Source: a virus | Length of the DNA stretch: 64,000 bases | IMG/VR virus record: IMGVR_UViG_3300017991_000052 | Direction: 5' to 3' (one strand) | Shown here: positions 1 to 64,000 of the stretch, in pieces | How positions within the stretch are numbered: the stretch's first letter is position 1 | Layout: the number at the start of each line of letters is the position of its first letter | The notes under the pieces: generated by a model | What the model was told of the DNA's origin: nothing | Seen by the model: the letters and a program-made list of their open reading frames with translations, nothing else | Databases searched by the model: none | Made by a program: the position numbers and the translations under genes

Positions 1-301
1 AGACAATCCAATTGGATATACAATGCATTGTAGAGTAGAAAAAAATAAAGTTGGAATTCCTAAACTTTCTACAGAATTTCCTATAATGAATGATGGGCAT
101 ATTGATAAGGAAGAAATGTTAGTTACTGTTGCTAGCACATTAGGTTATTGGGGAGAAAATATAAATCTTACAGGTAGAACATATACATATAAAGCAGAAA
201 AAGTTGCCAGTAGTAAAGATGATTTTATAAAATATTTAAAAGCTAACCCAAAAGTATGCGAAGAAATGGAAAAAGATATTGTTACAAAAGCGAGGAAATA
301 A
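1..301 (+). CDS. RecA/UvsX-like recombinase, C-terminal part (gene begins before window)
   Basis: VEKNKVGIP resembles RecA KNKVAPP; RecA-like C-terminal domain; adjacent to nucleases. Confidence 0.6.
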   Translation, partial: DNPIGYTMHCRVEKNKVGIPKLSTEFPIMNDGHIDKEEMLVTVASTLGYWGENINLTGRTYTYKAEKVASSKDDFIKYLKANPKVCEEMEKDIVTKARK

Positions 302-311
302 TAAGTAAATT

Positions 312-767
312 ATGGGGGATATTGGTAGAGATTTTGAAAAAAAATGGTGTAAATTAACAGGATCAAAACCAACAATTGCTTCTGGAGCTTTTTGGTTTTC
401 CAAAGAAGATACTATTTGCGATAGATTTTTATACCAATGTAAAGCTACAAATGCTAATGGATATGTTTTAAAATATACTGATCTAAAGCAACTTATTAAA
501 CATTCAAATAAAAAAGGATTAGATTGGGCTTTTGTAATTAGTTTTAAAAAATACGATAAAATTTATGTAATAGTTGATGCATATACTGTGAATTCTAGTA
601 AAGAAGTTTGTTATATACAAGCAGAAAAAAGTAAAAAAATAAGATTAGATTTATTAGAAGAATTATGGATTGATGATATACAATTAGGAATAGAAATGAA
701 AGAAATTGATTGTGTAGTAATGAATTTCTTAGATTTTAAAAAGTTTTTGGAGGAAAATAATGGTTAA
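312..767 (+). CDS. PD-(D/E)XK nuclease, Holliday-junction-resolvase-like
   Basis: GRDFEKK...SGA...ED...YQCK pattern. Confidence 0.55.
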   Translation: MGDIGRDFEKKWCKLTGSKPTIASGAFWFSKEDTICDRFLYQCKATNANGYVLKYTDLKQLIKHSNKKGLDWAFVISFKKYDKIYVIVDAYTVNSSKEVCYIQAEKSKKIRLDLLEELWIDDIQLGIEMKEIDCVVMNFLDFKKFLEENNG

Positions 768-1581
768 TATATTTGAAAAGCCAAAAGAAAGGTACTTAAG
801 CATTTCACAAATTAATACTTATATGAGATGTCCTATGCAATGGAAATTTCGTTATATAGATGGACTTATAAAACCACCAAATTTCAATTTAGTTATTGGA
901 AGTGCAGTTCATAAAGGAATTGAAACTAATTTTGAACAAAAAATAAAATCAAAAGAAGATTTAGCTATTGATGTTATTAAAGACGCGTATAGTGACGAAT
1001 TTGAAAAAAGAAAAGTAGAAATTGAAGATAAAGAAGAAAAAACAAAAGAAGGTAAATCAAAAGATCTTGGGTATAAATTATCAGAATTACATCATCAGGA
1101 ATTAGCTCCAAGAATTCAACCAAATTATGTTGAAAAAGAATTTTATTTTAAAATACCTAAAACAGAAATAAAAGATAACAAAATAAATAAGATTATAGAA
1201 ATTGATATTCCATGGGCATTTAAAGGATATATTGATTTAATTGATGATTTGCATTATGTAATAGATAATAAAACATCTGGAAGAAAATATTCTGATGATT
1301 CAGCAGATGAAAGTTTACAGTTAATTGGATATTCTTATGCATATAAACAAGAATTTGGTCAATTACCACAAGGAATTAGATATGATGTATTGATAAAAAC
1401 TAAAATTCCAGTAACACAACAAGTGTATGGAAAAATAAATCAAGATAAAATAAATCAATTTTTATTATCTACTTTTAATATATATAAAGCAATAACTTCA
1501 GGAATATTTTATCCTAGAAAGGGGACTGACTGCTCTTGGTGCGGTTATAAAGAAGAATGTTCAAAAACTAAAGTTTGGTAG
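760..1581 (+). CDS. PD-(D/E)XK (RecB/Cas4-like) exonuclease
   Basis: LSISQINTYMRCP, GSAVH, GYIDLID..VIDNKTS, QL.GY, terminal CSWC....C. Confidence 0.85.
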   Translation: MVNIFEKPKERYLSISQINTYMRCPMQWKFRYIDGLIKPPNFNLVIGSAVHKGIETNFEQKIKSKEDLAIDVIKDAYSDEFEKRKVEIEDKEEKTKEGKSKDLGYKLSELHHQELAPRIQPNYVEKEFYFKIPKTEIKDNKINKIIEIDIPWAFKGYIDLIDDLHYVIDNKTSGRKYSDDSADESLQLIGYSYAYKQEFGQLPQGIRYDVLIKTKIPVTQQVYGKINQDKINQFLLSTFNIYKAITSGIFYPRKGTDCSWCGYKEECSKTKVW

Positions 1582-1592
1582 GGGGAGATAAG

Positions 1593-2894
1593 ATGATTGA
1601 CAATGCAATGCAACTACTTGGAAGTCATTATACAGATGAACAAATAACATTTATAGGTGAATTGCGCAACAAGGGAAAAACATGGAATGAAGTCGCTCAA
1701 CATTTTAATAAAAAATATAAACAATTGGGTATTAAAACTTGTGATGCATTACGAAATGCTTATAAAAAATATAGCAATATTGATTTTAGCGATGATAGTT
1801 TTATACAAAATGCTAAAACAACTTTTTTAACAAAAAAAAGAAATTCTCGATTAGTAAAAGAAAATAAAAAGATACTTGAACATATTATTACTTTGGATGA
1901 TATTCGAGAGACATTTGATATTATATTAGATAAAATTGAATTTAAATTACATAGTCCAGTAAAATTCCCTAAAAGCAGCAAACCTATTGAAAGAACATTA
2001 GTAGCTCATTTATCTGATACACATTATGGAAATAATGTTTCAAGCGGGGAATTAGGCGGATTAAATTCTTATAATAATGTTATTGCTGCCAGAAGAACAG
2101 CTTTATTTTTTCAAAATATAGCAAATTTTAAACCTCAATATAGGGATATTACAGATTTAGTTTTAATTCTTAATGGGGATCTTGGTGCGGGAATAATTCA
2201 TAATCAAGAACACGCTGTTGATCTAATGACGAGACAATTTGCAACAATATTATCGATTATAGGACAAGGAGTTACATATTTAGCGCAACATTTTAAAAAG
2301 ATTACAGTATATTGTACTCCAGATAATCATATGAGATTTCAACATAAACAAAGTAAAGATAGGTCAACAGTTCATAAATGGGATTCATTTGCTACAATGG
2401 CGCATGTTGCATTAAAAAGAGAATTTAATAATTATAAAAATATAAATTTTATTATACCAGAATCTCCATATGCTATTTTTGATATACAAGGACATAAAGC
2501 ATTTGCGACACATGGGGATAATGTTTTTGAAGTTGGTAATGCAAGTAAAGTAATTAAAGTTGGTGATATTGCAAGTCAAGTAGATAAAATAAACAATAGT
2601 GATCTTTCACAAAATAAGAAATTTGAATTATTTTTTATAGCACATGTTCATGCTCCAATGATTTTATTATTGGATAATGGTTCATATGTATATATTAATG
2701 GATGTTTATCTGGATTAGATGCATTTGGTAATTCAATAGGTATTTTTGGGAATCATCCAACACAACAACTTATAGAAATTACTAAGGAACATATTGGCGA
2801 TTGTAGATTAGTAAGAGTCAAAGAAGCTGATAATAATAAATCTTTAGATAAAATTATTACTATGGAAGAAGATTTATTTACAGAAAGGACGTGA
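1593..2894 (+). CDS. Calcineurin-like metallophosphoesterase with N-terminal HTH
   Basis: LSDTHYG, LNGD, DNH, THGD, AHVH motifs; ATG after GGGGGAG. Confidence 0.8.
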   Translation: MIDNAMQLLGSHYTDEQITFIGELRNKGKTWNEVAQHFNKKYKQLGIKTCDALRNAYKKYSNIDFSDDSFIQNAKTTFLTKKRNSRLVKENKKILEHIITLDDIRETFDIILDKIEFKLHSPVKFPKSSKPIERTLVAHLSDTHYGNNVSSGELGGLNSYNNVIAARRTALFFQNIANFKPQYRDITDLVLILNGDLGAGIIHNQEHAVDLMTRQFATILSIIGQGVTYLAQHFKKITVYCTPDNHMRFQHKQSKDRSTVHKWDSFATMAHVALKREFNNYKNINFIIPESPYAIFDIQGHKAFATHGDNVFEVGNASKVIKVGDIASQVDKINNSDLSQNKKFELFFIAHVHAPMILLLDNGSYVYINGCLSGLDAFGNSIGIFGNHPTQQLIEITKEHIGDCRLVRVKEADNNKSLDKIITMEEDLFTERT

Positions 2895-3800
2895 GAAATG
2901 TTTAATATAAAGTACGGTGATAAAGTTGCTGAATATTGTACAGTTGATAAATGTAAAGCTTATCCATATATTGTTGCATTAAGTAATTTAGCAGAATTAA
3001 AAGGCGCTATTAAATGCCCAAAACAATTTTGTGATAGAATGAAATTGGGTGTTATTACTTGCAGTAATTGTGGGAATACTGTACATGTATTTGAAGGGTA
3101 TTATGATAAAGATAAATTTTATTGTTTTCGATGCGATAAAAAAGAAGAAGGTCCAAAAATAGAAGATAAAAAAGAAATTAATAATCAAACAATTGATGAT
3201 AAAATGAAGATATTAAAAGAATTTCTAGAAGATAAATCAAGCAAGTTTGTATTTGAAAATTACTTTTCTATTGATGAAAAACAACAAAAAATTGTTATAC
3301 ATAATCCAATGAATACAAGTCATTTACCATTAGTATGGGATTTTACATATATGCAAATAACAGATACTTCAAAATTAAAGAAAGAAATGGGTGAGTTTTT
3401 TAAAAGTTTTTTTGATCAATTTAAAGAAGATAAATGTTCTGGATGTAAATTAGAAGAACATAAACATGCACATATGACATGTATTGATTGCTCACGAAAT
3501 CCTTCAAGCGCTGCTATGATTAAAAAAGATAGGTTTGTTCCCTTATGAAGATAGAAGTATATTATGATAGCAATGATAAAGATTTTAAAAAACACGAGAT
3601 AGAAGGATGTGATTTTGTATATATAGACTGTAGTTTAGAAAAAAATAAAAAAATTTTTAAAGAATATGTATTTAGAAAGGATAATTTACCTACTTATTAT
3701 TTTTATTCTGAAGATAAATTAAGGAATCAATTTAAAACAAAATATATTGCATATGGTTATTATTTAACTAATAGAGAAATAAAAAGGCTGGTGAAAAAGT

Positions 3801-4082
3801 ATGAGTAAAGAAGTTCAAAAAATGATTATGGATGAATGTATAGATATTGCCAATGTTCTTATTGATAAAAATAGAAAATATGGGGATTCAGTACTTAATC
3901 CAGTAAGACTTTTTTCTAAAGCAAGTACAATAGAGCAAATTAATGTTAGATTAGATGATAAAATGAGTAGAATTGTTCGTGGAGATCGAAATGGAGACCA
4001 TGAAGATCCAGAATTTGATATAATTGGATATTTAGTATTAAAAAGAATTCATAAAAAATTACATATGGAAGGGGGTGAGTAA
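3801..4082 (+). CDS. DUF1599-like (nucleotide-modification-associated) protein
   Basis: KNRKYGDS...VRLDDKMSRI...D..GYLVL. Confidence 0.65.
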   Translation: MSKEVQKMIMDECIDIANVLIDKNRKYGDSVLNPVRLFSKASTIEQINVRLDDKMSRIVRGDRNGDHEDPEFDIIGYLVLKRIHKKLHMEGGE

Positions 4083-4085
4083 AGT

Positions 4086-4229
4086 ATGGCTACAGCAGTG
4101 AAAATGCCTACTAAAGCAGAGTTGAAGCGCGTGTTGAAGAAGTCAGAAACCTACGAAGAAGCAGCAGATTATTTTGATGTTCATGTAGAAACTCTCCGTA
4201 AATGGAGAAAGAAAACAAGACTTAATTAG
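4086..4229 (+). CDS. Small HTH protein, 47 aa (not in ORF track)
   Basis: MATAVK...TYEEAADYFDVHVETLRKWRKK; strong SD GGGGGTGA. Confidence 0.7.
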   Translation: MATAVKMPTKAELKRVLKKSETYEEAADYFDVHVETLRKWRKKTRLN

Positions 4230-4268
4230 TTTTGTGAGGATAGATAGAGCACCGAAAAGAGGTTTATT

Positions 4269-4727
4269 ATGCGGGTTATGGCGATAGATCCTGGCAGCAA
4301 TCAAATTGGGATTGCTGTATTTAAAGGAAAGCGTTTATTAAACAGTGGAACATTTGAAGTTATTAAAACAGATTTGGCTTACTCAAAGTTATTATACATT
4401 CATAACCTTATTAAAAGTGCTCTATCTATCCACTATCCTGATATTATAATTATTGAATCATTAAAAAGTATGAGAAATGCTAAAACAACAAGAATTTTAT
4501 CAGAAATTATAGGAGCAATTAAACTTACAATAATATTAGATAATAAAGTGTACGATGAGGTTCATCCTAAAACAATGAAAAAAGTTATTACTGGTAATGG
4601 AAATGCGGATAAAGAAATGGTAAAAAAAGTTATTATAAAAAAATTTAAAAAGAAAAAAGATATTAGTTATGATGAATCTGATGCAATAGGACTTGGATAT
4701 ACTTATATAATTAATAATGACAATTGA
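4269..4727 (+). CDS. ruvC: RuvC-like Holliday junction resolvase
   Basis: MAIDPGS, IIIE, KKVITGNGNADKEMV, DESDAIG. Confidence 0.9.
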   Translation: MRVMAIDPGSNQIGIAVFKGKRLLNSGTFEVIKTDLAYSKLLYIHNLIKSALSIHYPDIIIIESLKSMRNAKTTRILSEIIGAIKLTIILDNKVYDEVHPKTMKKVITGNGNADKEMVKKVIIKKFKKKKDISYDESDAIGLGYTYIINNDN

Positions 4728-5022
4728 TATTAATATTAAATGTGATGAATGTAATGAAACTTTAGAAAATGATGACAAGGTTTTTTGTTATAAATGTTTT
4801 AAAGAATATGCAGAAAAAATAGAAGAATTAGAAGAACAAGTAGAAGAGTTAGAAAAAGAAGTTGCTCAAGTAAGATCAGAAGTTGAAGATGAAGAATATG
4901 AAAAATATCAATTGCAAGAAGAATATGAAAAATTAGAATCAAAATATGAAGAATTAACAATTGATTATGGACAATTAGAAAGAAGTTTAGAAAAAACGCA
5001 AATAGTAGATGAAAGTGTATAA
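4717..5022 (+). CDS. Zn-finger plus acidic coiled-coil protein; C-terminal tag IVDESV
   Basis: CDEC...CYKC, heptads; ends QIVDESV. Confidence 0.7.
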   Translation: MTIDINIKCDECNETLENDDKVFCYKCFKEYAEKIEELEEQVEELEKEVAQVRSEVEDEEYEKYQLQEEYEKLESKYEELTIDYGQLERSLEKTQIVDESV

Positions 5023-6516
5023 GGTGAAAATATGAGAGAAATATCTGAAGTAGATAGTTTTTTACAAACAATGGGACCTGGAAAATCAAGAATTCCAGTA
5101 GTATATCCAGCTAGATCATCATCCGTAATTATTGAGGATGGGATAAAAACAGATTTAACAAGAAAAATGAGATATGAACGCGGGAGAGATGTTATTTTTA
5201 AATGTCTTGATTGTAATGATATTATAGGTCAAGGAAAAGAAACTACAGATAATAGAGATCAAGTAAAAATATATTGTTTTAAGTGTAGGAATTATCATAT
5301 AGCAAATGGAGCTCTAATATGGAATCAAAATCCTTTATGGCATAAACCAGAAGAAGGAAAACAAAGACAAGATTATGAAAAATTAATGGAAGAATATATT
5401 AAAAATAATAAGCCAAAGGTGGTTGGTATATAATGGGATGTTTTGATACATTACTTTTTACATGCCCTAAATGTGGGAAAAAAGATGCTATATATGAACA
5501 ATTAAAACCAGATATTTATGGGATGGAAACATTTAGAGATAAAGAAATACCAGATCCACTTATTTTAATGTGCAAAGATGATGAATTTGTATGTTCTGAA
5601 TGCAGTACATGGTTTAGATTAAAAGTAAAAAGTAAAATTGAATGGAAATTAGTTAAGATGAGAAATCAAAATGGATAATGCTGTGCAACCATGGATTGCA
5701 TTAATATATATAGTACCAGCATTAATTTTATGTGGAGCATTAGCATTCTTTATTATGAAGATGATAAAACCTTTTACTAAATTTCTTGAAGAAAGGGGGA
5801 AGAGCCACGACATTGTGACCCCACCAATATTTCCACAAGGCCTTGTATGGCCATTTCAGCAACCAAACTCTTCCCCTCAAGAAATAAAAAAAACAAAAGA
5901 AGAAATAGAAAAAGAAGAATTACAAAAATTTGAAGAACGTAAAGCACAATTTATAGCTCCAAATATAAAAAAGAAAGTAAAAGTTAATTTTGATAATTTG
6001 GGAGAAAAAATTGTTAGTAGCAGTAAAGATGTAAATAAAGCAGTAAAATACTTAAAAAAAAAGAAAGGTGAAAAGTAATGAGAAAAGAAATAACAAAAGG
6101 ATTTGAACAATTAAGAAATATTGTTTTAGAGTCTTCTTTTGATCAAAAAAGCGACTTGGCTGATGATATAACTGATTTAGAATTTAAATTATTAGATATA
6201 GCTAAAAAATATCGTGATGATATACGCGATAAAGTAATGTCTATTAGAGAATCTTATCGTCCAATTAGAAGCCAAGTTGAAACTATTTCAAGAGCTTGTG
6301 ATAAAGCTGAAAAATGTATTAGGGATTGATTATGAATGATAAAAACATATTGGATTAATTGTAAACATTTTTGTTGTAGTGCCGATGTTGAAAATGGTAT
6401 AGTAATAGATTCTGCTCCAATTATTAAATGGGGTAAAGGGAAAAAAGTAATGGATGTTATAGATTTTTATAGAAAAAAGGGATCGTTAATAAATTATACA
6501 ATTTTAGAGGGAGAAT

Positions 6517-7212
6517 ATGAGTAGAATTTGTGTATTAATACCAGTTTATAATAGAGAAGATACAATAGAACGTGCTATTAATTCATTAAAAGAACAGACT
6601 AATAAAAACTTTGATGTATATATTTGTAATGATGGATGTACCGATAAAACGATGGAAATTATCAATAAGACTTTGGGGAATAATCCCGGGTTTAAAGTAA
6701 CTATAAAAAATTTAGAAAATAATATGGGCCAAAATAAAGCAAGAAATATAACATTAAAAATGGCAAAAGATAGTGGGATAAAATATGATTATGTTGCTGG
6801 GCTTGATGCAGATGATAAATTTATGCCAAATCATATAGAAGATAATATTAAATATTTAGACGAACATCAGGATATAGATATTATATATTCTGATTGTAGT
6901 GTTGGAGATGGAACACCTAAATGGGATTGGGTTTGTAGGGAATTTAACGCCCCATTTTTAAAAGCATTAAATTATATTCCTCATTATGCAGTATATAAAG
7001 CAAAATATTTAGAGATTCCTTATGATGAAAATATTAAAAGATTAACTGATTGGGATAGATGGTTAAATTTACTTTTAAATCATAATGCTAAATTTGCACA
7101 TTTATGCAAAGTAACATACCATATTTTTAGGGATAAGAATTCTGTAAGTAATAATAATACGGAAAATTTAGATGAGGCAGTAAAAAAAGTTAAGGGGAAA
7201 TATAAAATATGA
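6517..7212 (+). CDS. GT2 glycosyltransferase
   Basis: VLIPVYN, NDGCTD, LDADD, TDWD. Confidence 0.9.
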   Translation: MSRICVLIPVYNREDTIERAINSLKEQTNKNFDVYICNDGCTDKTMEIINKTLGNNPGFKVTIKNLENNMGQNKARNITLKMAKDSGIKYDYVAGLDADDKFMPNHIEDNIKYLDEHQDIDIIYSDCSVGDGTPKWDWVCREFNAPFLKALNYIPHYAVYKAKYLEIPYDENIKRLTDWDRWLNLLLNHNAKFAHLCKVTYHIFRDKNSVSNNNTENLDEAVKKVKGKYKI

Positions 7213-7880
7213 TAACAAGGAAAGAATTAGCAGATTTTTTAAAAGTAGCTGAAAAAGATATAGAGAAAATGTATCATGAAGAAATGAAGACTGGTATTCT
7301 TTTTAATACTAAATATAAAAATAACCCTAAACAATATTATACAGATTATGCTGATGTCTTTATGGCACAACTTTACCATTATAATTTGGTATTGAACAAT
7401 AGGGATTTATCATGGGGGACAGTGCTTAATGAATTTCCTCAAAATGGTAAATGGTTAGATTTTGGAGCAGGTATTGGGGTGTTTACTGATTATATTTTAG
7501 ATAGAAGACAAGATTTACAAGCTTCTGTTTTTGAAGTATCTCCTAAATGTATAGAGTTTTGTAAGCAACATTTTGGGGACAAAGTAAAAGTATTATCAAA
7601 AATAGAAGATTTTGAGAATGACTATGATATTATTACTTGTAATTCTGTATTAGAACATATTCCTGATCCTAAAACAACTGCTTATGAAATAATTAAACAT
7701 ATAAAATCTACAGGAACTTTTGTAACTAATTTTGTATATGATGCAGGAGTTGGGCATTTAGATGGAAAACCTAGAGAATTATTAAAAGAATTAGAAAAAG
7801 AATTAAAAGAAAAATATGAATATAAATCATGGTGGCATCCATCTTTAATAGCATTTAGTTTGGGAGGAAACAATGGATAA
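7209..7880 (+). CDS. Class I SAM-dependent methyltransferase
   Basis: LDFGAGIG, YDIITCNSVLEHIPDP. Confidence 0.85.
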   Translation: MITRKELADFLKVAEKDIEKMYHEEMKTGILFNTKYKNNPKQYYTDYADVFMAQLYHYNLVLNNRDLSWGTVLNEFPQNGKWLDFGAGIGVFTDYILDRRQDLQASVFEVSPKCIEFCKQHFGDKVKVLSKIEDFENDYDIITCNSVLEHIPDPKTTAYEIIKHIKSTGTFVTNFVYDAGVGHLDGKPRELLKELEKELKEKYEYKSWWHPSLIAFSLGGNNG

Positions 7881-9207
7881 AAAAGAATACGAACAGTTAC
7901 AAAAAGAAACTTCATCTTGGTCAAGAAATAGTGATGGATCTTTTACAAATTATGGAAAAGATTGTTATGAGAGAGTTAAAAAAGCAATAAAGGAATTCCT
8001 CCCAGATAATTTTTATGTTCCTAGCGAAACAAATGTTTTGGTGGTTGGGTGTGGTGAAGGAGTTGAGCTTGAGGAATTTAAAAAAGAAGGATATCAAGTT
8101 ACGGGATTAGACATTAATCCTGAAAAAGTTGCTAAAGCTAAAAGTAATGGATTACGAGCCTTGAAGGGAACGATAGAAAGTATGTTTATTCGTTCTGATA
8201 TTTATCCAAGACAGGAAATTGTTTATGCTTCTCATGTGCTAGAACATGCTTTAAATTTAAAAGAATCTATAGATATTCTTAAAGAGTATGTCGGAAGAAC
8301 TTTTTATATAGTTGTGCCAATTCAACATATTCCGAATAAGTCACATACTTCTCCAATAACAAAAGAGGAAGATATTACTAAATTTTTTGAACCACAGTAT
8401 TGGAATGTGAGAACGTGGAGGGAAAGTCATTGTGATGATGAAATTCATGTTCTTGCTACAAGAAAAAAGATAGGAGTTTATACAGTAACTTGGGATAGGT
8501 TAAATGTTACTAAAGAATGGTTTGAAATAATGTATAGAATGATAAAATACCCAATCTATCAGCATATTATTGTGGATAATGGATCAAAGGATGGTACAGC
8601 AGAATGGTTAAAGGAAATAGAAAAAGATCGCAGTTTTGGGTCAAATATAAAGGTGATTTTGAATGATAAAAATAAAGGAACTGGATTTGCAATGAATCAA
8701 GCATTTGAAATTTTAGATGCAGATTATCATATAAAAATAGATAACGATTGTGAATTTCAAACCGAAAATTTGTTTAAGCAAATGTTGGATATTGCTTATG
8801 AGCAAGAAAAAAATAATCAAGACTATATGATGTCACCATATGTAAATGGATTGGTAGTAAATAAAGGGGGAGTTCCTAGAAGTAGGTATTCAACTATAGC
8901 AGGGCATAAAATTGGAATTACTAGTGCATTAGGCGGGATATTTAGATGGATGCCTAAAAGTACTCAAATAAAATATTTAGGTAAAATAATTCCGTGGTTA
9001 AATGAAACAAGACTTCATTCAACAGAAGATATGGATATTTCTGCAATAATGAGAAAAAATAACATTCCTATCTTTTATATTGAGGATATTTTTGTCAATC
9101 ATATGGATAATGAATTTAAAAGGCCCGATGCAGAATATTTTAAAAGAAGAGAGATTACTTTTAAGAATAAATATGATAAAGAAACTGGAGAATATAAACC
9201 TTTATGA
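7873..9207 (+). CDS. Methyltransferase-GT2 fusion
   Basis: LVVGCGEG..GLDIN..HVLEH followed by IVDNGSKDGT, KIDNDC, TED. Confidence 0.85.
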   Translation: MDKKEYEQLQKETSSWSRNSDGSFTNYGKDCYERVKKAIKEFLPDNFYVPSETNVLVVGCGEGVELEEFKKEGYQVTGLDINPEKVAKAKSNGLRALKGTIESMFIRSDIYPRQEIVYASHVLEHALNLKESIDILKEYVGRTFYIVVPIQHIPNKSHTSPITKEEDITKFFEPQYWNVRTWRESHCDDEIHVLATRKKIGVYTVTWDRLNVTKEWFEIMYRMIKYPIYQHIIVDNGSKDGTAEWLKEIEKDRSFGSNIKVILNDKNKGTGFAMNQAFEILDADYHIKIDNDCEFQTENLFKQMLDIAYEQEKNNQDYMMSPYVNGLVVNKGGVPRSRYSTIAGHKIGITSALGGIFRWMPKSTQIKYLGKIIPWLNETRLHSTEDMDISAIMRKNNIPIFYIEDIFVNHMDNEFKRPDAEYFKRREITFKNKYDKETGEYKPL

Positions 9208-9722
9208 TAGTTGTGGATTTTGATGATTTTTGCGAAGAAGAAAATAAATTAGATTTACTTTATAAATTAAAAGAAAAAATTCCCAATTTTAAAGTAACTC
9301 TTTTTACTATTCCAGGTAAATCATCGAATAAATTTCTTGAAAATTTAAAAAAGAATGATTGGATGCAATTTGGAATTCATGGGGAATATCATACTTATTT
9401 AGAATGCGAAAAATGGGATAAAAATAAGATCAATCAAGTATTAGATAAATATGAACCATTAGGTTATTATGAGAAACTATTTAAAGCTCCATATTGGAGA
9501 GGAAATGAAGAAATCTATAAAGTACTGGATGAAAGAGGATATATAATTGCTGAAAATAAGCCGATTGAGTATGTAAAAAATAAGTATTTGTTATATAATT
9601 ATTCAGTACATGGACACATATCTAATGTTTGTGATAATGGAATTGAAGAGAAATATGATTATTATAGCTCTTTAAATGGAGATTTTAAATTTATAACGGA
9701 GTTATTTAATGAAATTAAATAA
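9204..9722 (+). CDS. Polysaccharide-deacetylase-like (NodB fold) protein
   Basis: VDFDD, TLFTIP, IHGEYH, FKAPYW. Confidence 0.7.
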   Translation: MIVVDFDDFCEEENKLDLLYKLKEKIPNFKVTLFTIPGKSSNKFLENLKKNDWMQFGIHGEYHTYLECEKWDKNKINQVLDKYEPLGYYEKLFKAPYWRGNEEIYKVLDERGYIIAENKPIEYVKNKYLLYNYSVHGHISNVCDNGIEEKYDYYSSLNGDFKFITELFNEIK

Positions 9723-10290
9723 AAAAGAAATAGCTTTTATTTATAATTCTAATAAAATAGAACAGATTATGTATCCCCTTAAGGAATATTCTAAAGATCC
9801 AGATAAATCAGATCCTCATGTTGGGGGGCATATAAAAGCATTTTTATATATGAAAGAGAATTGTAAAAAAGATTTAACTGAAAAAGATATTCTTATAATG
9901 CATAGGCTTTTAACAAAGGATATTTTACGTCCAAAAGACAGCGGTGCATATAGAACTTGTGCTGTTTATATTAGCGGCAGACAAGCTCCTATGTATTATT
10001 CTGTAAAACCAATGATGGAAACTTTAATAGAATTTGCAAAAAGAGTTGGTTATGAGAATGATATATGGAATGTACATCATGAATTTGAAATTATTCATCC
10101 ATTTGTTGATGGGAATGGTAGAACTGGCCGTTTAATTCTTAATTGGCTTAGATTTAAAAATGATCTTCCATTAGAAATTGTTCTATATAAAGATAGAATG
10201 GAATACTATACATCTATTGAAAAATATAGAATAGGTAAAATAGTAAGTAAAAAATTGGGGGAATTGAATGGAGATAAGGCATTATATTGA
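9709..10290 (+). CDS. Fic-domain AMP transferase
   Basis: Canonical HPFVDGNGRTGR. Confidence 0.95.
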   Translation: MKLNKKEIAFIYNSNKIEQIMYPLKEYSKDPDKSDPHVGGHIKAFLYMKENCKKDLTEKDILIMHRLLTKDILRPKDSGAYRTCAVYISGRQAPMYYSVKPMMETLIEFAKRVGYENDIWNVHHEFEIIHPFVDGNGRTGRLILNWLRFKNDLPLEIVLYKDRMEYYTSIEKYRIGKIVSKKLGELNGDKALY

Positions 10291-10657
10291 TGATATAGAT
10301 GAAAAATTATTCTTTTCTAAAAAGAAAATTAAAGATGAATTTACTAGAATAGCGGCAAATTTATGGATTCAATTTGGTGTTGATTTAACAAAAAATAAAA
10401 CTGGTAAAAAATATAATGTGACAGATTTTATTTGGTCTACTAAAGCAAAAAAAAGATTTTATGAATTAAATTTTGATATAATTGATAAAATGAGAAAAAA
10501 ACAACAATATGGTTGGTTTATTTTACAAGTAGAACCAAAAGATGAAACAGCTAATGAAGCAAGAAATATATTTGAAGAAATAGAAGAAGAACAAAGAAAA
10601 TATTTAAAAAATAAAAAAAAGATAAATAAATATAAAATAACAGAAGAGAGTTTATGA
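10268..10657 (+). CDS. Hypothetical; C-terminal tag ITEESL
   Basis: ends YKITEESL. Confidence 0.7.
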   Translation: MEIRHYIDDIDEKLFFSKKKIKDEFTRIAANLWIQFGVDLTKNKTGKKYNVTDFIWSTKAKKRFYELNFDIIDKMRKKQQYGWFILQVEPKDETANEARNIFEEIEEEQRKYLKNKKKINKYKITEESL

Positions 10658-10995
10658 AAAAAAGAATTAGAAAAGAAAAAGATGTTTTTATTCTTCTTAA
10701 TGAAGATTATGCAAAAAGCATAAAAAAAATAATCAATAAAAAAATTAGACAATCTAATAGAACCTTAAGAAGAGATAGATTTTATCATGAAGAATTAAAT
10801 GAATTAATAGATAATAGAAAGTGGTCTTGGTTAAGAGAACGAAGAGTGACTCCGGAATATGATGGAGAATCTGTTAGTAGAGCACATAGAAGAATGTATG
10901 TACATGGGATAAATGATATTTTAAAGTGGTTAACAAATCAAATAGCATCTGATAAAGATATTGATGTTATTTCAATAAAAAACGAATCATTATAA
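10654..10995 (+). CDS. Hypothetical; C-terminal tag IKNESL
   Basis: ends ISIKNESL. Confidence 0.7.
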   Translation: MKKRIRKEKDVFILLNEDYAKSIKKIINKKIRQSNRTLRRDRFYHEELNELIDNRKWSWLRERRVTPEYDGESVSRAHRRMYVHGINDILKWLTNQIASDKDIDVISIKNESL

Positions 10996-11651
10996 GGAGG
11001 AAAACAATGATAATTTACAATGATTATAAAGAGAATGATTTTTATGTAAATGTTGATAAAATTAAAGGAAAAAAAATAATTATCAATAATGTAAAAGCTA
11101 CTGCAAAATTAGTAGATTTTATGGATAAGAATTGTGATAAATGGTGGTATTGTGTTAAATTATATAAAGGTGAAGAAAATTTAGCTAAAGAAGTAGAATT
11201 AATTCATGATCTTGCAATTAAAAATATTGCAGTAGATGCTGAGAATTATACAGTTGAAGGACAATCATATATGGAATATTCATCTAAATTTGGGGATAAT
11301 GTAAGAAAATTATTAACTTTAGACGGAAAAGCAAAAGAATTAATATTACTTCCCGAGAATTTAGGTGGGGATAGATATAAAAATTATGATAAATTCGCAT
11401 ATGCTTTAAAACCAAAAGCAATTTTAATGGAGCGCACTTATCAACAACCTGAACCATGGAATATGTTTTATTATTATTGGTTAAATAAAATACGTTATTT
11501 CTTTTTATTTCCAATTATATATTTAGGTGTATGGCCAGAAGAAACTACAGGCGGATGGGCCGACAAGCAAATGGAAACAGCAAAATGGATTGCAGGAGAT
11601 AAAATTTTTTGGTATAGCGAAACAAAGAATATGCCTAGTTAAGGGGGAATA

Positions 11652-12431
11652 ATGAATAAAGTATTAATATGTGTTACAAGTTGTAATAGACAACCATATA
11701 CAAAACAATGTTTAGAATCTTTATTAAATAATACAGATGAGCCATTTGATTTAATCATTATTGATAATGGGTCTGCACAACCATCATTAGATTTATTAAA
11801 GAATTTTGAAGGTAAAGTTTTTAAAAATGGAACAACATGTGATGTAGTTTATAATAAAACAAATAGAGGTGTTGCACCAGCTCTTAATCAAGGTTTAAGA
11901 AAAATAAAACCTAATCAACACTTTATGAAACTGGATAACGACATGGTAATTCCAGATAATCATAGAACTTGGTTAACTGAAATGATTGATATTTTAGAAA
12001 ATAACCAAGAGAATATTAGAATAGTTGCATTATCCCCGTTTGTTTATGAAAGAAAAGATCACTTTAGAAGACGTAATATTATTTTAAATAATAATCATGA
12101 ATATAAAATTGAAGATCCAACAGGATCTCCAGTATTAGGTCCAGGAAAACTTGTTCATAATGAAGTGATAAGAGCAATTGGAGCATATAATGAAACATTT
12201 GGTAAATATGGATATGAAGATACTGATTATGCGTTGAGAGCATTAAGAATGGGATTTAGAAATATTTATTATTCTGAATGTAAAGCAAAACATATTGATG
12301 ATGAGCAATTGCCAGAAAGTAAAGATTGGAGGGGATTTAAAGATTCTCAATTAAGAAGATCTGCACAGAAAGTAAGTGCAGCTAGAATTGAATATGCTCA
12401 TGATAGGAGTAAAGTAAGAATACCGCTATAA
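11652..12431 (+). CDS. GT2 glycosyltransferase
   Basis: IIDNGS, FMKLDND, YGYEDTD. Confidence 0.9.
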   Translation: MNKVLICVTSCNRQPYTKQCLESLLNNTDEPFDLIIIDNGSAQPSLDLLKNFEGKVFKNGTTCDVVYNKTNRGVAPALNQGLRKIKPNQHFMKLDNDMVIPDNHRTWLTEMIDILENNQENIRIVALSPFVYERKDHFRRRNIILNNNHEYKIEDPTGSPVLGPGKLVHNEVIRAIGAYNETFGKYGYEDTDYALRALRMGFRNIYYSECKAKHIDDEQLPESKDWRGFKDSQLRRSAQKVSAARIEYAHDRSKVRIPL

Positions 12432-12964
12432 AGGGGGAAAGTAATGCCAAGATTAGAAAATTGCATTGATATGCCAGTAAAGCGCTTAGTTGCATTAATG
12501 AATTTATATGGACTTGAAACGACATGGTCTTGTTGCGGATTTAATAATGGAGAACAAAATAAAGATCATGTTTTAGGATTACCACAAATTTGGGTAAAAT
12601 TAGATAATGAAAGTTATAATAAAATAATAAGATTATTAGATAGTGAAATATTTGGTGCTACAGGTGAATGGAATATAATGATCAGAAAAATGGGGTATCA
12701 ACAACCATTAGGATTCTTTCATTGTAATTATCAAAATAGAACACAACAATTTTGGAATGATCCAAGTTCTCCGCATTATCATGAAAGAATGAATGTTGCA
12801 ATTAGGCATTTAGAAGATAAATTATTAGAATTTAAAAATGAATTTAGAGATGAAGCAATTATTAAAGATCAAAATACGCATATGAGACAACAAATGCCAG
12901 GATGGAATGCTAAACCAGCTCGAGATTGGGTAGTCAATAAAGAGCAGATATTGAGGTTATTTAA

Positions 12965-13348
12965 ATGAAAAGATTAGTACAATATAGAATTTGGATTTAT
13001 GAAACAAAACAAATGATTCCACTTCCTCCAATTGGTGAAGAAAAATGTGATGGGCATAGAACTGGATATGCTTCTTATACTGGTAAGTATACAGATATGG
13101 AATGGTTACAAAATACTGGATTACAAGATAAAAATAATGAATATATATATGAAGGAGATATAGTTGAATATGAATTTATTGATGGGCATGGAATAGGGTA
13201 TATAGAATGGATAGATGAAAAAGCAAGATTTGTATGGATTGATATAAAAGATTGCGGAGATGGATATGGGATTCATCAACCAGATAAAAATAGAATGGAA
13301 ATATTAGGTAATATTTATGAACATCCTGAAATGTTAGAAGGAGCATAA
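12965..13348 (+). CDS. YopX-family protein
   Basis: QNTGLQDKNNEYIYEGDIV...EILGNIYEHPEML. Confidence 0.85.
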   Translation: MKRLVQYRIWIYETKQMIPLPPIGEEKCDGHRTGYASYTGKYTDMEWLQNTGLQDKNNEYIYEGDIVEYEFIDGHGIGYIEWIDEKARFVWIDIKDCGDGYGIHQPDKNRMEILGNIYEHPEMLEGA

Positions 13349-14097
13349 TGAATAAAATTCTTATTGGGATGTTAACTTATAATAGAATAGAAATGACGAA
13401 AAAAGCTATAGAAGCTTTATTTAAATGTACAAATCCAATATTTGATTTATATATTTTTGATAATGGGTCTATAGATGGGACTCTTAAATATTTAGAGAGC
13501 CTAAAATATAATTTTAAAGTTCTTAGCCAACCAATTAATATTGGTGTAGCAAAAGGGTTAAATTTTATTCTAGAACATAGAAAACCAGAACAGCACTTTA
13601 TGAAATTAGATAATGATATGGTGTTAGAAACAGATGATAAAGATTGGTTAAATAAAATGTGCGATATTTTAGAAGCTCCTTGGAATGCAAAAACCCCAGA
13701 TCATAAAGATGTTAAATTAGGAGCGCTTGGATTAAAACCTTATAAATTAGTTCCAGAACATAAAAATAAAGTTACAATAAATGGATATACATTAGAACTT
13801 CCACCAGAAGGGACATTAGGATGTGCTACTGTTTGGAAAAATGAAGCTTTAAATAGAATAGGAAAATTTGTTGAAGATTTTGGTACATATGGATATGAAG
13901 ATTCTATTCAAAATACAAGATTAGGAGTTGTTGGATATATTACTGCTTTTTGGCCAGATATAAAAATAGTTCATATAGATCCAGGTGGAGAAACTGATTA
14001 TATGAAATCTAAACATAAAGCTGCAAGAGATAATTATCAAAAATACCTTGAAGTACATAAAGCATTTGTTAATAAAACAAGATCAGTAAAAATATGA
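13348..14097 (+). CDS. GT2 glycosyltransferase (paralog of 11652)
   Basis: FDNGSIDGT, QHFMKLDNDM shared with 11652, YGYED. Confidence 0.9.
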   Translation: MNKILIGMLTYNRIEMTKKAIEALFKCTNPIFDLYIFDNGSIDGTLKYLESLKYNFKVLSQPINIGVAKGLNFILEHRKPEQHFMKLDNDMVLETDDKDWLNKMCDILEAPWNAKTPDHKDVKLGALGLKPYKLVPEHKNKVTINGYTLELPPEGTLGCATVWKNEALNRIGKFVEDFGTYGYEDSIQNTRLGVVGYITAFWPDIKIVHIDPGGETDYMKSKHKAARDNYQKYLEVHKAFVNKTRSVKI

Positions 14098-14447
14098 AGA
14101 AAAAAACTAAAAGAAAATATGATGGATTATTTTTTGAAACAATGTATGATCTTTTAGATCTTTTTGGAAAAACTAATAATAAATGGCATATCTTACTAGT
14201 TGGTAAATGGATCTTTTGGAAATTTAAAGTTAAGTTATTTTTTAAAGATATAGTATACAAATGGAAGAAAAGAAAAAAAAGATAAAAAATTTAATAATGC
14301 GGCCATTAGGTAAGTTGATAAAAAAATATCAACAAAAAATGAAAGCATGTGTATTTTATGAATCTTTTATATATCATAGCCTTGTATATGATTTAGAACA
14401 GGTTATAAAAAAGTATCAAGAAGATTTTGAAAAATGGAGTAAGAATA

Positions 14448-15302
14448 ATGAGTAATGTTATTAGATACTGTCATAAATGCATAAAAGCTGTTGATATAAA
14501 TAATGAAGATCAAGTTGAATATCGATTAATGGGTGAAGGATGGGGAAATCTTAAAGCTTATTATTGCAAAGATTGCGGCACTATAATAGCTGCAACTAGA
14601 TATTGGCCAATGAAAAAGGAGTTGTTAGAATTGGATAAAATTAAATGTGATATTATAATCCCTTCCGGAAAAACATCAGCCCTAACTCAACGTTGTGTCG
14701 ATAGTATTCTACAAAATAATAATGGAATGGATTATGAAATTACTATTGTTGATAATGGTAGTAACCCAAAATTAGAAATTAATCATCCTAAAGTAAAGAT
14801 CTTAAGATATGAAGAAAGTTTATATTTTTCTAAAGCAGTTAATGAGGGAATAATTAATACTAAAAATGAATGGATGGTTATTTTAAATAATGACACCCAG
14901 ATAAAGACAGTTAATTGGCTATATAACTTATATAAATGTTTTAATCATGTCCCCGGCGTTGGTATTGTGTCTCCTATGACTAATTTTATAGCTATTAATG
15001 AAGCTAGATGCCAAAGCATTCAAGAATTGCCACATGAATACAGAGAAGGAACTGTTATAGCTGCAGTATGTTGGTTTACTAATAGAAAAGTATTTGATGA
15101 TATTGGGTTATTTGATGATCAATTTAAAAATTCACATGATGATGCAGATATGTGTGCTAGATTGAGAGAGAAAGGGTACAGAATGTTTATTGACGGATTC
15201 ACTTGGATTCATCATATAGGTAGTCAAAGTGTTATAAGAGTTCCTGGATATGCAAAAGATTTTATGGATAATGCTACTAAATTTAAAAAGAAATGGGGAT
15301 GA
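14448..15302 (+). CDS. GT2 glycosyltransferase with N-terminal Zn ribbon
   Basis: CHKC..CKDC; VDNGS, LNNDT, HDDADMC. Confidence 0.85.
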   Translation: MSNVIRYCHKCIKAVDINNEDQVEYRLMGEGWGNLKAYYCKDCGTIIAATRYWPMKKELLELDKIKCDIIIPSGKTSALTQRCVDSILQNNNGMDYEITIVDNGSNPKLEINHPKVKILRYEESLYFSKAVNEGIINTKNEWMVILNNDTQIKTVNWLYNLYKCFNHVPGVGIVSPMTNFIAINEARCQSIQELPHEYREGTVIAAVCWFTNRKVFDDIGLFDDQFKNSHDDADMCARLREKGYRMFIDGFTWIHHIGSQSVIRVPGYAKDFMDNATKFKKKWG

Positions 15303-15416
15303 ACATGACAGTAGAACCATTATTTGCATTGGGATTTTTGTTTGGAGTTATTTGTGGTATTATTTTAGCGCTTCTTAGTATAGTTGCTGTAGTGAGAAAA
15401 TCATTAGGGACATAAT

Positions 15417-16184
15417 ATGAAAGAAATAGATATAATAGTAGGATATTGTGAAAAAGTTAATAGCACAATAAGGCTTTTAAAAAGCTTAGAAAATATTTAC
15501 ACTAATCATTTGATATTAGTTGATAATGCAACATCAAAAGAAGAAAATGATAAACTAGATAATTATTTAAAAGATAAATGGAAAGATATAACAAAAATTA
15601 GATTAGAAACATTAATTGGTATTCCTGCTACATATAATAAAGCATTAGAGAAAATAAAATATAAATATGCTTTCTTTATTCATAATGATATGGAATTATT
15701 TGATTCAGAATGGCAAAATAAAATGTTTGATTTTATTAATAATAATGAAAGAGTTGGTTTATTAGCTTTAGCGGGGAGACAAACAATTTTAAATTGGGGT
15801 GTAGCAGATGAAGGAACAACAAAACATAATATGCGTCATTTAATTCAAGCAAAAATTCATTATCCAATGAAAGCACCATTTGAAAAAGTTGCAGTGATTG
15901 ATGGTTGTGGTTTTATAATGAATACAGAAATGAATTTAAAATTTGATGAGCGTTATTTAGTGCATCATTATTATGATCTTGATATTTCTATGCAAGTATA
16001 TGAAAGGGGATTTGAATGTTGGGCATGTAATGTCGAATGTGAACATTGGGGTGATATAGAGGGGAGTACTCGGCATGTCAAACAGTATAAGGATGCAATT
16101 AATAATGATTCAGGATTGCTTATAAACAATCGACAAAAATTTGTCGAAAAATGGAAAGGTAAATTACCTTTTAGCGTAAAATAG
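15417..16184 (+). CDS. GT2 glycosyltransferase
   Basis: LVDNA, FIHNDM, VIDGC, HYYDLDIS. Confidence 0.85.
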   Translation: MKEIDIIVGYCEKVNSTIRLLKSLENIYTNHLILVDNATSKEENDKLDNYLKDKWKDITKIRLETLIGIPATYNKALEKIKYKYAFFIHNDMELFDSEWQNKMFDFINNNERVGLLALAGRQTILNWGVADEGTTKHNMRHLIQAKIHYPMKAPFEKVAVIDGCGFIMNTEMNLKFDERYLVHHYYDLDISMQVYERGFECWACNVECEHWGDIEGSTRHVKQYKDAINNDSGLLINNRQKFVEKWKGKLPFSVK

Positions 16185-16940
16185 TTTTTTAAACTAAAAA
16201 AATGTGATATAATACCAAACTTCTGAAAGGGGTTTTTATGAGACTGAACGAGTATGCAGGATTTGTAGAAGTTGATACAGAATTTAATTATGAAGCCCGC
16301 GTAGAAATTTATGATTCTATAGATATTCCACAATATATAATTGATATAGAAAACGAATATGACCAGTTAATGGAAGAACAAAATTATGTTTTAGCTCAGG
16401 GGGAATATGATCGTTTTACTGCAAAGTGGGCAAGAGTACACGATTGGTTTTCAATGAAGAGATCTCAATCAGAATATTTAGTTGCATTAATTGAATCTCA
16501 AATAGAAGAAATGAAAACCCAAGGAAGAATAGAGGCTCCACAGCAACGTAAATCATTAAGAGATAAAGAAAGGTGGTTAGAAGAAACTAATACAGAATTT
16601 AGTAAATTAAAAAAACTTTTACCAAGAGCAAAAGGTTATCATGGATTTTTTATTAATAAATTAGAAAGTGTAAAGATAAAACATTATAATTGTAAATCAA
16701 TGAGCAGATCAATTGATGGCGATAGGGGAATTGAAAGTCATCCATGAATACACAGTTAAAAGAAAAAATAGCACTCGAGCTTGAACCATATATTGATGAG
16801 TGGTTCGCGAGAATTAAAAAAGTAAAAGATAAAAAAGGATTTGCAACAATCCAATTAAACGCAAAGGCTATAATACAAGATGGAAAAGTAACTCAATTAA
16901 CTTTTAATGATGAACATTTAAAAATCAAGGAGGAAGATGC

Positions 16941-17159
16941 ATGATCACTATTTATACTTTACCTGGTTGCGGGAAATGTACTGATATAAAAAAAATAATG
17001 AAAAGTAAAAAAATAGAATTTGAAGAAATTGATATGAGTAATCCAGATAATTTAACTGATTTAGTTATAGAGGGCATTGATATTTCTCATGCTCCAATTA
17101 TAAAAAAAGATGGTAAATTTATAACGAGCAAACAAGGAATATTTAAAGAATTAACATAA
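16941..17159 (+). CDS. Glutaredoxin/NrdH-like redoxin
   Basis: IYTLPGCGKC...HAPII; directly upstream of nrdD. Confidence 0.8.
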   Translation: MITIYTLPGCGKCTDIKKIMKSKKIEFEEIDMSNPDNLTDLVIEGIDISHAPIIKKDGKFITSKQGIFKELT

Positions 17160-17168
17160 GGAGAAATA

Positions 17169-19382
17169 ATGCCCAAAAAACTTAAAGTCGTTAAAAAACA
17201 ACGAAAAACATCAGATACCACAGATTTATCTTTAAATGTCGAATCTCTTTCAGAATATGAAATGATTACCGAATGGGATAGAGAACGTGTTGTTGAAAGT
17301 TTAAAAAAGGAAGCCAATATTGGAGAAAAATTAGCAAATAAAATTGCTGATACAATTGAAGATAAATTATTAAAATTAGAAGTCAAAAAAGTAACAACAG
17401 ATTTTATTAGATCTTTGATAGATGAAGAATTATTGATAAGAGGCGAAAAGAAAAAATTATTAAAACAAAAATCTCTTTCAATACCTACTTATGATTTAGA
17501 ACAATCTCTTTTTAGTAAAACAAATGAGAATAGTAATGTTCAGGCAAATAATCCTGAAGCAGTTAATATGTTTATTGCTGAAAGCGTTTTAAAACAATAT
17601 GCTTTAAACAGAGTATTTTCACAAGAAGTATCTAATGCTCATTTAGAAGGGGAAGTACATATTCATGATCTTGGGTATATAACAAGAACATATTGTAGTT
17701 CTCATAGTTTAGAATATATAAAAAAGTATGGATTAAATCTTATTAATCTTTCAACTAAATCTGCTCCACCAAAACATGCATTAACTTTAACTGGTCATCT
17801 TAATACTTTTTTAGCAAGTATACAAGCTTATTATGCGGGAGCACTTGGGTTAGGATTTTTAAATATTTTTTATGCACCATTATTAATTGGAATGGGGATA
17901 AAAGAATTAAAACAACAAGCTCAATATTTGATTTTTAGTTGTTCACAAAATGCATTTAGTCGCGGTGGACAAACCTTATTTATTGATTTTAATATTCATT
18001 TAGGAATACCAACTACTTTAAGAAATGTTCCTGCTATTGTAAGAGAAGGTAAATATTGCAATGAGATTATAATTGAAGATGATCATTTTAATGAATATTG
18101 TAAAGATGAAAAAGGATATCGAAGAGTAATGAGAGATGAAGAATCATTTCGTCGTGATTGTTGGATTTTGACTCCCGAAAGAAGAGAATTAACTCATGAA
18201 GAGATTTTAAAATATTATGAGTTATTTCCATTAAGTTATACGCCAACTGAGACAATGGCTGATTTAATAAGACAAAAAAAATATAGAGTAAAATTATTAA
18301 CTTATGATGATTTTGAAGTTCAAGCTAGAGCTTTTGCATTAGCATTAATGAAAGTATGGCATGAAGGGGATTTTAATGGAAGTATTTTTCCATTTCCTAA
18401 ATTTGATTTACATATAAATCAAGAATGTTACGATAATCAAATTCAACGCGATGCTTTAATGTATGCATGTGAAATGGCAGCAGATAAAGGAATTCCATAT
18501 TTCTTTTTTGATAGAAGTGAAACCCAACTTGCTCAATGTTGTAGATTAAGGGAGACAGTTAATGATATGAGTATGTTAGAAATGCCTGAAAAATTAAGAT
18601 TTACTGGATTTCAAAATGTTACTATTAATTTACCTCAATGTGCTTATCGAGCAAAAGGTGATCTAAAGAAGACTATTGAAGAAATTAAATATTGTATGGA
18701 TATTGCCATGAAAGCGCATGAACAAAAAAGAAAATTTATACAAGCTTTAATGGAAGATGAACATCGACCAATGTGGCAAGTTGGTAAAATTTCATTAGAT
18801 GGTGAAAGATATGTAAATTTAGATAAAGCTACTTATATTATTGGAGTAATTGGATTAAATGAATGTGTGAAAAAAATAATAGGTAGCCAATTACATGAAT
18901 CAGATGAAGCATATAAAATGGGTATACAAATTATTTCTCATATGTATTCTTATACTAAAAATTTAGCTAAAGAATATGAAATGAAAGTTGTTTTAGAAGA
19001 ATCACCAGCTGAAAGTGCGGCTGCGAGATTGGCAAAAATTGATGTAGTTAAATATGAAGAAGCTAAAGATTATGTTAAAGGAAATCAAGAAAATGGAGAT
19101 ATATATTACTCCAATTCTGTTCATTTTGCAGCAGAAGCAGACATTGATATTTTAGAAAGAATTGAAAAACAGGGGAAATTTCATCAATTGATTGAAGCTG
19201 GGGCTATTACTCATGTTTTCTTAGGGGAACAAAGACCAACTAAAGAAGCTATTTTTAATTTAATAGAAAAAACATGGAGTAATACACAAACTGCGCAATT
19301 AACTATAAGCCCAGAATTAATTGTATGTCATGATTGTGGAAGAATAACAAGGGGATTTTCATCTGAAGACGAAGAAGAATAA
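17169..19382 (+). CDS. nrdD: Anaerobic (class III) ribonucleotide reductase, large part lacking the glycyl-radical tail
   Basis: ATP cone, HIHDLG, YCSSH, SRGGQ, AQCCRL, TINLP, ESPAES, YYSNS; ends CHDCG..FSSEDEEE with no RxxGY. Confidence 0.92.
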   Translation: MPKKLKVVKKQRKTSDTTDLSLNVESLSEYEMITEWDRERVVESLKKEANIGEKLANKIADTIEDKLLKLEVKKVTTDFIRSLIDEELLIRGEKKKLLKQKSLSIPTYDLEQSLFSKTNENSNVQANNPEAVNMFIAESVLKQYALNRVFSQEVSNAHLEGEVHIHDLGYITRTYCSSHSLEYIKKYGLNLINLSTKSAPPKHALTLTGHLNTFLASIQAYYAGALGLGFLNIFYAPLLIGMGIKELKQQAQYLIFSCSQNAFSRGGQTLFIDFNIHLGIPTTLRNVPAIVREGKYCNEIIIEDDHFNEYCKDEKGYRRVMRDEESFRRDCWILTPERRELTHEEILKYYELFPLSYTPTETMADLIRQKKYRVKLLTYDDFEVQARAFALALMKVWHEGDFNGSIFPFPKFDLHINQECYDNQIQRDALMYACEMAADKGIPYFFFDRSETQLAQCCRLRETVNDMSMLEMPEKLRFTGFQNVTINLPQCAYRAKGDLKKTIEEIKYCMDIAMKAHEQKRKFIQALMEDEHRPMWQVGKISLDGERYVNLDKATYIIGVIGLNECVKKIIGSQLHESDEAYKMGIQIISHMYSYTKNLAKEYEMKVVLEESPAESAAARLAKIDVVKYEEAKDYVKGNQENGDIYYSNSVHFAAEADIDILERIEKQGKFHQLIEAGAITHVFLGEQRPTKEAIFNLIEKTWSNTQTAQLTISPELIVCHDCGRITRGFSSEDEEE

Positions 19383-19407
19383 AAAAAAAAATATGGGGGT
19401 GAAATAA

Positions 19408-19548
19408 ATGGTAAAATGTAAGGAATGCGGATCAACAAATGTGAGTTTATTTACAAGAATTGTAGGATATTTTAGTAATATTAAAGTTTGGAATAAGTCA
19501 AAGAAAGAAGAATTAAATGCAAGACAAAAAGGGAATTATAAGTTGTAA
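19408..19548 (+). CDS. Stand-alone NrdD C-terminal glycyl-radical peptide, 46 aa (not in ORF track)
   Basis: MVKCKECGSTNVSLFTRIVGYFSNIKVWNKSKKEELNAR; own SD GGGGGTGA. Confidence 0.9.
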   Translation: MVKCKECGSTNVSLFTRIVGYFSNIKVWNKSKKEELNARQKGNYKL

Positions 19549-19706
19549 TGCACGATATGATTTACCTCGCAATGGTAGTATTATTATTACTAGGGGTAAT
19601 TTTGTATACAATTGTAGAAGCTTTTTGGAGCGGATCAATATGTTTTACTCTGTATGTAATTCTTCTATTTGTAAGTAAATTTATAAAAAAATAAAGAGGT
19701 GCTAGA

Positions 19707-20252
19707 ATGGCTGTGTTAGAAAAAGAAATAAATATGATTGAAGATGAAGAAATTAGGGAAAATACAAGAAAAATATTAAGTAAATATGAAGAAAAGATAA
19801 AAACACAGCCAACTAGTCTTAGTGGTAAGTATCATAAAAGTGATCCAATTGTAGAGATTCATTTGAAACGGGCTTTTTGGTTTGTTGTTGAATTATGTAG
19901 AGAATTTAAAATTGAAGATATTCAAAAAGATATTTTATTTTCAGCTATTTTATTACACGATATAGGTGTTTATGAATATGCTCATAAGGGGAATGTTGAA
20001 GGATGTATTGCATATTTCCCTGAAACTGGATGGTGTAAAATGAAAGATTCGTCAACACATCCATTAGATGGACAACTATTAATTGCTCAAACTCCTTTTA
20101 AATATTCTGATAAAATAGGTAAATTAATATCTGAACATATGAGTCATTGGTATAGAGGGATATCTCCAGAACCAGATTGTTTATGTAGTTATATTATTTG
20201 CATCGCTGATTATTTAGCTTCAAGAGAAAGCATAAAAATAGAGGGGATCTAA
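19707..20252 (+). CDS. HD-domain phosphohydrolase
   Basis: H..AILLHDIG..H..HM..ADY. Confidence 0.8.
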   Translation: MAVLEKEINMIEDEEIRENTRKILSKYEEKIKTQPTSLSGKYHKSDPIVEIHLKRAFWFVVELCREFKIEDIQKDILFSAILLHDIGVYEYAHKGNVEGCIAYFPETGWCKMKDSSTHPLDGQLLIAQTPFKYSDKIGKLISEHMSHWYRGISPEPDCLCSYIICIADYLASRESIKIEGI

Positions 20253-20933
20253 ATGGAAATAAAAGGTTGGCATAAAGTAAGTCTCATTGATTATCCGGAA
20301 AAAGTAAGTACTTTAATATTCACTTATGGATGTAATTTAAGATGTCCTTATTGTCATAATCCGGAATTAGTTTTAAAGCGTTATAAAAAGCATTTACAAA
20401 ATATAAAGGAATGTGATATAATAGAATTTATTAAAAAGAAGAATGCAAACAAAAAATGGATTGATGGAATTTCTATATGCGGAGGGGAACCAACAATCCA
20501 AAATGATTTAATAAACTTCTGTAAAAAAATTAAAGATGAATTGGGGATAAAAATAAAGATAGATACAAACGGAACGAATCCCACTGTATTAAAAAAATTA
20601 ATAGATAATAAATTGGTTGATTATATTGCTATGGATGTAAAAGTTGATTTATTAAAAGATAAGAAATACAAAAAAAGTGTCGAATTAGTAAAAGAAATGA
20701 AAGATTATGAATTTAGGTTAACAGTTGTTCCTAAATTAATAACAGAAGAAAATATTGAAAAGATCATTGAAAATTTTAAAAATGCTAAAAGATTTTATTT
20801 GCAGAAATTTGAAAAGAGAGGCAATTTATTAAGTAATAGTTATAAAAATATAACCAATTATAAGAAAAATGATTTAGAAAAGATGTGTAAAAAAATAAGT
20901 AAATATTTTAAGAAATGCGAGGTACGGGGGTAA
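20253..20933 (+). CDS. nrdG: Radical-SAM activase of class III RNR
   Basis: SLIDYP, GCNLRCPYCHN, GGEPT, DTNG. Confidence 0.9.
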   Translation: MEIKGWHKVSLIDYPEKVSTLIFTYGCNLRCPYCHNPELVLKRYKKHLQNIKECDIIEFIKKKNANKKWIDGISICGGEPTIQNDLINFCKKIKDELGIKIKIDTNGTNPTVLKKLIDNKLVDYIAMDVKVDLLKDKKYKKSVELVKEMKDYEFRLTVVPKLITEENIEKIIENFKNAKRFYLQKFEKRGNLLSNSYKNITNYKKNDLEKMCKKISKYFKKCEVRG

Positions 20934-21409
20934 TGAAAGCAATAGTTGTCGACATAGATGGAACAATTGCAGATGACAGCAAAAGATTTGAACTCGCTAA
21001 AAATGATAATTATGATGAGAAAGAAGATAATAGTAGAACAGATTATACCGGGATTAATTGGGATAAATACTTTGATGAGATATTAATGTTTAAAGATAAA
21101 CCAAATATAGTTTTAAAAGAGAAAATTGTACAGTATAATAATAATGGTAATAAGATTGTATATTTGACTGGAAGAATGGGAAAACATAGAAATGTAACAG
21201 AGGCATGGCTCGACAAGCATAATTTCCCAAAAGGATTGCTTGTCATGAGAGATAATGGGAATTATGAACATGCCTATGATTATAAGACTAAGAAATTAAA
21301 AAATATAGTACAAATGTATGATGTTGTACATGCTTATGGTGATCGAGATGATGATATACAGGCGTATAAGGATTTTAAAATTCCTTGTACATTAATTAAA
21401 TTCGAATAA
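20933..21409 (+). CDS. HAD phosphatase resembling the Pnk 3'-phosphatase domain
   Basis: VVDIDGTIAD, YLTGR, LVMR, K, GDRDDD. Confidence 0.75.
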   Translation: MKAIVVDIDGTIADDSKRFELAKNDNYDEKEDNSRTDYTGINWDKYFDEILMFKDKPNIVLKEKIVQYNNNGNKIVYLTGRMGKHRNVTEAWLDKHNFPKGLLVMRDNGNYEHAYDYKTKKLKNIVQMYDVVHAYGDRDDDIQAYKDFKIPCTLIKFE

Positions 21410-21426
21410 GAGGAGGTGAGTAAAGT

Positions 21427-21642
21427 ATGGCGAATGTACGTTTCTACAGACTAGGCGGAGATCCAGTTGACACAGAAATCACAGAGAAGATGACAGTTAG
21501 AGCAGCACTGAAAAAGAGTGGAATCAAGTACCAAGAAGGTGATGAAATCCGGGTACAGAACAGCAAAGTTGATTTAGACACAATGATCACTCCTGATCAG
21601 GCACAGTTTGTTACTGCGATCCCGAAAGTACGAGGAGGTTAA
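21427..21642 (+). CDS. Ubiquitin-like (beta-grasp) protein with C-terminal GG
   Basis: 71 aa, TVRAAL, ends IPKVRGG; first gene of E2/JAB/E1 cluster. Confidence 0.85.
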   Translation: MANVRFYRLGGDPVDTEITEKMTVRAALKKSGIKYQEGDEIRVQNSKVDLDTMITPDQAQFVTAIPKVRGG

Positions 21643-21648
21643 TGAGGG

Positions 21649-21700
21649 TAATATATTGGGGGGGGTGGAACCCTTATTAGCACACCCCCTTAATATATTA
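21649..21700 (+). terminator. Stem-loop between Ubl and E2 genes
   Basis: TAATATATT+G-run pairs with C-run+AATATATTA; may attenuate or stabilise the Ubl transcript. Confidence 0.5.
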
Positions 21701-21716
21701 TAAAAAGGAGAAAAAT

Positions 21717-22337
21717 ATGGCAGTAAAGTTAAGTGAAGCAAAAGAACAAGAAAAATATGTTGAAATTTGTGCAATGAGGCATAAAGTTCAAGTTAAAAAT
21801 CTTAAAGAGAAATTAAAAAAAATTGAAAAAGAAACTGCAGATGCTAGTAAGCAATTAATGCTGTTTGTCCGCGCGGAATCTGATACTAGAGAACAACTTA
21901 ACGCGCTCGAGGAAGGCTTTGAAAAACATAAAAATAGATATCAAGAAGAATTTAAAGCTTTAAAAGCTTTAGAGAATTATGAACATATTGATATAACTGA
22001 AATACATGGAAAAGCAGCTCTAATTGGTTATACAGATGAAATTCAAATTGAACATGAAGGCGATATTTATAAAATTGGTAAATTTAGAGTTACAGTTCAA
22101 GATGCACAAATTTTAATTGAAAATATAACTAATAAGAGAAATGGATGTGATCATCCTCATGTTAGAGATGGTCGACCGTGTCTTGGGGATTTAGGCTCAA
22201 CTTTACCAAAATTAATGGGTAAGCATGAATACGCTTTAGTTTTTAATGTTGTTTATAAATACTTAACAAGTTATAATAAGCAAAGTCCTTATCAAAAAAT
22301 TGAAGCTTGGACAAAAAGCAGAAAGAAGGCAAAGTAA
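21717..22337 (+). CDS. Prokaryotic E2-like conjugating enzyme with N-terminal coiled coil
   Basis: HPHVRDGRPCLG matches the E2 HPN..G.ICL catalytic-Cys motif. Confidence 0.75.
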   Translation: MAVKLSEAKEQEKYVEICAMRHKVQVKNLKEKLKKIEKETADASKQLMLFVRAESDTREQLNALEEGFEKHKNRYQEEFKALKALENYEHIDITEIHGKAALIGYTDEIQIEHEGDIYKIGKFRVTVQDAQILIENITNKRNGCDHPHVRDGRPCLGDLGSTLPKLMGKHEYALVFNVVYKYLTSYNKQSPYQKIEAWTKSRKKAK

Positions 22338-22900
22338 TGTTACAAGTTATTTTTAAAGAAAAGGCTATTAAAAAAATTGAATATTTTACCCAATTGGCTC
22401 CAGGAGAAATTTCTGGATTAGGTAAAGTAGAAAAACAAGGTGATAAATTTATTATTGAAGATGTTTACTTACTTAAACAAACAAATTCTGCAGCTTATAC
22501 AGAATTAGATTCTGAAGCAATTAATGATTTTCTTATTGATATGATGAGTAAAGGAGAAGATCTTTCTAAGATAAAGTTATGGTGGCATACTCATGCTAAT
22601 TTTTCTGTTTTTTGGAGTGGGACAGACAAAGATACAATAGATAAATTTGCAAATGAATCTTATTTTATTTCTTTAGTAACAAACAAAGCTGGAGATTATA
22701 AAATTAGATTTGATTTTCACGCACCGGATAGACTGACATTTGATGATATTCCTCATGTAGTAGATTTTACAGATGATAATGATCTAAAAAGACAATGTGA
22801 AGAAGAATTTAATCAAAAAGTTAAAACTAGATTATATTGGGATGAACAGCCGCAATATGTTGAAAATAATGAACAAGAAATTGTGGAGCATGTAGTATAG
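22337..22900 (+). CDS. JAB/MPN metallo-isopeptidase
   Basis: GEISG; WWHTHANFSVFWSGTD (HxH..S..D). Confidence 0.85.
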   Translation: MLQVIFKEKAIKKIEYFTQLAPGEISGLGKVEKQGDKFIIEDVYLLKQTNSAAYTELDSEAINDFLIDMMSKGEDLSKIKLWWHTHANFSVFWSGTDKDTIDKFANESYFISLVTNKAGDYKIRFDFHAPDRLTFDDIPHVVDFTDDNDLKRQCEEEFNQKVKTRLYWDEQPQYVENNEQEIVEHVV

Positions 22901-22918
22901 CGGTAAAGGGGTTAAGCA

Positions 22919-23584
22919 ATGTCAGATGCACAAAGATTTTGGAGACAATTAGATATTGTCGATAGTGATAAATTAAATATCCCAATTACTATTATTGGAG
23001 CCGGCGCAATTGGATCATTTACTTGTTTAGCATTAGCTAAAATGGGATGTTCTAATATTACAGTATATGATATTGATAAAATTGAAGATTATAATCTACC
23101 AAATCAATTTTATAGAGAAAGTGATGTTGGTAAATTAAAAGTAAATGGGCTTTATGATCTTATAAAAGATTTTACTGGAGTTAAAATAAATATTAAAAAT
23201 GAAAAATATAAAAAACAAAATGTTGAAGGAATAGTTATATCTGCAGTTGATAATATGGAAACAAGAAAAGATTTATGGAAAAAAGTTGAATATAATCCTC
23301 AAGTAAAATTATTTGTAGATGGACGCATGGGCGCAGAAGTCATGAGAATTTATACTGTAAAACCTCATGATATAGATGAAGTAAAGATATTTGAAGATAA
23401 TTTATATACCGATAAAGAAGCTGCAGAAGAAAAATGTACAGAAAAAGCAATTATATATAATGTAACTGTAATAGGAGGTTTAATTGCTTCTAATATTAAG
23501 AAATATGTAATGGATCAAAAATATATAAAAGAAATAATATTTGATTTAAAAAATCTATATTTATTAGCGAGTGAAACAAAATAA
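22919..23584 (+). CDS. ThiF/E1-like activating enzyme
   Basis: RFWRQ, IIGAGAIGS, YDID..NLPNQ, AVDN..R, DGRMG, candidate Cys in EKCTEK. Confidence 0.9.
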   Translation: MSDAQRFWRQLDIVDSDKLNIPITIIGAGAIGSFTCLALAKMGCSNITVYDIDKIEDYNLPNQFYRESDVGKLKVNGLYDLIKDFTGVKINIKNEKYKKQNVEGIVISAVDNMETRKDLWKKVEYNPQVKLFVDGRMGAEVMRIYTVKPHDIDEVKIFEDNLYTDKEAAEEKCTEKAIIYNVTVIGGLIASNIKKYVMDQKYIKEIIFDLKNLYLLASETK

Positions 23585-23918
23585 TGTTATGTCTAAAAAT
23601 AAAAAACTTGATAATGTATTACTTGAAATAGCGAAAAAAAAGGAGCTAATTGCAAAGATAAACACAATTAATTATAATAGTTTTGAGAAAGATGCTTCTA
23701 AAGTTATAGATATTCTTCCTCAATTGACTAATAATGATGATTTTAAAGTATTAAATGTGTTTAATGTTGATAAAAAAGTACAGTATAAAAAATATAGCTT
23801 ATATAAGAAATTTAATATATTTATGTATATTGAAGGATTTAAAAGGGCTTTAGAAATAATGGGTGAAACTTTTATTAGTGATGCAATAAAAGATGATTTA
23901 TATGAACAATCAATATGA
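23571..23918 (+). CDS. Hypothetical; C-terminal tag LYEQSI
   Basis: Between E1 and clpC, overlapping neighbours. Confidence 0.65.
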   Translation: MKQNNVMSKNKKLDNVLLEIAKKKELIAKINTINYNSFEKDASKVIDILPQLTNNDDFKVLNVFNVDKKVQYKKYSLYKKFNIFMYIEGFKRALEIMGETFISDAIKDDLYEQSI

Positions 23919-24184
23919 GTGATTATGTAATTGGGATTTTAAGTAATGAATTAGATAAATTAAAAACAATAGCATCACGACTTGAGGGCGAATTAACAGA
24001 ACATGAAGTATATGCTAATCAAACGAGGGATAGTTTAATATTAATAAGGCAAGCTATTAAAGAAATTGAAGATGAATTAAAAGGAGAATATATAGAACTT
24101 AACGAAGGAGTATCACCGATATCGTTACTTAAAATAAGTGAAATTATAAGAAAAGAAAATAATATATCGGAGGAAAGTTTATGA
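23915..24184 (+). CDS. Coiled-coil protein; C-terminal tag ISEESL
   Basis: ATGA overlap with clpC start. Confidence 0.7.
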   Translation: MSDYVIGILSNELDKLKTIASRLEGELTEHEVYANQTRDSLILIRQAIKEIEDELKGEYIELNEGVSPISLLKISEIIRKENNISEESL

Positions 24185-26712
24185 GTTTATGTCAAGAATG
24201 CGGTAGAAATGAAGCTCAATATACTGCAATTTTTAATGTTAATGGCCAAGATATTCAAAAGCCAGTATGTGAACAATGTTATAATAAACTTCAATTAAGT
24301 GTTGATGACGCCACAAAAGAAGTATATCATAAATTAAGCGAATCTACAAAATTAGTAATTTATTATGCTCGCAGACAAGCAAGAGAACGAAGACATAAAT
24401 TTGTTTTAAATGATCATTTAGTTTATGGTATAATTTTAGAGAATGGAACTGGATATTCGACATTAGAAAGTGCTGGAGCAAATGTTGACCAATTAAAAGG
24501 GCAAATTGATTGGGCTTTAAATTCAGTTACTGATCTAGTACCTAGAAATAGTGGAGAAGAGCCTCAATTATCAGATGAAATAAAAGGCACTTTAAAAAGA
24601 TCTCTTGAGATTATTAATAAAATAGAATTTCCAGAAATAGAACCTGAACACATATTATTATCTATTACAGAAGATAGAAATTCAGCAATATCTAAAAATT
24701 TAAAAAGAAATTTTAATATTGATACAATAAAACTTTTAAGAGAATTAGAATCTCAATTACCAGAGTCAGTAGATCTCGTTAAAAAATATAAAGAAAATGA
24801 TATTAAAAAATCTGCTTTAGAAAAATATAGTAGAGATTTAACTAAATTGGCTAAAATGGATAAACTAGATCCATGTATTGGTCGAGCAGATGAAATAGAA
24901 CGAGTTGTACATATACTATCAAGAAGAAGAAAAAATAATCCAGTGCTTGTAGGAGAAGCTGGAGTTGGTAAAACAGCTATTGTTGAAGGATTAGCAAGAA
25001 GAATTGTTGAAGCTGATGTACCAGCTTGTTTATTAACTAAAAGATTATTAGCTTTAGATTTAAATGCTATGTTAGCAGGAACTCGCTTTAGAGGTGAATT
25101 TGAAGAAAGAATTAAAAAAGTAATTGATGAAGTTAAAGCTAAAAGTGGAGAGATCATATTATTCATTGATGAATTACATAATTTAATTGGAGCTGGTGCT
25201 GGCGGCGGTCAAGGTATGGATGCTGCTAATATTTTAAAACCAGAACTTGCTCGCGGTGAATTACAATGTATTGGAGCAACAACTCATGATGAATATAGTA
25301 TGTATATTGAACATGATAAAGCTCTAGAAAGACGTTTTCAATTAGTTGAGGTTATTGAACCATCAGTTTCAGAAGCTAAACAAATATTACATGGAGTACA
25401 AGATCGTTATGCAAATTATCATCATGTTAAAATAAATAAAGATGCGATAGATGCTGCAGTTGATTTATCAGTTAAATATATTTCAAATAGATATTTACCC
25501 GATAAAGCAATTGATCTTATGGACGAAGCAGGAGCAAAAGTAAAATTAACAGCTCAAAAATTACCTAAAGAAATAATTGAATTAAAGAAAGAAATAATTA
25601 AAAGTAAAAGAGAAAAAAAAGATGTTACTAAACAAGAAGTTGAAGCTAAAAAGTTAATGGATGAATGGAGAGAAAAAAATAATAAATTATCTCTTATAGT
25701 TAATAAAAATGATATTGCTATGGTAGTAAGTAAATGGACAAAGATACCAGTAACAGATTTAATAAAAGAAGAAAAAATAAAATTATTGCATTTAGAAGAT
25801 AAATTACATGAAAAAGTTGTTGGTCAAGATCAAGCAATTAAATCTTTATGTAATGCTATAAGAAGAGCAAGAGTTGGGATTAAAGATCCCAAAAGACCAA
25901 TTGGTTCTTTCATATTTGCTGGTAAGACTGGTGTAGGTAAAACATTAATAGCTAGAACTCTTGCTGAATACTTATTTGGGTCACCAGAACACTTTATAAA
26001 GATCGATATGTCTGAATATATGGAGAAACATACAGTATCAAGATTAATTGGCGCTCCGCCTGGATATGTAGGTTATGATCAAGGTGGACAATTAGTTGAA
26101 CATGTAAGAAAACATCCTTATACAGTTATATTATTAGATGAAGTAGAAAAAGCTCATCCAGATATATTTAATGTTCTTTTACAAGTTATGGAAGATGGTG
26201 TATTAACAGATGGAAGGGCAAGAAAAGCAGATTGTAGAAATGCTATTATAATTATGACTACAAATATTAGTGCAACTCAAAGAGATTATCATATTGGATT
26301 TAATAGTACAAACATTGAAACAGAAGAAGAATATGAGAAATTAAAATCTACTCAAGAAAAGGCTTTAAAAAATCATTTTAAACCTGAATTTTTAAATCGT
26401 GTAGATGATATTATTGTATTTCATAACCTTAATAAAACTCATATGACTTATATAGTTGATTTAATGATCAAAGAATTGGCAGAAAGAATGAAAGAACAAG
26501 AATTGAAATTACAAATTAATAAAGAAGTAAAAGAATTATTAGTAAAAGAAGGCTTTAATAAAGAATATGGAGCAAGATCTTTAAGAAGATATATAGTAAA
26601 GAAAATTGAAAATCCTTTGGCTGAAGAATTGTTAACTGATAAATTTAAGCCAAAAGATACAATTATTGTTAAAAAAGAAAAAGAAGATATTCTATTTGAT
26701 ATAGAAAAATAA
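24181..26712 (+). CDS. clpC: ClpC-type AAA+ unfoldase with N-terminal CxxC...CxxC finger
   Basis: Clp-N repeats, GEAGVGKT, FIDELH, GKTGVGKT, LLDEVEKAH, IGF loop. Confidence 0.92.
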   Translation: MSLCQECGRNEAQYTAIFNVNGQDIQKPVCEQCYNKLQLSVDDATKEVYHKLSESTKLVIYYARRQARERRHKFVLNDHLVYGIILENGTGYSTLESAGANVDQLKGQIDWALNSVTDLVPRNSGEEPQLSDEIKGTLKRSLEIINKIEFPEIEPEHILLSITEDRNSAISKNLKRNFNIDTIKLLRELESQLPESVDLVKKYKENDIKKSALEKYSRDLTKLAKMDKLDPCIGRADEIERVVHILSRRRKNNPVLVGEAGVGKTAIVEGLARRIVEADVPACLLTKRLLALDLNAMLAGTRFRGEFEERIKKVIDEVKAKSGEIILFIDELHNLIGAGAGGGQGMDAANILKPELARGELQCIGATTHDEYSMYIEHDKALERRFQLVEVIEPSVSEAKQILHGVQDRYANYHHVKINKDAIDAAVDLSVKYISNRYLPDKAIDLMDEAGAKVKLTAQKLPKEIIELKKEIIKSKREKKDVTKQEVEAKKLMDEWREKNNKLSLIVNKNDIAMVVSKWTKIPVTDLIKEEKIKLLHLEDKLHEKVVGQDQAIKSLCNAIRRARVGIKDPKRPIGSFIFAGKTGVGKTLIARTLAEYLFGSPEHFIKIDMSEYMEKHTVSRLIGAPPGYVGYDQGGQLVEHVRKHPYTVILLDEVEKAHPDIFNVLLQVMEDGVLTDGRARKADCRNAIIIMTTNISATQRDYHIGFNSTNIETEEEYEKLKSTQEKALKNHFKPEFLNRVDDIIVFHNLNKTHMTYIVDLMIKELAERMKEQELKLQINKEVKELLVKEGFNKEYGARSLRRYIVKKIENPLAEELLTDKFKPKDTIIVKKEKEDILFDIEK

Positions 26713-26845
26713 AATAATCATAGATGATTTAGCAATATCAATAAACCACAATAATGGTGACAAACATACCAATATTTTAATACCTTTCATTGCTAGTTTT
26801 ACTGATGTTTATAAAAAAGATAGAACTTATCATTTTGATGTCAAT

Positions 26846-26974
26846 ATGATCAATGGAGAAAATCACACTATTGGAGGAAGAAATAAACAGGATATTGAAG
26901 ATTCTCATAAATATTTAGTAAAAAGATTAAGAAAATATTATGAGTCTAAAATATTTTTTGAACAAACTTTATGA
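26846..26974 (+). CDS. Small ORF after clpC ending in tag variant FFEQTL (frame open from 26705; true start uncertain)
   Basis: ATGA overlap with 26971; ends SKIFFEQTL. Confidence 0.5.
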   Translation: MINGENHTIGGRNKQDIEDSHKYLVKRLRKYYESKIFFEQTL

Positions 26975-27563
26975 TAAAACCAAGTAAAGAATTTAATTTT
27001 GATGATTGGATAGATGAAACAACTGTTTTAGCGGAGATCTATTATTTTTTTTATAGATTATTTCATAAAATAGGGAGAATACCTATACATATTAAATGGA
27101 TTTTTCAAAAGATATTTAGAGGATATTCAGATAATGATCTTTGGGCATTAGATTATACATTATCAAAAGTGATATTACCATATTTAAAAGGATTTAGAAA
27201 AACTAATAAAATGGGATATCCAATGGGTATGAAAGGTAAAATGAAAGAATGGCATAAAACAATAGATAAAATGATATGGAGTTTTGAACAAGCATTAGAA
27301 GATCATAGTTACTGTCCAGATTATTTATGGGATAAAAAAATGAAAAATTTTAAAAAAGATAAACTTGAAGAATATAATAAAAAATTACAAGAGGGATTTG
27401 ATTTATTTGCAAAATACTTTACAAATTTATGGGATTAAAAATGAAAGATAAACTTTTTAGGTGGTTTATTCAATGTCAGGTCGCCAGACTATGACGCCTG
27501 GTTAGTATATATTTTACTTACCAGGTGTGATATAATAGTCACACCTTTTTAGTCTATATGTAC

Positions 27564-27638
27564 GGGGGAATGGTGCTAGTGGTAACACATTTGACTTGCA
27601 ATCAAAAGTCTCGGGTTCGATTCCCGGTTCCTCCACCA
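27564..27638 (+). tRNA. tRNA-Ala(UGC)
   Basis: Cloverleaf, G3:U70, CCA encoded. Confidence 0.95.
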
Positions 27639-27639
27639 G

Positions 27640-27710
27640 TGGGAGGTCGTCTAACGGCAGGACACGGGGCTTTGAACTCCGGAATGATGGTTCGATTCCA
27701 TCCCTCCCAG
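27640..27710 (+). tRNA. tRNA-Gln(UUG)
   Basis: CGGGG-CTTTGAA-CTCCG; no CCA. Confidence 0.95.
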
Positions 27711-27724
27711 CAAAGGATAATTTA

Positions 27725-28261
27725 ATGACAAAAGTTATAAATTTATTAGGTGGTTCTAGTGTTGGTAAATCAACAACAAGTTGTGGGTTGTATTATAATA
27801 TGAAATTAAAGAAGATCAATGTTGAATTAGTTAGAGAATATGTAAAAATGTGGGCGTGGCTTGGAAGAGAAGTTCATCCTTATGATCAAATATATATATC
27901 AGGGAAACAGGCTCAATTAGAGTCATCTTTATATAATAAAGTTGATTATATTATAACAGATTCTCCGTTATTATTAGGACCAATATATGAATTATTTTAT
28001 ACAAAGAATTCTATTGTATTACCATCTGTACAAAGACAATTAAATTATGCAAAAGAAAATGCAGTAGAACATATAAATTATGTATTAGAAAGACACCAAA
28101 AATATTCTCAATTAGGAAGATTTCAAAATGAGGAATCAGCAAAAGCATTTGATAAATTTTTAATAGAATGGTTAAATAATTTAAATATTAAATATAAAAT
28201 ATGTAAAGTACCCGACTTAGAAAGAGTCGATTGGATACTAAGTGATTTGAAAATTAAATAA
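27725..28261 (+). CDS. P-loop NTPase/kinase (NadR/AAA_28-like)
   Basis: INLLGGSSVGKST, LVREYVK, IITDSP; upstream part of the track ORF is tRNA. Confidence 0.75.
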   Translation: MTKVINLLGGSSVGKSTTSCGLYYNMKLKKINVELVREYVKMWAWLGREVHPYDQIYISGKQAQLESSLYNKVDYIITDSPLLLGPIYELFYTKNSIVLPSVQRQLNYAKENAVEHINYVLERHQKYSQLGRFQNEESAKAFDKFLIEWLNNLNIKYKICKVPDLERVDWILSDLKIK

Positions 28262-28545
28262 TTCTCCTGCTCAGTAGATACTATGTGTCGCTCGTGCAGG
28301 AATCCCCGTTAGCCAATAGGTTAGCGGTGTAAAAAGATGTGGCAGAAGGTATTGCATTTTCTTAACATACTTGGGCCGTGACTGTCCGTTAAGAAAAGTC
28401 CTCGATCATCACGGTGCGATGGAGGTATAAGGTCACTATACAAGTCAACGGACAAGGCTCTGGCGGGTTAAGGCCTACTTAGTGGTAATAAAGTCCCGAT
28501 GGGTAGCGAGTGGTTGAAAATCTTGTCAAATCCTTATCATCTTTA
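28262..28545 (+). ncRNA. Unidentified structured RNA candidate (~285 nt) preceding tRNA array
   Basis: GC-rich non-coding stretch with several stems (see findings). Confidence 0.55.
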
Positions 28546-28546
28546 A

Positions 28547-28622
28547 GCGGGATTGGTGTTAATGGCTAGCACGCCTGGCTTCCAACCAGGAGGTATCGGT
28601 TCGAATCCGATATCCCGCTCCA
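28547..28622 (+). tRNA. tRNA-Gly(UCC)
   Basis: CCTGG-CTTCCAA-CCAGG; CCA. Confidence 0.95.
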
Positions 28623-28623
28623 A

Positions 28624-28696
28624 GGGGATGTAGACAAGTGGTCAAGTCATTGCCTTTTCAAGGCGACATTCGCAGGTTCGAATCCTGTCATCCCTA
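28624..28696 (+). tRNA. tRNA-Glu(UUC)
   Basis: TTGCC-TTTTCAA-GGCGA; no CCA. Confidence 0.9.
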
Positions 28697-28699
28697 CAG

Positions 28700-28773
28700 C
28701 GGAGTGTAGCTCAATTGGTTAGAGCGTTCGACCGATAATCGAGAGGTAGATGGTTCGACTCCATCCACTCCGA
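28700..28773 (+). tRNA. tRNA-Ile(GAU)
   Basis: TTCGA-CCGATAA-TCGAG; C33; no CCA. Confidence 0.9.
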
Positions 28774-28781
28774 CCGAAATA

Positions 28782-28857
28782 GGGAGTATGGTGTAATTGG
28801 TTAATAACATCTTTGGCTCCAAACCAAAGGATTAGAGTTCGAATCTTTATACTCCCG
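28782..28857 (+). tRNA. tRNA-Trp(CCA)
   Basis: TTTGG-CTCCAAA-CCAAA; no CCA. Confidence 0.9.
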
Positions 28858-28865
28858 CAAAGAAT

Positions 28866-28937
28866 GGTCCCATAGTGTAGTGGTCAGCACGCCACTCTGT
28901 CACAGTGGTAGCACGGGTTCGAGTCCCGTTGGGACCG
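28866..28937 (+). tRNA. tRNA-Asp(GUC)
   Basis: CCACT-CTGTCAC-AGTGG; no CCA. Confidence 0.95.
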
Positions 28938-28942
28938 CATAG

Positions 28943-29017
28943 AGCTCTGTAGCTCAGTGGAATAAGAGCAGCTCCCTACGAAGGAGAAGGTCGTAGGTTC
29001 GAATCCTATCAGGGCTG
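28943..29017 (+). tRNA. tRNA-Arg(ACG)
   Basis: CTCC-CTACGAA-GGAG; no CCA. Confidence 0.9.
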
Positions 29018-29023
29018 CAAAGA

Positions 29024-29098
29024 GGGTCTGTAGCTCAGTGGTAGAGCGCTAGCTTGAAGCGCTAGGCGTTGGAAGTTCGATTCTTTCCAGGCCCACCA
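29024..29098 (+). tRNA. tRNA-Phe(GAA)
   Basis: CTAGC-TTGAAGC-GCTAG; CCA. Confidence 0.9.
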
Positions 29099-29099
29099 A

Positions 29100-29177
29100 G
29101 TGGCTGTAGCTCAGTCTGGACAGAGCATCGGCCTTCTAAGCCGAATGTCGCAGGTTCAAATCCTGCCAGCCACGCCA
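29100..29177 (+). tRNA. tRNA-Arg(UCU)
   Basis: TCGGC-CTTCTAA-GCCGA; CCA. Confidence 0.95.
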
Positions 29178-29178
29178 G

Positions 29179-29250
29179 GGCGGGGTAGCCAAGTGGTAAG
29201 GCAGCGGTCTGCAAAACCGTTCATCGGAGGTTCAAATCCTCTCCCCGCCT
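29179..29250 (+). tRNA. tRNA-Cys(GCA)
   Basis: GCGGT-CTGCAAA-ACCGT; U73; no CCA. Confidence 0.95.
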
Positions 29251-29255
29251 CATAG

Positions 29256-29331
29256 AGCCCTTTAGCTCAGTTGGGAGAGCGCTTCCCTTACAAGGAAGAT
29301 GTCGGCGGTTCAAACCCGTCAAGGGCTACCA
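29256..29331 (+). tRNA. tRNA-Val(UAC)
   Basis: CTTCC-CTTACAA-GGAAG; CCA. Confidence 0.95.
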
Positions 29332-29350
29332 AAAAAAGGAGTAAAAAAAA

Positions 29351-29719
29351 ATGAAAGTAATATATGTAGCAGGTAAATATTCAGGAAAGGGATATTCTGA
29401 GATAGAAGATAACATAAAGAGAGCAGAAAAAGCATCTATAAAATTATTTAGAAAAGGATGGGCTGTAATTACCCCACATAAAAATACTGCCCATTATGAG
29501 ATATATGAAGATGAGACTCTTACTTATGAAATGTGGTTAGCTGCAGATATGGAAATGTTAAAAAGAAGCGATGCAATATTTCTTTTGAATGGATGGCAGA
29601 ATTCCCACGGAGCAGTGAAAGAACAACAATATGCATTAGGAAATAATATGCCTGTATTTTATGAAGATGAAGGAATTCCCGAACCAAACATGATTGAAAA
29701 AGAGGTTGTAAAAGTATGA
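29351..29719 (+). CDS. Nucleoside-deoxyribosyltransferase-like (DUF1937/DUF4406-like) protein
   Basis: IYVAGKYS, ITPH, MLKRSDAIFLL.GWQNSHGAVKE. Confidence 0.7.
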   Translation: MKVIYVAGKYSGKGYSEIEDNIKRAEKASIKLFRKGWAVITPHKNTAHYEIYEDETLTYEMWLAADMEMLKRSDAIFLLNGWQNSHGAVKEQQYALGNNMPVFYEDEGIPEPNMIEKEVVKV

Positions 29720-30069
29720 AAGCAATAATTGCTGGATCTAGAAGAATATATAAAGATAATACAGTAAATTTTATACAAGAAATTGTAGATAAATCTGGAT
29801 TTAATATAGAAATATTAGTATGCGGTATGGCCCATGGTGTTGATATGATGGCACATTTTTGGGCTAGAGAGACTGGTATTCCTATTAAAGAATTTCCAGC
29901 TGATTGGGATAAATATGGTAAAAGCGCTGGACCTATAAGGAATCAAGAAATGTTAAAATATGCAGATGCATTAATTGCTATTTGGGATGGAGAGAGTAAG
30001 GGAACCAAACATATGATCTCAATAGCAAAAAAGAAAGGTATTAAAGTTTTTATATATGATTATAAATGA
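29716..30069 (+). CDS. SLOG/YspA-like (DUF2493) protein
   Basis: IIAGSR, GMAHGVD, FPADWDKYGKSAGPIRNQEM, SKGTKHM. Confidence 0.85.
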   Translation: MKAIIAGSRRIYKDNTVNFIQEIVDKSGFNIEILVCGMAHGVDMMAHFWARETGIPIKEFPADWDKYGKSAGPIRNQEMLKYADALIAIWDGESKGTKHMISIAKKKGIKVFIYDYK

Positions 30070-30130
30070 GAAAAAGTATGTACCTTTAAAAGAAAAAATG
30101 TTATAATATCCCAATCTACGGAGGTGTTAT

Positions 30131-30376
30131 ATGCCTGTAATAGAAAAAGTTAAAAGAGTTATGAATATTTTAAATTATAAAGGCCATTCAGAACTTGAAT
30201 GGGATGCTAATAATGAAATTGAAATTAAAAATATGGAAAAGAAATTTGAAGAAATGATTGATAAAGGTTATACTGCATTTAAAGTAGATCCTAAAACAAA
30301 AGAATCTAAAAAAATCACAAAATTTGATCCATTAGCTGAAGAAATAACAATGACTCCGCCTGCACGAAAGGGGTAA
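30131..30376 (+). CDS. Small protein, possible second Ubl-like modifier (ends PPARKG)
   Basis: 81 aa, beta-rich, FDPLAEEITMTPPARKG; own promoter; ThiF gene downstream. Confidence 0.4.
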   Translation: MPVIEKVKRVMNILNYKGHSELEWDANNEIEIKNMEKKFEEMIDKGYTAFKVDPKTKESKKITKFDPLAEEITMTPPARKG

Positions 30377-30379
30377 GTA

Positions 30380-31234
30380 ATGGCAGCTTCAGTTTGTGCC
30401 GCTGAAGATAGAGGTACTTATACTCAATTATATTGGGAAGATACAAATACTAATTCTACTGCAAATTGGATTTGTGGGTCAACTGAAGATTTAACTTCTA
30501 CTGGAACTTATACTGGCAATACTATGCGTTTTTATTCTACAGGAAGTTCTACTACATGGGCAGGTGTGGATTGGACAGGGGATACTACAACATCAGCAAC
30601 AGGATATATTACTTTTAATACTTATGATTATGATTTACATGATGAACATTATTATGTTTATGCTAATGGGGAATTAATAAAAACAAAGAATGAAATTGTT
30701 ACTGAAGATTCTATTGAGGAGATTATTAAAGAAAAACGTAGACAGAAATGGATACAACAATTAAGAGAAAAACGACTTACCATTAAACTGCAAAAAGCTG
30801 AGAATAGAGGATTAACTTTATTAGAAAGATTAATTGATCAACAACAAGTAAAAAGTTATTTAGAAAAGGGATATATAGATATTAATAGTCTTGATAATAC
30901 AAAAGTTTATAGAATATTTAAAGATGATAGTCAATTTATCAAAGTATACGAGAAAAAACCACAACTTGTTGTATCAAAAAATATAAAAGAAGCATTAACT
31001 ACAGCTCAAAAAATGAAAAAAATGGATGAGTTTGTTCTTAATGGCGAAACATTTATATTAAAAAGAACTGTATGTACCCATCATCGAAATCAACAAGAAA
31101 TACCACAAGTTGATGCAGTTATTTCTAAAATAATTCATTTAAGATCTAATATGCAATTAAAAGATTTTGGAAATGTGTATGAAAAAGGTGAATTAACTTG
31201 TGCTCAAAATGAACCAATAAGGATAGCCGCATAA
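30380..31234 (+). CDS. Hypothetical with Thr/Ser/Gly-rich N-terminus and C-terminal CxH-containing domain
   Basis: ORF track; VCTHH...P.VD motif. Confidence 0.6.
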   Translation: MAASVCAAEDRGTYTQLYWEDTNTNSTANWICGSTEDLTSTGTYTGNTMRFYSTGSSTTWAGVDWTGDTTTSATGYITFNTYDYDLHDEHYYVYANGELIKTKNEIVTEDSIEEIIKEKRRQKWIQQLREKRLTIKLQKAENRGLTLLERLIDQQQVKSYLEKGYIDINSLDNTKVYRIFKDDSQFIKVYEKKPQLVVSKNIKEALTTAQKMKKMDEFVLNGETFILKRTVCTHHRNQQEIPQVDAVISKIIHLRSNMQLKDFGNVYEKGELTCAQNEPIRIAA

Positions 31235-32112
31235 TGATAGCAACTACTGATGATAGGTTATATATAAGGGGTGGAGAAGGACAATTATATGTTAATGCAA
31301 ATCCAGTTTCTATAAAAAAAGATTCAATTACAGGAGATCAACATTTAAGATTCCCTAAAATATGCGCTAATTTTAATAAAGAAGTAAATTTAAAATCTTT
31401 GAGTAATTTTATAGAACAATTTAGACATATTGTAAATAAAGAATTTAATAGAATACAGGGATTTAAAGATTTTTATTTTATTTTAAAAGAAGATTTATTT
31501 CATAAAGTTGTTGATGAACATCATGAAAAAAATAAAGCAATGATAATTAATCAATTTAGAATATGTGATGTTAATATAAAAGAAGGAAAACAAGATCAAC
31601 AATATGATATTATGACAGACAATACAACTTATTATTGGATTAATTTATTAAGGAAAACAGAAGATGAAATTCAAAATAGGCGAGAAAGTTAGAACTCGCT
31701 GGGATTTTAAATATGGTGGGTGTGATGGAGTTGTATTAGATTATAATTCTAAAGGACGTTATTTAATAGAATTTGATCATGATATTGGTAGTCATGATTT
31801 ATATGGAAAAGGTAAAAAAGGCCATTGTTATATGATTGATGAGAAATATTTATATAATTGTTCATGTAAAACATGTAAAGTAAATTTAAAAGAAAAGAAA
31901 GGAGGAGTAAAGATGAGTGTATTTGATTTTCTATTGTCTCCAGATGATAAGTTGATTCGTGAAAAAGCAACAGACGATTGTGGTAATTTGGATCTGAATA
32001 ACGTCCATGTACAGCAAGCTATTTTGTTGACAATTAAACCTCAACTTATTAAATTATTACGAGATAAAAAGGCTGATGAAAAAGCTAAGAAGAAAAAAAA
32101 GAAGAAGTAATA

Positions 32113-32841
32113 ATGAAAAGATTTGATCAAAATCTTAAAACAAAGTTGATCGGCAATAAAGGACAACTTAAGCTAAATAAGGCCAAAGTTTGTTTAGTTG
32201 GTCTAGGCGGCACAGGTTGTCCTATTTTTGTCTATTTACATAATGCTGGTGTAGAAAATATTTGTTCAGTCGATGATGATAGGGTTGAAGAATCAAATTT
32301 AAATAGACAGTTTATATATAATGAAGATGATGTTGGGAATAAAAAAGTAGATGTTATTCTTGAAAAATATGGTCATAATATGAAATTCGATGGAAAATCT
32401 ATGAAAGGACAAATAAGCGTAGTTGAAAATAGTTTTCAAGGATGGTTAGAATTTTTAAAAAAACATGATGAAAATCCTCCAAAATTTGATTTAATAATAG
32501 AAGCAACTGATAACTTTGAGACAAAAAAAGCGGTGCAAGAATTTGCTTTCAAACAAAGTATTCCATGTTTAATATGTGGAGTTCATGGCTATCAAATAAA
32601 TATGTTTGCATGGCATCCTAAATATTCTAAAAATAGATATGCAGATTTAATTAATTGTGATGACAATATATCTGAAAAATCAGAAGGAACATTTCCTACA
32701 GCTACTGGAATACTTGGAACTCTTGTTGCAAATGAAGCCATAAAAATATTATTAGAATTACATGAGAAAGTAATTTATAATAGAATATGGTTTTATGATA
32801 TTCTTCATAATCAATTAAAAGATCTTAAAATTTCAGTTTAA
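32113..32841 (+). CDS. Second ThiF/MoeB (E1-like) enzyme
   Basis: VCLVGLGGTG, VDDDRVEESNLNRQ, EATDNF; CxxC pairs absent. Confidence 0.9.
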   Translation: MKRFDQNLKTKLIGNKGQLKLNKAKVCLVGLGGTGCPIFVYLHNAGVENICSVDDDRVEESNLNRQFIYNEDDVGNKKVDVILEKYGHNMKFDGKSMKGQISVVENSFQGWLEFLKKHDENPPKFDLIIEATDNFETKKAVQEFAFKQSIPCLICGVHGYQINMFAWHPKYSKNRYADLINCDDNISEKSEGTFPTATGILGTLVANEAIKILLELHEKVIYNRIWFYDILHNQLKDLKISV

Positions 32842-32865
32842 AAATTTAAGGAAATACAGTATAAT
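32837..32865 (+). promoter_or_regulatory. Sigma70-like promoter
   Basis: TTTAAA-N17-TATAAT before cca. Confidence 0.5.
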
Positions 32866-32871
32866 ATAACA

Positions 32872-34182
32872 ATGATAAGAGATATATTAAAACATGAATT
32901 TACTGAGGTTTACCAGGTCGGCGGATCTGTAAGAGATACTTTATTAAAAAAGTCTCCTAAAGATATTGACTTTATTGTTGTTGGAGATAAGTATGATAAT
33001 ATAGTTAATAAACTATCTAAACATGGCAAATGTGATATAGTGGGCAAATCATTTGGAGTTGTTAAATTCCAATATAAAGATGAAATATACGATATTACAA
33101 TTCCCAGAAAAGAAAGAAGTACCGGTAATGGACATTGTGATTTTTCAATTGAAACTGAAAATGTTACTTTATTAGAAGATCTGCAAAGAAGAGATTTTAC
33201 AATTAATGCCATATTAATGACATTAGATGGGAAGGTTGTAGATCCCTTAAAAGGGACACAAGATTTATCGCAGCGATTAATTAAACCAGTCTTTGATAAT
33301 TGCTTTAATGAAGACCCATTAAGAATGTTAAGGGCTATACGATTTGCATGTCAATTGAATTTTGAATTAGATGAATATACAATAGAAAAAATACGAGAAA
33401 ATGCTTCTCTTATAAACACTGTGTCAGTTGAAAGGATAAGAGAAGAATTAAATAAGATTTTATTATCCGACACGCCAGATGATGGGGTCTGGCTGTTGGA
33501 TGAATTAGATTTATTAAAATATATACTTCCAGAATTAGAGAAATTAATTCGCATAGAACAAAATAAAAAATACCATATTTATAATGCTTTCAATCATACT
33601 TTATCTGCATTAAGATATTGTGAAAGTAAAGACTTAGATGTAAGATTAGCTGTATTATTACATGATATTGGTAAAGCAAAAACAAAAACTATTGGTGATG
33701 ATGGTGAAATTCATTTTTATAATCATGAAGAAGTTGGAGTTGATATAGCTAAAGATATAATGAAACGATTAAAATATTCAAATGAAACAATTAATCTTGT
33801 TTGTATACTTATAAGAGAACACATGTTTGATCTTTTTTCTAAAGAACGAGCAATGAAAAGATTAATAGCTCGCGTTGGAAAAGAAAATATTTGGAAATTA
33901 TATGATCTTCGAATTGCAGATAGAAAAGCTGCCGGAAGAGAAGATATTAGTATGGAAAAAGTAGAAAGAAGTAAACAATTAGTAAGAGATATTTTTGAAA
34001 AAGAAAACGCTTTTAAAGTTACAGATTTAAAAATAGATGGGCATGATGTAATGACTGAATTAGAAGTTGGTCCAGGTCGCCACATAGGGGATATATTAAG
34101 ATCTATATTTGAAGAAGTATTAGATGAAAAAATAGAAAATAATAGAGAAGTTTTAATGCAAAGAATAAAAGAATTTGCATAA
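32872..34182 (+). CDS. cca: CCA-adding tRNA nucleotidyltransferase with HD domain
   Basis: VGGSVRD, DIDF, DLQRRDFTINA, EDPLRMLRAIRF, ERIREEL, LLHDIGK. Confidence 0.92.
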   Translation: MIRDILKHEFTEVYQVGGSVRDTLLKKSPKDIDFIVVGDKYDNIVNKLSKHGKCDIVGKSFGVVKFQYKDEIYDITIPRKERSTGNGHCDFSIETENVTLLEDLQRRDFTINAILMTLDGKVVDPLKGTQDLSQRLIKPVFDNCFNEDPLRMLRAIRFACQLNFELDEYTIEKIRENASLINTVSVERIREELNKILLSDTPDDGVWLLDELDLLKYILPELEKLIRIEQNKKYHIYNAFNHTLSALRYCESKDLDVRLAVLLHDIGKAKTKTIGDDGEIHFYNHEEVGVDIAKDIMKRLKYSNETINLVCILIREHMFDLFSKERAMKRLIARVGKENIWKLYDLRIADRKAAGREDISMEKVERSKQLVRDIFEKENAFKVTDLKIDGHDVMTELEVGPGRHIGDILRSIFEEVLDEKIENNREVLMQRIKEFA

Positions 34183-34505
34183 GTTTAAAGTAAAGGAGGT
34201 GACATGAATGAGGTCAACTTTGACAGATGAGCAAGTTAAGACTGTGATGAAATTGAAGGACACGACGAGTGCTGCAGAAATTTCTCGCAGGATTGGTGCC
34301 CCAGCTCATAAGATTCGTTACTTCCTATGGAAGAGTAATCCCCCGCGTAAACGGCTTATGAACAAAGGACCAAGAATTATTACATCTAAGTCTAAACCGC
34401 AGAAAGAAGTCATAACTCTTACTGTGAATGGATTTGATGTAAAAGGCAAAGTAAAACACTTTGCTGCTCTTTTGAGCAAGTAGTTTTTATTATTCATTAG
34501 ATCAA

Positions 34506-34535
34506 GTAGCTGGAATGCAATAGTGTTCCAGCTAC
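34506..34535 (+). terminator. Stem-loop
   Basis: GTAGCTGGAATGC-AATA-GTGTTCCAGCTAC. Confidence 0.6.
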
Positions 34536-34975
34536 ATTCTAAGAAAGGGGAAGATAATGAAAATTGAAGAATATATAGAAATTATAAATGCAAGTAATAT
34601 TTCTGATGCAAAAAAAAGAATATTAATTGAAGATTATCAAAAATTAAAAGAACGTCCAATTTTAAAACAAAATTGTAAATGTATTTATCCAATACATAAA
34701 GTTGTAAAAGAAAACGGAAAATATAGAAAATTATTAGAACTTGATAAAAATAGACATGAAGGATTAATAAATTTTATTGAAAATCATCAAGAACTTGGAG
34801 TAAAATGGACTTTATCATGGTCAAATTTAATGCCAAAAATTGTTAATAATAAATTTGATTGGGGGGAAATATATCAACAATTTATTTGGATGCAAAATAT
34901 GGATATATTAAATATTCAATTGATTAATGAGGGATATTATAAAGCATCAGATGAATAAAATTAAAGATTAAAAAC

Positions 34976-35374
34976 ATGAAACATTTTGAAACAAATAAAT
35001 TACATATAAAAAGTTGGTGTAACGAACCAGAAGAAGGGGCATTAAAACAAGCTGAGAATTTAGCTCAATTGCCATTTGCTTTTCATCATATTGCTTTAAT
35101 GCCTGACACCCATCAAGGATATGGTATGCCAATTGGTGGAGTATTAGCTACAGAAGGAGTAGTTGTTCCAAATGCTGTAGGGGTAGATATTTTTTGTTCA
35201 GTTAGTGCATTAAAAACAAACATAAAAGCATCAGATTTATCTGTGGAAAAATTAAAAGAAATAATGGGAGAAATAAGAAAGCAAGTTCCTTTTGGTGAAG
35301 GTAATTACCCAGAGTATGATAAAGAAATTGGAGAATATTTAGAAAATTTAGAAAAAGAGATGAATAATGAGTAA
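34976..35374 (+). CDS. rtcB: RtcB RNA ligase, N-terminal fragment
   Basis: ALMPDTHQGYGMPIGGV..VPNAVGVDIFC. Confidence 0.9.
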   Translation: MKHFETNKLHIKSWCNEPEEGALKQAENLAQLPFAFHHIALMPDTHQGYGMPIGGVLATEGVVVPNAVGVDIFCSVSALKTNIKASDLSVEKLKEIMGEIRKQVPFGEGNYPEYDKEIGEYLENLEKEMNNE

Positions 35375-36122
35375 ATATAAATTAAATAAAAGATGTATAA
35401 AATGTAATAAATTACTTTTAGATAAAAATAAAAGTGGCTTTTGTAATTCTCATAGAGATAGAACTGGATCAAATAATTCATTTTTCGGGAAACATCATTC
35501 AAAAGAAACAATTGATGGAATAAAGGCAAAGAATCGTAAAAAAAGTAAAGAAAATTGGAAAAAAAAAGAATATAGAGATAAAGTTATAAAAGGCACATCT
35601 AAACCAAGAAAAGAATCTTTTAAGAAAGAACAAAGCGATAGAATAAAATTGTGGTACAAAGATAATCCAAAACAAAAAGATATTCGTTCAATACATATGA
35701 AAAAGTCTTGGAAAAATGGATTAATTCCTAAAAGTAAACACACACAAATGAATAAAAGTAAAATACAAAATGAATTTTTTAATGACATTAAAGATATTTA
35801 TCCATTTGTTAGTGATAATACAACAATAAAATACGACAGTAAATGGTTATTCCCAGATATTTCTATTATTAAAGATGGAATTATTGTAGAGTTTTTAGGT
35901 GACTATTGGCATGCAAATCCAAATAAATATAAAGAAAATGATATTGTTCATCACGAACTAACAGCATTGGAAATTTGGAAAAATGATGAAAGAAGAAAAT
36001 CAACTTTTGAGAGACTTGGGTTTTTTGTTTATACTGTTTGGGAAAGTGATTATAAGAAAGACAAAAGGCATGTATTGAATACATTTGATTCAATTTTAAA
36101 TTGGGAAGGATGTTCTATATGA
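35367..36122 (+). mobile_element. Free-standing homing endonuclease (NUMOD3-like plus Vsr/DUF559-like nuclease) inserted in rtcB
   Basis: GSNNSFFGKHHSKET; FPD...VEFLGDYWH...D..R...LGF.VYTVWESD. Confidence 0.8.
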
Positions 36123-36967
36123 ATTATCAAAAAATGAAAGACTGGATTATGTCTGATGAATTTAAAGAATTATACAAAAAATTTAATCCAGAACTGAGAA
36201 AGTTTATTAGACATCAATTTAGTAGATTGCCTAGTGGTGGCGGAGGGAACCACTTTTCCGAGATACAAAAAGACAAAGAAGGGAATATTTGGGTTATGTT
36301 ACATTTTGGGAGTAGAAATCTAGGTCAACAATTCGGAAAATATTATAATAAATTAGCTAAAGACTTAAATAATAAGTGGTTTTCAAGTGTTCCAAAAGAG
36401 TATGACTTGGCTTTTTTACCAATAGATACTAAAGAAGCACAAGAATATCTCTCTGCCTTAGAAATATGTAAACAATATGCTAAGTATAATCACTTAATTG
36501 CTATGGATAAAATTAAAGAGATTTTTAAACAAAGAACAAATTGCTCTTTTTTAGAGTATTATTATGTCCCACACAATTATGCAAGTTGGGAAAATCATTA
36601 TGGTAAAGATGTTATTGTTCATCGAAAAGGAGCAACTTTAGCAAGAGAAGATACTATTGGGATTATTCCAGGAAGTCAAGGAACAGCAAGTTATATTGTA
36701 ATTGGTAAAGGTAATAAAGATAGTTTTAACTCTTGTTCTCATGGCGCAGGCAGAAAGATGGGTAGAAAAGAAGCACAAAGAACTTTAAGTTTAGAAGAAG
36801 AAAAAAAGAAGTTAGATGAAAGGGGAATTGTTCATTCTATTAGATATGAAAAAGATCTTGATGAAGCTTCTGGTGCGTATAAAGATATTGATATTGTTAT
36901 GAAAGAACAAGAAGATCTTGTAGATATTAAAGTAAAATTAGTACCGCTAGGAGTAATAAAAGGATGA
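36119..36967 (+). CDS. rtcB: RtcB RNA ligase, C-terminal fragment
   Basis: GGGNHFSEIQ, HFGSRNLG, HNYA, HRKGAT, IPGSQG, SCSHGAGR, DEASGAYK. Confidence 0.9.
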   Translation: MNYQKMKDWIMSDEFKELYKKFNPELRKFIRHQFSRLPSGGGGNHFSEIQKDKEGNIWVMLHFGSRNLGQQFGKYYNKLAKDLNNKWFSSVPKEYDLAFLPIDTKEAQEYLSALEICKQYAKYNHLIAMDKIKEIFKQRTNCSFLEYYYVPHNYASWENHYGKDVIVHRKGATLAREDTIGIIPGSQGTASYIVIGKGNKDSFNSCSHGAGRKMGRKEAQRTLSLEEEKKKLDERGIVHSIRYEKDLDEASGAYKDIDIVMKEQEDLVDIKVKLVPLGVIKG

Positions 36968-37159
36968 ATATTTATGTGTAAAAGAAAAATATGGTTATCG
37001 CCATGTCCAGGAGTCGGAATGAAGGCCGTTATATTAAAGAAGAGATTTGGCTTTTATAAAATTTTATATAAAGATCTTGATAGAAAATGTAGAATTGAAT
37101 GGTGTCCGTCTTATTATGCTGGAGAAAGCATAATTGAGAGAGAATAAATTGATTTATAA

Positions 37160-37266
37160 GGCGGGAGAGGCTGAAAAGCTGTGAATTATAGTCGGGTATC
37201 ACAGGGACTCGTTAACTTATGTACACGTCTGGCTGCTACTATAAGCTGAAGGCCAGCGCTCCCGCT
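37160..37266 (+). ncRNA. Unidentified ~105-nt structured RNA with potential kissing loops
   Basis: GCGGGAG/CTCCCGC closing stem; CTGTGA/TCACAG; CTGGC/GCCAG; loops TTATAGT and ACTATAA complementary. Confidence 0.55.
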
Positions 37267-38247
37267 GATCTTAAAGGAGATAAATAATGAATAAAAAAAT
37301 AGAAGAACTTATAAAATTAACTAAAGAAAATCCAGATATGGAAATAACTGTTATGGTTGAAACTGAAGTTTGTCATGATAATAGTTTTGCATATTGGAGA
37401 GGTATTATTGCAAGAATAGAAATAGATACAATATGGCAACCAGATGAAACAACTTTTATTGGGGATGAAGAAATAACAGATGAAATTTATAATAATATTT
37501 GTGATGATTTACCAGATGATTTAACAGATGATGAGAGACAACGGTTTATAGAAAAAGAATATAAAGATTATGTTAAAAAAGGAGAAATAAAGAAGCATAT
37601 AATAATTTATATTGAGCCATAAAAATAAAAAGGAGGAAAATAATGCAATTAATTAGATTTGGGATTATTATTACTTTTATTGTTAGTATGCTTTTGACAA
37701 GTTATTTTGCAATGATTAATGATAAAAGATTAACTAAATTATTTATGTTAATTATGCTTGTTTCATGGGGTGCATCTTATATATGGGTGGTGAACTAATG
37801 ATAAAATCTTTTAAAGAAAGAATAGATCTTACAAGTAAAATAAAAAGTCAAAAAATAAAAGAAGCTTTATTACTTGGATTTTCAAAAGCGATTGATAGGG
37901 CACTTGAAGAAAAAGATCTTAAAACTCTTGAAATGATTGCTGGTGTTGTTGAATCTTTTGAAGAAATGAATAAGCATTAAAATGTTTAAAAAAATTAAAC
38001 AAAAAATAAAAGATATTTATGAAGCTTATATTATAGGCAAATATGTACGAATAGGTTGTGAATTTGGAGATATGTATAGTTATTCATATTTAGGAGATGC
38101 TATAGGATATGATATGTATCATGATTCATGGAAACATTTAGAAGAAAAAATTATAAAAATGGGGTATAAACCCTATACTTTAAAACAATTTGTAAAAGCT
38201 GGTGGTTATGGGCAGCCATTGCCATCATTTCAAAAAGAAAGAAGAAA

Positions 38248-39453
38248 ATGAAAATATTATTTAAAGCAATAATGGGTAGTCAAGCATATGGGACAAATAC
38301 TCCTACATCAGATGAGGATATACGTGGTGTAGGTATTAAAATAAACCCTAAATATTATTTTGGTCTATCTAATTTTGAACAATTAGATGCAACTAAAGAT
38401 AAAGATATTACAATATATTCATTAAAGAAATTTTTTTCATTAGCATTAAAAGGTAATCCAAATATATTAGAGATTTTATATCAAAATAATCCGCAATTAA
38501 TAAAAGAAAAAGACTCTATTTGGGATGAGATGATAATACCAAATAGACATTTATTTTTATCTAAAAAAGTAAAAGACGCATATTTAGGATATGCTTATGC
38601 TCAAATACATAGAATGGAGAATCATCGTAAATGGTATGATAATCCACCACAAGAGCCAAAAGTTGAAAATTATTTTATTAAAGCAGATGAAAGATATGAA
38701 AAATATAAAGATATATTTATTGAATATGATAAAAGCACACCAGAAGAAGCTATTAAACTTAAAAAAAGAATAGAGAATTTTATTGATAATCTTCATGATA
38801 GAACAAATGTAATGTATATAAGGGGATTCCATTCTAAAATGGTAGTTAAATATAGAGATAAAATTATTGAAAAAGAAGGTCATATATTTAATGAAGCTGA
38901 ATACGACAAAGCTCTTAAAGAATATAATGATTATATAACATGGAAAACTAATAGAAATGAAAAGAGATCGGCATTAGAAGAAAAATCTGGATATGATACT
39001 AAACATGCTTACCATTGTATGAGATTACTGGATCAGTGTGAGGATATATTTAGGCTTAAGACTTTGCGTGTAATGCGCGATGATAGGGTGTCTCTTTGGA
39101 GGGATATAAGAGACGGAAAATATACTTATGAAGAATTTAGACAAATGTATGATGATAAGATTAAAATATTAGAGTATTTATTTACTATTACAGAATTGCC
39201 AAGTAAACCAGATTTTAATAAAGTAGAAAAACTTTGTATTGATATACATCGAAAAGCTATTAATATTATTCCAGAATGTTCATGTGATTGTGAATTTTAT
39301 GAAGAATACGAAGAATGGGATAGAGACAGATCTTATAATGATGATTACGAACCTGAAGTAATTCAATATATAGATAATCCATTTTGCAAAGATTGCATAA
39401 GAAAAAATGGTGTACGTGATTTTTATAGTAAACATTGCGGGGTAGAGCAGTAG
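38248..39453 (+). CDS. DNA-pol-beta-superfamily nucleotidyltransferase (phage type)
   Basis: GSQAYGTNTPTSDEDIRG, KGNPNILE, GYDTKHAYHCMRL, LPSKPD. Confidence 0.85.
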   Translation: MKILFKAIMGSQAYGTNTPTSDEDIRGVGIKINPKYYFGLSNFEQLDATKDKDITIYSLKKFFSLALKGNPNILEILYQNNPQLIKEKDSIWDEMIIPNRHLFLSKKVKDAYLGYAYAQIHRMENHRKWYDNPPQEPKVENYFIKADERYEKYKDIFIEYDKSTPEEAIKLKKRIENFIDNLHDRTNVMYIRGFHSKMVVKYRDKIIEKEGHIFNEAEYDKALKEYNDYITWKTNRNEKRSALEEKSGYDTKHAYHCMRLLDQCEDIFRLKTLRVMRDDRVSLWRDIRDGKYTYEEFRQMYDDKIKILEYLFTITELPSKPDFNKVEKLCIDIHRKAINIIPECSCDCEFYEEYEEWDRDRSYNDDYEPEVIQYIDNPFCKDCIRKNGVRDFYSKHCGVEQ

Positions 39454-39512
39454 GCCAGCTCGCTTGGTTCATACCCAAGAAGTCGTGGGTTCAAATCCCA
39501 CCCCCGCTACCA
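39436..39512 (+). tRNA. tRNA-Met(CAU), initiator-like body
   Basis: U1:U72 mismatch, GAGCAG/AGCTCG D-arm, CTTGG-TTCATAC-CCAAG; CCA. Confidence 0.9.
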
Positions 39513-40012
39513 AAGAAAGGTAATAATAAAAAATGATCGATATATGTCCGCAATGTAGAGAAAAGCAATGGTCAGTAATGGATAAGAAATATATAGAAAT
39601 TTACGGTAATTGCTGGTCTTGTGATAAAAAGAAATGGGAAAATAAGGAAATATCGACAGAAGAATTTGAAAAACGTGAAGTTGAAGCATTAAAGGAAAAA
39701 TAAATAATGGATAATAATAAAGTATATAAAATAAAACATATTCCAACGGGATTATTTTATACTCCAGTTAAAGGAAAATATAGAAATAATAAAACAAATC
39801 TTAGCAAAAAAGGTAAATTTTATCCAATGAATAAACCCTCATTTGAACATATAAAACATTGTATTAGAATTAGTAATACTTTATTAAAAAAATATCCAAA
39901 TATTTCTGTAAAACAATCATATGGAGAAAATATAATAGCATGGGATGAAAATGATTGGGAAATAATAGAATATATGCTTAGTTAATATTAAAATAAAGAA
40001 AGGAGAAATAAA

Positions 40013-40375
40013 ATGGAATTTATAGAAGTAAAAAAAGAAGAGGAAATGGAATTAGAGGGAATTATTATAAGACCAATAATAGAGAAAGGTAAAACAAAAT
40101 CATTATTTTTAAAAGATGCTAATGGTAAATCATATAAAATTAATGGTGAATATTCTGAGTTGTCAATATTAAAACCTAAACCAATTATTGTCAATAGACA
40201 TGTTTTAATAGTTTCATTAAATAAAGATATAAAAAGGGAATTTGAGTTCGATACGATTGAAGAAGCTGAATCAAAACAGAGAGAATTAGAGAGAAAATAC
40301 CCAAATGATTCATTATCATTTGAAATTGTCGATAAAAAAGTAGAGACAAATACGGTGATCGATGAGGCAATCTGA
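40013..40375 (+). CDS. Hypothetical; tag variant VIDEAI
   Basis: ends NTVIDEAI. Confidence 0.65.
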   Translation: MEFIEVKKEEEMELEGIIIRPIIEKGKTKSLFLKDANGKSYKINGEYSELSILKPKPIIVNRHVLIVSLNKDIKREFEFDTIEEAESKQRELERKYPNDSLSFEIVDKKVETNTVIDEAI

Positions 40376-40417
40376 TCAGTAATAGTTATATAAATAGCCA
40401 CAAAAGGGGGAATTTAA

Positions 40418-41233
40418 ATGAAAAGAATGTTTGCAAAATTAAAGAATATGTTTCTTACTCCCGACGAGAGAATGCAAATTAGAGCTTTAAATGCAGAAGA
40501 AAAAAGGGATAAAAGGAGGTTTACAAGATCAGAAGTGGGAATATTACAAAAACAAAATAGATTATTATGGTTGAGTGTAATAGGACTTTCTATGTTATTA
40601 GTATTAATGTTGATTTATACAGTTGTAAGAGATGTGAAATATTACAAAATGTTAGTGAAAAAAGATAGTCCATATTGGATGGCTCATGTTCCAATAGGAA
40701 AGCCAATTGATAGATATGTAAGAGTATCTTCAAGTTATGGATGGAGAAAAAATCCATTTTATAATTCTAATAGAAGAGATGTTCCTTCGTGGAGAAAAAG
40801 TAGCGAATATGAATTTACAAATGGGGTAGATTATGCGTGTTATGTTGGCACAGATGTTTTTACGCGTGCACACGGGAGAGTAATAAAAGCTGGATGGGAT
40901 TGGAGTGGTGGAGGTAATGTCATCATTATAGATCATGGTGGTATTTATAAAACTCAATATTGTCATTTATCAGAAATGCTTGTTAAAGTTGGTCAAAGAG
41001 TTAAAAAAGGTCAAATTATTGCAAAAAGCGGGAATACTGGGTTTACAACTGGAGCTCATGTAGATTATGTAATAAAAGCAAGAGATGTCGATTCTAAATA
41101 TGAAAAATGGGTTGCAATTAATCCTAAGTATTTTATTTATAATAAATACATCCCTAAAACAAAAGCTAATGCAGTGGCTATGTTAAATAAACTTGAGAAA
41201 GAAAAAAGACACATGTATGTGGCTATGAAATAG
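40418..41233 (+). CDS. Membrane-anchored M23/LytM-fold protein with degenerate metal ligands
   Basis: TM helix; SSYGWR.NP, GVDY, GNVIIIDH, YCHL, SGNTGFTTGAHVDY. Confidence 0.85.
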   Translation: MKRMFAKLKNMFLTPDERMQIRALNAEEKRDKRRFTRSEVGILQKQNRLLWLSVIGLSMLLVLMLIYTVVRDVKYYKMLVKKDSPYWMAHVPIGKPIDRYVRVSSSYGWRKNPFYNSNRRDVPSWRKSSEYEFTNGVDYACYVGTDVFTRAHGRVIKAGWDWSGGGNVIIIDHGGIYKTQYCHLSEMLVKVGQRVKKGQIIAKSGNTGFTTGAHVDYVIKARDVDSKYEKWVAINPKYFIYNKYIPKTKANAVAMLNKLEKEKRHMYVAMK

Positions 41234-41235
41234 TA

Positions 41236-41264
41236 TTTACAATTTAATGAAGTTGTGTTATAAT
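41236..41264 (+). promoter_or_regulatory. Sigma70-like promoter, extended -10
   Basis: TTTACA-N17(TG)-TATAAT. Confidence 0.7.
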
Positions 41265-41352
41265 GATTTCAGTACATTGAAAAGCTAAAAGAAAGTTTTA
41301 CCGTCATGGAGACGATCGCAATAGCGATCGTCTCTAGTTAAGCATAACGAGC

Positions 41353-41400
41353 AAAAAGCAGTTATTAAATCTTACGGGATTTGGTAGCTGCTTTTTTTTT
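41353..41400 (+). terminator. Intrinsic terminator in leader of sigma-like gene
   Basis: AGCAGTTATTAAATCT-TACG-GGATTTGGTAGCTGCT followed by T-run. Confidence 0.7.
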
Positions 41401-41438
41401 GCATTTAGGGGGAGAAATGAGGGTAATCTACGTGAGAA

Positions 41439-42218
41439 ATGACTTCTACGAGGAGTACTATCGTACTAGGGGCGCATATCAGGAACAGGGGGAGGATAAT
41501 CTTGGGGGAAGAGAAACCGAAACAATCCATAGAGGAATTGTTGGAAGGAATAAAAAGACTAAAGAAAATAAATAAAGAATTATTAAGCAGAATCATTAGA
41601 GTCGGTAATAGGAAATTGCAAAGCCAGCAAATGGCCAAATTCAAAGATAACTTCTCATTCGACTATGATGATCTTGTAAGAAAGGAATTCAGAAAACGTT
41701 TCCCGGGGCGTGTTAGAAAAATCAAGAGTGAAATATTATTAAAAGAACCAAAGATAAAGTTCTTTCCTGATCTATGGGATAGAAAAGCGGATCAAATAAT
41801 ATTTCCAGATGTATTAGAGAAGCAAGATCAGTATGTATTTACTCAAGAAACTTCTCAAATAGATCCAGATACAGGTCGATATAAAAGAAAAACAGATGGG
41901 GGTACACATATATCATTACATGATAATGAAAACTATTTGTTGGGGCAAGGGAATTCAATTAAAGAAATAATAAGCGAAGAGAATGGGAGGTATAATGTAC
42001 TAATGAGTGACTTAATAAAGATCTTATTAGAAGATCTATCAGAGAAAGAAGATACCGCAATAAGAATGGCATATGGATTAGAGCCATATGAAGATATGCA
42101 TACATTCAAAGATATAGCAGCTGAATTAGGTGTGGCTAACAGAACTGCTAGTAAATTAGTGCGGAGATCTCTAGAAAAGCTCCTAAAAAAAGTTATTAAG
42201 ATAAAAATGAAAGATTGA
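41439..42218 (+). CDS. Sigma-factor-like protein (sigma70 region 4 at C-terminus)
   Basis: LSEKEDTAIRMAYGL..MHTFKDIAAELGVANRTASKLVRRSLEKL. Confidence 0.7.
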   Translation: MTSTRSTIVLGAHIRNRGRIILGEEKPKQSIEELLEGIKRLKKINKELLSRIIRVGNRKLQSQQMAKFKDNFSFDYDDLVRKEFRKRFPGRVRKIKSEILLKEPKIKFFPDLWDRKADQIIFPDVLEKQDQYVFTQETSQIDPDTGRYKRKTDGGTHISLHDNENYLLGQGNSIKEIISEENGRYNVLMSDLIKILLEDLSEKEDTAIRMAYGLEPYEDMHTFKDIAAELGVANRTASKLVRRSLEKLLKKVIKIKMKD

Positions 42219-42321
42219 TTATAACTAAGGAAAGAAATTGCAATATTCAAGGTAATAGTTATAATATATGAAACTTAAAATAACTTAATAAGAATCTCAT
42301 ATAAATAGGAGCTGATAAGAG

Positions 42322-42828
42322 GTGCCAAGACAATTAAAAATAGATGAATTAAATATAGGCAAGCAAGTATTACAATTATATAATAATGGTATGAGTGCTA
42401 ATAAGATCGCGGAACAATTAAATGTAAATCCAATAAATGTAATTAATTTTATAGAGAAGACAGATGAGAATACACAGAAATTGGTAAAACGAGAGGATAA
42501 GATGGCTAAAGAGAATCTTATGCAGGCTCTTAATCTTCATGAGAAGATGATCGAGAAGATCGAGGATATGGAAGAGTTATTAACTCAGATGAAGGAAGCT
42601 GATGGTAAGGTAGTCGAGCGCAGATCTAAAGATTATATATCCGCATGGAATAGTATAATGAGTACGCTTCAATGGTGGACTGACAGAAAGATAAAGTTAT
42701 TAGAGACTATGGAGAATCAGATCTTTAGAAATGCTATCCTCGAGGCGATCAAGGGGGAGTCGCCCGAGGTGGCATCCAAGATAAGGTCTATAATAGAGCA
42801 GAAGAGAAAAGATCTTGGATTAATATGA
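42322..42828 (+). CDS. HTH plus helical protein (small-terminase-like architecture possible)
   Basis: LYNNGMSANKIAEQLNV HTH; helical remainder. Confidence 0.45.
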   Translation: MPRQLKIDELNIGKQVLQLYNNGMSANKIAEQLNVNPINVINFIEKTDENTQKLVKREDKMAKENLMQALNLHEKMIEKIEDMEELLTQMKEADGKVVERRSKDYISAWNSIMSTLQWWTDRKIKLLETMENQIFRNAILEAIKGESPEVASKIRSIIEQKRKDLGLI

Positions 42829-43647
42829 TATATAAAATAAAAGATGATGAGTATTATAGGGGGCTCAAAGAGACATGGGATTGGGAATATGATAGATTAT
42901 ACAATTGGGAAAGATTAAGAAGCTATGAGGTAAAGGATGAGAGTCTCTAAGATAAAGTCGTATGAAGGAAGAGTATTAATAAAGAAAGAAAAGATAATAG
43001 ATTGTTGGGGGTGCCCCCATATAGAACACGAAACGGGTAATAGATTTTATACATGTAAAATAACTGGTAAAGTGATACACAGATGGAAAGCTAAAGATGA
43101 TTGCAAAACATGGGGGTCAAATGAAATACATGTATTTATTCCTAAGACATGTCCTTTACCAAAAGAAATAGAAGATGAGAGTGTATGAAAATTGAACATG
43201 CAAACCCCCTAAGTATTTATGATGAGCTTAATCATTGGAAGCTTCAATATGAGATGACTGCTAAAGAAAGAAATGAATTAGAATTAAAAGTAGCCGCATT
43301 TCAAGATAGATATTATGAAGTATGTTATGAGTTAAGGAAATATGTAAGTGATTATAAATTTAAATATTGGGATGAAGCTTCTTATAGGGCATGGTTAAAT
43401 AGAGATATGGAAATAAATATAAATGAAGAAAGCATATGAATGAAACAATTATTATATCCCCAACAGAAGCTGAAGCATTAAAGAGTTATGCATCTTTTCG
43501 ATCTTCGGCATTAAGAGTTGGCAGAATAGAAAATGAAATAGGAAGTTTATATGGAGTAAAAGTGATAGTAAGCAGATATATTGGGGATCAAGTAGTGGAT
43601 ACTAAAATGCATGATTTTAATATAGTGAATGAAAGTATATAAGAGTA

Positions 43648-43676
43648 TTTATGAAGAATAAAAAATATGATATAAT
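43648..43676 (+). promoter_or_regulatory. Sigma70-like promoter, extended -10
   Basis: TTTATG-N17(TG)-TATAAT. Confidence 0.55.
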
Positions 43677-44338
43677 ATAACGATGCTAAGTCACGAAGAA
43701 GTGGTACTACGGTACTTTAATAAATTAGTATATAAATTAGATCATATTTTAAAAGATGGAGATAGTTCTACATATAAAACTGTAATGAGAGCTTTTATGA
43801 GATGCCATGGAGAATCATGGACTGAAACACAAGAATTCCTAAAAAATACAACTATCACAGATCAAAGTATATAAGGGGGAATAAATATGGGGAAGAAAAA
43901 AGATGTGTCAAAGCTATTTGCCAATGCTTTCACAAAGTATGATCAGATTCAAGGACAGCCTGCACATATACAAGCTAATATGCCAACAAAAATAATGGAA
44001 GAAAGTGAAGCTTTAATGAAAGCTCATCAAAGTCGTTTATATCCAGAAAAAGCAGGTAAAAGAGTAAGAGATGAAAAATTAGCGGCTGAAGAACAATTCA
44101 GACAATTCATAAGATCATTGACGATCGATGAAGTAGAGAACTTAAAACTATTAAGAAGTAAGCCAAGCTTAGTTGTCGATACAAATGCTTTACAGAAAGC
44201 AGGAGAATTAGGGGAAGATCTTGGGCTTGAAAGATTAGAAGCAAATAAGCTTATTAAGAGAGAATTAATTCCCGATGATAATCTTATAGAGTTCAGAATA
44301 ACTAATAAAGGCAGAGCGGTATTGGAGGAATTGAGATT

Positions 44339-44941
44339 ATGAGGAAATTGCCCCCTCAAAATAAGATAATTAGATTATTAAACTTTACTGAAGATCAGAA
44401 GAATAGAGTACGTAATGCTTTAAGTAAAGTACCACCGCAATTCGTAAAGAAAGCTTTTTCAAAAATAGTTTTAGATGGAGCTTTAGCTAAAGAACCAGGG
44501 AAGCACGAGAATTTTGGTAAATATAATATGGATACTAAAGTATTAAGAGTGAACCCCAAAGTATTCGATCAATCAGAGAAATTCACCGATGGAGTAAATT
44601 ATATGAGTAAGTTAGCTCATATGTTATTACATGAAATTGGGCATGCTTTAGATAATATTTATAATTTATCTAATTCTGAAGTATGGCATAGTTTAAGTGG
44701 ATGGTCGACGACTCCTTCTCATTCAAAAAGATATTTGAAGATCCCCCATGAAAAAGATAGAGATATGTTATGGTATTATAATCCAAAAAGCAAATTCGCA
44801 AGATGGTATGCAAAAAGATCCCCTCAAGATGATTGGGCAGAATCATTTGCATTTTATCTTGGGGGTCTGCTTGATAGAGTAGACAGAAGTAAGATCAAAT
44901 ATATAAAAGAAGTATTATCTCAAATAAATGATATTAGTTAG
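44339..44941 (+). CDS. Zincin HExxH metallopeptidase
   Basis: LLHEIGHALD...YA..SPQDDWAESFAFY. Confidence 0.75.
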   Translation: MRKLPPQNKIIRLLNFTEDQKNRVRNALSKVPPQFVKKAFSKIVLDGALAKEPGKHENFGKYNMDTKVLRVNPKVFDQSEKFTDGVNYMSKLAHMLLHEIGHALDNIYNLSNSEVWHSLSGWSTTPSHSKRYLKIPHEKDRDMLWYYNPKSKFARWYAKRSPQDDWAESFAFYLGGLLDRVDRSKIKYIKEVLSQINDIS

Positions 44942-45611
44942 AAAATGTAATGAATTAATTAAAGATGAGATAATAGAAGATGCAATGATAATGCTTGAAA
45001 AAGCAGAAGATTGTAAGATAAATAAAACTAAGTTAATATTTTTTGCGGGAAGTACGATACAAAAGAAATTAAAAGAAGAATGTCGACGACAAAATATGGC
45101 AATTGCGAGTTCTACAGCAGTAGTATATTATGATGAGAATGAGATATTTAGAGTTGCTGGAGTAAAGATAATAAAGGGGTATGAGGAATATTTAGGGCTT
45201 GATGAATTGTGTCTTGTAGATGAGTTATGTGTCAGCGGAATGGGTAATAAAGATATAAGACTAGCGAGGTATTATGTGGCCGATGAATCTCTTTAGATTT
45301 AGAGCTAATGAAGAAGAGGAAGAAGATATAGAGTTGTCAGAAGAAGAACTCGCGAGAATAGATGAGGATATGAATGATGCTCCAAGAGAACTTTATTATC
45401 GAGATGAGCAAGCACCGCAAGGTGGGACAGGAGAAGTAGAGTTGGATAATACATATCCAGATACTGCTGATAATTATAGAAGCGATTCAATAGAGATGTT
45501 AAATACGAAAGTAGACAGTCTAGAAATTTCAGTTGCTGAAATACATTGTCAATTAATGCGACTTGTAGAACTATTAGATAAATGCGGGATAGGAGTCCCC
45601 AATGAAAGTTT

Positions 45612-45860
45612 ATGAATAGTTGGGAAAAAGAATTTATGAAGGAGAGTCAAGGCAAAGGAATACTTCCCTGTCCTTTTTGTAAAAGTACAAGAGTAATAGA
45701 AGAGCCTTTGAATTGGATGATCTTAAGAAAACGACCGCATCAGTGTCAAGTAAGATGTTTAGATTGTAGAGCTCATGGACCAATTATGAAGGGATATCAA
45801 AGAGACGCGATATGGGCATGGAATAGTGCTTATCGAAGAATAGAGGATGAAAGTTTATAA
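45612..45860 (+). CDS. Lar-like (restriction alleviation) Zn-finger protein; tag IEDESL
   Basis: LPCPFCKS...VRCLDCRAHGP...AIWAWN. Confidence 0.7.
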   Translation: MNSWEKEFMKESQGKGILPCPFCKSTRVIEEPLNWMILRKRPHQCQVRCLDCRAHGPIMKGYQRDAIWAWNSAYRRIEDESL

Positions 45861-46565
45861 GGAGGTAAAGTAATGAAAGATAGAGTAGAAATAGTAAGAA
45901 ATAATGGGGTTGTATTTAATTCAGAGAATACTATAATAAGAATAAACGGGAGACAAGTAAATGGAGTAACACACTTCGCTATATATGATAGTTCTAATAG
46001 GGCAGATGCTGATAGGGGTCCGTACGCGGATCCCCATTTATTTATTACAGCGCGGTTAGGGGCTAATGATCGACCATTAAAACATTTCTTTAATCCAGAC
46101 AATATAGATTTTGATAACATAGTAATGTATGATCGCAATCATGTCGAGAATAGAAATATAGGGAGAGGGCAAGAAGATAATACATATATTGAATCAATAA
46201 GAGTCCATAAAAGAAATATAAGATTAGACTTAAAGATGAAAACGGAAGTTCAAGAAGAATTATTTGCGGAGAGTATATAATGGCATTTGCATATGGTAAT
46301 GGACAAATATTAGGGCATGCTATTGGGAACATTGTTGAAGGTGATGCTGTAGAGGTATCATTAGACGAGAATGGACTTATAAGGACTATTAGTATTGGAT
46401 CAGGAGGAGCTGGAGGTGGAGGATCTGGAGCTGGTGGTGCTGCATATGTAAGCATAGAAGAGTTAGAGAATAACGCAAAAGAAAGGGCAGAAAAATACTT
46501 TAATAATATGAATAAAAGTGTTATAATATCTGATGATATTAAAGATAAACAAGTGAAGGTGTTAG

Positions 46566-46739
46566 ATGAACCCCTTTAATTTTAAAAAGAGTTCATATGG
46601 ATATGAGTGGAAGATCATTACTCAGTACTTCAAATTCCCGAAGCGCAAAAAGAAGCGTAAGAAAAGAAAAGTGGTTCATAAGCCAGCTATAGTAAAGAAA
46701 TATAGTAAGCGATTTGAGATATTAGACGAAACAATATGA
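46566..46739 (+). CDS. Basic 57-aa protein (not in track); tag variant ILDETI
   Basis: MNPFNFK...KRFEILDETI; ATGA overlap with 46736. Confidence 0.65.
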   Translation: MNPFNFKKSSYGYEWKIITQYFKFPKRKKKRKKRKVVHKPAIVKKYSKRFEILDETI

Positions 46740-49254
46740 AGATACAGCTTGCAATTAGTTTATCTGATATATCAATGTATCTTTATTGGATATGTATAGG
46801 GCTTTATTGTTGGATGATATTTAAAGAGCGAAAGAATCGTAAAAAAGAAAGAGAATTTATTGCACAAATACAAAGGGATACTCAAAGGCGAATGGAAGAG
46901 TTTATAAAAGCAGAAAAAGAATTCCAAAGGAAATTAAAAGTAAAAACATTACAAGTTGAATATTATAAGAAAAAATGCAAACATGAAATAGTTAATGAAA
47001 GTTTATAATGGAGGGGTTTTTTACTGCTGAAAATATCAGCAATTTATTAAACATAAGTCTTTTATTGTGGATATTTATTTTAGCAGCAAAGTTAGGATAT
47101 ACTTTATATGAGGCTAGTAAAGAAGAACGCAATGAGAGAAATAGAATATTGGAAGCCCGAATTTTTGCATCAATGCATCCGAATGGGGAACTTCGTAAAT
47201 ATATACATGTCAAGAAGAAGGGAAAGAAAAGAAGAAAAAAGAAAATTAAGATCAATGTAAAGAAGTCGTTATACAAAGAAAAAGACGAAGTGGAGATAAT
47301 GAATGAATCTCTCTGAAGGAGCAGTAAATGTATTAATAATATTCTCTGGTACTATAAGCGCTGTTGTGATATGTGTGATAGCAATGTGGTTAGGAAGATG
47401 GTTAGCTGATAGAGAAGATCGACAATTTATGATGACTACTACATCGACTGCTATTGGGGATCTTCATAATGATCGAATAAGTAGGGAACAAATGGAAAGT
47501 GAAATGGTTCGAGCAAGGGAAGAGATGAGAAGGGCTCATGAAGAGCAAAGACAAATGATGCATGAAACGCGCAGACAAATGTATCTTTATAATGAATCGC
47601 TTCAATCACAACAAAGAGCAGCAATTAGTCCAAGGATTGCAGAGGCACAACAAATAAATAGAACTGCGTTATTGGAAGCGGTTGGAGCAAATATAAATAT
47701 AGATGATATGCGATCTGCATTAGAAAGTTTAGAAAGAAGTTTAAGTTTACCAGATATAATAGCATCAAAGCCATCTAAAAAAGAAATCGAGAAAAAGATA
47801 AATAAGTATGAGTTACAAGATGAGAGTATATGATATTAAAAAAGATACAATTATTAAAAAAAATATATAGGAAGAAGCTTAATAATCTTGATGAGAAAAA
47901 AGAATTGTCTTTACAAGATGCGAAAGAGATAATTGATATATTAGAAAATGATTTAAATGATCAAGTTAATGAAGAAGCAAAATATACAGAGCATGAAGTA
48001 ATGATGGAGAGTATATGACAAAATATACAAAAGAAGATTTGCCAAGAATAGCTTATGGTTCAAGAGAGATAACGATAACAAGGGCCGATTATGCTAATTT
48101 ATTACATACCATTGTTCAATTATTACATTTACATAAATTTAACGGTGAAGGTCAATTGGAAATAAAATATAGAGCAGATAATTTTTTAGATTCTGGTCTT
48201 ACTTTATTAAGTAAAACAAAACCAATTTATGAAAGTATATGATATATTGGAAGATTCCCCCACAAAAAGAAATAATGGTTAAATCAGATAAGATGCTTAT
48301 TCATTTAGAAGAAATAACATTAGATGTACCCAAAGATATTTTATTAAAGGTTGGTGATAGATATATAAAAGCTAAGCAATTAACGGAAGTGAGGGAAGTA
48401 AATGAATAATGATCCAATATTTGATTTAATTGAGACTGAGGTGGAAATACCTATAGATGATTATTTTAAGAAATGGAAAGAGTTACATTTAACTGATGTG
48501 GCTGAATGGTGCAACAATCAAAAAGATGATTTTACTGATGTATTATCATTCTTTACAGAACATTATCGTTTAGAGAGAATGATGGCATCATTAAAAGAAT
48601 TGGAGATCATAGATGAAAGTATTTAAAAGAATAGTTGAGCGTAAAATGACTGTATTACATTCTGATGTTGCAATGTTATTTTTGTTATTAAGATTATTTG
48701 AGGTATTTGATACACCTTATGATAAGTTGATATTTATAATACTTCTTATTTTCTTTTAATATGGCTATAGAAGTACGCTATGTGAATATTAAAAATTTAA
48801 ATGTAAGTAATGCTGCTTTTGTACGACAAGATAGTAATGGGAGAATGATACGTTTAGATAATGACCCCACTACTATTTATTTAGATCTATCATTATCATT
48901 AGAGACAAGAGATGATATTAATTGTATTGATCTTACAAAAAGAATACATGATATATTAAGAAATTATTTGAATAAAGAACAAATTGGGGGAATTGAAATT
49001 GAGGAAGAAAGTTTGTAGAACCTGTGTAATTTTCGGAGTTATAGTTATATTATTGTGGGTAGGATGTGGTAAGACTTCTAAGGAAGTTGGTATCGACACA
49101 CCAGATAGATTATTGGAAGATTTTCCAACTAAAGATATTGTATATGAGAGAATAACTGAAGATATTACAGAAGATAAAGATCAAAAAGAAAAAAAGGAAA
49201 AGCCAACTAAAGATGAAAAAGGAAAAGATAAGAAAAATAAATGAGAGTGATTAT

Positions 49255-49377
49255 ATGCCAGAATCTCCAATATCATCGCAATCGATGTTGAATATTGTGA
49301 GAGCAGTAAATACTCTCATAGATGAAAGAGATAAAAGAATAGTAGATTATTATGAAGTAGAAGATGAGTCATTATGA
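49255..49377 (+). CDS. 40-aa protein (not in track); tag VEDESL
   Basis: MPESPISSQ...DYYEVEDESL; ATGA overlap with 49374. Confidence 0.65.
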   Translation: MPESPISSQSMLNIVRAVNTLIDERDKRIVDYYEVEDESL

Positions 49378-49658
49378 ATAAAATAAGATTATTAAAAAGA
49401 TTAAGAGAAAAGACGGGGCTCGGGTTAAAAGATGCTAAAGACATTATTGATGATCTATTTGAGTGTGTTGATGGGGATAATAAATTAACCCCTCAATATG
49501 TTGATATGATTGTGGAAAATCATAATCATCTTCAAGCATTAGCACGCGATATAAATGATGTTGAAAGACAATTAAAGAGATTAACATCAAAGATGAAGCT
49601 TCTTACATCACATATAAGAAACGGGAGATCATTAATAATAGAGAATGAAAGTATGTAA
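49374..49658 (+). CDS. Ribosomal L7/L12 C-terminal-like domain plus coiled coil; tag IENESM
   Basis: KIRLLKRLREKTGLGLKDAKDIID. Confidence 0.7.
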   Translation: MNKIRLLKRLREKTGLGLKDAKDIIDDLFECVDGDNKLTPQYVDMIVENHNHLQALARDINDVERQLKRLTSKMKLLTSHIRNGRSLIIENESM

Positions 49659-52600
49659 GAAATAAGGGGGCGCAGCTATGCATATTAGTAAAAATGATAT
49701 TGAATTATTACGCGAAGAATATGAGAGAGAAAAGAATATATTAGAACAAAGAGAATCTCTTAATAGAGAATTATATGATCTAGAAAAGATTAGATCTTTT
49801 AATCCCCTATCTGAAAATGCTTCTTATTTATATGCTGATAATAATACTGGGGTAGATGAGAATGCATGGAGAAATTTAAGAGAAGAATTAGAGAGATATC
49901 GACAAGATAATCAAGTAACTCCGTGGCGATCCCCAACAGATGTACCTTATAATCCTTATACTCCCCAAACTCCAGTAACCCCATGGGAAGAAGGTTATGG
50001 ACGAACAGTAATAACAAAATCAACAGATGAATTAATATTAGAAGAGCTTGCATCTATTAGAAAATTATTAGAAAAAATCGCTGAAGGATTTGATGTAAAA
50101 ATAAGAGATGAATCATTATGAGTTCAAATGATATTGGGGAATATATGCTTGCAAATAATAGTAGTGATATAACTATTAATCTCCCTTATGATCCTGAGAT
50201 AAATAATTTAAGAGTTAATTATATGCAAACACCACCGCAAAATGGGAATTTGCATTATAATGAAAGTAATGGACAAATGGGAGTATGGACGGGACAAGAT
50301 TGGCAGCCATTAGAAAGTAATGGAAGTAGTGGAGGAACAACTAGTTTTACTTTATGGTCAGAATACGATGAGATCAAAAAAGAGATACAAGAATTAAAAT
50401 CTATGTTGAAGCAGGTGTTAGATCAGTGCGGCGTAATAATAAAGGACGAGTCCCTGTAAAAAGAAGACGTAAGATCTGGGTAGGATGGTGGGTCTTATTT
50501 TGGTCAATCTTTTTTACTATATTAATATTAATAATAATAAATGTCTTAACTAGTACATTAGTGATGACAATAAGAAAACATTATGTATTGAATATAACGA
50601 CTGAATCAGAATCTTCTTTATTGGCGATACATGGGCGCATCGAAAAATTATCAATACATCAAATAGAATTACAAAATCAAATAACTAAATTACAAAGAAG
50701 AACTTATTATTTAGAAAGAAAAGTAAAAGATTATGAAAAAAGGTAGAATATATAGTGTAGATTCAGATGCTGATCTAATTATCTTTCAATTCGATAAAAT
50801 AGATGTACATACATTAGAATCTTTTAAGATAGCATTAAGAGCGATTATTCCTGAAAGGTTAAAGAACAAATTACTTTTTTTAGCTAATACAAAGTTTAAT
50901 TTATATCAGTTTAAAGAAGGAAAGTTTTTTAACGAAAGTTTATGAGATATATAGAAAAATATTCAAGTCATATACCAATTGATGGAGTAACCCTTAGAGA
51001 TATAAGACGGATGATAAGAGATGCGCGTAGAGAAGAGATAGATCGTTCTAAATTAGTATTTTGTTTAGGGTATGAACTAGAAGAAAGTATATCAGCATTG
51101 TTTGGATCTGGAACATTTACACAAAAACAATTAGGGATCCCAGAGCCGCCATTGCCTTATCAAGTTGGGGCAATATGGGGAATAGCAGTAACTCAACCTC
51201 CCAATATAGATAATGATACTGTACTATTAACTAAATTAGAAGATTATTTAAGTGTCTACGGCAGTGAAAGTGTGCCTGATGAGAGTATATAATGAACGAA
51301 TTAAGTATAATGTATGGATGGGGGATCATCGAGAACAGATGTATTGGGAGAACCTTCCTAAAAAAGAAAAGTTATGGAGATGTTTTATTAACAGACTTCC
51401 AAAACATTCATTCCCTGATCTATCAATTTTAGAATTATTAATATTGGTACAAAGTTTAGAAGATCTAGATGAGCATATGGAATGGAAAGATATAGAAAAG
51501 CGAAAGGAGGAAAGGTATGACTCAAAAGCCATCGAAAGAAGAAGCAATAGGGAAAGCATTAGCGGCACTAGTTAATCTTTTTATAATATCTCCATTGTTA
51601 TTTATGTGGTTATACAACATGATATTAGTCCCTAAATTTAGCTTACCAAGATTCAGTTATTTAGAGTCTATGGGGCTCATTTTTATTTTCAGAACAATAC
51701 TTAAATAAAAGTTCAAAAATAGGGTAATAATTATATAAGTAGAAGAGGAGTGAAAGTAATGTCAGAAGCAAATATTGACATGCCTATCGAAAGACTTAGG
51801 CGTGCTGTAGTGAATCCAAGAAAGAAATTTTCAATTAGTATTGAACAAATGAGTGGTGGATTTTTAGTAATAAGTAAGTATGATAAGAAAAGATTTTGTA
51901 AGAATTTTACTGAAATAGTTAATGCAGTTAATGAAAGCTTGAGAGAATATTTTAAAAGTGAAGAGATCAAAGAAGGTGAAAGTATATGAGTTATAGTGAA
52001 CCAATGATGGATGAAGTGAGGGAAGCGGAACCAATGGAGCCAAGATGGAATACAGCTAGCGCATTCCCAGAAGATCGACCTAACTATAATAATTTTAATA
52101 TAAGAATAGAAAAAATAGAGAACGGATATTTATTAAATCCAAATTCTCACGATAGAGAATATTTTAATTCATTAGATACTCTATTTGAAGAAGCAAAATC
52201 GCGAGCAATAAATTCTTTTTTAAGAATCAACGATGGGTAGAACAGCAAGAAGAATGCATTTAGCTGATACAAGAGTTGAAGCTTCATCTGCACAACTTGC
52301 ATATATTGATTCAAATTTATTTACTAATGGGGATCTCAGTATTGTTAGTGATAATAATTTTTCTAGTAATTTAACTATTGATGCAGATGTCCTTATTAAA
52401 GGAAAAAAGCTTGATGATTATATATTAGAAGTTGTAAAGGAACATATGAAAGATTTATGTTTTACCAACATTTTGGACGAGAGCATTTAAATTATAGTGT
52501 TTTTACAGAGCTTGGAGAATGGCAAATTGGTAAAACAAAAGTCTTTCAAGATGTATATGATTGCTCGTTAACATATGAATTCGAATTTATATTAAATAAT

Positions 52601-52835
52601 ATAGATTTGAAGGTAAAAAATAGTGGTAATAGTTATAAATATGTAGGAAGAATGAAGGTAAATGAGGCTGATGTCATTACTTCCGACCGAAATCTTTCGG
52701 CTATAATAAGTGATACATTTTTAATGAATATGTATAAATTTAAGGAAGATATAGAAAACCAGGTATTTTATATAAAGAGTGATATGGTTTTCGAAAATAA
52801 ATTAAAAGAATACGGATTATTTATTGAAAGTATTT

Positions 52836-53797
52836 AGCCGAGGGAAAATTGAGACTCGACGGAGTTTCGTAGCTGTTGACGGGCAGCGATAAGGGTGTTA
52901 GCCAGACACTTGGGGAAAGTAAGTCATCTTGTGTTTTAAGCAAGAGATTTATTTTAGCGGAGTGAGAATATATGAGTTCTCGCGTGTAGGCAATACTTAA
53001 TTTTGACAATTTAATAACAACGGCTTGAGATCGCGGAGTGCAGACTCAATGTGATCAAATCCGCAGAACTGAAACTAATGTGGACAAGCTAGAGCCTCTA
53101 ACTAGGAAGAGGACAAAGTGTTTGGTAGTTTCGCTATAGAAAACTACCTCTCACTTAATGAGGTGCTTATCTACCATGTGTAGATAGAGCTTCAGACGAC
53201 TTTATTAGTGTGAAAGAATTTTTGCTAATTATAGATGCATTAATTCTTCAAATTAGATGAAGATGTCTGCAAAAGAGCTTAGGTTTCAATGAGCCCAGGT
53301 GCGATATAAAAGTTCAACTTATTGTCTTTATATAAAGTACAATTAGATTAACTGCTTAAATAGGGACGCCTAGCCTGTACTAATAATATCTTAATATGTT
53401 ATGGATTTAACCCTCCTGTCTGGGTAGCGAGGTTGGTAAGGGATCGGTCATAACATTTTGCGCTATCACGAAGTTTGACAATAACTAGTGACTGAACAAC
53501 TCGCTATGCAGGTGTAAGGTACATTTTGGACCATCGCCCTTGAGGTAACTCTTGGGAGAGAGATGGTTACCCAGGCCGATCCGGTGAGGGAAAAACAAAG
53601 TGGTTCCGTGGCCAATAGTAGCAATACTACGATTTTGACATTTGGATGATGTTGACAATTTAGATTACTACTGCAGACGGCCATCAAGTTGAAGGACCAT
53701 GTACTTGTACGTCTTGCTTGACCTTCGGATTCAATGGGGAGGAAGCTTTCTGTTGAAAAGGGGGGAATGGCGGTATGAGTATAATTCTTTCCTTTTT
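52836..53797 (+). ncRNA. Large (~900-950 nt) structured non-coding RNA candidate
   Basis: No credible ORF, raised GC, >12 nested hairpins including GNRA loops (see findings); boundaries approximate. Confidence 0.7.
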
Positions 53798-53893
53798 ATT
53801 GTCGAACTCGTACTTAAAATGAGTACAAACGTACTCAATATGAGAACATTGATATATAGGCCACCAGGAGAATATATTCTAGGAGGTTTTACC

Positions 53894-54346
53894 ATGATAA
53901 GGGATTTAGTTCCATTCAATAATGGAAGCTTATTTAATGAGTTCCAGAACGAATTCGCAAAAATGGAGAAACTGATGAATAATATATTCTCAGATTCTGG
54001 TTCGTTCTTAGGAGTAGGGAAAGCAACATTCCCAAAGTATAATCTTATCGAGACAGATAATGATTATGTAATTGAAGTTGCGGCAGCTGGGTTAGGTAAA
54101 GAAGATCTTGAAGTAAGAGTTGATGATAATAAGTTAGTTATTCGAGGCAAGAAAAAATCTAAATATGATAATGCAAAATATCATATTAGAGAGTTAGCAA
54201 GTCGATCATTTGAGAAGAGAATTAATCTTCCATCGATCATTGACAAAGACAAGATCAAAGCAAAATTTGAGGAAGGTATCTTAGAGATAAATCTTCCAAA
54301 GGCAGAGAAAAATGAAGGGTCAGTTAGGCAAGTAACAATTAAGTAA
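53894..54346 (+). CDS. Small heat-shock protein (Hsp20/alpha-crystallin)
   Basis: FPKYNLIET, AAAGLGKEDL, FEKRINLP, AKFEEGILEINLPK; ATG after AGGAGG. Confidence 0.92.
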   Translation: MIRDLVPFNNGSLFNEFQNEFAKMEKLMNNIFSDSGSFLGVGKATFPKYNLIETDNDYVIEVAAAGLGKEDLEVRVDDNKLVIRGKKKSKYDNAKYHIRELASRSFEKRINLPSIIDKDKIKAKFEEGILEINLPKAEKNEGSVRQVTIK

Positions 54347-55171
54347 AAAGTTTACTCCTGGTGGTTTATTGTAAAAGAGAAGAAAATTGAGGTGAAAAAG
54401 TGAATCAAGAACTGACGTTCGAAGATTGGTATGATGAAGTAATTGCAATTGCAAGTTCCTTTGATTGGGACGATTATATGATACAAGAGAATTTACCAGA
54501 AGAAGAGCTAGCAATCATGTACGAACAAGGTTTCTCGCCAGAGAGAGTATTTTTGGACGAACTACGGAATCATATTTAATTGAGAGGTAACAATGACAGC
54601 ATTATTGGATGAGGAAAAAGCATTTTATATTAGAAATGGCATATCTGTCGGGGCTTTAGAAGATATGAGAAAATCATTTTATTTAGATAACATCTCTAAT
54701 CCTGACAGTTCAAAAACAAACGATGATCTTGAAGTTGAATGGTTAAAAGAAGAAAGTGGGATAACAGATACAAGCAGTGCTGAAGATATATGGAGATTAT
54801 GGCTTGTACCAACTTATGGGTCTAAAGCTGTAGAAGATCTTAAATTATTATATTATCAAAATAATTAGGAGCAAGTAATGGGCAGAGCATTAAACAGAAA
54901 ATTAGAAAAGTCAGTACATCATAATTATTATACAAAAAAATATAAGAGTGACAAAGCACGAAAATTTGCAAGGAGTTTATTGATAACTCCTCCAGTTAAA
55001 AATGAGGAGCTTGCTATAAAACAATGACAGTAGAATACCTTCCCCCAATTCCGGTATTAACGGGAAAAGCGGCGAAAGAATTCGAGAGAAAAATGAAGCA
55101 AGCATCTAAAAGAAAAGCTAAGTTATCTTTTAATGATCTGAAATTATTGAAAGAGATGTTGCAGTATACAA

Positions 55172-55381
55172 ATGAAAAGAAAGATACTGACTAATATTAA
55201 TATAGATTATCATTGCAGAAAAGATGATAAATTTTATTCGATAAGGCCTGATATTCCAGTAATTGTGCCTGATTATGTATGTGATTATTTATTAAATAAT
55301 TATAGAAACAATATGATATTGCTGGAAAAAAATTTGCGGGATATAAAAATAAAAGAAGAAATATACAATCAGAGTTTATAA
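55172..55381 (+). CDS. Hypothetical; tag IYNQSL
   Basis: ends EEIYNQSL. Confidence 0.6.
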   Translation: MKRKILTNINIDYHCRKDDKFYSIRPDIPVIVPDYVCDYLLNNYRNNMILLEKNLRDIKIKEEIYNQSL

Positions 55382-57365
55382 ATGACCGAATTCAATACAA
55401 ATAAATTATATGATTACATAAAAGATTATTGTTTTGATGAATGTGTTTTTATGAAAAATTCTTCTAAGTATCATGAATGTGATAATAAAGATTGCCAATT
55501 ATGGGCTTTTCTACAATATGTTAATAAAAGAGAAGGGGGAAGTAAATGAGAAGCATGCAAGAAGTACAACTTGAGCGACATAAAATTGATATGGAAATTG
55601 GTGCAATATTAGTAAGCTTAAATAAATTAAAGACAAGGAGATCAGAATTAGAACTTGAAGTTTTGCAGATTCAACAACAAATGATTACTGAAGCTGTAAA
55701 AAAACAAAAAGAAGGGACATCAGACAATGGACCTAAAGTTGATAAGAATTAAAATATTGCAAGATAAACAAGAAGAACTTTTAAAGAAGAAATTAGAGGT
55801 TGAAATTAATAGTCGTTTACAGGGTAAGTTAGAGATCTTTAAGAACCCTGAAATAAGTAATATTGATAAGCAATTAGCAATTATTGCAGAGATGTTAAAT
55901 GAAGTCCCGAAAAAGATCGAAAAATAATATTCAAAGATATGGTGTTTGTAGTTTATGTGGGAAGAGATTTATTACCGCTGAAATTGATTTGAACACGAAC
56001 ATAGTGACATTTATACGAAACTTTTGGAATCCCGAAATTTGTCCTAGTTGTAAGAGGAAGAGAAAATGAAAAACAACACCGCTGATCGAGATATAGAATG
56101 TCTATATTGTACTAGAAAACAAAAATGTACTTTTGCGAAGAGTATTAGTTTTTTAGAAAATGAACTAGGCTATGGGGTAGAATGCTGGCTTCGACAAGGG
56201 CCAGATGAGACATTTACTGGTTTTCATGAACTTAAAATATTTAGTGCGGCAGAAAGGGGGGTTTTAGTAAGGCTTCCGTACTGGCGTCACCAATATAATC
56301 CTCAAAGGGATTTAGTGATTGAACAAAACGCAGTAAATTAAAGTAAGGCGGTGTATAAGTGGTAGATTTTTCTAAAGCCCACTATTTAGTGGAAGGGTAT
56401 ATAGACCCTACCATGTTGAATATTAATTTAAGTGACATGGGGTTAAAAGAGACCGATTGGACTGTTAAATCAAGTCAATTAGATCATAATGAAGAAGAAG
56501 GATTTTATCGATTAGAGGTTATTTTACATAGTCAAAAGAGAGTAAAATTAGTTAATAATTTTAGTAATGAATATATATATGAAATTGGTGATGAAACAGA
56601 AAAAAAATATATATTGAATACAAAGAAGATGCCGACAGTAGATAATGTAGAACAATTTTCAAGAAAGATCGTGAATAGTGCGATCTTAGATTATAATAAG
56701 TATATTTGTAATGGAGGATAAAATGCAAAAAGTAATAGGAAGAGTGAAGTTTAATAATGAAATATTATTAGATGCTGGCGAAATGAAAGTTGATTTAAGA
56801 CAAAAAGCTGCTGAAGGTATATTTGAGATACACAAAAATTTTGTAGTAATCCCAAAAGAAAATAAAATCACTAAGTCAGATATTCATGTTCCCATGAGCA
56901 ATGTCTCATCGATACAGATAAATCAAGTATTAGAAGGAAAGGCGAATGAGCATTTATCAACTTAAAACTGATATTGTTAATAAGATCACAGAGAAATATA
57001 AAGGAAAATCTGAAGATCCAAATTTAGTTTCAGCTGTGAGATCAGACACGACAGCGCTATTAACAAATGCTCAAAAAAATGGTATAATAAGAACATTTGA
57101 AAATGTATATGTTCGAAAAACGAGTAGAGGAACAGTACAAATACGTGTGAGATTATATCCAAACTTCCTGGGGGCATTAGTAAAACTTGACTTCGAAGTA
57201 GGGATATAATGAATAATAATGAATTACAACCTTTAGATTTAGGTACTAAAAAAAGACTGGCGTTATTGGGAATAAGTAATGTTGGTGATAAGTTCGACGA
57301 AATGGTCGACTTTTGTAATGGTTTTATAAACAATTTTAAAAGAGCAGTTCAAGTAATGGAGGAAC

Positions 57366-57929
57366 ATGAAAGTGGTAGTGATAGTGGATTTGGAAGCAAC
57401 TTGTTGGGAAAACAAAAAGGAAACTTCCGAAGTAATTGAAATAGGAGCTATTAAAATTGACAAAGAAGGAAACAAAAAAGAGTTCCAAGCATTTGTCAGA
57501 CCTATTATTAATCCTATTCTCTCTGATTTCTGCAAACAGTTGACAGGAATAAATCAGAGTGATGTAGATAAGGCTGAAACATTTGATAAAGTGGCAGCGG
57601 ATTTTATAGAATTTGTTGGCACTAGTCGTGTATATAGCTGGGGTTATTATGATAAGAATCAATTAATGAAAGATTGTCATAGGAATAAGATTGCGTGGCA
57701 GTTCGATCATACAAGCTTAAAGCATGAGTTTGCTAAACTAAAAAAAATAAAACCATGCGGAATTATAGGAGCACTAAAAATGTTGGATATGAGCTTTGAA
57801 GGTGCACACCACAGAGGTATTGACGATGTTCGCAATATCTTTAAGGTGTACAAACGAATAAAGGAGAGTTTACCTTGGTATGCATATACCACCGTAAATA
57901 CTTTTGCGCCTATAGCTCAGTCAGGCTAG
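57366..57929 (+). CDS. DEDDh 3'-5' exonuclease (ERI-1/KapD-like)
   Basis: VDLEATC, EVIEIGA, LSDFCKQLTGI, HHRGIDD. Confidence 0.9.
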   Translation: MKVVVIVDLEATCWENKKETSEVIEIGAIKIDKEGNKKEFQAFVRPIINPILSDFCKQLTGINQSDVDKAETFDKVAADFIEFVGTSRVYSWGYYDKNQLMKDCHRNKIAWQFDHTSLKHEFAKLKKIKPCGIIGALKMLDMSFEGAHHRGIDDVRNIFKVYKRIKESLPWYAYTTVNTFAPIAQSG

Positions 57930-57980
57930 AGCATTCGACTTTTAATCGGAGGGTCCTGGGTTCGAATCCCAGTGGGCGCA
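57906..57980 (+). tRNA. tRNA-Lys(UUU)
   Basis: TTCGA-CTTTTAA-TCGGA; no CCA. Confidence 0.95.
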
Positions 57981-57994
57981 CCCAGAAATAGAAT

Positions 57995-58071
57995 GCTCCT
58001 GTAGCTCAGTTGGTAGAGCAGCCGCCTTGTAAGCGGCGGGTCGGCGGGTTCAAATCCCCCCGGGAGCTCCA
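57995..58071 (+). tRNA. tRNA-Thr(UGU)
   Basis: GCCGC-CTTGTAA-GCGGC; CCA. Confidence 0.95.
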
Positions 58072-58077
58072 TCACTT

Positions 58078-58149
58078 TGTGGTGTAGCTCAATGGCAGAG
58101 CACCTCGCTGTTAACGAGGCTGTTGTAGGTTCGAGTCCTACCACCACAG
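58078..58149 (+). tRNA. tRNA-Asn(GUU)
   Basis: CCTCG-CTGTTAA-CGAGG; no CCA. Confidence 0.95.
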
Positions 58150-58729
58150 CTAAGAAATAATATGAATATATTAGAATTAATGGATGATTATACAAAAGAA
58201 TGTGCAAAAGCCGGTCTTAAAGTGATGGAAAAAAATGATATAGCTGAAAAATTGAAAAAATGTATTAGAGCGTCATATGATAGGGCTATAGAGATAGAGA
58301 AAGAATTAAGTGGGGGAAATGATAAATCTGGAAACGGCGAATTTTATGGATAAAGTTCATCATCTTAAGAAAAAAGGCGCCAAGATAGAATGGGGAGGTA
58401 AAAATCTTTTTGATCTTCCAATGAATGAGATGAGAAAAGTAATAGAAGGGCAGGGAAAAGATATACATTACTTTCATTTAATATTAGAAAACATGTGTAA
58501 GTGGGTGAAATGATTTTTAGTGTACCGATAGATAAATCAATAAAGAAAACTTTGAGGCGGATGAGACAATTTGCAAAAGAATTAAGTGGAGATGAAAAGA
58601 AAGCAGAACAATTTTTAAAAGATGTCGGGCTTTTAACTAAGAAAGGTAATTTAAGTTCGCATTATTATGATAAGCAAACAATTAACAAAGCTTATTATGA
58701 GAAAAGAAAAAAAGAAAAGGAAGCAAAAA

Positions 58730-59485
58730 GTGAAAGGGATAGTATTAGCAGGGGGATTAGGAACGAGGATGGGATTAGTTACGCAAAGAGTAACTAATAA
58801 ACATTGTCTTCCGGTCTATGATAAACCAATGATCTTATATCCAATTAATACATTGGTTGATGCTGGCCTTACTGATATATGTGTAGTTACTGGAGGCCGT
58901 TATAAGGGACACATAATGGACTTGCTCGGTGATGGAAAAGAATTTGGATGTAATATTACTTATGCATTTCAATATGGTGAAGGTGGGATCGCTGATGCTT
59001 TGAATAAAGCGAAGCCATTTGTACAAGATCCATATGGGAGTATAGCAGTAATATTAGGAGATAACGTATTCGAATCATTTGATCTAAAAAGTATAGTGAA
59101 GAACTTTGCTCAGCAGTCAGAAGAGAGTAAGGCATTTGCGAGAGCTATGGTGTTCTTAAAAGAAGTTGAAGACCCTCATAGATTTGGTGTTGCAATAGCT
59201 GAGAATAGTTATGTTAAAGAAATACAAGAAAAACCTAAACGACCAAAGAGTAATTTAGCAGTGACTGGTTTATATTTATATGATTGTACTATTTGGAATC
59301 GCATAGAACAATGTGAGCCCTCAAAAAGAGGGGAATTAGAGATTACTGATGTAAACAATTCTTATGTTAAGCAAGATGCATTGCAATATAAAACAGTCGA
59401 TGGATTTTGGTCAGATGCTGGAACTCCCGATAGTTTAATAAAGTGTTCACAATGGGTGAGAGATAATGGAAAGAAAATTAGCTAA
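58730..59485 (+). CDS. Sugar-1-phosphate nucleotidyltransferase (RmlA/SpsI-like)
   Basis: GIVLAGGLGTR, NKHCLPVYDKPMI, ILGDN, EKP, RGELEITD, WSDAGT; GTG start. Confidence 0.9.
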   Translation: MKGIVLAGGLGTRMGLVTQRVTNKHCLPVYDKPMILYPINTLVDAGLTDICVVTGGRYKGHIMDLLGDGKEFGCNITYAFQYGEGGIADALNKAKPFVQDPYGSIAVILGDNVFESFDLKSIVKNFAQQSEESKAFARAMVFLKEVEDPHRFGVAIAENSYVKEIQEKPKRPKSNLAVTGLYLYDCTIWNRIEQCEPSKRGELEITDVNNSYVKQDALQYKTVDGFWSDAGTPDSLIKCSQWVRDNGKKIS

Positions 59486-59872
59486 TAAATTAATAAAGAA
59501 ATATAAGTTCTTACAAAAAAAGATAAAAGACCCTTATCCTTATGTTTTATTTGGTATAGAATGTGGGGATGGTTGGTATAAATTACTAGATAACTTATCA
59601 AGTAAGATCAAAAAAGAATTAGAGAAAGATAAGAAACTTAAGAAGAACTTTTATGTGACACAGATAAAAGAGAAATTTGGCGGATTAAGATTTTATATAT
59701 CTTATGGCAATGATAAAATATTTAAATTAATACGAAAAGCAGAAGATGATTCATTTGATATTTGTGAATCATGTGGCGAAAAAGGAAAATTAATTAATTA
59801 CAGAGGTTGGTATATAACTCTTTGTAAAAAATGTAAAAAAAAGTATGAGGCTGAGCATAAATAGCCCACTAT

Positions 59873-59950
59873 GGTGGGCGTAGCTCAAATGGTTAGAGCT
59901 CTTGACTGTGAATCAAGAGGTTGCCAGTTCGAATCTGGTCGCTCACCCCA
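59873..59950 (+). tRNA. tRNA-His(GUG)
   Basis: G-1:C73, CTTGA-CTGTGAA-TCAAG; CCA. Confidence 0.95.
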
Positions 59951-59952
59951 AA

Positions 59953-60005
59953 GTTTACAATATAATAGAAAAATGGTTTACAATAGTTTACAATAATGAT
60001 ATAAT
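59953..60005 (+). promoter_or_regulatory. Sigma70-like promoter with three GTTTACAAT repeats
   Basis: TTTACA(59977)-N17(TG)-TATAAT(60000); repeats at 59953, 59976, 59986. Confidence 0.6.
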
Positions 60006-60438
60006 GTAATTGGTTCTTTGATATATATGCCAAGCCATGCTATGAAAGGTAAAGCAATGAAAAGCCAACCAATTACTGACAAAGTTATGCTAGAAGTTTG
60101 TAGAGAAAATGATGTTGATGATTTACTTGAAAGAGTAAGTTATAGGGGGAAAGACTTATTTGAAATAAGCGATAAGTCTGGTAAAACAACTTCACTATTT
60201 AGGGATGAGGTTTATAAATTAAGAGATCTTATTTTAAATTATAAACCAGCAATTGAAGATGATTCCCCAATTGAATTAGTAGAAGATGCAATTACTAAAT
60301 TTGCAGAATTTGTTTATGGTGGATCTGGTAGATCTTTTTATTTCATTGGAGAAATAATGAAAGAATTTAAAGATTTACATAAGATTCTGTACGGATAAAG
60401 CAATAAGTGCTTAGGCATATATATCACCTAAAAAATAT

Positions 60439-60512
60439 GGGTCTGTAGCTCAGGTGGTCAGAGCGTTCGGCTCATAACCGAAAGGTCGGTGGTTCAAGCC
60501 CATCCGGACCTA
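60439..60512 (+). tRNA. tRNA-CAU elongator (Ile2-like or Met)
   Basis: TTCGG-CTCATAA-CCGAA; no CCA. Confidence 0.9.
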
Positions 60513-60798
60513 CAAAGTTAAGGGGGAATAAAATGGGCAAAGAAGATAAGATACGATATGAATGTAAAGAATGCGGAGAGAAGTTTTATTCAGATGCACC
60601 AGTGATCGATTTAGAATGTCCAAAATGTACAGCAATACACGTTTCTCCAATATTCCCTGGAGAAGAGAAGGAATAAGAAAGGATGAATAATATACTCTAT
60701 ATGTTGTATTCATATTACCCCTTAAGTAATTAAGGGAGTAGGCTGAGTGTGACATATAGATTATATTATTTGACATAAAACACTCAGCTTAAAATAGA

Positions 60799-60874
60799 CT
60801 GGGTGTAGCTCAATTGGTAGAGTGCCTGTTTTGGGAACAGGAAGTTGCGAGTTCAAGTCTCGCCATCCAGACCA
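60799..60874 (+). tRNA. tRNA-Pro(UGG)
   Basis: CCTGT-TTTGGGA-ACAGG; CCA. Confidence 0.95.
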
Positions 60875-60881
60875 TGAAAAT

Positions 60882-60970
60882 GGAGCGGCGGCGAAGATTG
60901 GCGAGTCGCACCTGACTGTAAATCAGGCGGCCCTCGGCCTTAGTGAGTTCGAATCTCACCTGCTCCACCA
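60882..60970 (+). tRNA. tRNA-Tyr(GUA)
   Basis: CCTGA-CTGTAAA-TCAGG; long variable arm; CCA. Confidence 0.95.
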
Positions 60971-60971
60971 A

Positions 60972-61045
60972 AGGAGCGTAGCCTAACTGGCAACGGCGAC
61001 TGGCTTAGACCCAGTAGAGTGTGAGTTCGAATCTCACCGCTCCTA
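60972..61045 (+). tRNA. tRNA-Leu(UAG), short variable loop
   Basis: ACTGG-CTTAGAC-CCAGT; A73; no CCA. Confidence 0.85.
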
Positions 61046-61053
61046 CAAAGAAT

Positions 61054-61128
61054 GGGAGCGTAGACCAATTTGGCAGAGTCACTAGGTTTAAGCCCTAGGT
61101 GTTGAGAGTTCGAATCTCTCCGCTCCCA
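61054..61128 (+). tRNA. tRNA-Leu(UAA), short variable loop
   Basis: CTAGG-TTTAAGC-CCTAG; A73; no CCA. Confidence 0.85.
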
Positions 61129-61133
61129 CAGAT

Positions 61134-61224
61134 GGAGAAGTGGCAGAGCGGCTGATTGCGACTCCTCGCTAAGGAGTTGAGTTCATAAAGAGCTCCGAAG
61201 GTTCGAATCCTTCCTTCTCCGCCA
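61134..61224 (+). tRNA. tRNA-Ser(GCU)
   Basis: ACTCC-TCGCTAA-GGAGT; C33; long arm; CCA. Confidence 0.9.
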
Positions 61225-61225
61225 T

Positions 61226-61312
61226 GGAGGCGTGGCAGAGTGGATGATCGCACCTGTCTTGAAAACAGGAGAGTCTTCACGGGCTCCGTAGGTTCGAATC
61301 CTACCGCCTCCG
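61226..61312 (+). tRNA. tRNA-Ser(UGA)
   Basis: CCTGT-CTTGAAA-ACAGG; long arm; no CCA. Confidence 0.95.
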
Positions 61313-61330
61313 CAGGGATTGGGGGATAAT

Positions 61331-61954
61331 ATGATGAAGAAATTTTTCGCGTCATTATTATTGTTTTTATTTCTCAGTACATTATCATTCTCAGCTTATA
61401 AAGAAAGAATAATTATACAGTTTGACAGAATGAAAAAATTACCTAGTCATTGGTGGGTATTTGATAATATTAAATGCCACTTTGAAGAATCAACAAACCC
61501 AATAGCTGGTAAAAAGTTTTTAAGAATAAGTGGTCAAGCAGAAGATTGGTATGTTGGTGGATGTGGAGCTTACATAGTAGAAGATTGTACAGGGTTTAAT
61601 TCAATAGAGTTCATGATTAGAGGGTATGGAGACGATTGTGGTAGAATAAAGATCCAGTTATTTGATGATGATAATAACAATGCCCAAATAGAACAAGATA
61701 AGAATTTTAATCCAATAAATGATGATCGATGGGAATATGAATTAAGAGTAGAATGGAATGGTTGGGAAAAATATACAATAAATTTTGATGAATTTACAGA
61801 TACAAATCCTGGAATTGGTAATGATAAATTCGACCCTTATAAGACATGGAATTCTGGTGGGTTAGTACAAATGCAGTTAATATTTATTGCTCCTACAGAA
61901 AAAGGAAAGATTTACCCGGGGATAGGGGCAGTGAGATTAGTTAATGTCGAATAA
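61331..61954 (+). CDS. Secreted carbohydrate-binding-module (CBM11-like) protein
   Basis: Signal peptide MMKKFFASLLLF..SFSA; GFNSIEFMIRG, WNGWEKYTINFDEF. Confidence 0.55.
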   Translation: MMKKFFASLLLFLFLSTLSFSAYKERIIIQFDRMKKLPSHWWVFDNIKCHFEESTNPIAGKKFLRISGQAEDWYVGGCGAYIVEDCTGFNSIEFMIRGYGDDCGRIKIQLFDDDNNNAQIEQDKNFNPINDDRWEYELRVEWNGWEKYTINFDEFTDTNPGIGNDKFDPYKTWNSGGLVQMQLIFIAPTEKGKIYPGIGAVRLVNVE

Positions 61955-62772
61955 AACAAAGAAATTCTTAGAAAAGATCATAGATGATCTTGAAGAAATA
62001 AGGGAATGCGATCGAGCTGGATATATAGTTGATATTGAGTTACATAAAGTAATAGAAGATATTAGAAAGTTTATAAGGTGATGTTATGAATAAATTAAAT
62101 AATCCGTATTTGAATTATATTAAATACATTTTAGACATGTTAGTTATTATTCAAGAAATGAATGATAGTGGTGAAGAAATAGATGATGATCTTGATGAAA
62201 TGATATTTAATATTAGTGGATATTTGCAGAATGAAAGTCAAGAAAGTGAAAAAGAAAATGAATAAGTTTAGAGAATTAGAACAACAAATGCGAAGAGTGT
62301 GTAGGAGATTATCTTGGAGAAGAGCCGTACAAACTCAGATCATAAATGATATAAATGATAATGGGATTGAAAGAAAAAAAAGATATAAACTATACACTAC
62401 ACAACATATTTATAGTATAATAGCTTGTGATCGAGATTGGGATGAGGGATATTTGGGTTGTACAGTAGCAACTAGAAAACCATTAGCTGGAGAAGATTGG
62501 AATAGAGGCAGTGATCTAGCTGATGGTAAATTCACAATGGGTACTTGGATAAAAATATTAGAGGATATAGTTGGATATGAGTTAGAACCAATCTCAGAAA
62601 CAGTATTGCAAAGGAACTTAAATGATGAGAGCGGAGTTTTGCGAGAGGTGTAAACATTATAAAATGATCGATTCTGGTTATGGGAACTGTTTAGAAAGTC
62701 CTCCACAGCCAGTGATGAGGGAAAAAAAAGTATCATGGGAATACCCATGTATAGCATGGAACAGGGAAGTAT

Positions 62773-63186
62773 GTGGTAGATATGAATCTAGACCAGAATT
62801 TAGGGAAGAAGAAACGCATATTCATATTAGAAGATAACGAACTTCGACGAGTTCGATTTCGTGAATTTTTTGAAGGCCATGATGTTACTTACACAGAAGA
62901 TTCAAATGAAGCAATAAAGATATTGAGAAAAGAAAAATTTGATTATTTATTCTTAGATCATGATCTTGGTGGAATGGTCTATGTTGACAGCGGAGAACCC
63001 AATACCGGATATCAAGTAGCAAAAATAATACCTGAAACAGAAAATAAAAATGCAAGAATTGTTATACATTCATGGAATCCCGAGGGAGCAAAGAATATGA
63101 TGGAAGCTCTTAACGGGTGTATTGTTAAATATAGTCCTTTTGGTATGTTTGGTAAAAATGCACTTGATTGGCGATGGTACTCCTGA
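62773..63186 (+). CDS. Stand-alone receiver-like domain (cyclic-phosphate-processing type)
   Basis: IFILEDN, DYLFLDHDLG, TGY, VIHSWNP.GA..M. Confidence 0.7.
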   Translation: MVDMNLDQNLGKKKRIFILEDNELRRVRFREFFEGHDVTYTEDSNEAIKILRKEKFDYLFLDHDLGGMVYVDSGEPNTGYQVAKIIPETENKNARIVIHSWNPEGAKNMMEALNGCIVKYSPFGMFGKNALDWRWYS

Positions 63187-63887
63187 AAGGACTTATAAAT
63201 GAATATGGAATGTTGCGAAGTAGATGCTATTATTATAGCTGATCTAATTCGCTGGAAAATGAATATAACACATCCAGAACATAATTACTATACAAAATTA
63301 AAAAATATATTAGGTAAATTGGAATTAATATTTGGTGATATATTACATAAAGATTGGGAAATGGTTGAATTACAACAACAAATGATTAATGATGGAAATA
63401 AGTAAGGAGTGAGTTATGTCACATCAATTGATAAATGGGAATGTTATAGTGGATTGGACTACTGGAGATCCAGAAGGAGATAGAGCTTATCTATTTCAAG
63501 CTTATAGAAATTTTTTAAAAGAATTAAAAGCATTAGATAATATTGAAGTTAATGATATATTTAGTAAATGGAAGGTCGAATTTTTAGAATTAGATGATTT
63601 TCCAAGGATTAATATTGAATATCCTGAAAATTTTTCTGCAGAGTTAAAGGAAACTAAATTACATAATCAATCTCGATATTAATAATGGTTACGATTGTTT
63701 TGCTTAAAGATTTTGATGAGCTCAAAAAAGGACAAGAATTTAAAGTAGAAGATAATTGGCGATACATAAATATTAAATTTGGTAGAGGGCATAGACATAT
63801 TTCAAGGGATTATATATTATTAAATAAAGACATTTTTAAAATCCTTGAATAAATAAATATATAAAAAAAATAAAAGGAGGAATAGTT

Positions 63888-64000
63888 ATGCCAGGATTTG
63901 ATAGAACAGGTCCAGCTGGTGAGGGACCAAAAACAGGATGGGGTGATGGTCCTTGTCCAGGAGAGCCAAGAAGAAAATTACCAAGACAAGTACGAAGAGG
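63888..64000 (+). CDS. DUF5320-like protein (runs off window)
   Basis: MPGFDRTGPAGEGPKTGWGDGPC; SD AGGAGG. Confidence 0.65.
   Translation, partial: MPGFDRTGPAGEGPKTGWGDGPCPGEPRRKLPRQVRR

Follow-up and report, generated by a model that had tools for sequence, protein, structure and literature searches.

The locus described here lies between positions 21427 and 26974 of a 64,000-nucleotide stretch of viral DNA (IMG/VR record IMGVR_UViG_3300017991_000052), the whole of which we call the window. It holds, in order and on one strand, genes for a ubiquitin-like protein (Ubl), an E2, a JAMM/JAB peptidase, a ThiF-type E1, two small ORFs, ClpC and a 42-aa ORF. A check of the reading frames in the window found every one present on the + strand, which confirms the operon proposed in an initial annotation:

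21427..21642, + strand: Ubl, 71 aa, SAMP2/ThiS-type beta-grasp modifier (ORF and family profile)
21648..21701, + strand: terminator-like hairpin with an 18-bp stem, between the Ubl and E2 genes (RNA folding)
21717..22337, + strand: E2, 206 aa (family profile, UbcH7 alignment, AF2 model)
22337..22900, + strand: JAB/JAMM metallopeptidase, predicted Ubl deconjugase (PADLOC, Pfam, family alignment)
22919..23584, + strand: E1, 221 aa, single-domain ThiF/MoeB-type adenylating enzyme (Pfam, PHROG, alignment)
23571..23918, + strand: s115, 115 aa from GTG or 109 aa from ATG 23589 (ORF)
23915..24184, + strand: s89, 89 aa, helical or coiled-coil-like (ORF; ATGA overlap on each side)
24181..26712, + strand: ClpC-type double-ring AAA+ unfoldase, 843 aa (Pfam, PHROG, PDB alignment)
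26846..26974, + strand: 42-aa ORF, C-terminus ...FFEQTL (ATGA overlap with the next gene)

The E2 and JAB genes overlap by 1 nt, an 18-nt spacer separates JAB from E1, and 4-nt ATGA overlaps join s115 to s89 and s89 to ClpC, leaving ClpC co-directional with, and translationally coupled to, the two small ORFs. The description of the genes as mostly overlapping therefore holds from E2 onward but not for Ubl, which lies 74 nt from E2. A 155-aa gene with no assigned function follows the 42-aa ORF.

The Ubl gene is preceded by a strong GAGGAGG Shine-Dalgarno sequence, and the spacer that follows it contains a strong hairpin (-27 kcal/mol, z -3.8; 0 of 200 shuffles folded equally well). No U-run lies 3' of the window's own hairpin; at the same position in the relatives L141 and L004, unrelated sequences form classic hairpin and U-run terminators (z -4.4 and -4.9). 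The structure probably sets the Ubl transcript above those of the enzymes, or terminates an upstream transcript.

Viral genome context

The phage-like character ascribed to the genome is supported by 24 tRNAs, a GC content of ~28%, the placement of nearly all genes on one strand, PHROG matches (exonuclease, CCA-adding enzyme, endolysin-type peptidase, sigma factor), NrdD/NrdG, an RtcB interrupted by a NUMOD3 endonuclease and a contig of identical sequence that is 180,493 bp long. The window also encodes RlaP and contains no virion genes; the phage has an Hsp20 as well. The cassette adjoins NrdD/NrdG in the early or replication region, a location that fits a role in host takeover or the replication phase rather than in virion assembly.

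A UBC-fold E2

By its motif and predicted structure, the product of the gene at 21717 is a true E2 of the UBC fold that carries a catalytic cysteine, and the earlier E2-like assignment holds. A helical N-terminal extension of ~60 residues precedes the UBC-fold domain (~61-206), in which residues 146-157, HPHVRDGRPCLG, include H146-P147-H148 and the catalytic Cys155. The C-terminal domain defines a family of about 970 cluster representatives (E<=1e-3) in which the motif HPH-x(4-6)-C-x-G is nearly invariant. The pattern H.H-x(3-14)-C.G was found in 148 of the 151 family sequences listed, and in the family alignment (A1) P147, C155 and G157 are invariant, with both His at least 90% conserved. One member matches Pfam UQ_con (1.6e-5), and a literal HPN is present in one member.

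Compared with human UbcH7, the family profile gives an E-value of 0.002 and places HPH on HPN and the Cys on Cys86. Like UBC E2s such as UBE2L3/UbcH7, the protein combines a UBC fold with a Y-x-G-x-F strand motif and, 7-9 residues ahead of the Cys, an HPN-like motif; unlike the eukaryotic enzymes it has HPH for HPN, and sequence identity to them is ~15%. An AF2 model built with A1 is predicted with a UBC fold (pLDDT 96.1, pTM 0.88). E2s account for each of its best 11 VIA-align matches (Z 7.3-6.7 across 115-124 residues, a Z of ~7 being middling taken alone) and are also the best Foldseek matches (probabilities up to 0.99); nearly all structures matched are UBC enzymes. No model in Pfam, NCBIfam or PADLOC names this E2, no Pfam domain occurs in the long N-terminal extensions of family members, and we found no paper on the family. 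The cassette belongs to a large uncatalogued family.

The Ubl, JAB peptidase and E1

The remaining three assignments are borne out by family matches and conserved catalytic residues. The Ubl ends in ...IPKVRGG followed by a TAA stop. Its family profile (A2, 31 members) aligns end to end with SAMP2 (5lda_B, E 4e-11), GG on GG, and its closest solved relatives are SAMP2, ThiS, MoaD and TtuB; Pfam assigns 24 of the 31 members to ThiS and 7 to SAMP2. G70 is invariant and G71 at least 90% conserved.

The JAB protein comprises 187 aa from ATG 22337, the start used in gene calls of identical contigs, or 197 aa from an alternative TTG at 22307. It carries the motif HTH-x7-S-x2-D and matches PADLOC JAB (2.5e-4) and Pfam Prok-JAB (0.089). 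The JAMM residues E34, H94, H96, S104 and D107 of the longer form (E24, H84, H86, S94 and D97 of the shorter) are 82-88% kept in a 149-sequence alignment. The view that the Ubl is encoded mature, leaving JAB as a deconjugase, agrees with the GG end found here but not with many family Ubls: among 87 members, 34 end in GG, 21 carry one further residue and 12 carry two, and the closest relatives end in ...VKGGN. Given these tails, JAB probably performs both Ubl processing and deconjugation across the family.

The E1 matches Pfam ThiF (8.4e-20) and phrog_15670 (2.3e-26) and has homologues in more than 1085 clusters (E<=1e-20). Among 125 sequences, conservation is 88% or higher at G27/G29/G32, R9, D51, K74, D111 and R116; the candidate catalytic Cys173 (82%) falls in EKCTEK, the motif previously put forward as the E1 Cys site. 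The protein lacks rhodanese, CYS and UFD domains as well as Zn CxxC pairs; nor has it a recognisable E2-docking or mobile Cys domain, which counts against the conjugation reading.

A four-gene module

The four genes form a module that co-occurs across about 200 loci. Among 196 loci with the E2, many of them truncated and included in these counts, JAB is present in 140, E1 in 122 and Ubl in 87. The gene order takes one of two fixed forms, Ubl-E2-JAB-E1 or E2-JAB-E1-Ubl; close relatives retain NrdG-Ubl-E2-JAB-E1. The loci come from phages and bacterial MAG contigs (NC10, Chloroflexi, Ignavibacteria). The statement that the virus owns the pathway is right for this element, which is viral, but the family is common in NC10 and Chloroflexi contigs as well. 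Based on these observations, we regard 21427-23584 as probably a self-contained phage-encoded ubiquitin-like conjugation cassette.

ClpC and the neighbouring small ORFs

ClpC is, by its sequence, a genuine ClpP-docking unfoldase. An extra zinc ribbon (CxxC...CxxC) at the N-terminus leads into a diverged Clp_N, after which come D1, a short M-domain and D2 (Pfam Clp_N, AAA, AAA_lid_9, AAA_2 and ClpB_D2-small; phrog_4871, 1.7e-253). The H-I-G-F ClpP-docking loop (IGF) is retained in D2; residues 640-760 align best in the PDB with B. subtilis and S. aureus ClpC, HIGFN on YVGFN, and ClpB chains are 8 residues shorter over this region. The domain layout resembles that of Bacillota ClpC-ClpP systems (MecA, McsB-phosphoarginine targeting), from which the phage protein differs by its zinc ribbon and strongly diverged N-domain. 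No mecA, mcsA or mcsB lies near phage clpC, and no ClpP in the annotated +/-10 kb.

Neither s115 (C-terminus ...YEQSI) nor s89 (...SEESL) matches a family in Pfam, NCBIfam or PHROG. In the related phage L141/L290, a homologue of s115 (40% identity) follows E1 and directly abuts ClpC, s89 being missing. The tail at the C-terminus of the 42-aa ORF is also that of s115 and s89. A C-terminal ...(D/N)ES(L/I) tail is common to 33 unrelated small ORFs, three of which flank clpC.

From the adjacency of these genes, the initial annotation proposed a miniature ubiquitin-proteasome system. In such a system, the Ubl would mark host or rival-phage proteins, and the zinc ribbon and Clp_N of ClpC would bind the conjugates and feed them to host ClpP, with s115 and s89 as possible adaptors. 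Tags are delivered to unfoldases in Pup-Mpa, SAMP-proteasome, ubiquitin-Cdc48/26S and pArg-ClpC. The co-directional block from E2 through ClpC with its ATGA overlaps and the docking loop fit such a system, as does the N-terminus of ClpC, whose 230 residues have no close relative beyond their own clade in database searches, as for a new specificity. The order Ubl-E2-JAB-E1-s115-ClpC, zinc ribbon included, is also shared with L141/L290 at 47-69% protein identity (E1 69%, ClpC 66%). However, the synteny extends to these two related and generally collinear phages only: no AAA+ is detectable by ClpC D1/D2 modules in the other ~190 cassette loci, including phage-like contigs of 220 kb and 319 kb, and 0 of 80 viral ClpC loci have a cassette within 8 kb. 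Moreover, s89 is not conserved, gene content past ClpC differs between the two phages, and Hsp20 suggests that ClpC may just be part of a viral chaperone set. We consider this tag-and-degrade arrangement unlikely and take ClpC as a clade-specific neighbour of the cassette that may or may not act on Ubl conjugates.

Comparison with known systems

The cassette recalls Bil (BilABCD, Type I/II), which forms class 6d among the operons of Iyer, Burroughs and Aravind 2006 (PMC1779556) and is summarised in PMC11601596. Both encode Ubl, E2, JAB peptidase and E1 in four separate genes and have no E3, an E2 presumed to choose targets directly and a JAB that would mature as well as deconjugate the tag. 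The cassette differs in its E1, a 221-aa single ThiF domain, in its Ubl, a single SAMP2/ThiS-type beta-grasp, and in being phage-encoded rather than in a defence island. In class 6d E2s the classical His is missing and a downstream one takes its role (PMC1779556), whereas the cassette E2 keeps the classical position, as HPH. Likeness to CBASS Cap2/Cap3 (Type II) and Bub (6E/DUF6527) consists of PADLOC matches to E1-E2 (6e-12, nucleotide-binding part) and JAB; Cap2, however, joins E2 and E1 in one fusion protein that works on a CD-NTase without a Ubl, and Bub E2s, in the account of PMC11601596, have a catalytic Ser and a DUF6527 partner; the cassette shows neither arrangement. Membership of Bil or CBASS was rejected on these features of E1, E2 and Ubl, and PADLOC gives no match to a Bil model. 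The Caldiarchaeum/Asgard Ub-E1-E2-RING-Rpn11 operons (PMC5654768, PMC3082918) share a stand-alone E1, an E2, a JAB-type peptidase and a GG-ended tag in one operon. In contrast to these and the eukaryotic systems, the cassette has no RING E3, its E1 lacks UFD and Cys domains, and its tag is ThiS-like, not ubiquitin-like, in sequence.

The cassette might nonetheless be defence cargo, tagging structural proteins of competing phages in a Bil-like manner, either for superinfection exclusion or as a recent acquisition from a host. Its frequency in bacterial MAG contigs is consistent with this, as are a locus that lies amid PheS/PheT, GyrB and SecE beside an AbiEii gene and the Bil precedent, described in PMC11601596, that Ubl conjugation can block phage assembly. 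We find such a role distinctly unlikely: the Ubl and E2 match no PADLOC Bil or other defence model, the conserved site by NrdG in a replication/nucleotide module and E2 identities of 43-57% among relatives suggest long residence, and crAss-like and FpV4-type phages hold a related JAB-E1 pair among replication genes.

Conjugation or sulfur transfer

The tag and E1 also resemble those of archaeal SAMP2-UbaA-JAMM1 and Thermus TtuB-TtuC, with a Ubl nearest SAMP2, a minimal MoeB/ThiF-type E1 and a JAMM deconjugase. SAMP2, TtuB and Urm1-type Ubls are sulfur carriers in tRNA thiolation too, which counts against a conjugation-only reading, as does the richness of this phage in tRNA and tRNA-repair genes (the 24 tRNAs, CCA-adding enzyme, RtcB, RlaP) with a second, more canonical MoeB/ThiF-like gene at 32113-32841. 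It is highly improbable that the E1 merely thiocarboxylates the Ubl to supply sulfur for phage tRNAs, as in TtuB/TtuC, SAMP2/UbaA or Urm1/Uba4, with JAB and the E2-like protein as accessories, because an invariant-Cys E2 is the obligate partner of Ubl and E1 in ~200 loci of any genomic context, no rhodanese domain, cysteine desulfurase, TtuA/NcsA, ThiG or MoaE occurs within +/-10 kb, and the ThiF and MoeB models that match the E1 best in NCBIfam are all far under cut-off (66 vs 159 bits). The sulfur relays known to us, SAMP2-UbaA-JAMM1 and TtuB-TtuC among them, work without an E2. The initial annotation noted the absence of thiamine and molybdopterin genes nearby, and the Pfam annotation of the identical contig shows none within +/-10 kb. 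Its argument that an E2 implies conjugation is supported: the obligatory E2 argues for a thioester relay and conjugation over plain sulfur transfer.

Proposed mechanism

By homology with E1, E2 and JAMM chemistry, from which we infer thioesters, isopeptide products and targets, the conjugation cassette would work as follows. The homodimer-type ThiF E1 would adenylate the SAMP2-like Ubl, which is encoded mature, at its C-terminal Gly71 and may carry the Ubl as a thioester on Cys173. The Ubl would then be handed to Cys155 of the E2, which would place it on target lysines without a separate E3; the variable N-terminal extension of the E2 may select these targets. The JAMM peptidase would undo conjugation and, in relatives with GG+1 or GG+2 tails, also mature the Ubl, and the hairpin between the Ubl and E2 genes probably ensures that more tag than enzyme is made. 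A point against this reading is that the cassette could be assigned neither a target nor an E3 or substrate-binding domain.

Taken as a whole, the interpretation in the initial annotation is partly supported. The large phage studied here appears, from its predicted proteins, to have its own complete ubiquitin-style tagging kit: a tag, an activating enzyme, an E2-fold carrier and a trimming protease.

A probable ubiquitin-like conjugation cassette in a large phage

The genes considered here lie in one consecutive run on a single strand (window 21427-26974), with the tag, E2, JAB-like peptidase and E1 genes of the cassette followed by two small ORFs, clpC and a further small ORF:

21427-21642, + strand: ubiquitin-like protein (Ubl), 71 aa, C-terminus ...IPKVRGG and then TAA
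21717-22337, + strand: E2, 206 aa, contains HPHVRDGRPCLG
22337-22900, + strand: JAB-like peptidase; ATG start as called on identical contigs, an upstream TTG at 22307 being possible
22919-23584, + strand: ThiF protein (E1), 221 aa
23571/23589-23918, + strand: small ORF s115
23915-24184, + strand: small ORF s89
24181-26712, + strand: Clp ATPase (ClpC), 843 aa
26846-26974, + strand: small ORF, 42 aa

The initial annotation had proposed a complete conjugation operon (Ubl-GG, E2, JAB and E1), and its ORFs, folds, catalytic residues and linkage are all observed. The E2/JAB, s115/s89 and s89/ClpC junctions are overlaps of 1 to 4 nt, and 18 nt separate the JAB and E1 genes. The 74-nt gap between the Ubl and E2 genes contains an 18-bp hairpin (window 21648-21701; -27 kcal/mol, z -3.8), and the same position in two relatives is taken by classic hairpin and U-run terminators unrelated to it in sequence (L141:3005-3075, - strand; L004:7600-7725). 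A terminator-like hairpin is thus conserved in position, with unrelated sequences, in three diverged phages. This arrangement suggests differential expression of the tag and the enzymes, or two transcription units. Given the hairpin and the terminators at the same place in the two relatives, the Ubl gene probably either yields more product than the enzyme genes or terminates the upstream NrdG transcript.

The window looks like a portion of a large phage. Its GC content is about 28%, nearly all its genes are on one strand, and proteins identical to its own are found on a 180,493-bp contig. It carries 24 tRNA genes, and its PHROG matches include an exonuclease, a CCA-adding enzyme, an M23-type lysis peptidase, a sigma factor and Hsp20; virion genes are absent within it. 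Directly upstream of the cassette are NrdD/NrdG, an HD protein and a HAD phosphatase. Elsewhere, an RtcB RNA ligase is encoded in two ORFs (34976-35374 and 36101-36967) interrupted by an ORF with NUMOD3 and REase motifs (35367-36122), which looks like an insertion of the homing-endonuclease, intron or intein type.

A divergent E2 with a classical active site

The 206-aa protein is without notable match in Pfam, NCBIfam or PADLOC, and sequence libraries including PHROG fail to recognise it. Word-index searches and tblastn against 50,697 phage records returned nothing, or the query itself only. Its family emerged only by an exhaustive HMMER search with residues 85-206, which gave 970 cluster representatives at E<=1e-3 and, at the stricter E<=1e-10, 141; these proteins are 110-740 aa long and mostly have the domain at their C-terminus. 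Among the matches listed, 148 of 151 family sequences contain H-x-H-x(3-14)-C-x-G. In the window's protein this active-site stretch is HPHVRDGRPC (residues 146-155), so that the catalytic Cys follows an HPN-type motif at the 7-9-residue spacing of E2 enzymes. An alignment of 65 E2 domains shows no variation at P147, C155 and G157, and conservation of 90% or more at H146, H148, Y186 and W198.

The profile of this alignment matches chains of human UBE2L3/UbcH7 in the PDB (hmmsearch, E 0.002) over helix 1 and the Y-x-G-x-F strand, placing HPH onto HPN (HPNIDEKGQVC) and Cys155 onto the catalytic Cys. One family member has a literal HPN, and one matches Pfam UQ_con (1.6e-5); none of the 65 matches Pfam Prok-E2_A to Prok-E2_E at E<=0.01.

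Structure prediction was consistent with this assignment. A single-sequence AF2 model of the whole protein was unusable (pLDDT 45.9), and we used instead a model built with the 65-sequence alignment (pLDDT 96.1, pTM 0.88), which has the N-terminal helix, four-strand antiparallel meander and C-terminal helices of the UBC fold. When this model was compared with 48,161 chains by VIA-align, ranks 1-11 were all E2 enzymes (115-124 residues aligned, rmsd 3.5-5.0 A), at Z scores of 7.3-6.7 that are middling on their own, and the remainder of the list consisted of E2, UEV and RWD proteins. The best Foldseek matches were likewise E2s (E 0.04-0.07; highest probability 0.99). Against viral models, the best matches were all ‘uncharacterized’ phage proteins, one of them from a crAss-like virus. 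We conclude that the 21717 product, as modelled, is genuinely an E2 of the UBC fold, divergent in sequence and with its active site arranged in the classical way; as far as the fold is concerned, the initial annotation's E2 assignment is borne out.

Ten family members with long N-terminal extensions were examined for fused AAA+ or E3-like domains, and none has any Pfam domain. Some members (e.g., P0010, P0017 and P0023) have Cys-rich C-terminal tails, which could be zinc-binding, RING-like modules.

The tag, the peptidase and the E1

The 21427 product has the sequence characteristics of a beta-grasp modifier of the ThiS/MoaD/SAMP kind, being small and ending in Gly-Gly. An alignment of 31 family members gave a profile that matches Pyrococcus SAMP2 (5lda_B) end to end in the PDB (E 4e-11; 66 of 69 residues), bringing the two GG termini into register, and also matches ThiS, MoaD, TtuB and SAMP1; Pfam ThiS is matched by 24 of the 31. 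The initial annotation held that the tag is encoded mature and that JAB would act as a deconjugase. In the window GG is indeed strictly terminal, but the family is more varied: among 87 Ubls, GG is terminal in 34 and is followed by one further residue in 21 and by two in 12, and the Ubls of the nearest relatives terminate in ...VKGGN. The mature form in the window is therefore one state of a family whose JAB must often trim the tag.

The 22337 product contains the E...HxH-x7-S-x2-D zinc site of JAMM peptidases, WWHTHANFSVFWSGTD. Its matches to library models are themselves weak; across 149 family sequences the E, H, H, S and D of the site are 82-88% conserved.

The E1 consists of a single ThiF domain (residues 21-200 of 221 aa) with the GxGxxG loop, Arg finger and Mg-binding Asp, and is free of rhodanese, Cys-domain or UFD additions. 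Its Cys173, the candidate residue singled out earlier within EKCTEK, is 82% conserved. The E1 family is well conserved and very large, with over 1085 clusters at E<=1e-20 and some 50% identity between phyla; nearly all of the 120 clusters listed are 211-240 aa long. An E1-based search for relatives in IMG/VR found none.

A second, more canonical E1-like gene (window 32113-32841; 242 aa, Pfam ThiF 5e-45) is located immediately upstream of the CCA-adding enzyme, with RtcB and RlaP nearby. Its best NCBIfam matches are MoeB, ThiF and UbaA, all under cut-off, and its product may be an E1 for tRNA modification or for a sulfur relay; we found no Ubl to partner it. An 81-aa ORF in the same part of the window (30131-30376) has the C-terminus ...PPARKG.

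Conjugation or sulfur transfer

The observed folds, catalytic residues and gene linkage are most likely explained by a complete conjugation cycle. E1 would adenylate Gly71 of the Ubl, which would then be relayed to Cys155 of the E2, perhaps via Cys173 of E1. The E2 would transfer the tag to lysines of its targets independently of an E3, and the JAMM peptidase would reverse the conjugation. The main alternative is that the Ubl and E1 serve as a sulfur carrier for tRNA thiolation, as suggested by the likeness of the Ubl to SAMP2/TtuB, the many tRNA genes in the window and the second, MoeB-like E1 gene. However, a sulfur carrier leaves an obligatory E2 with an invariant Cys unexplained, and there is no sulfur-pathway partner within +/-10 kb of the cassette.

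Comparison with known systems

The cassette would work like Bil (BilABCD), yet it has a small E1 with one ThiF domain, which is not the Bil arrangement, a His in the classical position of the E2 and a single ThiS-like Ubl. PADLOC 2.0 (library of 2023) found no Bil or ISG15-like component match for the Ubl or E2, and gave the JAB and E1 only partial CBASS-type ‘JAB’ and ‘E1-E2’ matches. Type II CBASS Cap2/Cap3 combines an E2-E1 fusion with a CD-NTase and lacks a free Ubl, whereas here E2 and E1 are separate, the Ubl is free and no CD-NTase occurs within +/-10 kb. In Bub (6E/DUF6527) the E2-like protein has a catalytic Ser; the nucleophile here is an invariant Cys, and Pfam found no DUF6527 within +/-10 kb. 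The PRTRC cassette (TIGR03734-03742), with its ParB and PRTRC A-F partners, also differs: the E1 scores 41.4 bits against TIGR03736, whose cut-off is 144.75, and the other PRTRC models match no cassette protein.

The cassette fits no operon class from 6a to 6e in the scheme of Iyer et al. 2006 (PMC1779556), and NCBIfam (June 2026) has no model for its Ubl, E2 or JAB. With its classical H-P-x...Cys site, the E2 is nearer to eukaryotic E2s than the described bacterial E2 classes are. We found no description of a phage-encoded Ubl-E1-E2-JAB cascade in the openly accessible full-text literature.

A mobile unit in phages and bacteria

A DNA search with a degenerate pattern encoding HPH(V/I)x4PCLG(D/N) gave 5 loci in IMG/VR, at least 120 in metagenomes and 73 in species-representative genomes; many of these 73 come from NC10/Methylomirabilota and Chloroflexi MAGs. 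Family HMMs applied to 196 E2 loci, among which many contigs are cut short, found JAB in 140, E1 in 122 and Ubl in 87. Two gene orders are fixed, Ubl-E2-JAB-E1 and E2-JAB-E1-Ubl. In close relatives of the window's phage, with E2s 43-57% identical, the order NrdG-Ubl-E2-JAB-E1 is retained; the cassette is also present on phage-like contigs of 220 and 319 kb, and one locus is situated among PheS/PheT, GyrB and SecE. The E2 family as a whole spans about 1,000 clusters at 50% identity from phages, NC10, Chloroflexi and CPR-like genomes. We therefore view the cassette as a mobile four-gene unit common to phages and bacteria rather than a purely viral invention. The initial annotation's statement that the virus owns the pathway agrees with the phage-like window, but ownership is not exclusive, as the family also occurs in bacterial MAGs.

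Among the loci from genome contigs (L217-L289), the E2 motif is strikingly common in NC10/Methylomirabilota MAGs, often on two contigs per MAG, and is also seen in Chloroflexi, Ignavibacteria and CPR-like genomes.

A JAB-E1 pair related to that of the cassette occurs among the replication genes of crAss-like and FpV4-type phages, as detected by family HMMs:

crAss-like phage cr126_1, 1245-5612: JAB (E 2e-11) and E1 (E 1e-44)
Flavobacterium phage FpV4, 2518-5588: JAB (E 4e-20) and E1 (E 3e-49)

In cr126_1 the pair is preceded by a 393-aa protein with HSHI...SPCLG, a putative E2 by eye, and by a 308-aa protein with an L7/L12-like C-terminal part and an N-terminus that appears Ubl-like by eye. 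We did not count these phages as carriers of this E2 family: matches are confined to the JAB and E1, and the putative E2 and Ubl miss E 0.01. A crAss-like 373-aa protein is among the BFVD fold matches of the E2 model (probability 0.96).

ClpC and its association with the cassette

From its sequence, the 843-aa protein is ClpC and not ClpB. Pfam recognizes Clp_N, D1, a short M-domain, D2 and D2-small, and the (V/I)GF loop is present; this loop is known to dock ClpP. The protein's best alignments are to the ClpC chains of B. subtilis and S. aureus, where HIGFN falls onto the ClpP-docking loop YVGFN; ClpB chains lack the loop and have 8 fewer residues in this part. An additional N-terminal CxxC...CxxC ribbon is present, and among 5.8 billion proteins the first 230 residues have no close relative except themselves.

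The initial annotation coupled the cassette to this unfoldase and proposed synteny as a check, the outcome of which is mixed. A second, related phage (L141/L290/L291) has Ubl-E2-JAB-E1-s115-ClpC, with the same ribbon and identities to the window of 47% (Ubl), 57% (E2), 48% (JAB), 69% (E1) and 66% (ClpC); s89 is absent, and the genes after ClpC differ. ClpC is thus kept in the nearest clade, but the link does not extend to the family at large. Among the 37 loci whose sequence continues for 5 kb or more downstream from the E2, Clp occurs beyond the L141 clade only in the window's duplicate and in one MAG; that MAG has broken E2 and E1 genes and, about 5 kb past E1, a Clp of 36% identity. A search with the two AAA+ modules found no further Clp/AAA+ neighbor in any cassette locus, none of 80 IMG/VR ClpC loci contains the cassette, and unbiased clustering of cassette neighbors revealed no recurrent unfoldase. 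The conjugation cassette and its viral ownership were read correctly, whereas coupling to ClpC is unproven; presence as a neighbor in two generally collinear phages is weak evidence for function.

Matches to ClpC among isolated phages by tblastn (about 44% identical) were mostly host-like ClpC/ClpB fragments filed as phage records, and do not bear on synteny. At L290:1732-4260, ClpC is called as two ORFs of 300 aa (Clp_N) and 507 aa (AAA modules) ~100 nt apart, which could reflect a frameshift, an assembly error or an insertion. The phage also encodes a small heat-shock protein, Hsp20 (window 53699-54346; phrog_432, 1e-24), and together with ClpC this suggests that it supplies its own proteostasis set.

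A C-terminal tail shared by unrelated small proteins

A C-terminus of the form [EQ][ST][LIVM] is found on 33 of the window's 147 ORFs, where about 0.6 would be expected from the internal tripeptide frequency. The typical tail is ...(I/V)x(D/N)ES(L/I)-stop, and the ORFs bearing it span window 4717-55381, most densely 42825-52837. Three of them flank clpC: s115 (23571-23918), s89 (23915-24184) and the 42-aa ORF (26846-26974). Once the tail is taken off, blastp at 1e-3 detects homology in just one pair.

We considered whether the tail is a by-product of a Shine-Dalgarno sequence combined with an ATGA overlap, and rejected this on the codon variety and on the 18 of 33 ORFs without a 4-nt overlap. 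Ser is drawn from both codon boxes (AGT/AGC 24, TCN 7) and Leu/Ile is specified by nine codons; with this mix of Ser codons, and an ATGA overlap in just 15 of the 33 ORFs, the constraint is at the protein level. The ...ES(L/I) tail may be a degron or a sorting signal, and might offer an alternative reason for a phage to own a ClpC.

We regard it as improbable that the zinc-ribbon ClpC recognizes the Ubl mark, or the ...(D/N)ES(L/I)-COOH tail, and delivers marked proteins to host ClpP as a virus-owned tag-and-degrade route. If true, this would be a viral analogue of the ubiquitin-proteasome or Pup-Mpa pathways.

Implications

In bacteria, ubiquitin-like conjugation is at present known as a means by which hosts fight phages (Bil, CBASS Cap2/3); in this case a virus owns a complete predicted Ubl conjugation cascade. 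It combines a eukaryote-like E2, from a family that is large yet unnamed in Pfam, NCBIfam and PADLOC, with a minimal ThiF E1 and a SAMP2-like tag. With four small proteins, and a VR-GG end from which trypsin would leave a K-GG remnant, reconstitution and target discovery should be straightforward. The interest of the cassette is high for this tractability and for its eukaryote-like E2.

Targets would reveal what the phage tags, whether host defences, replication machinery or competitors, and a functional ClpC link would make a viral degradation-tag pathway testable. The family also bears on how E2-dependent conjugation originated from ThiS/ThiF-type sulfur relays.

Follow-up and report, generated by a model that had tools for sequence, protein, structure and literature searches.

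The window, by which we mean the whole stretch of 64,000 nucleotides analysed here, comes from a family of uncultured phages of large size in which one common short tail is found at the end of dozens of unrelated small proteins. At the locus under study, genes for a ubiquitin-like protein (Ubl), an E2-like protein, a JAB/JAMM peptidase and an E1/ThiF-family enzyme are followed by two small genes (orfA and orfB), by clpC, which encodes a ClpC/ClpE-type Hsp100 unfoldase, and by a further small frame, orfC (Table 1). As the earlier note had read, the tag closes the two genes that lie between E1 and clpC as well as the frame that follows clpC. The ATGA overlaps that it described are present with the next gene at all three tagged stops (23918, 24184 and 26974) but not at the E1-orfA junction, which is a 4-nt gap. 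For orfA, the ATG at 23589 (the ENA call, 109 aa) is a more probable start than the GTG at 23571.

The orfC frame is open from 26705 to 26974 (89 codons) and was missed by gene callers, because it contains no ATG, GTG or TTG until the ATG at 26846. It is coding-like, with a codon score of 0.21 that equals the small-gene median (off-frame 95th percentile, 0.07), and translation probably begins at an ATA codon, 26714 or 26720. Its predicted structure consists of a PH-like domain followed by a disordered, free C-terminal tail. We also weighed a frameshift that would fuse ClpC to orfC at the A-run preceding the stop, and set it aside because relatives have the two as separate genes. Neither Pfam nor PHROG gave a match for orfA, orfB or orfC, nor did any of them match the MecA profile, and Atlas searches with orfB and orfC returned no usable feature match. 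A complex prediction for ClpC residues 1-200 with orfB scored 0.00 and is counted neither for nor against an interaction.

Table 1. Features of the Ubl-clpC locus and of the main array of tagged genes (window positions).
Feature	Position	Strand	Description
Ubiquitin-like protein	21427..21642	+	71 aa, end VRGG
E2-like protein	21717..22337	+	N-terminal coiled coil; HPH...PCLG motif, Cys155
JAB/JAMM peptidase	22337..22900	+	Prok-JAB E=0.08; PADLOC JAB E=7e-4
E1/ThiF-family enzyme	22919..23584	+	Pfam ThiF E=8e-20; Cys173 conserved
orfA	23589..23918	+	109 aa, tag LYEQSI
orfB	23915..24184	+	89 aa, probable coiled coil, tag ISEESL
ClpC/ClpE-type Hsp100 (clpC)	24181..26712	+	843 aa
orfC	26714..26974	+	about 86 aa; folds as a PH-like domain; tag FFEQTL; start codon probably non-canonical
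Main array, about 26 tagged small genes	42825..52837	+	syntenic with G001 4.4-11.8 kb
Tagged Lar-like restriction-alleviation protein	45612..45860	+	PHROG 599, E=2e-5
Tagged fragment of major capsid protein	50942..51292	+	tagged ortholog in G001
Tagged paralog: N-terminal part of capsid-adjoining gene	55172..55381	+	

Protein-level selection on the C-terminal tail

The tail consensus spans seven residues, [EG]-[IV]-x-[DNE]-E-S-[IL]-COOH (in short, I-x-D-E-S-I/L), and the terminal E-S-I/L is its most conserved part. About a quarter of the genes in the window carry it (33 of 141, against 0.38 expected), and among frames of at least 40 aa it closes 33 of 185 on the plus strand and none of 367 on the minus strand. 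Most bodies of the array cannot be aligned between the window and the complete relative G001. A portal or tail-tube origin of the tagged bodies at 50733, 45873, 43436 and 44928 was also considered and fell below significance. The count of eight tagged genes outside the array, given by the earlier note, holds if an end in DEAI (40375) is included; the strict rule gives seven. Scanning IMG/VR with a two-tag DNA pattern produced 25 matches, all due to chance, and in the literature, mostly outside subscription journals, we found no account of the I-x-D-E-S-I/L tail and no phage operon combining Ubl with ClpC.

It is scarcely credible that DNA signals, either a ribosome-binding site with ATGA coupling or a recombination/promoter module, produce the tag as a by-product. 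Such signals do leave their mark, given that ATGA overlaps are enriched in tagged genes (15/33 vs 20/108, P=0.003), that AGY codons are over-used at the tag serine (22/28, with a genome usage of 41%) and that the EES codons of orfB include the GGAGG of clpC. As the sole cause they are nevertheless largely refuted: only about half of the tagged genes have an ATGA overlap, untagged genes with this overlap end in other residues, and an orfB ortholog in a landfill phage keeps the end DETL without any overlap. Both serine codon families are used, TCN persisting in 12 of 47 E-S-[ILVM] ends; single-base neighbours of AGT are rare at this position, and all three stop codons occur after tags. Selection thus acts on the tail as a peptide with a free C-terminus, across bodies that are unrelated to one another.

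The phage unfoldase, the Ubl operon and their relatives

The phage ClpC begins with a zinc finger (C4/C7/C30/C33, all invariant) that matches residues 1-41 of ClpE (PDB 29hb; profile E=7e-4). This is followed by two Clp_N repeats, with TM scores by target of 0.79-0.92 to the N-domains of ClpC, ClpA and ClpB, and by two intact AAA modules (Walker A at 258 and 581, Walker B at 328 and 651) with an IGF ClpP loop at 705. By these sequence features it would rank as a ClpP-partnering class I Clp ATPase. ClpE is not known to carry the Clp_N double repeat. The phage enzyme, which resembles ClpE in its N-terminal four-Cys zinc domain, its two AAA modules and its ClpP loop, differs in adding this repeat, of ClpC/ClpA type, and a shortened M-domain, and is thus a hybrid of a ClpE-like zinc finger and a Clp_N double repeat. 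No relative of its zinc-finger/Clp_N region was found in GTDB genomes. Since G001 encodes neither ClpP nor a PDZ domain (no PF00595 match), the peptidase would have to come from the host either way.

The M-domain, shorter by about 16 residues, reads QEVE in place of QEFE and lacks the F436 tip, a tip that is not conserved in the relatives either. In ClpC, F436 is needed for MecA binding and for the resting state (PMC5699869). The description of the tagged proteins as MecA-like adaptors was therefore imprecise: the phage enzyme shares with the MecA-ClpC system the Clp_N domain, the M-domain and the ClpP loop, but not F436, and no MecA-domain adaptor is found among orfA, orfB and orfC. At the level of sequence, the ATPase motifs and the ClpP loop are intact and the Phe of MecA binding and of the resting state is lost.

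In the window alone, the clustering of tagged genes near clpC gives P=2e-4 for one pre-named gene and P=0.05 for any such cluster, which is modest. Support for a link between tag and clpC comes from the relatives. Three lineages have tagged genes both upstream and downstream of clpC, with the qualification that the downstream ends of G001 and the landfill phage (ENI, SQVL, SEVL, NQVL) come under the rule only in a widened form, set once they had been viewed. A tagged orfB directly precedes clpC in four lineages (other tails ITEESI, ITEQSI and KKDETL), its orthologs keeping the tag at 22-28% body identity and, in one case, across a 33-nt gap before clpC. In the relative L125, which is without orfB, an orfA ortholog (39% identity) stands directly before clpC and ends in a degenerate tag, VKGDTI. 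In the landfill phage, whose ClpC is 59% identical to that of the window, the widened rule picks out 4 of the 29 gene ends, namely one before clpC and three after it. The latter three are homologs of orfC, as a tail-free HMM built from them ranked the window's orfC first of 418 proteins (E=8e-4; next 0.13). Outside the arrays, clpC is the only untagged gene flanked by tags in both the window and G001. If the phage ClpC has a dedicated and ancestral partner, orfB is the strongest candidate for it.

The co-occurrence of tag, ClpC and Ubl operon that the earlier note proposed to check across phages is borne out in G030, a member of the same family (major capsid protein, MCP, 71-79% identical to that of G001) in which all three are absent together and only 1 of 179 gene ends is tag-like; this represents a single loss event. 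The co-absence spans 38 of the 49 genes common to the window and G001 and therefore does not single out ClpC, and, as the positive genomes are all kin, the bracketing of clpC is partly shared ancestry. Conserved positions of tagged genes also occur elsewhere, for example before 5032. Among the best 80 other viral ClpC loci (39-50% identity) there were no relatives, no tag enrichment and no Ubl genes, and the zinc finger was absent in every one with a readable N-terminus.

The Ubl operon contains the component set of Bil operons, that is, a separate Ubl with a Gly C-terminus, an E2 and an E1 with their cysteines, and a JAB. Ubl and E2 were assigned from motifs, E2 having no Pfam or PADLOC match; as to the Bil type I/II families, PADLOC and NCBIfam returned only generic JAB and E1 matches, below cut-offs, and none for Ubl or E2. 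Ubl orthologs are 47-61% identical and end in GGIH, GGN or NGG, and His146 and Cys155 of the E2-like protein are invariant in 4 phages. Searches of cultured phages turned up nothing for E2, and the ThiF matches there were all generic. Bil operons, which are bacterial antiphage systems, likewise carry Ubl, E2, JAB and E1 as separate genes, and Bil conjugation has been considered unlikely to be a degradation signal (PMC11601603). Components, order (Ubl-E2-JAB-E1) and catalytic cysteines agree, whereas the operon described here is joined to a Clp unfoldase and is encoded by a phage with sheath, terminase and MCP, which does not fit a bacterial antiphage role.

Candidate readers of the tail

Given that tags flank clpC in three lineages, ClpC is the best, though unproven, candidate for the tail reader. 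We tentatively favour, at somewhat less than even weight, a reading in which ClpC recognizes the tail and the tagged proteins are adaptors or baits, or else timed substrates, for ClpC together with host ClpP. The tail would be a portable peptide address that binds the phage unfoldase, most likely at the N-terminal zinc-finger/Clp_N region, and ClpC would dock onto host ClpP through its IGF loop. It is possible that the variable bodies (PH-like, coiled coil, capsid fragment, Lar-like) bind targets, whether of the host or of the phage, and bring these to ClpC-ClpP; that the tail does no more than set when early proteins are turned over is rather unlikely. The earlier note had named ClpC or the E1/E2 machinery as reader, and the comparisons (bracketing of clpC, the conserved orfB, the joint absence in G030) support ClpC only.

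E1 enzymes activate Gly-ending C-termini, not S-I/L. A role of the E1/E2 machinery as reader, with the tagged proteins serving as its substrates in conjugation or as adaptors of an E3-like kind, would agree with the presence of the Ubl genes and clpC in one gene run (window, G001, L125, L126 and the landfill phage) and with the loss of both Ubl operon and tag in G030, but is very unlikely, because many homologous Ubl operons occur without tags: about 75 more distant E1/E2/JAB-homolog loci, many with E2/JAB, had no tagged neighbours, phage G002 possesses E2, JAB and E1 without the tag or any enriched C-terminus, and the tags flank clpC rather than the Ubl genes. The operon is probably not the reader; co-located with clpC, it may feed the same machine. 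Groove binding is the mechanism of the IxI/V motif, and an Hsp20 of the phage, whose gene comes just behind the array (53699 in the window, 12502 in G001; absent from G030), might bind the first half of the tail as a motif of this kind, in line with I/V at position -6 in 37 of 55 tags and a hydrophobic residue at -8 in 27 of 55 (P=0.009). This is highly improbable, since a strict IxI/V motif is found in only 8 of 55 tags and groove binding does not account for the conserved terminal E-S-I/L.

SspB-type adaptor tails dock on the ClpX zinc-binding domain. The main rival of ClpC is host ClpX: a host protease, ClpX-ClpP or a tail-specific one, would read the tail as a degron or docking tail, and the proximity to clpC would be historical. 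In Streptococcus mutans, ETV, VTL and AAL are C-terminal ClpX/P degrons, and ETV, a near match to the ends ETI, ETL, ESI and ESL of the phage proteins, requires ClpX's zinc-binding domain and depends only marginally on ClpC (PMC10782952). With these systems the phage tail shares a short, free C-terminal E-[ST]-aliphatic motif and a zinc-binding N-domain as candidate reader; it differs in its seven residues, in its presence on about a quarter of the genes and in its position beside a two-AAA ClpC/E-type enzyme rather than ClpX. The host origin of the peptidase suits this reading, which we consider unlikely nonetheless, as it leaves unexplained both why tags flank clpC in three lineages whose downstream genes differ and why G030 has no tags. 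Improbable, too, is another phage factor or compartment as reader, with tagged genes inserting at variable sites that include the clpC flanks. The presence pattern of ClpC is indeed common to 38 genes, tagged genes also adjoin Fic, HAD and replication genes, and one promoter-like module after three tag ends in G001 suggests mobile cassettes, but the pairing of a tagged orfB with clpC is stable through four lineages, and two candidates for such a factor, the array zincin (44339) and a second RKG-ending small protein (30131), lose weight because homologs of both (E=9e-6 for the zincin) exist in tagless G030.

Implications of a possible phage-encoded Clp address

In line with recognition by ClpC, the N-terminal domain of ClpE sets substrate specificity without adaptors (PMC13125188). 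Gp53 of phage SPO1 is an adaptor-like protein for host ClpCP (bioRxiv 10.1101/569657). As with Gp53, a small phage protein of host takeover would redirect a ClpC/ClpP protease, but Gp53 is one protein acting on host ClpC, whereas here the phage has its own Clp ATPase and dozens of proteins that share a tail. More speculatively, and in our view doubtfully, the system could be a targeted-degradation platform in which a single viral Clp unfoldase, no longer under regulation of the host type, is served by 20-35 fast-evolving adaptors. Each adaptor would combine a bait (capsid fragment, PH-like domain, Lar-like protein) with the constant seven-residue handle, sensors and regulators of host defence would be passed to ClpP by this library, and the adjoining Ubl operon would possibly serve as a second, covalent input.

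ClpC is a specific, purifiable candidate reader whose genetic link to the tail holds in three lineages. The adaptor reading, if true, would amount to a viral counterpart of a repertoire of E3 adaptors and to a new principle of counter-defence, bait and degrade, and would in addition offer an orthogonal degron-unfoldase pair for bacterial synthetic biology.

Selection on a shared C-terminal tail

The window is a piece of a large phage genome with low GC (30%), 24 tRNAs and every gene on one strand, and its sequence also lies on contigs, the longest of which measures 180,493 bp. A C-terminal tag with the consensus [EG]-[IV]-x-[DNE]-E-S-[IL]-stop ends 33 of its 141 genes (0.38 expected from the internal frequency) and 22 of 277 genes (0.85 expected likewise) in G001 (IMGVR_UViG_3300032046_000003), a complete, syntenic genome of 178,280 bp with terminal repeats and a myovirus-like gene content (major capsid protein, terminase, sheath). 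Minus-strand control frames carried the tag in 0/367 cases in the window and 2/1008 in G001. Given that the tag serine is encoded by both codon families, that all three stop codons are represented and that only about half of the tagged genes overlap the next start, selection acts on the peptide; a tag that is purely a DNA by-product is the least probable of the readings considered here. Tagged genes also show an excess of ATGA overlaps and of AGY codons, so the tag codons may have a second role in coupling or may spread as pieces of DNA. The tag arrays of the window and G001 are syntenic, and the majority of their bodies cannot be aligned with each other. Three tag or near-tag stops in G001 are followed by one promoter-like module, which suggests that tag end and promoter travel there as one unit.

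Linkage of the tag to clpC

The gene order Ubl, E2, JAB, E1, orfA (ending LYEQSI), orfB (ISEESL), clpC, orfC (FFEQTL) bears out the observation of an earlier note that tagged ORFs directly flank clpC. The first standard start of orfC lies only at codon 45, and gene callers overlook it; its codon score is as high as that of the median small gene, its homologs occupy the corresponding position after clpC in another phage, and its alignment-based model contains a PH-like domain (mean pLDDT 81) with a disordered tail and weak PDB matches only (best E=0.02). It is a gene, or one that decayed recently.

Judged within the window alone, the link is borderline once the post hoc choice is allowed for: P is 2e-4 with the gene fixed beforehand and 0.05 when any cluster of this kind counts. 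The relatives are more informative. Orthologs of orfB, only 22-28% identical to it, lie immediately upstream of clpC in G001 (ITEESI), locus L126 (ITEQSI) and a landfill phage (KKDETL), the last without overlap into clpC because of a 33-nt gap; locus L125 has no orfB and carries an orfA ortholog ending VKGDTI. The landfill ClpC is 59% identical and is followed by three small tandem genes ending FSQVL, FSEVL and LNQVL; under a widened tag rule, only these and orfB fit among 29 gene ends (4/29), and a tail-free profile of the three ranked window orfC first among 418 proteins (E=8e-4). The post-clpC gene of G001 encodes a different protein ending LFNENI, which is read as a tag variant, supported by 3' DNA carrying the promoter-like module common to two other tag ends. 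Outside the arrays, clpC is the sole untagged gene flanked on both sides by tagged genes, in the window and in G001.

The tag is missing from G030 (IMGVR_UViG_3300009941_000125; 113 kb, 73% complete, its missing portion apparently in the tail module) along with ClpC and the Ubl operon, a single event in a genome that also lacks 38 of the 49 genes common to the window and G001. G030 belongs to the same family, as its identities to G001 (71-79% for the major capsid protein, 59% for the polymerase) indicate.

Coordinates of features in and around the tagged genes (window positions unless another genome or locus is named)
Feature	Position	Observation
orfA; orfB; clpC; orfC	23589..23918; 23915..24184; 24181..26712; 26714..26974	all +; start of orfC putative
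Tagged capsid-like protein	50942-51292	matches the phage's own major capsid protein, as does its tagged G001 ortholog
Tagged copy of start of gene following capsid gene	55172-55381	
Tagged Lar-like protein	45612-45860	
Tagged Zn-ribbon/coiled-coil gene	4717-5022	G001 (145945) keeps tag and position
Fic-domain gene, then two tagged genes	9709-10995	G001 Fic ortholog preceded by a different tagged gene
DUF932 protein and two homing-endonuclease-like genes	G001 117966-118745, 74192-74926, 79414-80046	tag-like ends; may be chance in the homing-endonuclease-like genes
Tag/near-tag stops, then promoter-like module	G001 121643, 163138, 169242 (in loci L120 and L122)	TTCAAG, 11 nt, TGCATTATAAT
Hairpin rich in G/C	21642-21717	between Ubl and E2 genes
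Ubl orthologs	L113:9632-9853; L110:3048-3266	end GGIH and GGN; would need JAB trimming, unlike the GG-ending window Ubl
Small protein ending PARKG and 284-aa partner	30131-31234	recurs in G001 (245, 1317), G030 (65894, 64240) and G002 (22364, VKGG end); may be a second modifier-like system
Second ThiF/E1-family gene	32113-32841	no separate G001 ortholog
RtcB gene	34976-36967	split in two by endonuclease-like ORF; uninterrupted in G030
Zincin-like peptidase (HEIGH)	44339-44941	untagged, kept within tag array; 41% identical in G001; distant homolog in G030 head region
Stretch without long ORF (860 nt)	52837-53699	array to Hsp20; possibly a structured RNA
Hsp20	53699-54346	immediately past array, as in G001; absent from G030

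Phage ClpC and candidate readers of the tail

Residues 1-41 of the phage ClpC are similar to the zinc domain of ClpE, whose N-domain picks substrates without adaptors (PMC13125188), and are followed by a normal Clp_N double repeat (model pLDDT 94.5); the IGF loop, pore loops and Walker motifs are all intact. Compared with that of Bacillus ClpC, its M-domain is shortened by about 16 residues and lacks F436, a residue required for the resting state and MecA binding, the loss of which gives activity independent of adaptors (PMC5699869). In the complete G001 genome neither ClpP nor a PDZ domain was found, and the one clear AAA-family match is ClpC. The enzyme would thus be an unfoldase outside host-type control that uses host ClpP.

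The earlier note named ClpC or the E1/E2 machinery as the best candidate for tag reader, and these two halves fared differently. About 75 more distantly related E1 loci, in many cases accompanied by E2 and JAB, have no tagged neighbours, and G002, an unrelated phage (75% complete) with E2/JAB/E1 and a distant Clp fragment, has no enriched C-terminus, so that reading by E1/E2 is very improbable; Hsp20 as reader is slightly more so. Nor was the tag enriched at 80 other viral Clp loci, among which those with a readable N-terminus lack the Zn finger. On these grounds the tag goes, in this sample, with the Zn-finger Clp clade and not with the Ubl pathway in general. ClpC is our tentative choice of reader, at somewhat less than an even chance; that tagged proteins act as its adaptors or baits is doubtful, and that they are timed substrates is quite unlikely. 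What the data show is selection on the tail, linkage of the genes and the build of the enzyme; tail binding, docking site and targets we infer. A host protease as reader, for which there is the precedent of ETV as a ClpX degron depending on the zinc domain (PMC10782952), is unlikely, and a reader other than all these is improbable.

Tagged bodies and significance

The capsid matches of the tagged capsid-like protein and its G001 ortholog (E=2e-6 and 6e-8, respectively, in a set of 83 proteins from the structural region) were reproduced against the G030 capsid protein, and 169 untagged small control proteins gave 0 matches to the capsid protein, their strong matches being nuclease-type genes. 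The bait reading is a lead only, because such bodies account for just 3 of the window's 33 tagged proteins. Since capsid-triggered immunity is known (CapRel, as cited in PMC12409349), a use for capsid fragments would be plausible.

A phage adaptor for host ClpC (SPO1 Gp53; bioRxiv 10.1101/569657) and C-terminal Clp degrons are already known. Our literature search yielded no description of a phage's own Clp ATPase together with a shared-tail protein repertoire, or of a phage Ubl-E2-JAB-E1-clpC operon. ClpC and the tagged proteins could, though this is rather unlikely, represent a categorically new degradation platform.

Follow-up and report, generated by a model that had tools for sequence, protein, structure and literature searches.

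A shared C-terminal peptide tag on small, mostly unrelated proteins of a large phage, and Clp unfoldases as its candidate readers

In Streptococcus mutans, the C-terminal tripeptide ETV serves as a ClpX/P signal, which requires ClpX's zinc-binding domain and is read mainly by ClpX and marginally by ClpC (PMC10782952). It is to this same domain of ClpX that SspB is tethered by its C-terminal tail (PMC8138137), and proteins whose last residue is hydrophobic are present at lower levels, possibly via degradation (PMC7246954). In large phages, most genes are small orphans without a functional handle; a terminal label shared by about one fifth of the genes of a phage puts them in one pathway, which is testable with a single peptide, by pull-down or reporter fusion. 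Class III PDZ ligands combine an acidic residue at -2 with a hydrophobic terminus, and the EEVD ligands of Hsp70/90-binding TPR domains end in Asp.

The present analysis concerns a stretch of 64,000 nucleotides (the window) of an uncultured phage, from IMG/VR virus record IMGVR_UViG_3300017991_000052, in which small, mostly unrelated phage proteins share the C-terminal consensus [IVL]-x-[DEN]-E-S-[IL]-COOH. Literature searches, which covered few subscription papers, returned no account of this motif, nor of any tag array comparable to the present one.

The terminal motif and the level of its selection

A preliminary description of this DNA had listed 26 tails in one array and eight elsewhere, and all of them were found at their stops on the + strand, the strand of every feature given below; a 27th array member (42825..42950, 41 aa, ending in VKDESL, also a called gene) had been overlooked. 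The core, written as [EQ]-[STAP]-[ILVM]-stop, ends 35 of the 144 genes of the window against an expectation of 0.68 (p 7e-49, or about 1e-48), and the stricter [EQ]S[ILVM] ends 31 of the 144 against 0.21 expected (p 3e-57), which confirms the enrichment at true C-termini. Tagged genes thus amount to about a quarter of the genes of the window and to 20-25% of all genes read, and 27 of the 35 lie in the main array (42825..52837). Inside proteins the core tripeptide occurs at the background rate (32 in 19,847 residues), the motif being confined to the free C-terminus. Skew is likewise seen at two positions that had no part in the selection of the set: -5 is hydrophobic in 33 of the 35 tails (p 2e-13; the exceptions end at 48242 and 51989), and -3 is D, N or E in 30. 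Position -7, which had been called often hydrophobic as part of a beta-strand pattern, is so only weakly (18 of 35, p 0.03). Ser is absent from four tails, which have Pro (46579), Thr (46739 and 26974) or Ala (40375) in its place.

No tagged gene exceeds 176 aa, a limit that covers 84 kb of the phage genome of about 180 kb, while 33 of 109 untagged genes are longer than 180 aa (p 4e-5). The sigma-like gene is untagged and no core protein of replication or transcription was seen with the tag; the tagged proteins are a fast-turning set of small accessory ORFs.

The tag recurs in two distant relatives of 42-52% core identity, with 24 and 12 tags. These are the complete genome G001, of which about 40 kb of DNA was read and whose genes were surveyed by searching for families and patterns, and L213. 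The HTH, 151-aa and zincin genes are 42-45% identical between the window and G001. Tagged orthologues in both relatives keep the tail although their bodies are only 24-43% identical and codon use differs, in support of the peptide-level selection that had been claimed. In L098, whose ClpC is 66-68% identical, one of 14 genes ends in a variant tail, and a doubtful one. Wider scans of IMG/VR returned no relatives with the sigma-like and E2 genes as single-protein queries, only homologues of 39-50%, none with tags, for ClpC, and 22 single matches, none in a tag array, for a DNA pattern of tag plus ATGA; a GTDB scan gave one weak zincin match and no host. As a separate observation, an N-terminal tag is found in this phage's sister clade, which suggests a variable body plus a constant tag as a recurring design.

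When the 73 tags of three genomes are pooled, conservation is found at the second codon position and variation at the wobble position, and the tag codons track genome GC (for Ser in G001, AGC 9, AGT 5 and TCN 7). Both Ser codon families and all three stops are used, as had been pointed out, but the conclusion that no DNA or RNA site is involved was slightly overstated: AGY is over-used at the tag Ser (25 of 33, vs 45% in tagged bodies, p 3e-4), and GAG is over-used too, so a DNA-level component exists. It is chiefly the peptide that is under selection, a mild preference for AGY codons being superimposed, and the six residues are a short linear motif that is selected at the protein level and requires a free C-terminus.

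The over-use of AGY and GAG also speaks for an alternative that we hold to be improbable, namely that the tag is a translation-level signal, either a side effect of the Shine-Dalgarno sequence and ATGA overlap of the gene that follows, or a nascent peptide by which termination and reinitiation are tuned. Consistent with this, the next gene's ATG lies inside five tags, and 19 of 35 tagged genes are coupled, compared with 39 of 112 untagged ones (p 0.048). However, those 39 coupled untagged genes have other terminal residues and the stops of 16 of the 35 tagged genes coincide with no start codon, so that stop/start overlap does not produce the tag, and the overlap constraints that had been named as a possible refutation fail to account for it. 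Moreover, the Ser codon family is independent of coupling (p 0.22), and genes overlap to the same degree in the sister clade, where 0 of 124 are tagged. Gene-end repeat families extend past the tag codons by no more than a base or two, with no longer shared DNA repeat, and information content follows codon position and falls after the stop, which is not the pattern of a recombination cassette in the DNA or of a repeated RBS; promoter-like sites are as frequent as expected by chance. Addition of the tags by tmRNA is ruled out, since the genome itself encodes them and a tmRNA was looked for and not found.

Tagged genes of the array and of the outlying loci

Of the 36 small co-oriented ORFs that make up the main array, 27 are tagged, and Pfam and PHROGs account for few of the tagged bodies. 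These had been described as otherwise diverse and are indeed mostly unrelated, except that the ORFs starting at 47830 and 49374 are weak paralogues (E 4e-4) and that a capsid-like segment is common to those starting at 43436 and 50942. After the 41-aa ORF, the array continues with tagged ORFs at 42937..43188 (83 aa, Cys-rich), 43185..43439 (84 aa, with a tagged L213 orthologue of 43% body identity), 43436..43642 (68 aa) and 43683..43874 (63 aa). Two untagged clade-core genes, a 151-aa unknown and a 200-aa HEXXH zincin, occupy 43887..44941 and occur in tag-less relatives too. They are followed by tagged ORFs at 44928..45296 (122 aa) and 45274..45615 (about 110 aa, acidic, with a coiled coil) and by a tagged Lar-family zinc-ribbon protein at 45612..45860 (PF14354, E 2e-7), whose tag is C-terminal of the Lar domain (residues 17-72) and which gave no homologues in a word-indexed protein search. 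The ORF at 45873..46280 (135 aa) has tagged orthologues in G001 and L213 (27-30%), and the next two carry variant tags, with Pro at -1 (46280..46579, Gly-rich, 99 aa) and Thr at -1 (46566..46739, basic, 57 aa).

Next come three tagged ORFs whose N-terminal segments are hydrophobic (46736-47008, 47008-47316 and 47303-47833), and then 47830-48018, 48015-48242, 48402..48626 (74 aa, exact consensus tail), 48761..49018 (85 aa) and two ORFs in 49213..49658, of which 49374-49658 has an N-terminal L7/L12-C-like helix pair (PF00542, E 3e-6). The last part of the array comprises 49678-50121 (tagged G001 orthologue), 50118-50459, 50733..50945 (70 aa, with a tagged orthologue in each of G001 and L213), 50942..51292 (116 aa), 51750..51989 (with Gly at -3 and, in G001, two homologues that are both tagged), 52233-52490 and 52457-52837. 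A spike-like identity of the ORF at 52233 was considered and is unsupported.

The eight outlying tags begin with a Zn-finger/coiled-coil ORF (4717..5022), for which a similar tagged end was judged by eye in G001, and two ORFs in 10268..10995, of which 10654-10995 has a tagged L213 orthologue. Three of the eight flank clpC, two in the interval between E1 and clpC (23571..24184) and one, with a variant tag, directly 3' of clpC (26846..26974); the first start of the latter, at 26846 (42 aa), lies inside an 89-codon open frame that runs from the clpC stop. The remaining two are a 120-aa ORF with Ala at -1 (40013..40375) and a 69-aa ORF (55172..55381).

At least one tagged protein, that of 50942..51292, is, as modelled, a stand-alone HK97-fold capsid A-domain-like protein. 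Its single-sequence model was poor (pLDDT 44), and Foldseek with a better model gave no match at E<=0.001; in structural alignment the model matches numerous HK97-fold capsids, at best with Z 6.5, below 8, and rmsd 2.1 over 72 residues. The 68-aa protein of 43436..43642 is probably a capsid A-domain fragment, a weak assignment (major head PHROG E 0.1; leave-one-out E 1e-4). The same identity, suspected for 44928, L099:12993, L099:14355 and L213:6168, was left unconfirmed by leave-one-out profiles, which gave E 0.1 or worse.

A capsid A-domain body is what would be welcome if the tail were a virion-loading or capsid-sorting signal, by which tagged proteins are packaged in the head for ejection into the host infected next, and the tagged proteins are small and accessory, as the internal proteins of T4 are. 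This role seems hardly probable: the T4 head-targeting signal is N-terminal, three tagged proteins have hydrophobic N-terminal anchors, homing-endonuclease-like genes of G001 bear the tail, and the genes read near the sheath-like and portal genes are untagged, except one 53-aa ORF.

Candidate readers of the tail

One shared cytoplasmic partner probably reads the tag on these accessory proteins. As to membrane topology, where n is very small, two N-anchored ORFs without positive charge before the anchor are tagged, and two ORFs with positive N-termini, whose C-terminus is probably outside, are untagged. The single receptor proposed earlier was a reasonable inference, although several candidate families are unmatched in the complete relative: PDZ (PF13180) and TPR_8 (PF13181), with one profile each, vWA (VWA_2), MoxR and, by family search, ClpP.

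The best explanation, which we put forward tentatively, is that the tag may be a Clp degron or tether with a Clp/Hsp100 unfoldase as its reader. The free C-terminal tail would be read by the zinc-finger ClpC of the phage, or else by host ClpX or ClpC, and the unfoldase would work with a host ClpP, whose presence is assumed. The tail could serve as a C-degron, keeping the tagged proteins short-lived, or as a tether, in which case each body would bring its bound partner to the unfoldase. If phage ClpC is the reader, the locus would represent a virus-encoded system of tag-directed proteolysis with a new short degron.

The candidate reader is a ClpC-type Hsp100 (24181..26712) with an N-terminal Cys4 zinc finger, a Clp-N domain and an IGF loop. 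Its counterpart in G001, the sole match of an AAA_5 search there, is 68% identical, compared with the 42-45% of the HTH, 151-aa and zincin genes, and retains the zinc finger, and the IGF loop, for ClpP docking, is present in both. E1 is as well conserved (65%), so conservation does not single ClpC out. The ORF directly 5' of clpC is tagged in both genomes, which reflects one inherited arrangement and not repeated insertion, and the tag and the ClpC of this lineage occur together in two genomes, L098 having the ClpC with one doubtful tail. Neither 80 other viral ClpC loci nor a 116-kb virus with ClpC and E2/JAB/E1 show an excess of tags, and ClpC alone is therefore no predictor of the tag. The N-region of ClpC gave no homologues in a word-indexed protein search, and co-folding of its residues 1-195, which exclude the hexamer pore, with a 30-residue consensus tail scored 0.01, which is evidence neither way.

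A bolder version of the Clp reading, to which we give little credence, makes the array a library of modular degraders, in which each body would be a bait and the tail would tether the bait and a captured host protein to the zinc-finger ClpC. The free capsid A-domain would then mimic a target of host immune sensors, and host ClpP would destroy the captured host protein at the phage ClpC. If the bodies are baits, the array would amount to programmable counter-defence.

Upstream of clpC lies a Ubl-E2-JAB-E1 operon (21427..23584), which many tag-less viruses also have. Two tagged genes lie directly 3' of E1 in the window and one in G001, as might suit a tail that is a recognition or acceptor site of this system, a very improbable role. 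Among 80 viral loci with related E1 genes there are no tag arrays apart from that of G001 itself; the tags end in I, L, V or M, their conserved core has no Lys or Gly-Gly, and they show neither the C-terminal Gly-Gly nor the obligatory E1/E2 link of Ubl substrates.

It is possible, if rather unlikely, that the tail instead serves non-proteolytic docking and plugs diverse bodies onto another hub, for which the candidates are an unrecognised phage protein, the IXI groove of the phage Hsp20, or a host pocket of PDZ, TPR or SSB-tail type. Both in the window and in G001 the array has the Hsp20 gene (53699..54346) on its 3' side, three array-less loci lack this gene at the same spot, and a hydrophobic pair at -7/-5 is present in many tails; but -7 is weakly conserved (p 0.03), and IXI binding leaves the invariant terminal E-S-[IL] unexplained. 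The acidic-then-hydrophobic free C-terminus is the pattern of the T4 clamp epitope (PMC2988020). Against a hub of this kind, no core protein of replication or transcription carries the tag, and PDZ_2, TPR_8, vWA and the beta-clamp (PF02767, the one clamp type searched) gave no match in the complete relative.

Comparison with known systems

The fold of one or two tagged bodies resembles known structures, the HK97-fold capsid A-domains and the 94-residue PF0899 of Pyrococcus furiosus (PDB 2pk8), to which the 50942-51292 model aligns with Z 5.7; the difference is that the 50942 protein bears the tag. As for the tag itself, the acidic -2 and hydrophobic end fit class III PDZ ligands, while the EEVD ligands of TPR domains end in Asp, unlike the tag, and PDZ_2 and TPR_8 are unmatched in the complete relative. 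The epitope by which gp43, gp55 and gp33 of T4 bind the gp45 sliding clamp (PMC2988020) likewise places interchangeable acidic-hydrophobic C-termini on unrelated phage proteins that share one hub. That epitope, however, is found on three core proteins, whereas the phage tag has a different sequence and is found on dozens of orphans, and no tagged polymerase or transcription factor appears in 84 kb of the genome.

The ClpX/P degrons of S. mutans (ETV, VTL and AAL; PMC10782952) and the C-motifs of ssrA and MuA (PMC8138137) likewise lie at a free C-terminus. The E-[ST]-hydrophobic end of the tag matches ETV, and the S. mutans ClpX reader uses a zinc-binding domain, which the phage ClpC also has. 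Compared with these signals, the phage tag has six residues, with an extra hydrophobic -5 and acidic -3, it is borne by 20-25% of the phage genes, in an array, and the ATPase put forward for it is a two-ring ClpC that the phage itself encodes, degradation here being hypothetical. Finally, the C-terminal XB tail of SspB, which binds ClpX at its zinc-binding domain (PMC8138137), offers the same combination of a variable body and a short C-terminal AAA+ handle; adaptors of the SspB type are single host proteins, whereas the phage encodes a diverse library, with putative substrate binding by the bodies.

The terminal tag and the level of its selection

All the tails listed in the preliminary description were found in the window, together with a further tagged ORF (42825–42950). 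Endings in [EQ]S[ILVM] occur in 31 of 144 window genes, against 0.21 expected, and the wider [EQ][STAP][ILVM] in 35 of 144, against 0.68 expected (p = 7e-49); inside the window's proteins the tripeptide occurs at background rate only. In the array (42825–52837, plus strand), a run of small co-oriented ORFs, 27 of 36 are tagged; two further tags, both on small ORFs, lie in the 20 kb that follow in this genome. Every tagged gene encodes 41–176 aa, as against more than 180 aa in 33 of 109 untagged genes (p = 4e-5).

Counting back from the last residue (0), two positions outside the selection criterion show constraint too, with a hydrophobic residue at −5 in 33 of 35 window tags and D, N or E at −3 in 30 of 35. 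The hydrophobic pattern earlier proposed for −5 and −7 thus stands for the former and is weak for the latter. Among 73 tags pooled from the window and its relatives, −5 is I, V, L or F in 61 and −3 is D, E or N in 60, while the selected positions hold E at −2 in 67, S at −1 in 65 and I or L at 0 in 68. Looser tails (V, N, E or G at −1, or D at −2) in two tagged relatives, G001 (L108:6317–6886, 12826–13245, 14483–14671) and L213 (1713–1982, 5513–5920), were left out of the counts; one of them ends the ORF directly 3' of clpC in G001.

Nucleotide information tracks codon position and drops past the stop codon, and a repeat search at gene ends found no DNA repeat reaching meaningfully past the tag codons. 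An origin of the motif in ATGA stop/start overlaps, considered in the preliminary description, did not hold up, because 39 coupled untagged genes have other endings, no start codon is found at the stop of 16 tagged genes, and the choice between Ser codon families is unrelated to coupling (p = 0.22). The first two observations also speak against a signal acting at the level of translation, an unlikely reading. The claim that selection acts on the peptide and not on a DNA or RNA site is supported in its first half by the codon-position information, but its strict exclusion of the DNA level goes slightly too far, since AGY codons encode the Ser in 25 of 33 tags versus 45% in the bodies, the proteins apart from their tails (p = 3e-4). 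The next gene's ATG lies inside the tag in five cases; this and the AGY bias would fit tag codons that also serve as a purine-rich ribosome-binding region, or common ancestry. The motif is very probably a clade-restricted, strictly terminal, peptide-level feature of diverse small accessory proteins.

The phage group and the tagged proteins

The window derives from a large, AT-rich phage (30% GC), with all long genes on the plus strand and 24 tRNAs in the window. Metagenome contigs of up to 180,493 bp carry the same proteins, a sheath-like gene and a portal are situated downstream, and a GTDB scan identified no host. A conserved block (41439–42828 and 43887–44941) of a sigma-like gene, a 168-aa HTH, a 151-aa unknown and a zincin marks the phage group. 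Elsewhere in this genome, a Volactin/actin-family gene (L094:3072–4088) lies immediately 3' of a tagged 60-aa ORF.

Two genes led, through their homologues, to six other genomes: the HTH gene immediately 5' of the array and the 151-aa gene inside it. G001, a complete virus (178,280 bp, ~36% GC) with core genes 42–45% identical to the window's, has 12 tagged ORFs between zincin and Hsp20, the syntenic place, plus at least 12 elsewhere; L213, at 52% identity, has 12 tags within 8 kb. In the sister clade L102/103, L212 and L210, by contrast, none of 124 genes is tagged, syntenic site included (Fisher p = 8e-12 with genes as the units, although genes of one genome are not independent). In an unrooted tree, a branch with 77% support separates these genomes from the others, so that the difference may be a single evolutionary event. 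For L098, a further relative, the 14 genes, with one doubtful variant tail, were uninformative. Orthologous tagged bodies are 24–43% identical, with gene order shuffled and the tag retained, and window ORF 48239 is a tag-less, truncated homologue of a tagged L213 gene. No tag arrays were found elsewhere in IMG/VR.

Small ORFs of the sister clade share an N-terminal motif, GF[VI]SNSS, in 8 of 124 genes (L212:6478–8238; L102:1697–2035, 3373–3861; L210:19166–19988), adjoining radical-SAM/SPASM genes in L102 and L212. It was absent from the C-tagged genomes as far as read, and in this small sample the two motifs look mutually exclusive. Between array and Hsp20, ~880 nt (52840–53720) of raised GC without long ORFs fold better than shuffles (z −3.7) and are a candidate large ncRNA; no Rfam family matched, and the equivalent G001 spot has no sequence match and holds an endonuclease gene instead.

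Most tagged bodies are orphans. Among the recognisable ones, a Lar zinc ribbon carries the tag immediately past the domain; others contain an L7/L12-like helix pair or coiled coils, or are membrane proteins with an N-terminal anchor. In G001 the tag stands at the ends of a DUF559 nuclease and a weak DUF932 match and, as a variant tail, of an HNH nuclease. ORF 50942–51292 resembles a stand-alone HK97 capsid A-domain: its feature and structure neighbours in the Atlas are major capsid proteins (TM 0.54–0.68), and its predicted model (pLDDT 69) aligns almost solely to HK97-fold capsids and encapsulins (best match Z 6.5, rmsd 2.1 over 72 residues). With Z below 8, the assignment relies on the uniform match list and its agreement with the Atlas neighbours. 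ORF 43436 is probably a second such body; further suspected virion-protein fragments were unconfirmed when checked. A stretch of G001 (C1:68614–68844) inside a 206-codon frame also matches the capsid-A-domain-like profile (E = 2e-5). That the tag directs virion loading is improbable. Bacterial sensors detect capsid and tail proteins by their core folds (bioRxiv 10.64898/2026.01.04.697583), so a free capsid domain that bears the tag could conceivably be a bait dragging such a sensor to ClpCP, a long shot based on one or two bodies.

Candidate readers and known terminal handles

One cytoplasmic protein probably reads the tag. Family searches of the complete G001 gave no match to ClpP, PDZ_2, TPR_8, VWA_2 or beta-clamp. 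A DNA methyltransferase of L098 (8570–9538) ends in QLSLF, a motif of the beta-clamp-binding type. The zincin was rejected as reader, as it occurs in tag-less relatives and is not next to the 151-aa gene in tagged L213.

A Ubl-E2-JAB-E1 operon (window:21427–23584; L108:7881–10002) is conserved in G001 and, in part, L098, with E2 and JAB assigned from motifs, without a Pfam match. The window Ubl ends in Gly-Gly, whereas that of G001 has two residues beyond it and would have to be processed by JAB. E1 genes related to this one were found on 325 stretches of IMG/VR, and a second, divergent ThiF/E1-like protein (window:32113–32841) is 24% identical to the L098 E1 (E = 1e-7). Many tag-less viruses carry the Ubl system, which speaks against it as reader and makes a Ubl substrate signal very unlikely.

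The candidates left are ClpC, Hsp20, an unrecognised phage protein and a host protein. ClpC, with a Cys4 finger, a Clp-N domain and an IGF loop, is the sole AAA_5-type ATPase of the complete G001 and is 68% identical there to the window's. With no other such ATPase and no VWA_2 match in G001, a MoxR/vWA reader was set aside. In both genomes a tagged gene lies immediately 5' of clpC, an adjacency inherited once and thus weak evidence. The clpC frame of L098 (1732–4260) is interrupted by TGA near the first Walker region, through a true split or an assembly error. Our tentative guess is a Clp unfoldase as reader, for which the tail would be a degron or tether. ETV is a ClpX/P degron that needs the ClpX zinc-binding domain, with marginal ClpC dependence (PMC10782952), the C-terminal tail of SspB tethers to that domain (PMC8138137), and hydrophobic C-termini lower protein levels (PMC7246954). 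Non-proteolytic docking of the tail on another hub is a doubtful alternative.

We found no paper that describes the motif, nor one with dozens of tagged orphans in an array. Shared terminal handles as such are known: the T4 clamp epitopes, read by one hub, are a precedent (PMC2988020), and Clp degrons and adaptor tails likewise serve a single hub, as proposed for the tag.

Follow-up and report, generated by a model that had tools for sequence, protein, structure and literature searches.

A candidate large structured non-coding RNA between a tagged small-gene array and hsp20 in an uncultured phage

The 64-kb stretch of DNA analysed here in its entirety (the window), from a low-GC (0.30), large, uncultured phage, probably specifies a large non-coding RNA on one strand, a candidate that remains unproven. 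The candidate lies on the + strand at 52838-53799, in an interval for which we directly observed an absence of coding signal, a raised GC content and an excess of folding specific to one strand. Its well-supported core measures ~0.45 kb at the 5’ end, and the whole could reach ~0.96 kb. We tentatively favor the reading that the region encodes a lineage-specific large structured RNA, which would belong to an undescribed family and resemble GOLLD and ROOL in kind only. To our knowledge, the very large non-coding RNAs of bacteria and phages fall into just a few known classes. If the favored reading is true, the region would supply a third, unrelated, kilobase-sized phage RNA besides GOLLD and ROOL, widening that set, and its chaperone, unfoldase and RNA-repair neighbors would be a new context for what such RNAs do. 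Its present value is that of a single-sequence candidate and a well-delimited target.

Locus, composition and coding potential

Every gene in the window lies on the + strand, and the encoded proteins include NrdD, a ClpC-type unfoldase, a CCA-adding enzyme, an RlaP-like protein, an M23 peptidase and a sigma-like protein. A cmscan search of the window with Rfam 15, at the gathering score, identified 24 tRNA genes. The gap without genes between a 126-aa ORF and hsp20 extends for 1056 nt (52838-53893), far longer than the runner-up ORF-free gap of 285 nt; an earlier reading of the DNA made from its letters (the sequence-only reading) had described the region as the longest gene-free stretch in the window, and no other gap exceeds 285 nt. 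That reading had also placed the region at the close of an array of tagged genes. The upstream 126-aa ORF (52457-52837, + strand) is indeed the final gene of the small C-terminally tagged array and ends in ...FIESI, and a regular expression found the shared C-terminal tag on 17 ORFs of the array.

The downstream neighbor is an Hsp20/alpha-crystallin gene of 150 aa (53894-54346, + strand; Pfam PF00011, E 2e-24) with a Shine-Dalgarno (SD) sequence, AGGAGG, at 53881-86. Gene callers differ on its start, placing it at either 53840 (168 aa) or 53894 (150 aa). Of these two, only the ATG at 53894 is preceded by the Shine-Dalgarno sequence, and the 150-aa product is called in several assemblies; an ORF at 53699-54346 is merely an in-frame upstream extension of hsp20, whose true start is the ATG at 53894. 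Just downstream of hsp20, position 54818 is the exact contig end in two independent assemblies, which suggests strain heterogeneity or a repeat at that point.

The genes around the candidate RNA form an accessory block that combines tRNA arrays and RNA-repair genes (the CCA enzyme, RlaP and pieces of RtcB) with genes for protein quality control (ClpC, Hsp20 and the tagged proteins). The closest tRNA cluster is not adjacent, as it begins at 57905, 4.1 kb downstream of the candidate. At 0.41, the GC content of the 52838-53893 gap is intermediate between that of coding DNA (0.29) and that of the tRNAs (0.55), confirming the earlier impression that the region is richer in GC than its flanks. Ordinary promoter gaps in the window have a GC content of 0.22-0.33, and the remaining GC-rich gaps also appear RNA-like. 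The 24 tRNA genes and these other RNA-like gaps together indicate that the phage carries many RNA genes.

No long ORF was found in the region under genetic codes 11 or 4, or with TAG or TAA read as Q, and under code 11 no ORF across it exceeded 110 codons. Stop-to-stop fragments from all frames had no match above noise in Pfam and PHROGs (E<=1), and the small ORFs with a Shine-Dalgarno sequence in the region included no convincing case. A decayed gene, an identity that the sequence-only reading had named as speaking against an RNA, finds no support, and neither does a recoded one: across Pfam, PHROGs and the four genetic codes, the frames match only noise and the alternative codes open no long ORF.

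Strand-specific folding and predicted domains

We compared the predicted folding energy of 52836-53797 (962 nt) with that of dinucleotide shuffles. The + strand folded to -293.9 kcal/mol, against -251 +/- 10 kcal/mol for its shuffles (z -4.3; 0/20 shuffles), a gain of 43 kcal/mol for the region as a whole, whereas the - strand gave a z of only -0.8. For comparison, we folded seven coding windows of 962 nt from this phage as controls; each was set against its own shuffles, and the differences ran from +5 to -18 kcal/mol. Since no control gained more than 18 kcal/mol, the excess of 43 kcal/mol is an outlier. A strand-specific folding signal above chance is thus confirmed, in agreement with the preference for the + strand that had been proposed from G-U pairs and loops.

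Two stretches, 52850-53275 and 53700-53800, account for most of the excess structure. When each sub-domain was compared with 200 shuffles, the strongest signal came from 52888-53000 (z -5.75 on the + strand, 0/200 shuffles; -1.64 on the - strand), followed by 53160-53275, which scored on both strands (z -4.32 on + and -3.54 on -), 53026-53160 (z -3.87 on + versus -1.03 on -), and the 3’ hairpins at 53725-53806 (z -2.26 on + versus +0.75 on -). The centre, at ~53270-53480, folds no better than random. Some coding windows reach a local z near -4 when few shuffles are used, and a GC-corrected scan of 2556 windows ranked the best domains of the region within the top ~1%, with a few other phage elements ahead of them.

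We set the predicted limits of the candidate (52838-53799, + strand; ORF-free, GC 0.41, z -4.3 on + and -0.8 on -) at the stop codon of the upstream ORF and at a terminator-like hairpin on the 3’ side. From the 5’ limit, two short hairpins, GAGACUC/GAGUUUC and GCUGUU/GGCAGC (52851-52887, + strand; pair probabilities 0.85 and 0.88), precede a G-U-rich three-way junction at 52893-52998 (+ strand). With a dG of -38.6 kcal/mol and a minimum free energy (MFE) structure that accounts for 42% of the ensemble, the junction is the best-defined element of the candidate as modeled. The AU-rich linker that follows is predicted to be single-stranded and holds the first copy of the UUGACAAU motif (53003-53010, + strand). 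Six hairpins then occupy 53029-53267 of the + strand (53029-56, 53060-84, 53095-112, 53116-56, 53160-93 and 53195-267), with pair probabilities of 0.84-1.00. The AU-rich centre beyond them (53268-53395, + strand) is without excess structure, at local z values of +0.6 to +1.4, and could either link two parts of one RNA or mark where one RNA gives way to another.

On the 3’ side of the centre, a hairpin formed by AUGUUAUG and CAUAACAU (53396-53467, + strand; local z -0.09) encloses the sequence CCUCCU at 53412-17. A GC-rich 3’ domain follows (53529-53673, + strand; z -2.06, GC 0.44-0.45), consisting of a GUAA-capped hairpin at 53529-68 and a long hairpin at 53616-73 that bears a GCAA loop and two UUGACA motifs. 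A 12-bp hairpin, UUCAAUGGGGAG-GAAG-CUUUCUGUUGAA, is predicted on the + strand only (53730-53757; pair probability 0.98). The terminator-like hairpin at 53755-53799 (+ strand; dG -13.7 kcal/mol, z -2.4) has a G-U-rich purine/pyrimidine stem and a U-run, and is omitted by a consensus terminator scan because its loop is longer than 8 nt.

All of the stems listed in the sequence-only reading are present: AGCCG (52836) with CGGCT (53021), GTGAGAAT/GTTCTCGC (52962-52983), GATCGC..GAGT-GCAG-ACTC..GTGATC (53029-53056), GGTAGT/ACTACC (53124-53148), TATCTAC/GTAGATA (53168-53186), ATGTTATG/CATAACAT (53396-53456), ACCATC..GUAA..GATGGT (53530-53567), TAGTA-GCAA-TACTA (53616-53629), and the terminal purine/pyrimidine hairpin with its U-run (53755-53797). 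Most of them have partition-function pair probabilities of 0.85-0.99. The GNRA loops described there hold for GUAA and GCAA but not for GCAG, which is not a GNRA sequence.

Long-range closure of the molecule depends on the stretch that is folded. The helix 52838-44/53722-28, which closes the fold of the whole region, falls to a pair probability below 0.7 once flanks are included, and a fold of 52830-53900 contains an 11-bp helix at 53473-83/53797-807. Because the long-range closing helices hold up poorly in these models and the ~200 nt in the middle are no more structured than expected, the region may or may not be a single molecule of ~0.96 kb. An internal tandem duplication of two ~470-nt halves is not significant, a similarity of the sequence around 53058-53085 to group I P4/Q elements is unsupported by the Rfam model, and a CsrA-type sponge finds no support in the number of GGA triplets, which by a hand estimate only is about that expected from composition.

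Known families, relatives and alternative readings

We searched the whole window against Rfam 15 with cmscan, a check that the sequence-only reading had proposed, and at the gathering score recovered tRNAs only; no credible family and no standard intron emerged. Lowering the threshold to E<=10 for 52600-54000 added only sub-threshold noise, namely a plant snoRNA, a plastid UTR and a fly lncRNA (E 0.2-8). The covariance models of GOLLD (RF01998) and ROOL (RF03087) had no match at the gathering score or at E<=10, and there was none to the models of OLE, HEARO, raiA and the other large bacterial RNAs of Rfam 15. As far as covariance models see, RNase P, pieces of rRNA, riboswitches and thermometers are likewise excluded. 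Group I and group II introns had no model match at E<=10, and neither neighboring gene is split: the upstream ORF has its own stop and a tag-like tail and Hsp20 has its own Shine-Dalgarno sequence and a full N-terminus, so there is no split host gene. ARAGORN found no tmRNA or tRNA-like element in 52000-57900. The earlier statement that tmRNA ends, a group II domain V and a split gene are all missing is thus upheld by ARAGORN, Rfam and the complete neighbors. A structured + strand non-coding RNA that is not a gene, intron or tmRNA fits these tests, whereas the membership in GOLLD or ROOL that had been suggested for it finds no covariance model match at E<=10.

The likeness to these two classes is one of kind. 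GOLLD RNAs, many of whose members exceed 800 nt, are elaborately folded, are encoded by phages and prophages, frequently close to tRNA islands, and have no known function; ROOL is likewise an ornate RNA of phages and prophages that lies near tRNA islands, and no protein is known to partner it; and both were recently shown to form RNA-only cages of unknown purpose (bioRxiv 10.1101/2024.12.08.627333). Our candidate is similar to GOLLD in size and lies in a large phage with 24 tRNA genes within these 64 kb, but its nearest tRNA is 4.1 kb off and, unlike GOLLD, it is so far a single sequence. ROOL is ~580 nt in length, and the candidate may be longer. It does have palindromic loops, such as CUAUAG and AUGCAU, at a frequency that by a rough hand estimate is no more than chance.

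The locus also occurs in six further assemblies (ENA, JGI and Logan), all of which were 100% identical across the region, with one SNP per ~12 kb overall; because they are identical, they provide no covariation information. A blastn search against INPHARED phages and PLSDB plasmids gave no match to the region. In IMG/VR, no relative was found for the 126-aa ORF, Hsp20 or the sigma-like protein, apart from one false match inside a tape-measure gene, and an index of 5.8 billion proteins queried with Hsp20, the NTP-transferase and RNase T held no syntenic relative. The matches listed by an exhaustive HMMER search with ClpC were only 41-55% identical, and one that was inspected lay on contigs too short to reach the RNA region. 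The ClpC N-domain had no relative among GTDB genomes, and a scan of JGI metagenomes with the same domain yielded one true relative; a distant match inspected in the JGI scan proved to be a cellular mcsB-clpC locus. Scans with RNA patterns gave 2 and 22 chance matches, or none, and nhmmer detected no homologue in 700 kb of retrieved loci. An 18-nt match in one fragment from a relative falls within a gene that runs on the other strand. A covariance model of 52888-53000, run against 35 large IMG/VR phages and the loci of the relative, recovered only itself. As no homologue was found in INPHARED, PLSDB, IMG/VR, JGI contigs or GTDB, there is no covariation.

The true relative, the 178-kb JGI contig Ga0315289_10000055, is syntenic with 0.7-26.7 kb of the window, with identities of 67% for ClpC, 65% for E1, 61% for Ubl and 58-75% for NrdD, the last of which is interrupted by inteins in the relative. 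One of its ORFs carries the same C-terminal tag, GEIKDESI (ending at ~7729 of the examined fragment). The interval from ClpC to RNase T measures 5.6 kb in the relative, against 30.6 kb here, and on the gene map of this syntenic interval the relative has no gap larger than ~220 nt; an accessory block of ~25-30 kb between ClpC and RNase T is absent from it. The difference in interval length therefore places the candidate RNA in an accessory block specific to this lineage, which it shares with tRNAs, RNA-repair genes, the tagged array and Hsp20.

Under the favored reading of a single large RNA, transcription would run rightward, either jointly with the array of tagged small genes or as read-through out of it. 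Promoters elsewhere in the phage are canonical (TTGACA/TTTACA-N17-TATAAT), and because a promoter scan found none of this type directly upstream of the region, we infer transcription from the tagged-gene operon; where the RNA ends, its being one molecule and its having a partner are inferred as well. The transcript would end at the G-U-rich hairpin and U-run of 53755-53799, and would act as an RNA rather than through a product, perhaps serving in infected cells as a stable scaffold or decoy. A bolder proposal, which we regard as doubtful, is that the region would found a new family of ornate ~1-kb phage RNAs that have no sequence relationship with GOLLD and ROOL. Such an RNA would be made alongside a proteostasis module (dozens of tagged small proteins, ClpC and Hsp20) and an RNA-repair and tRNA module, and would fold by itself into a scaffold or cage that serves a partner from either module.

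The position of the region directly before hsp20 raises the alternative, in our estimate an unlikely one, that the region is a long 5’ leader acting in cis on the hsp20 mRNA, such as a thermosensor or translational switch. Here, CCUCCU (53412-17) and UGUUAUGG (53397-404) would pair with the hsp20 Shine-Dalgarno sequence and start codon (53881-99), in competition with the local hairpin AUGUUAUG/CAUAACAU, and a partition function over 52830-53900 does give the helices 53397-53417/53881-53899 a probability of 0.87-0.89. RNA thermometers are well established upstream of small heat-shock genes, and hsp20 lacks a convincing promoter of its own: the sole + strand candidate, TTGATA-18-TATATT at 53849-78, would start transcription within the Shine-Dalgarno sequence. 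Like the ROSE and FourU thermometers, the candidate sits directly upstream of an Hsp20 gene and has a perfect anti-SD hexamer. It is, however, ten times longer than they are, with ~470 nt between its anti-SD and the SD, whereas known thermometers are under ~150 nt and adjoin the Shine-Dalgarno sequence; nor does it match any thermometer in Rfam. A duplex energy as low as the -18.5 kcal/mol seen here also arises in 5% of other 963-nt windows and in 30% of composition-matched shuffles, which makes the SD pairing statistically indistinguishable from chance and leaves the leader as a rival reading. Moreover, the terminator-like hairpin at 53755-99 stands between the structured region and hsp20, and the short leader proximal to hsp20 has a z of +0.14.

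Equally improbable to us is a reading in which RNA plays no part and the GC content and hairpins are incidental, the region being regulatory DNA with repeated operator-like TTGACAAT sites, an origin, or a recently acquired or decayed foreign fragment. It draws on four TTGACAWT copies that share the + strand within 660 nt (53003-53010, 53475-53482, 53635-53642, the last of these reading UUGACAUU, and 53652-53659); 3 of the 7 exact copies of TTGACAAT in the window, counted on both strands of the 64 kb, fall on one strand of this region, and two TTGACAWT copies share a longer similarity, GCAATACT-N2-3-ATTTTGACAWTT. The location in an accessory block of ~30 kb that separates ClpC from RNase T here but not in the relative, and the absence of conservation evidence, would also suit such an element. 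Yet the motifs are not palindromic, and neither a promoter scan nor inspection by eye found a -10 box after any copy, which argues against their serving as sigma-70 promoters. By eye, CtsR, CIRCE and HAIR operators and DnaA boxes show only partial resemblance with the wrong spacing. The cumulative GC skew has no turn and the flanking genes share one orientation, so the region bears no signature of a replication origin. Fragments of its frames match no protein family, and a strand-specific excess of folding is not expected of a DNA element or of random foreign DNA.

Least probable of all, in our judgment, is a division into several shorter elements (a ~430-nt 5’ RNA or 3’ UTR of the tagged operon at 52838-53270, a GC-rich 3’ element at 53480-53800, and a spacer), a reading encouraged by the random-like AU-rich gap that parts the structured stretches 52850-53275 and 53700-53800, by the weakening of the closing helix 52838-44/53722-28 (<0.7) when flanks are included and by the presence of other short RNA-like units in the phage, but opposed by the rise in GC and the ORF-free state, which continue unbroken over the whole kilobase, and by the failure of our scans to find a canonical promoter or terminator inside the region that would separate its parts.

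Other RNA-like intervals in the window

Four further intervals drew our attention in the course of the analysis. Between the M23 peptidase and the sigma-like gene, 41234-41438 (folding z -8.2) contains a TTTACA-N17-TATAAT promoter followed by a perfect 13-bp hairpin, GGAGACGATCGC-AATA-GCGATCGTCTC, and by a second long hairpin with a T9 run; it has the appearance of either an independent small RNA gene or a strong terminator/attenuator unit. Directly before a tRNA array lies a 285-nt gene-free stretch with a GC content of 0.45 (28262-28546), in which Rfam sees no tRNA. The 139-nt gap at 37148-37286 also has a GC content of 0.45 and is closed by the stem GGCGGGAG...CUCCCGCU; with a z of only -1.5, it is a weak small-RNA candidate. 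Finally, 34380-34520 is among the most strongly folded parts of the window (GC-corrected residual -5.5 sd; z -3.2 on the + strand and -1.2 on the - strand), overlapping the 3’-terminal part of a 91-aa ORF as well as the gap before the next ORF, upstream of a fragmented rtcB.
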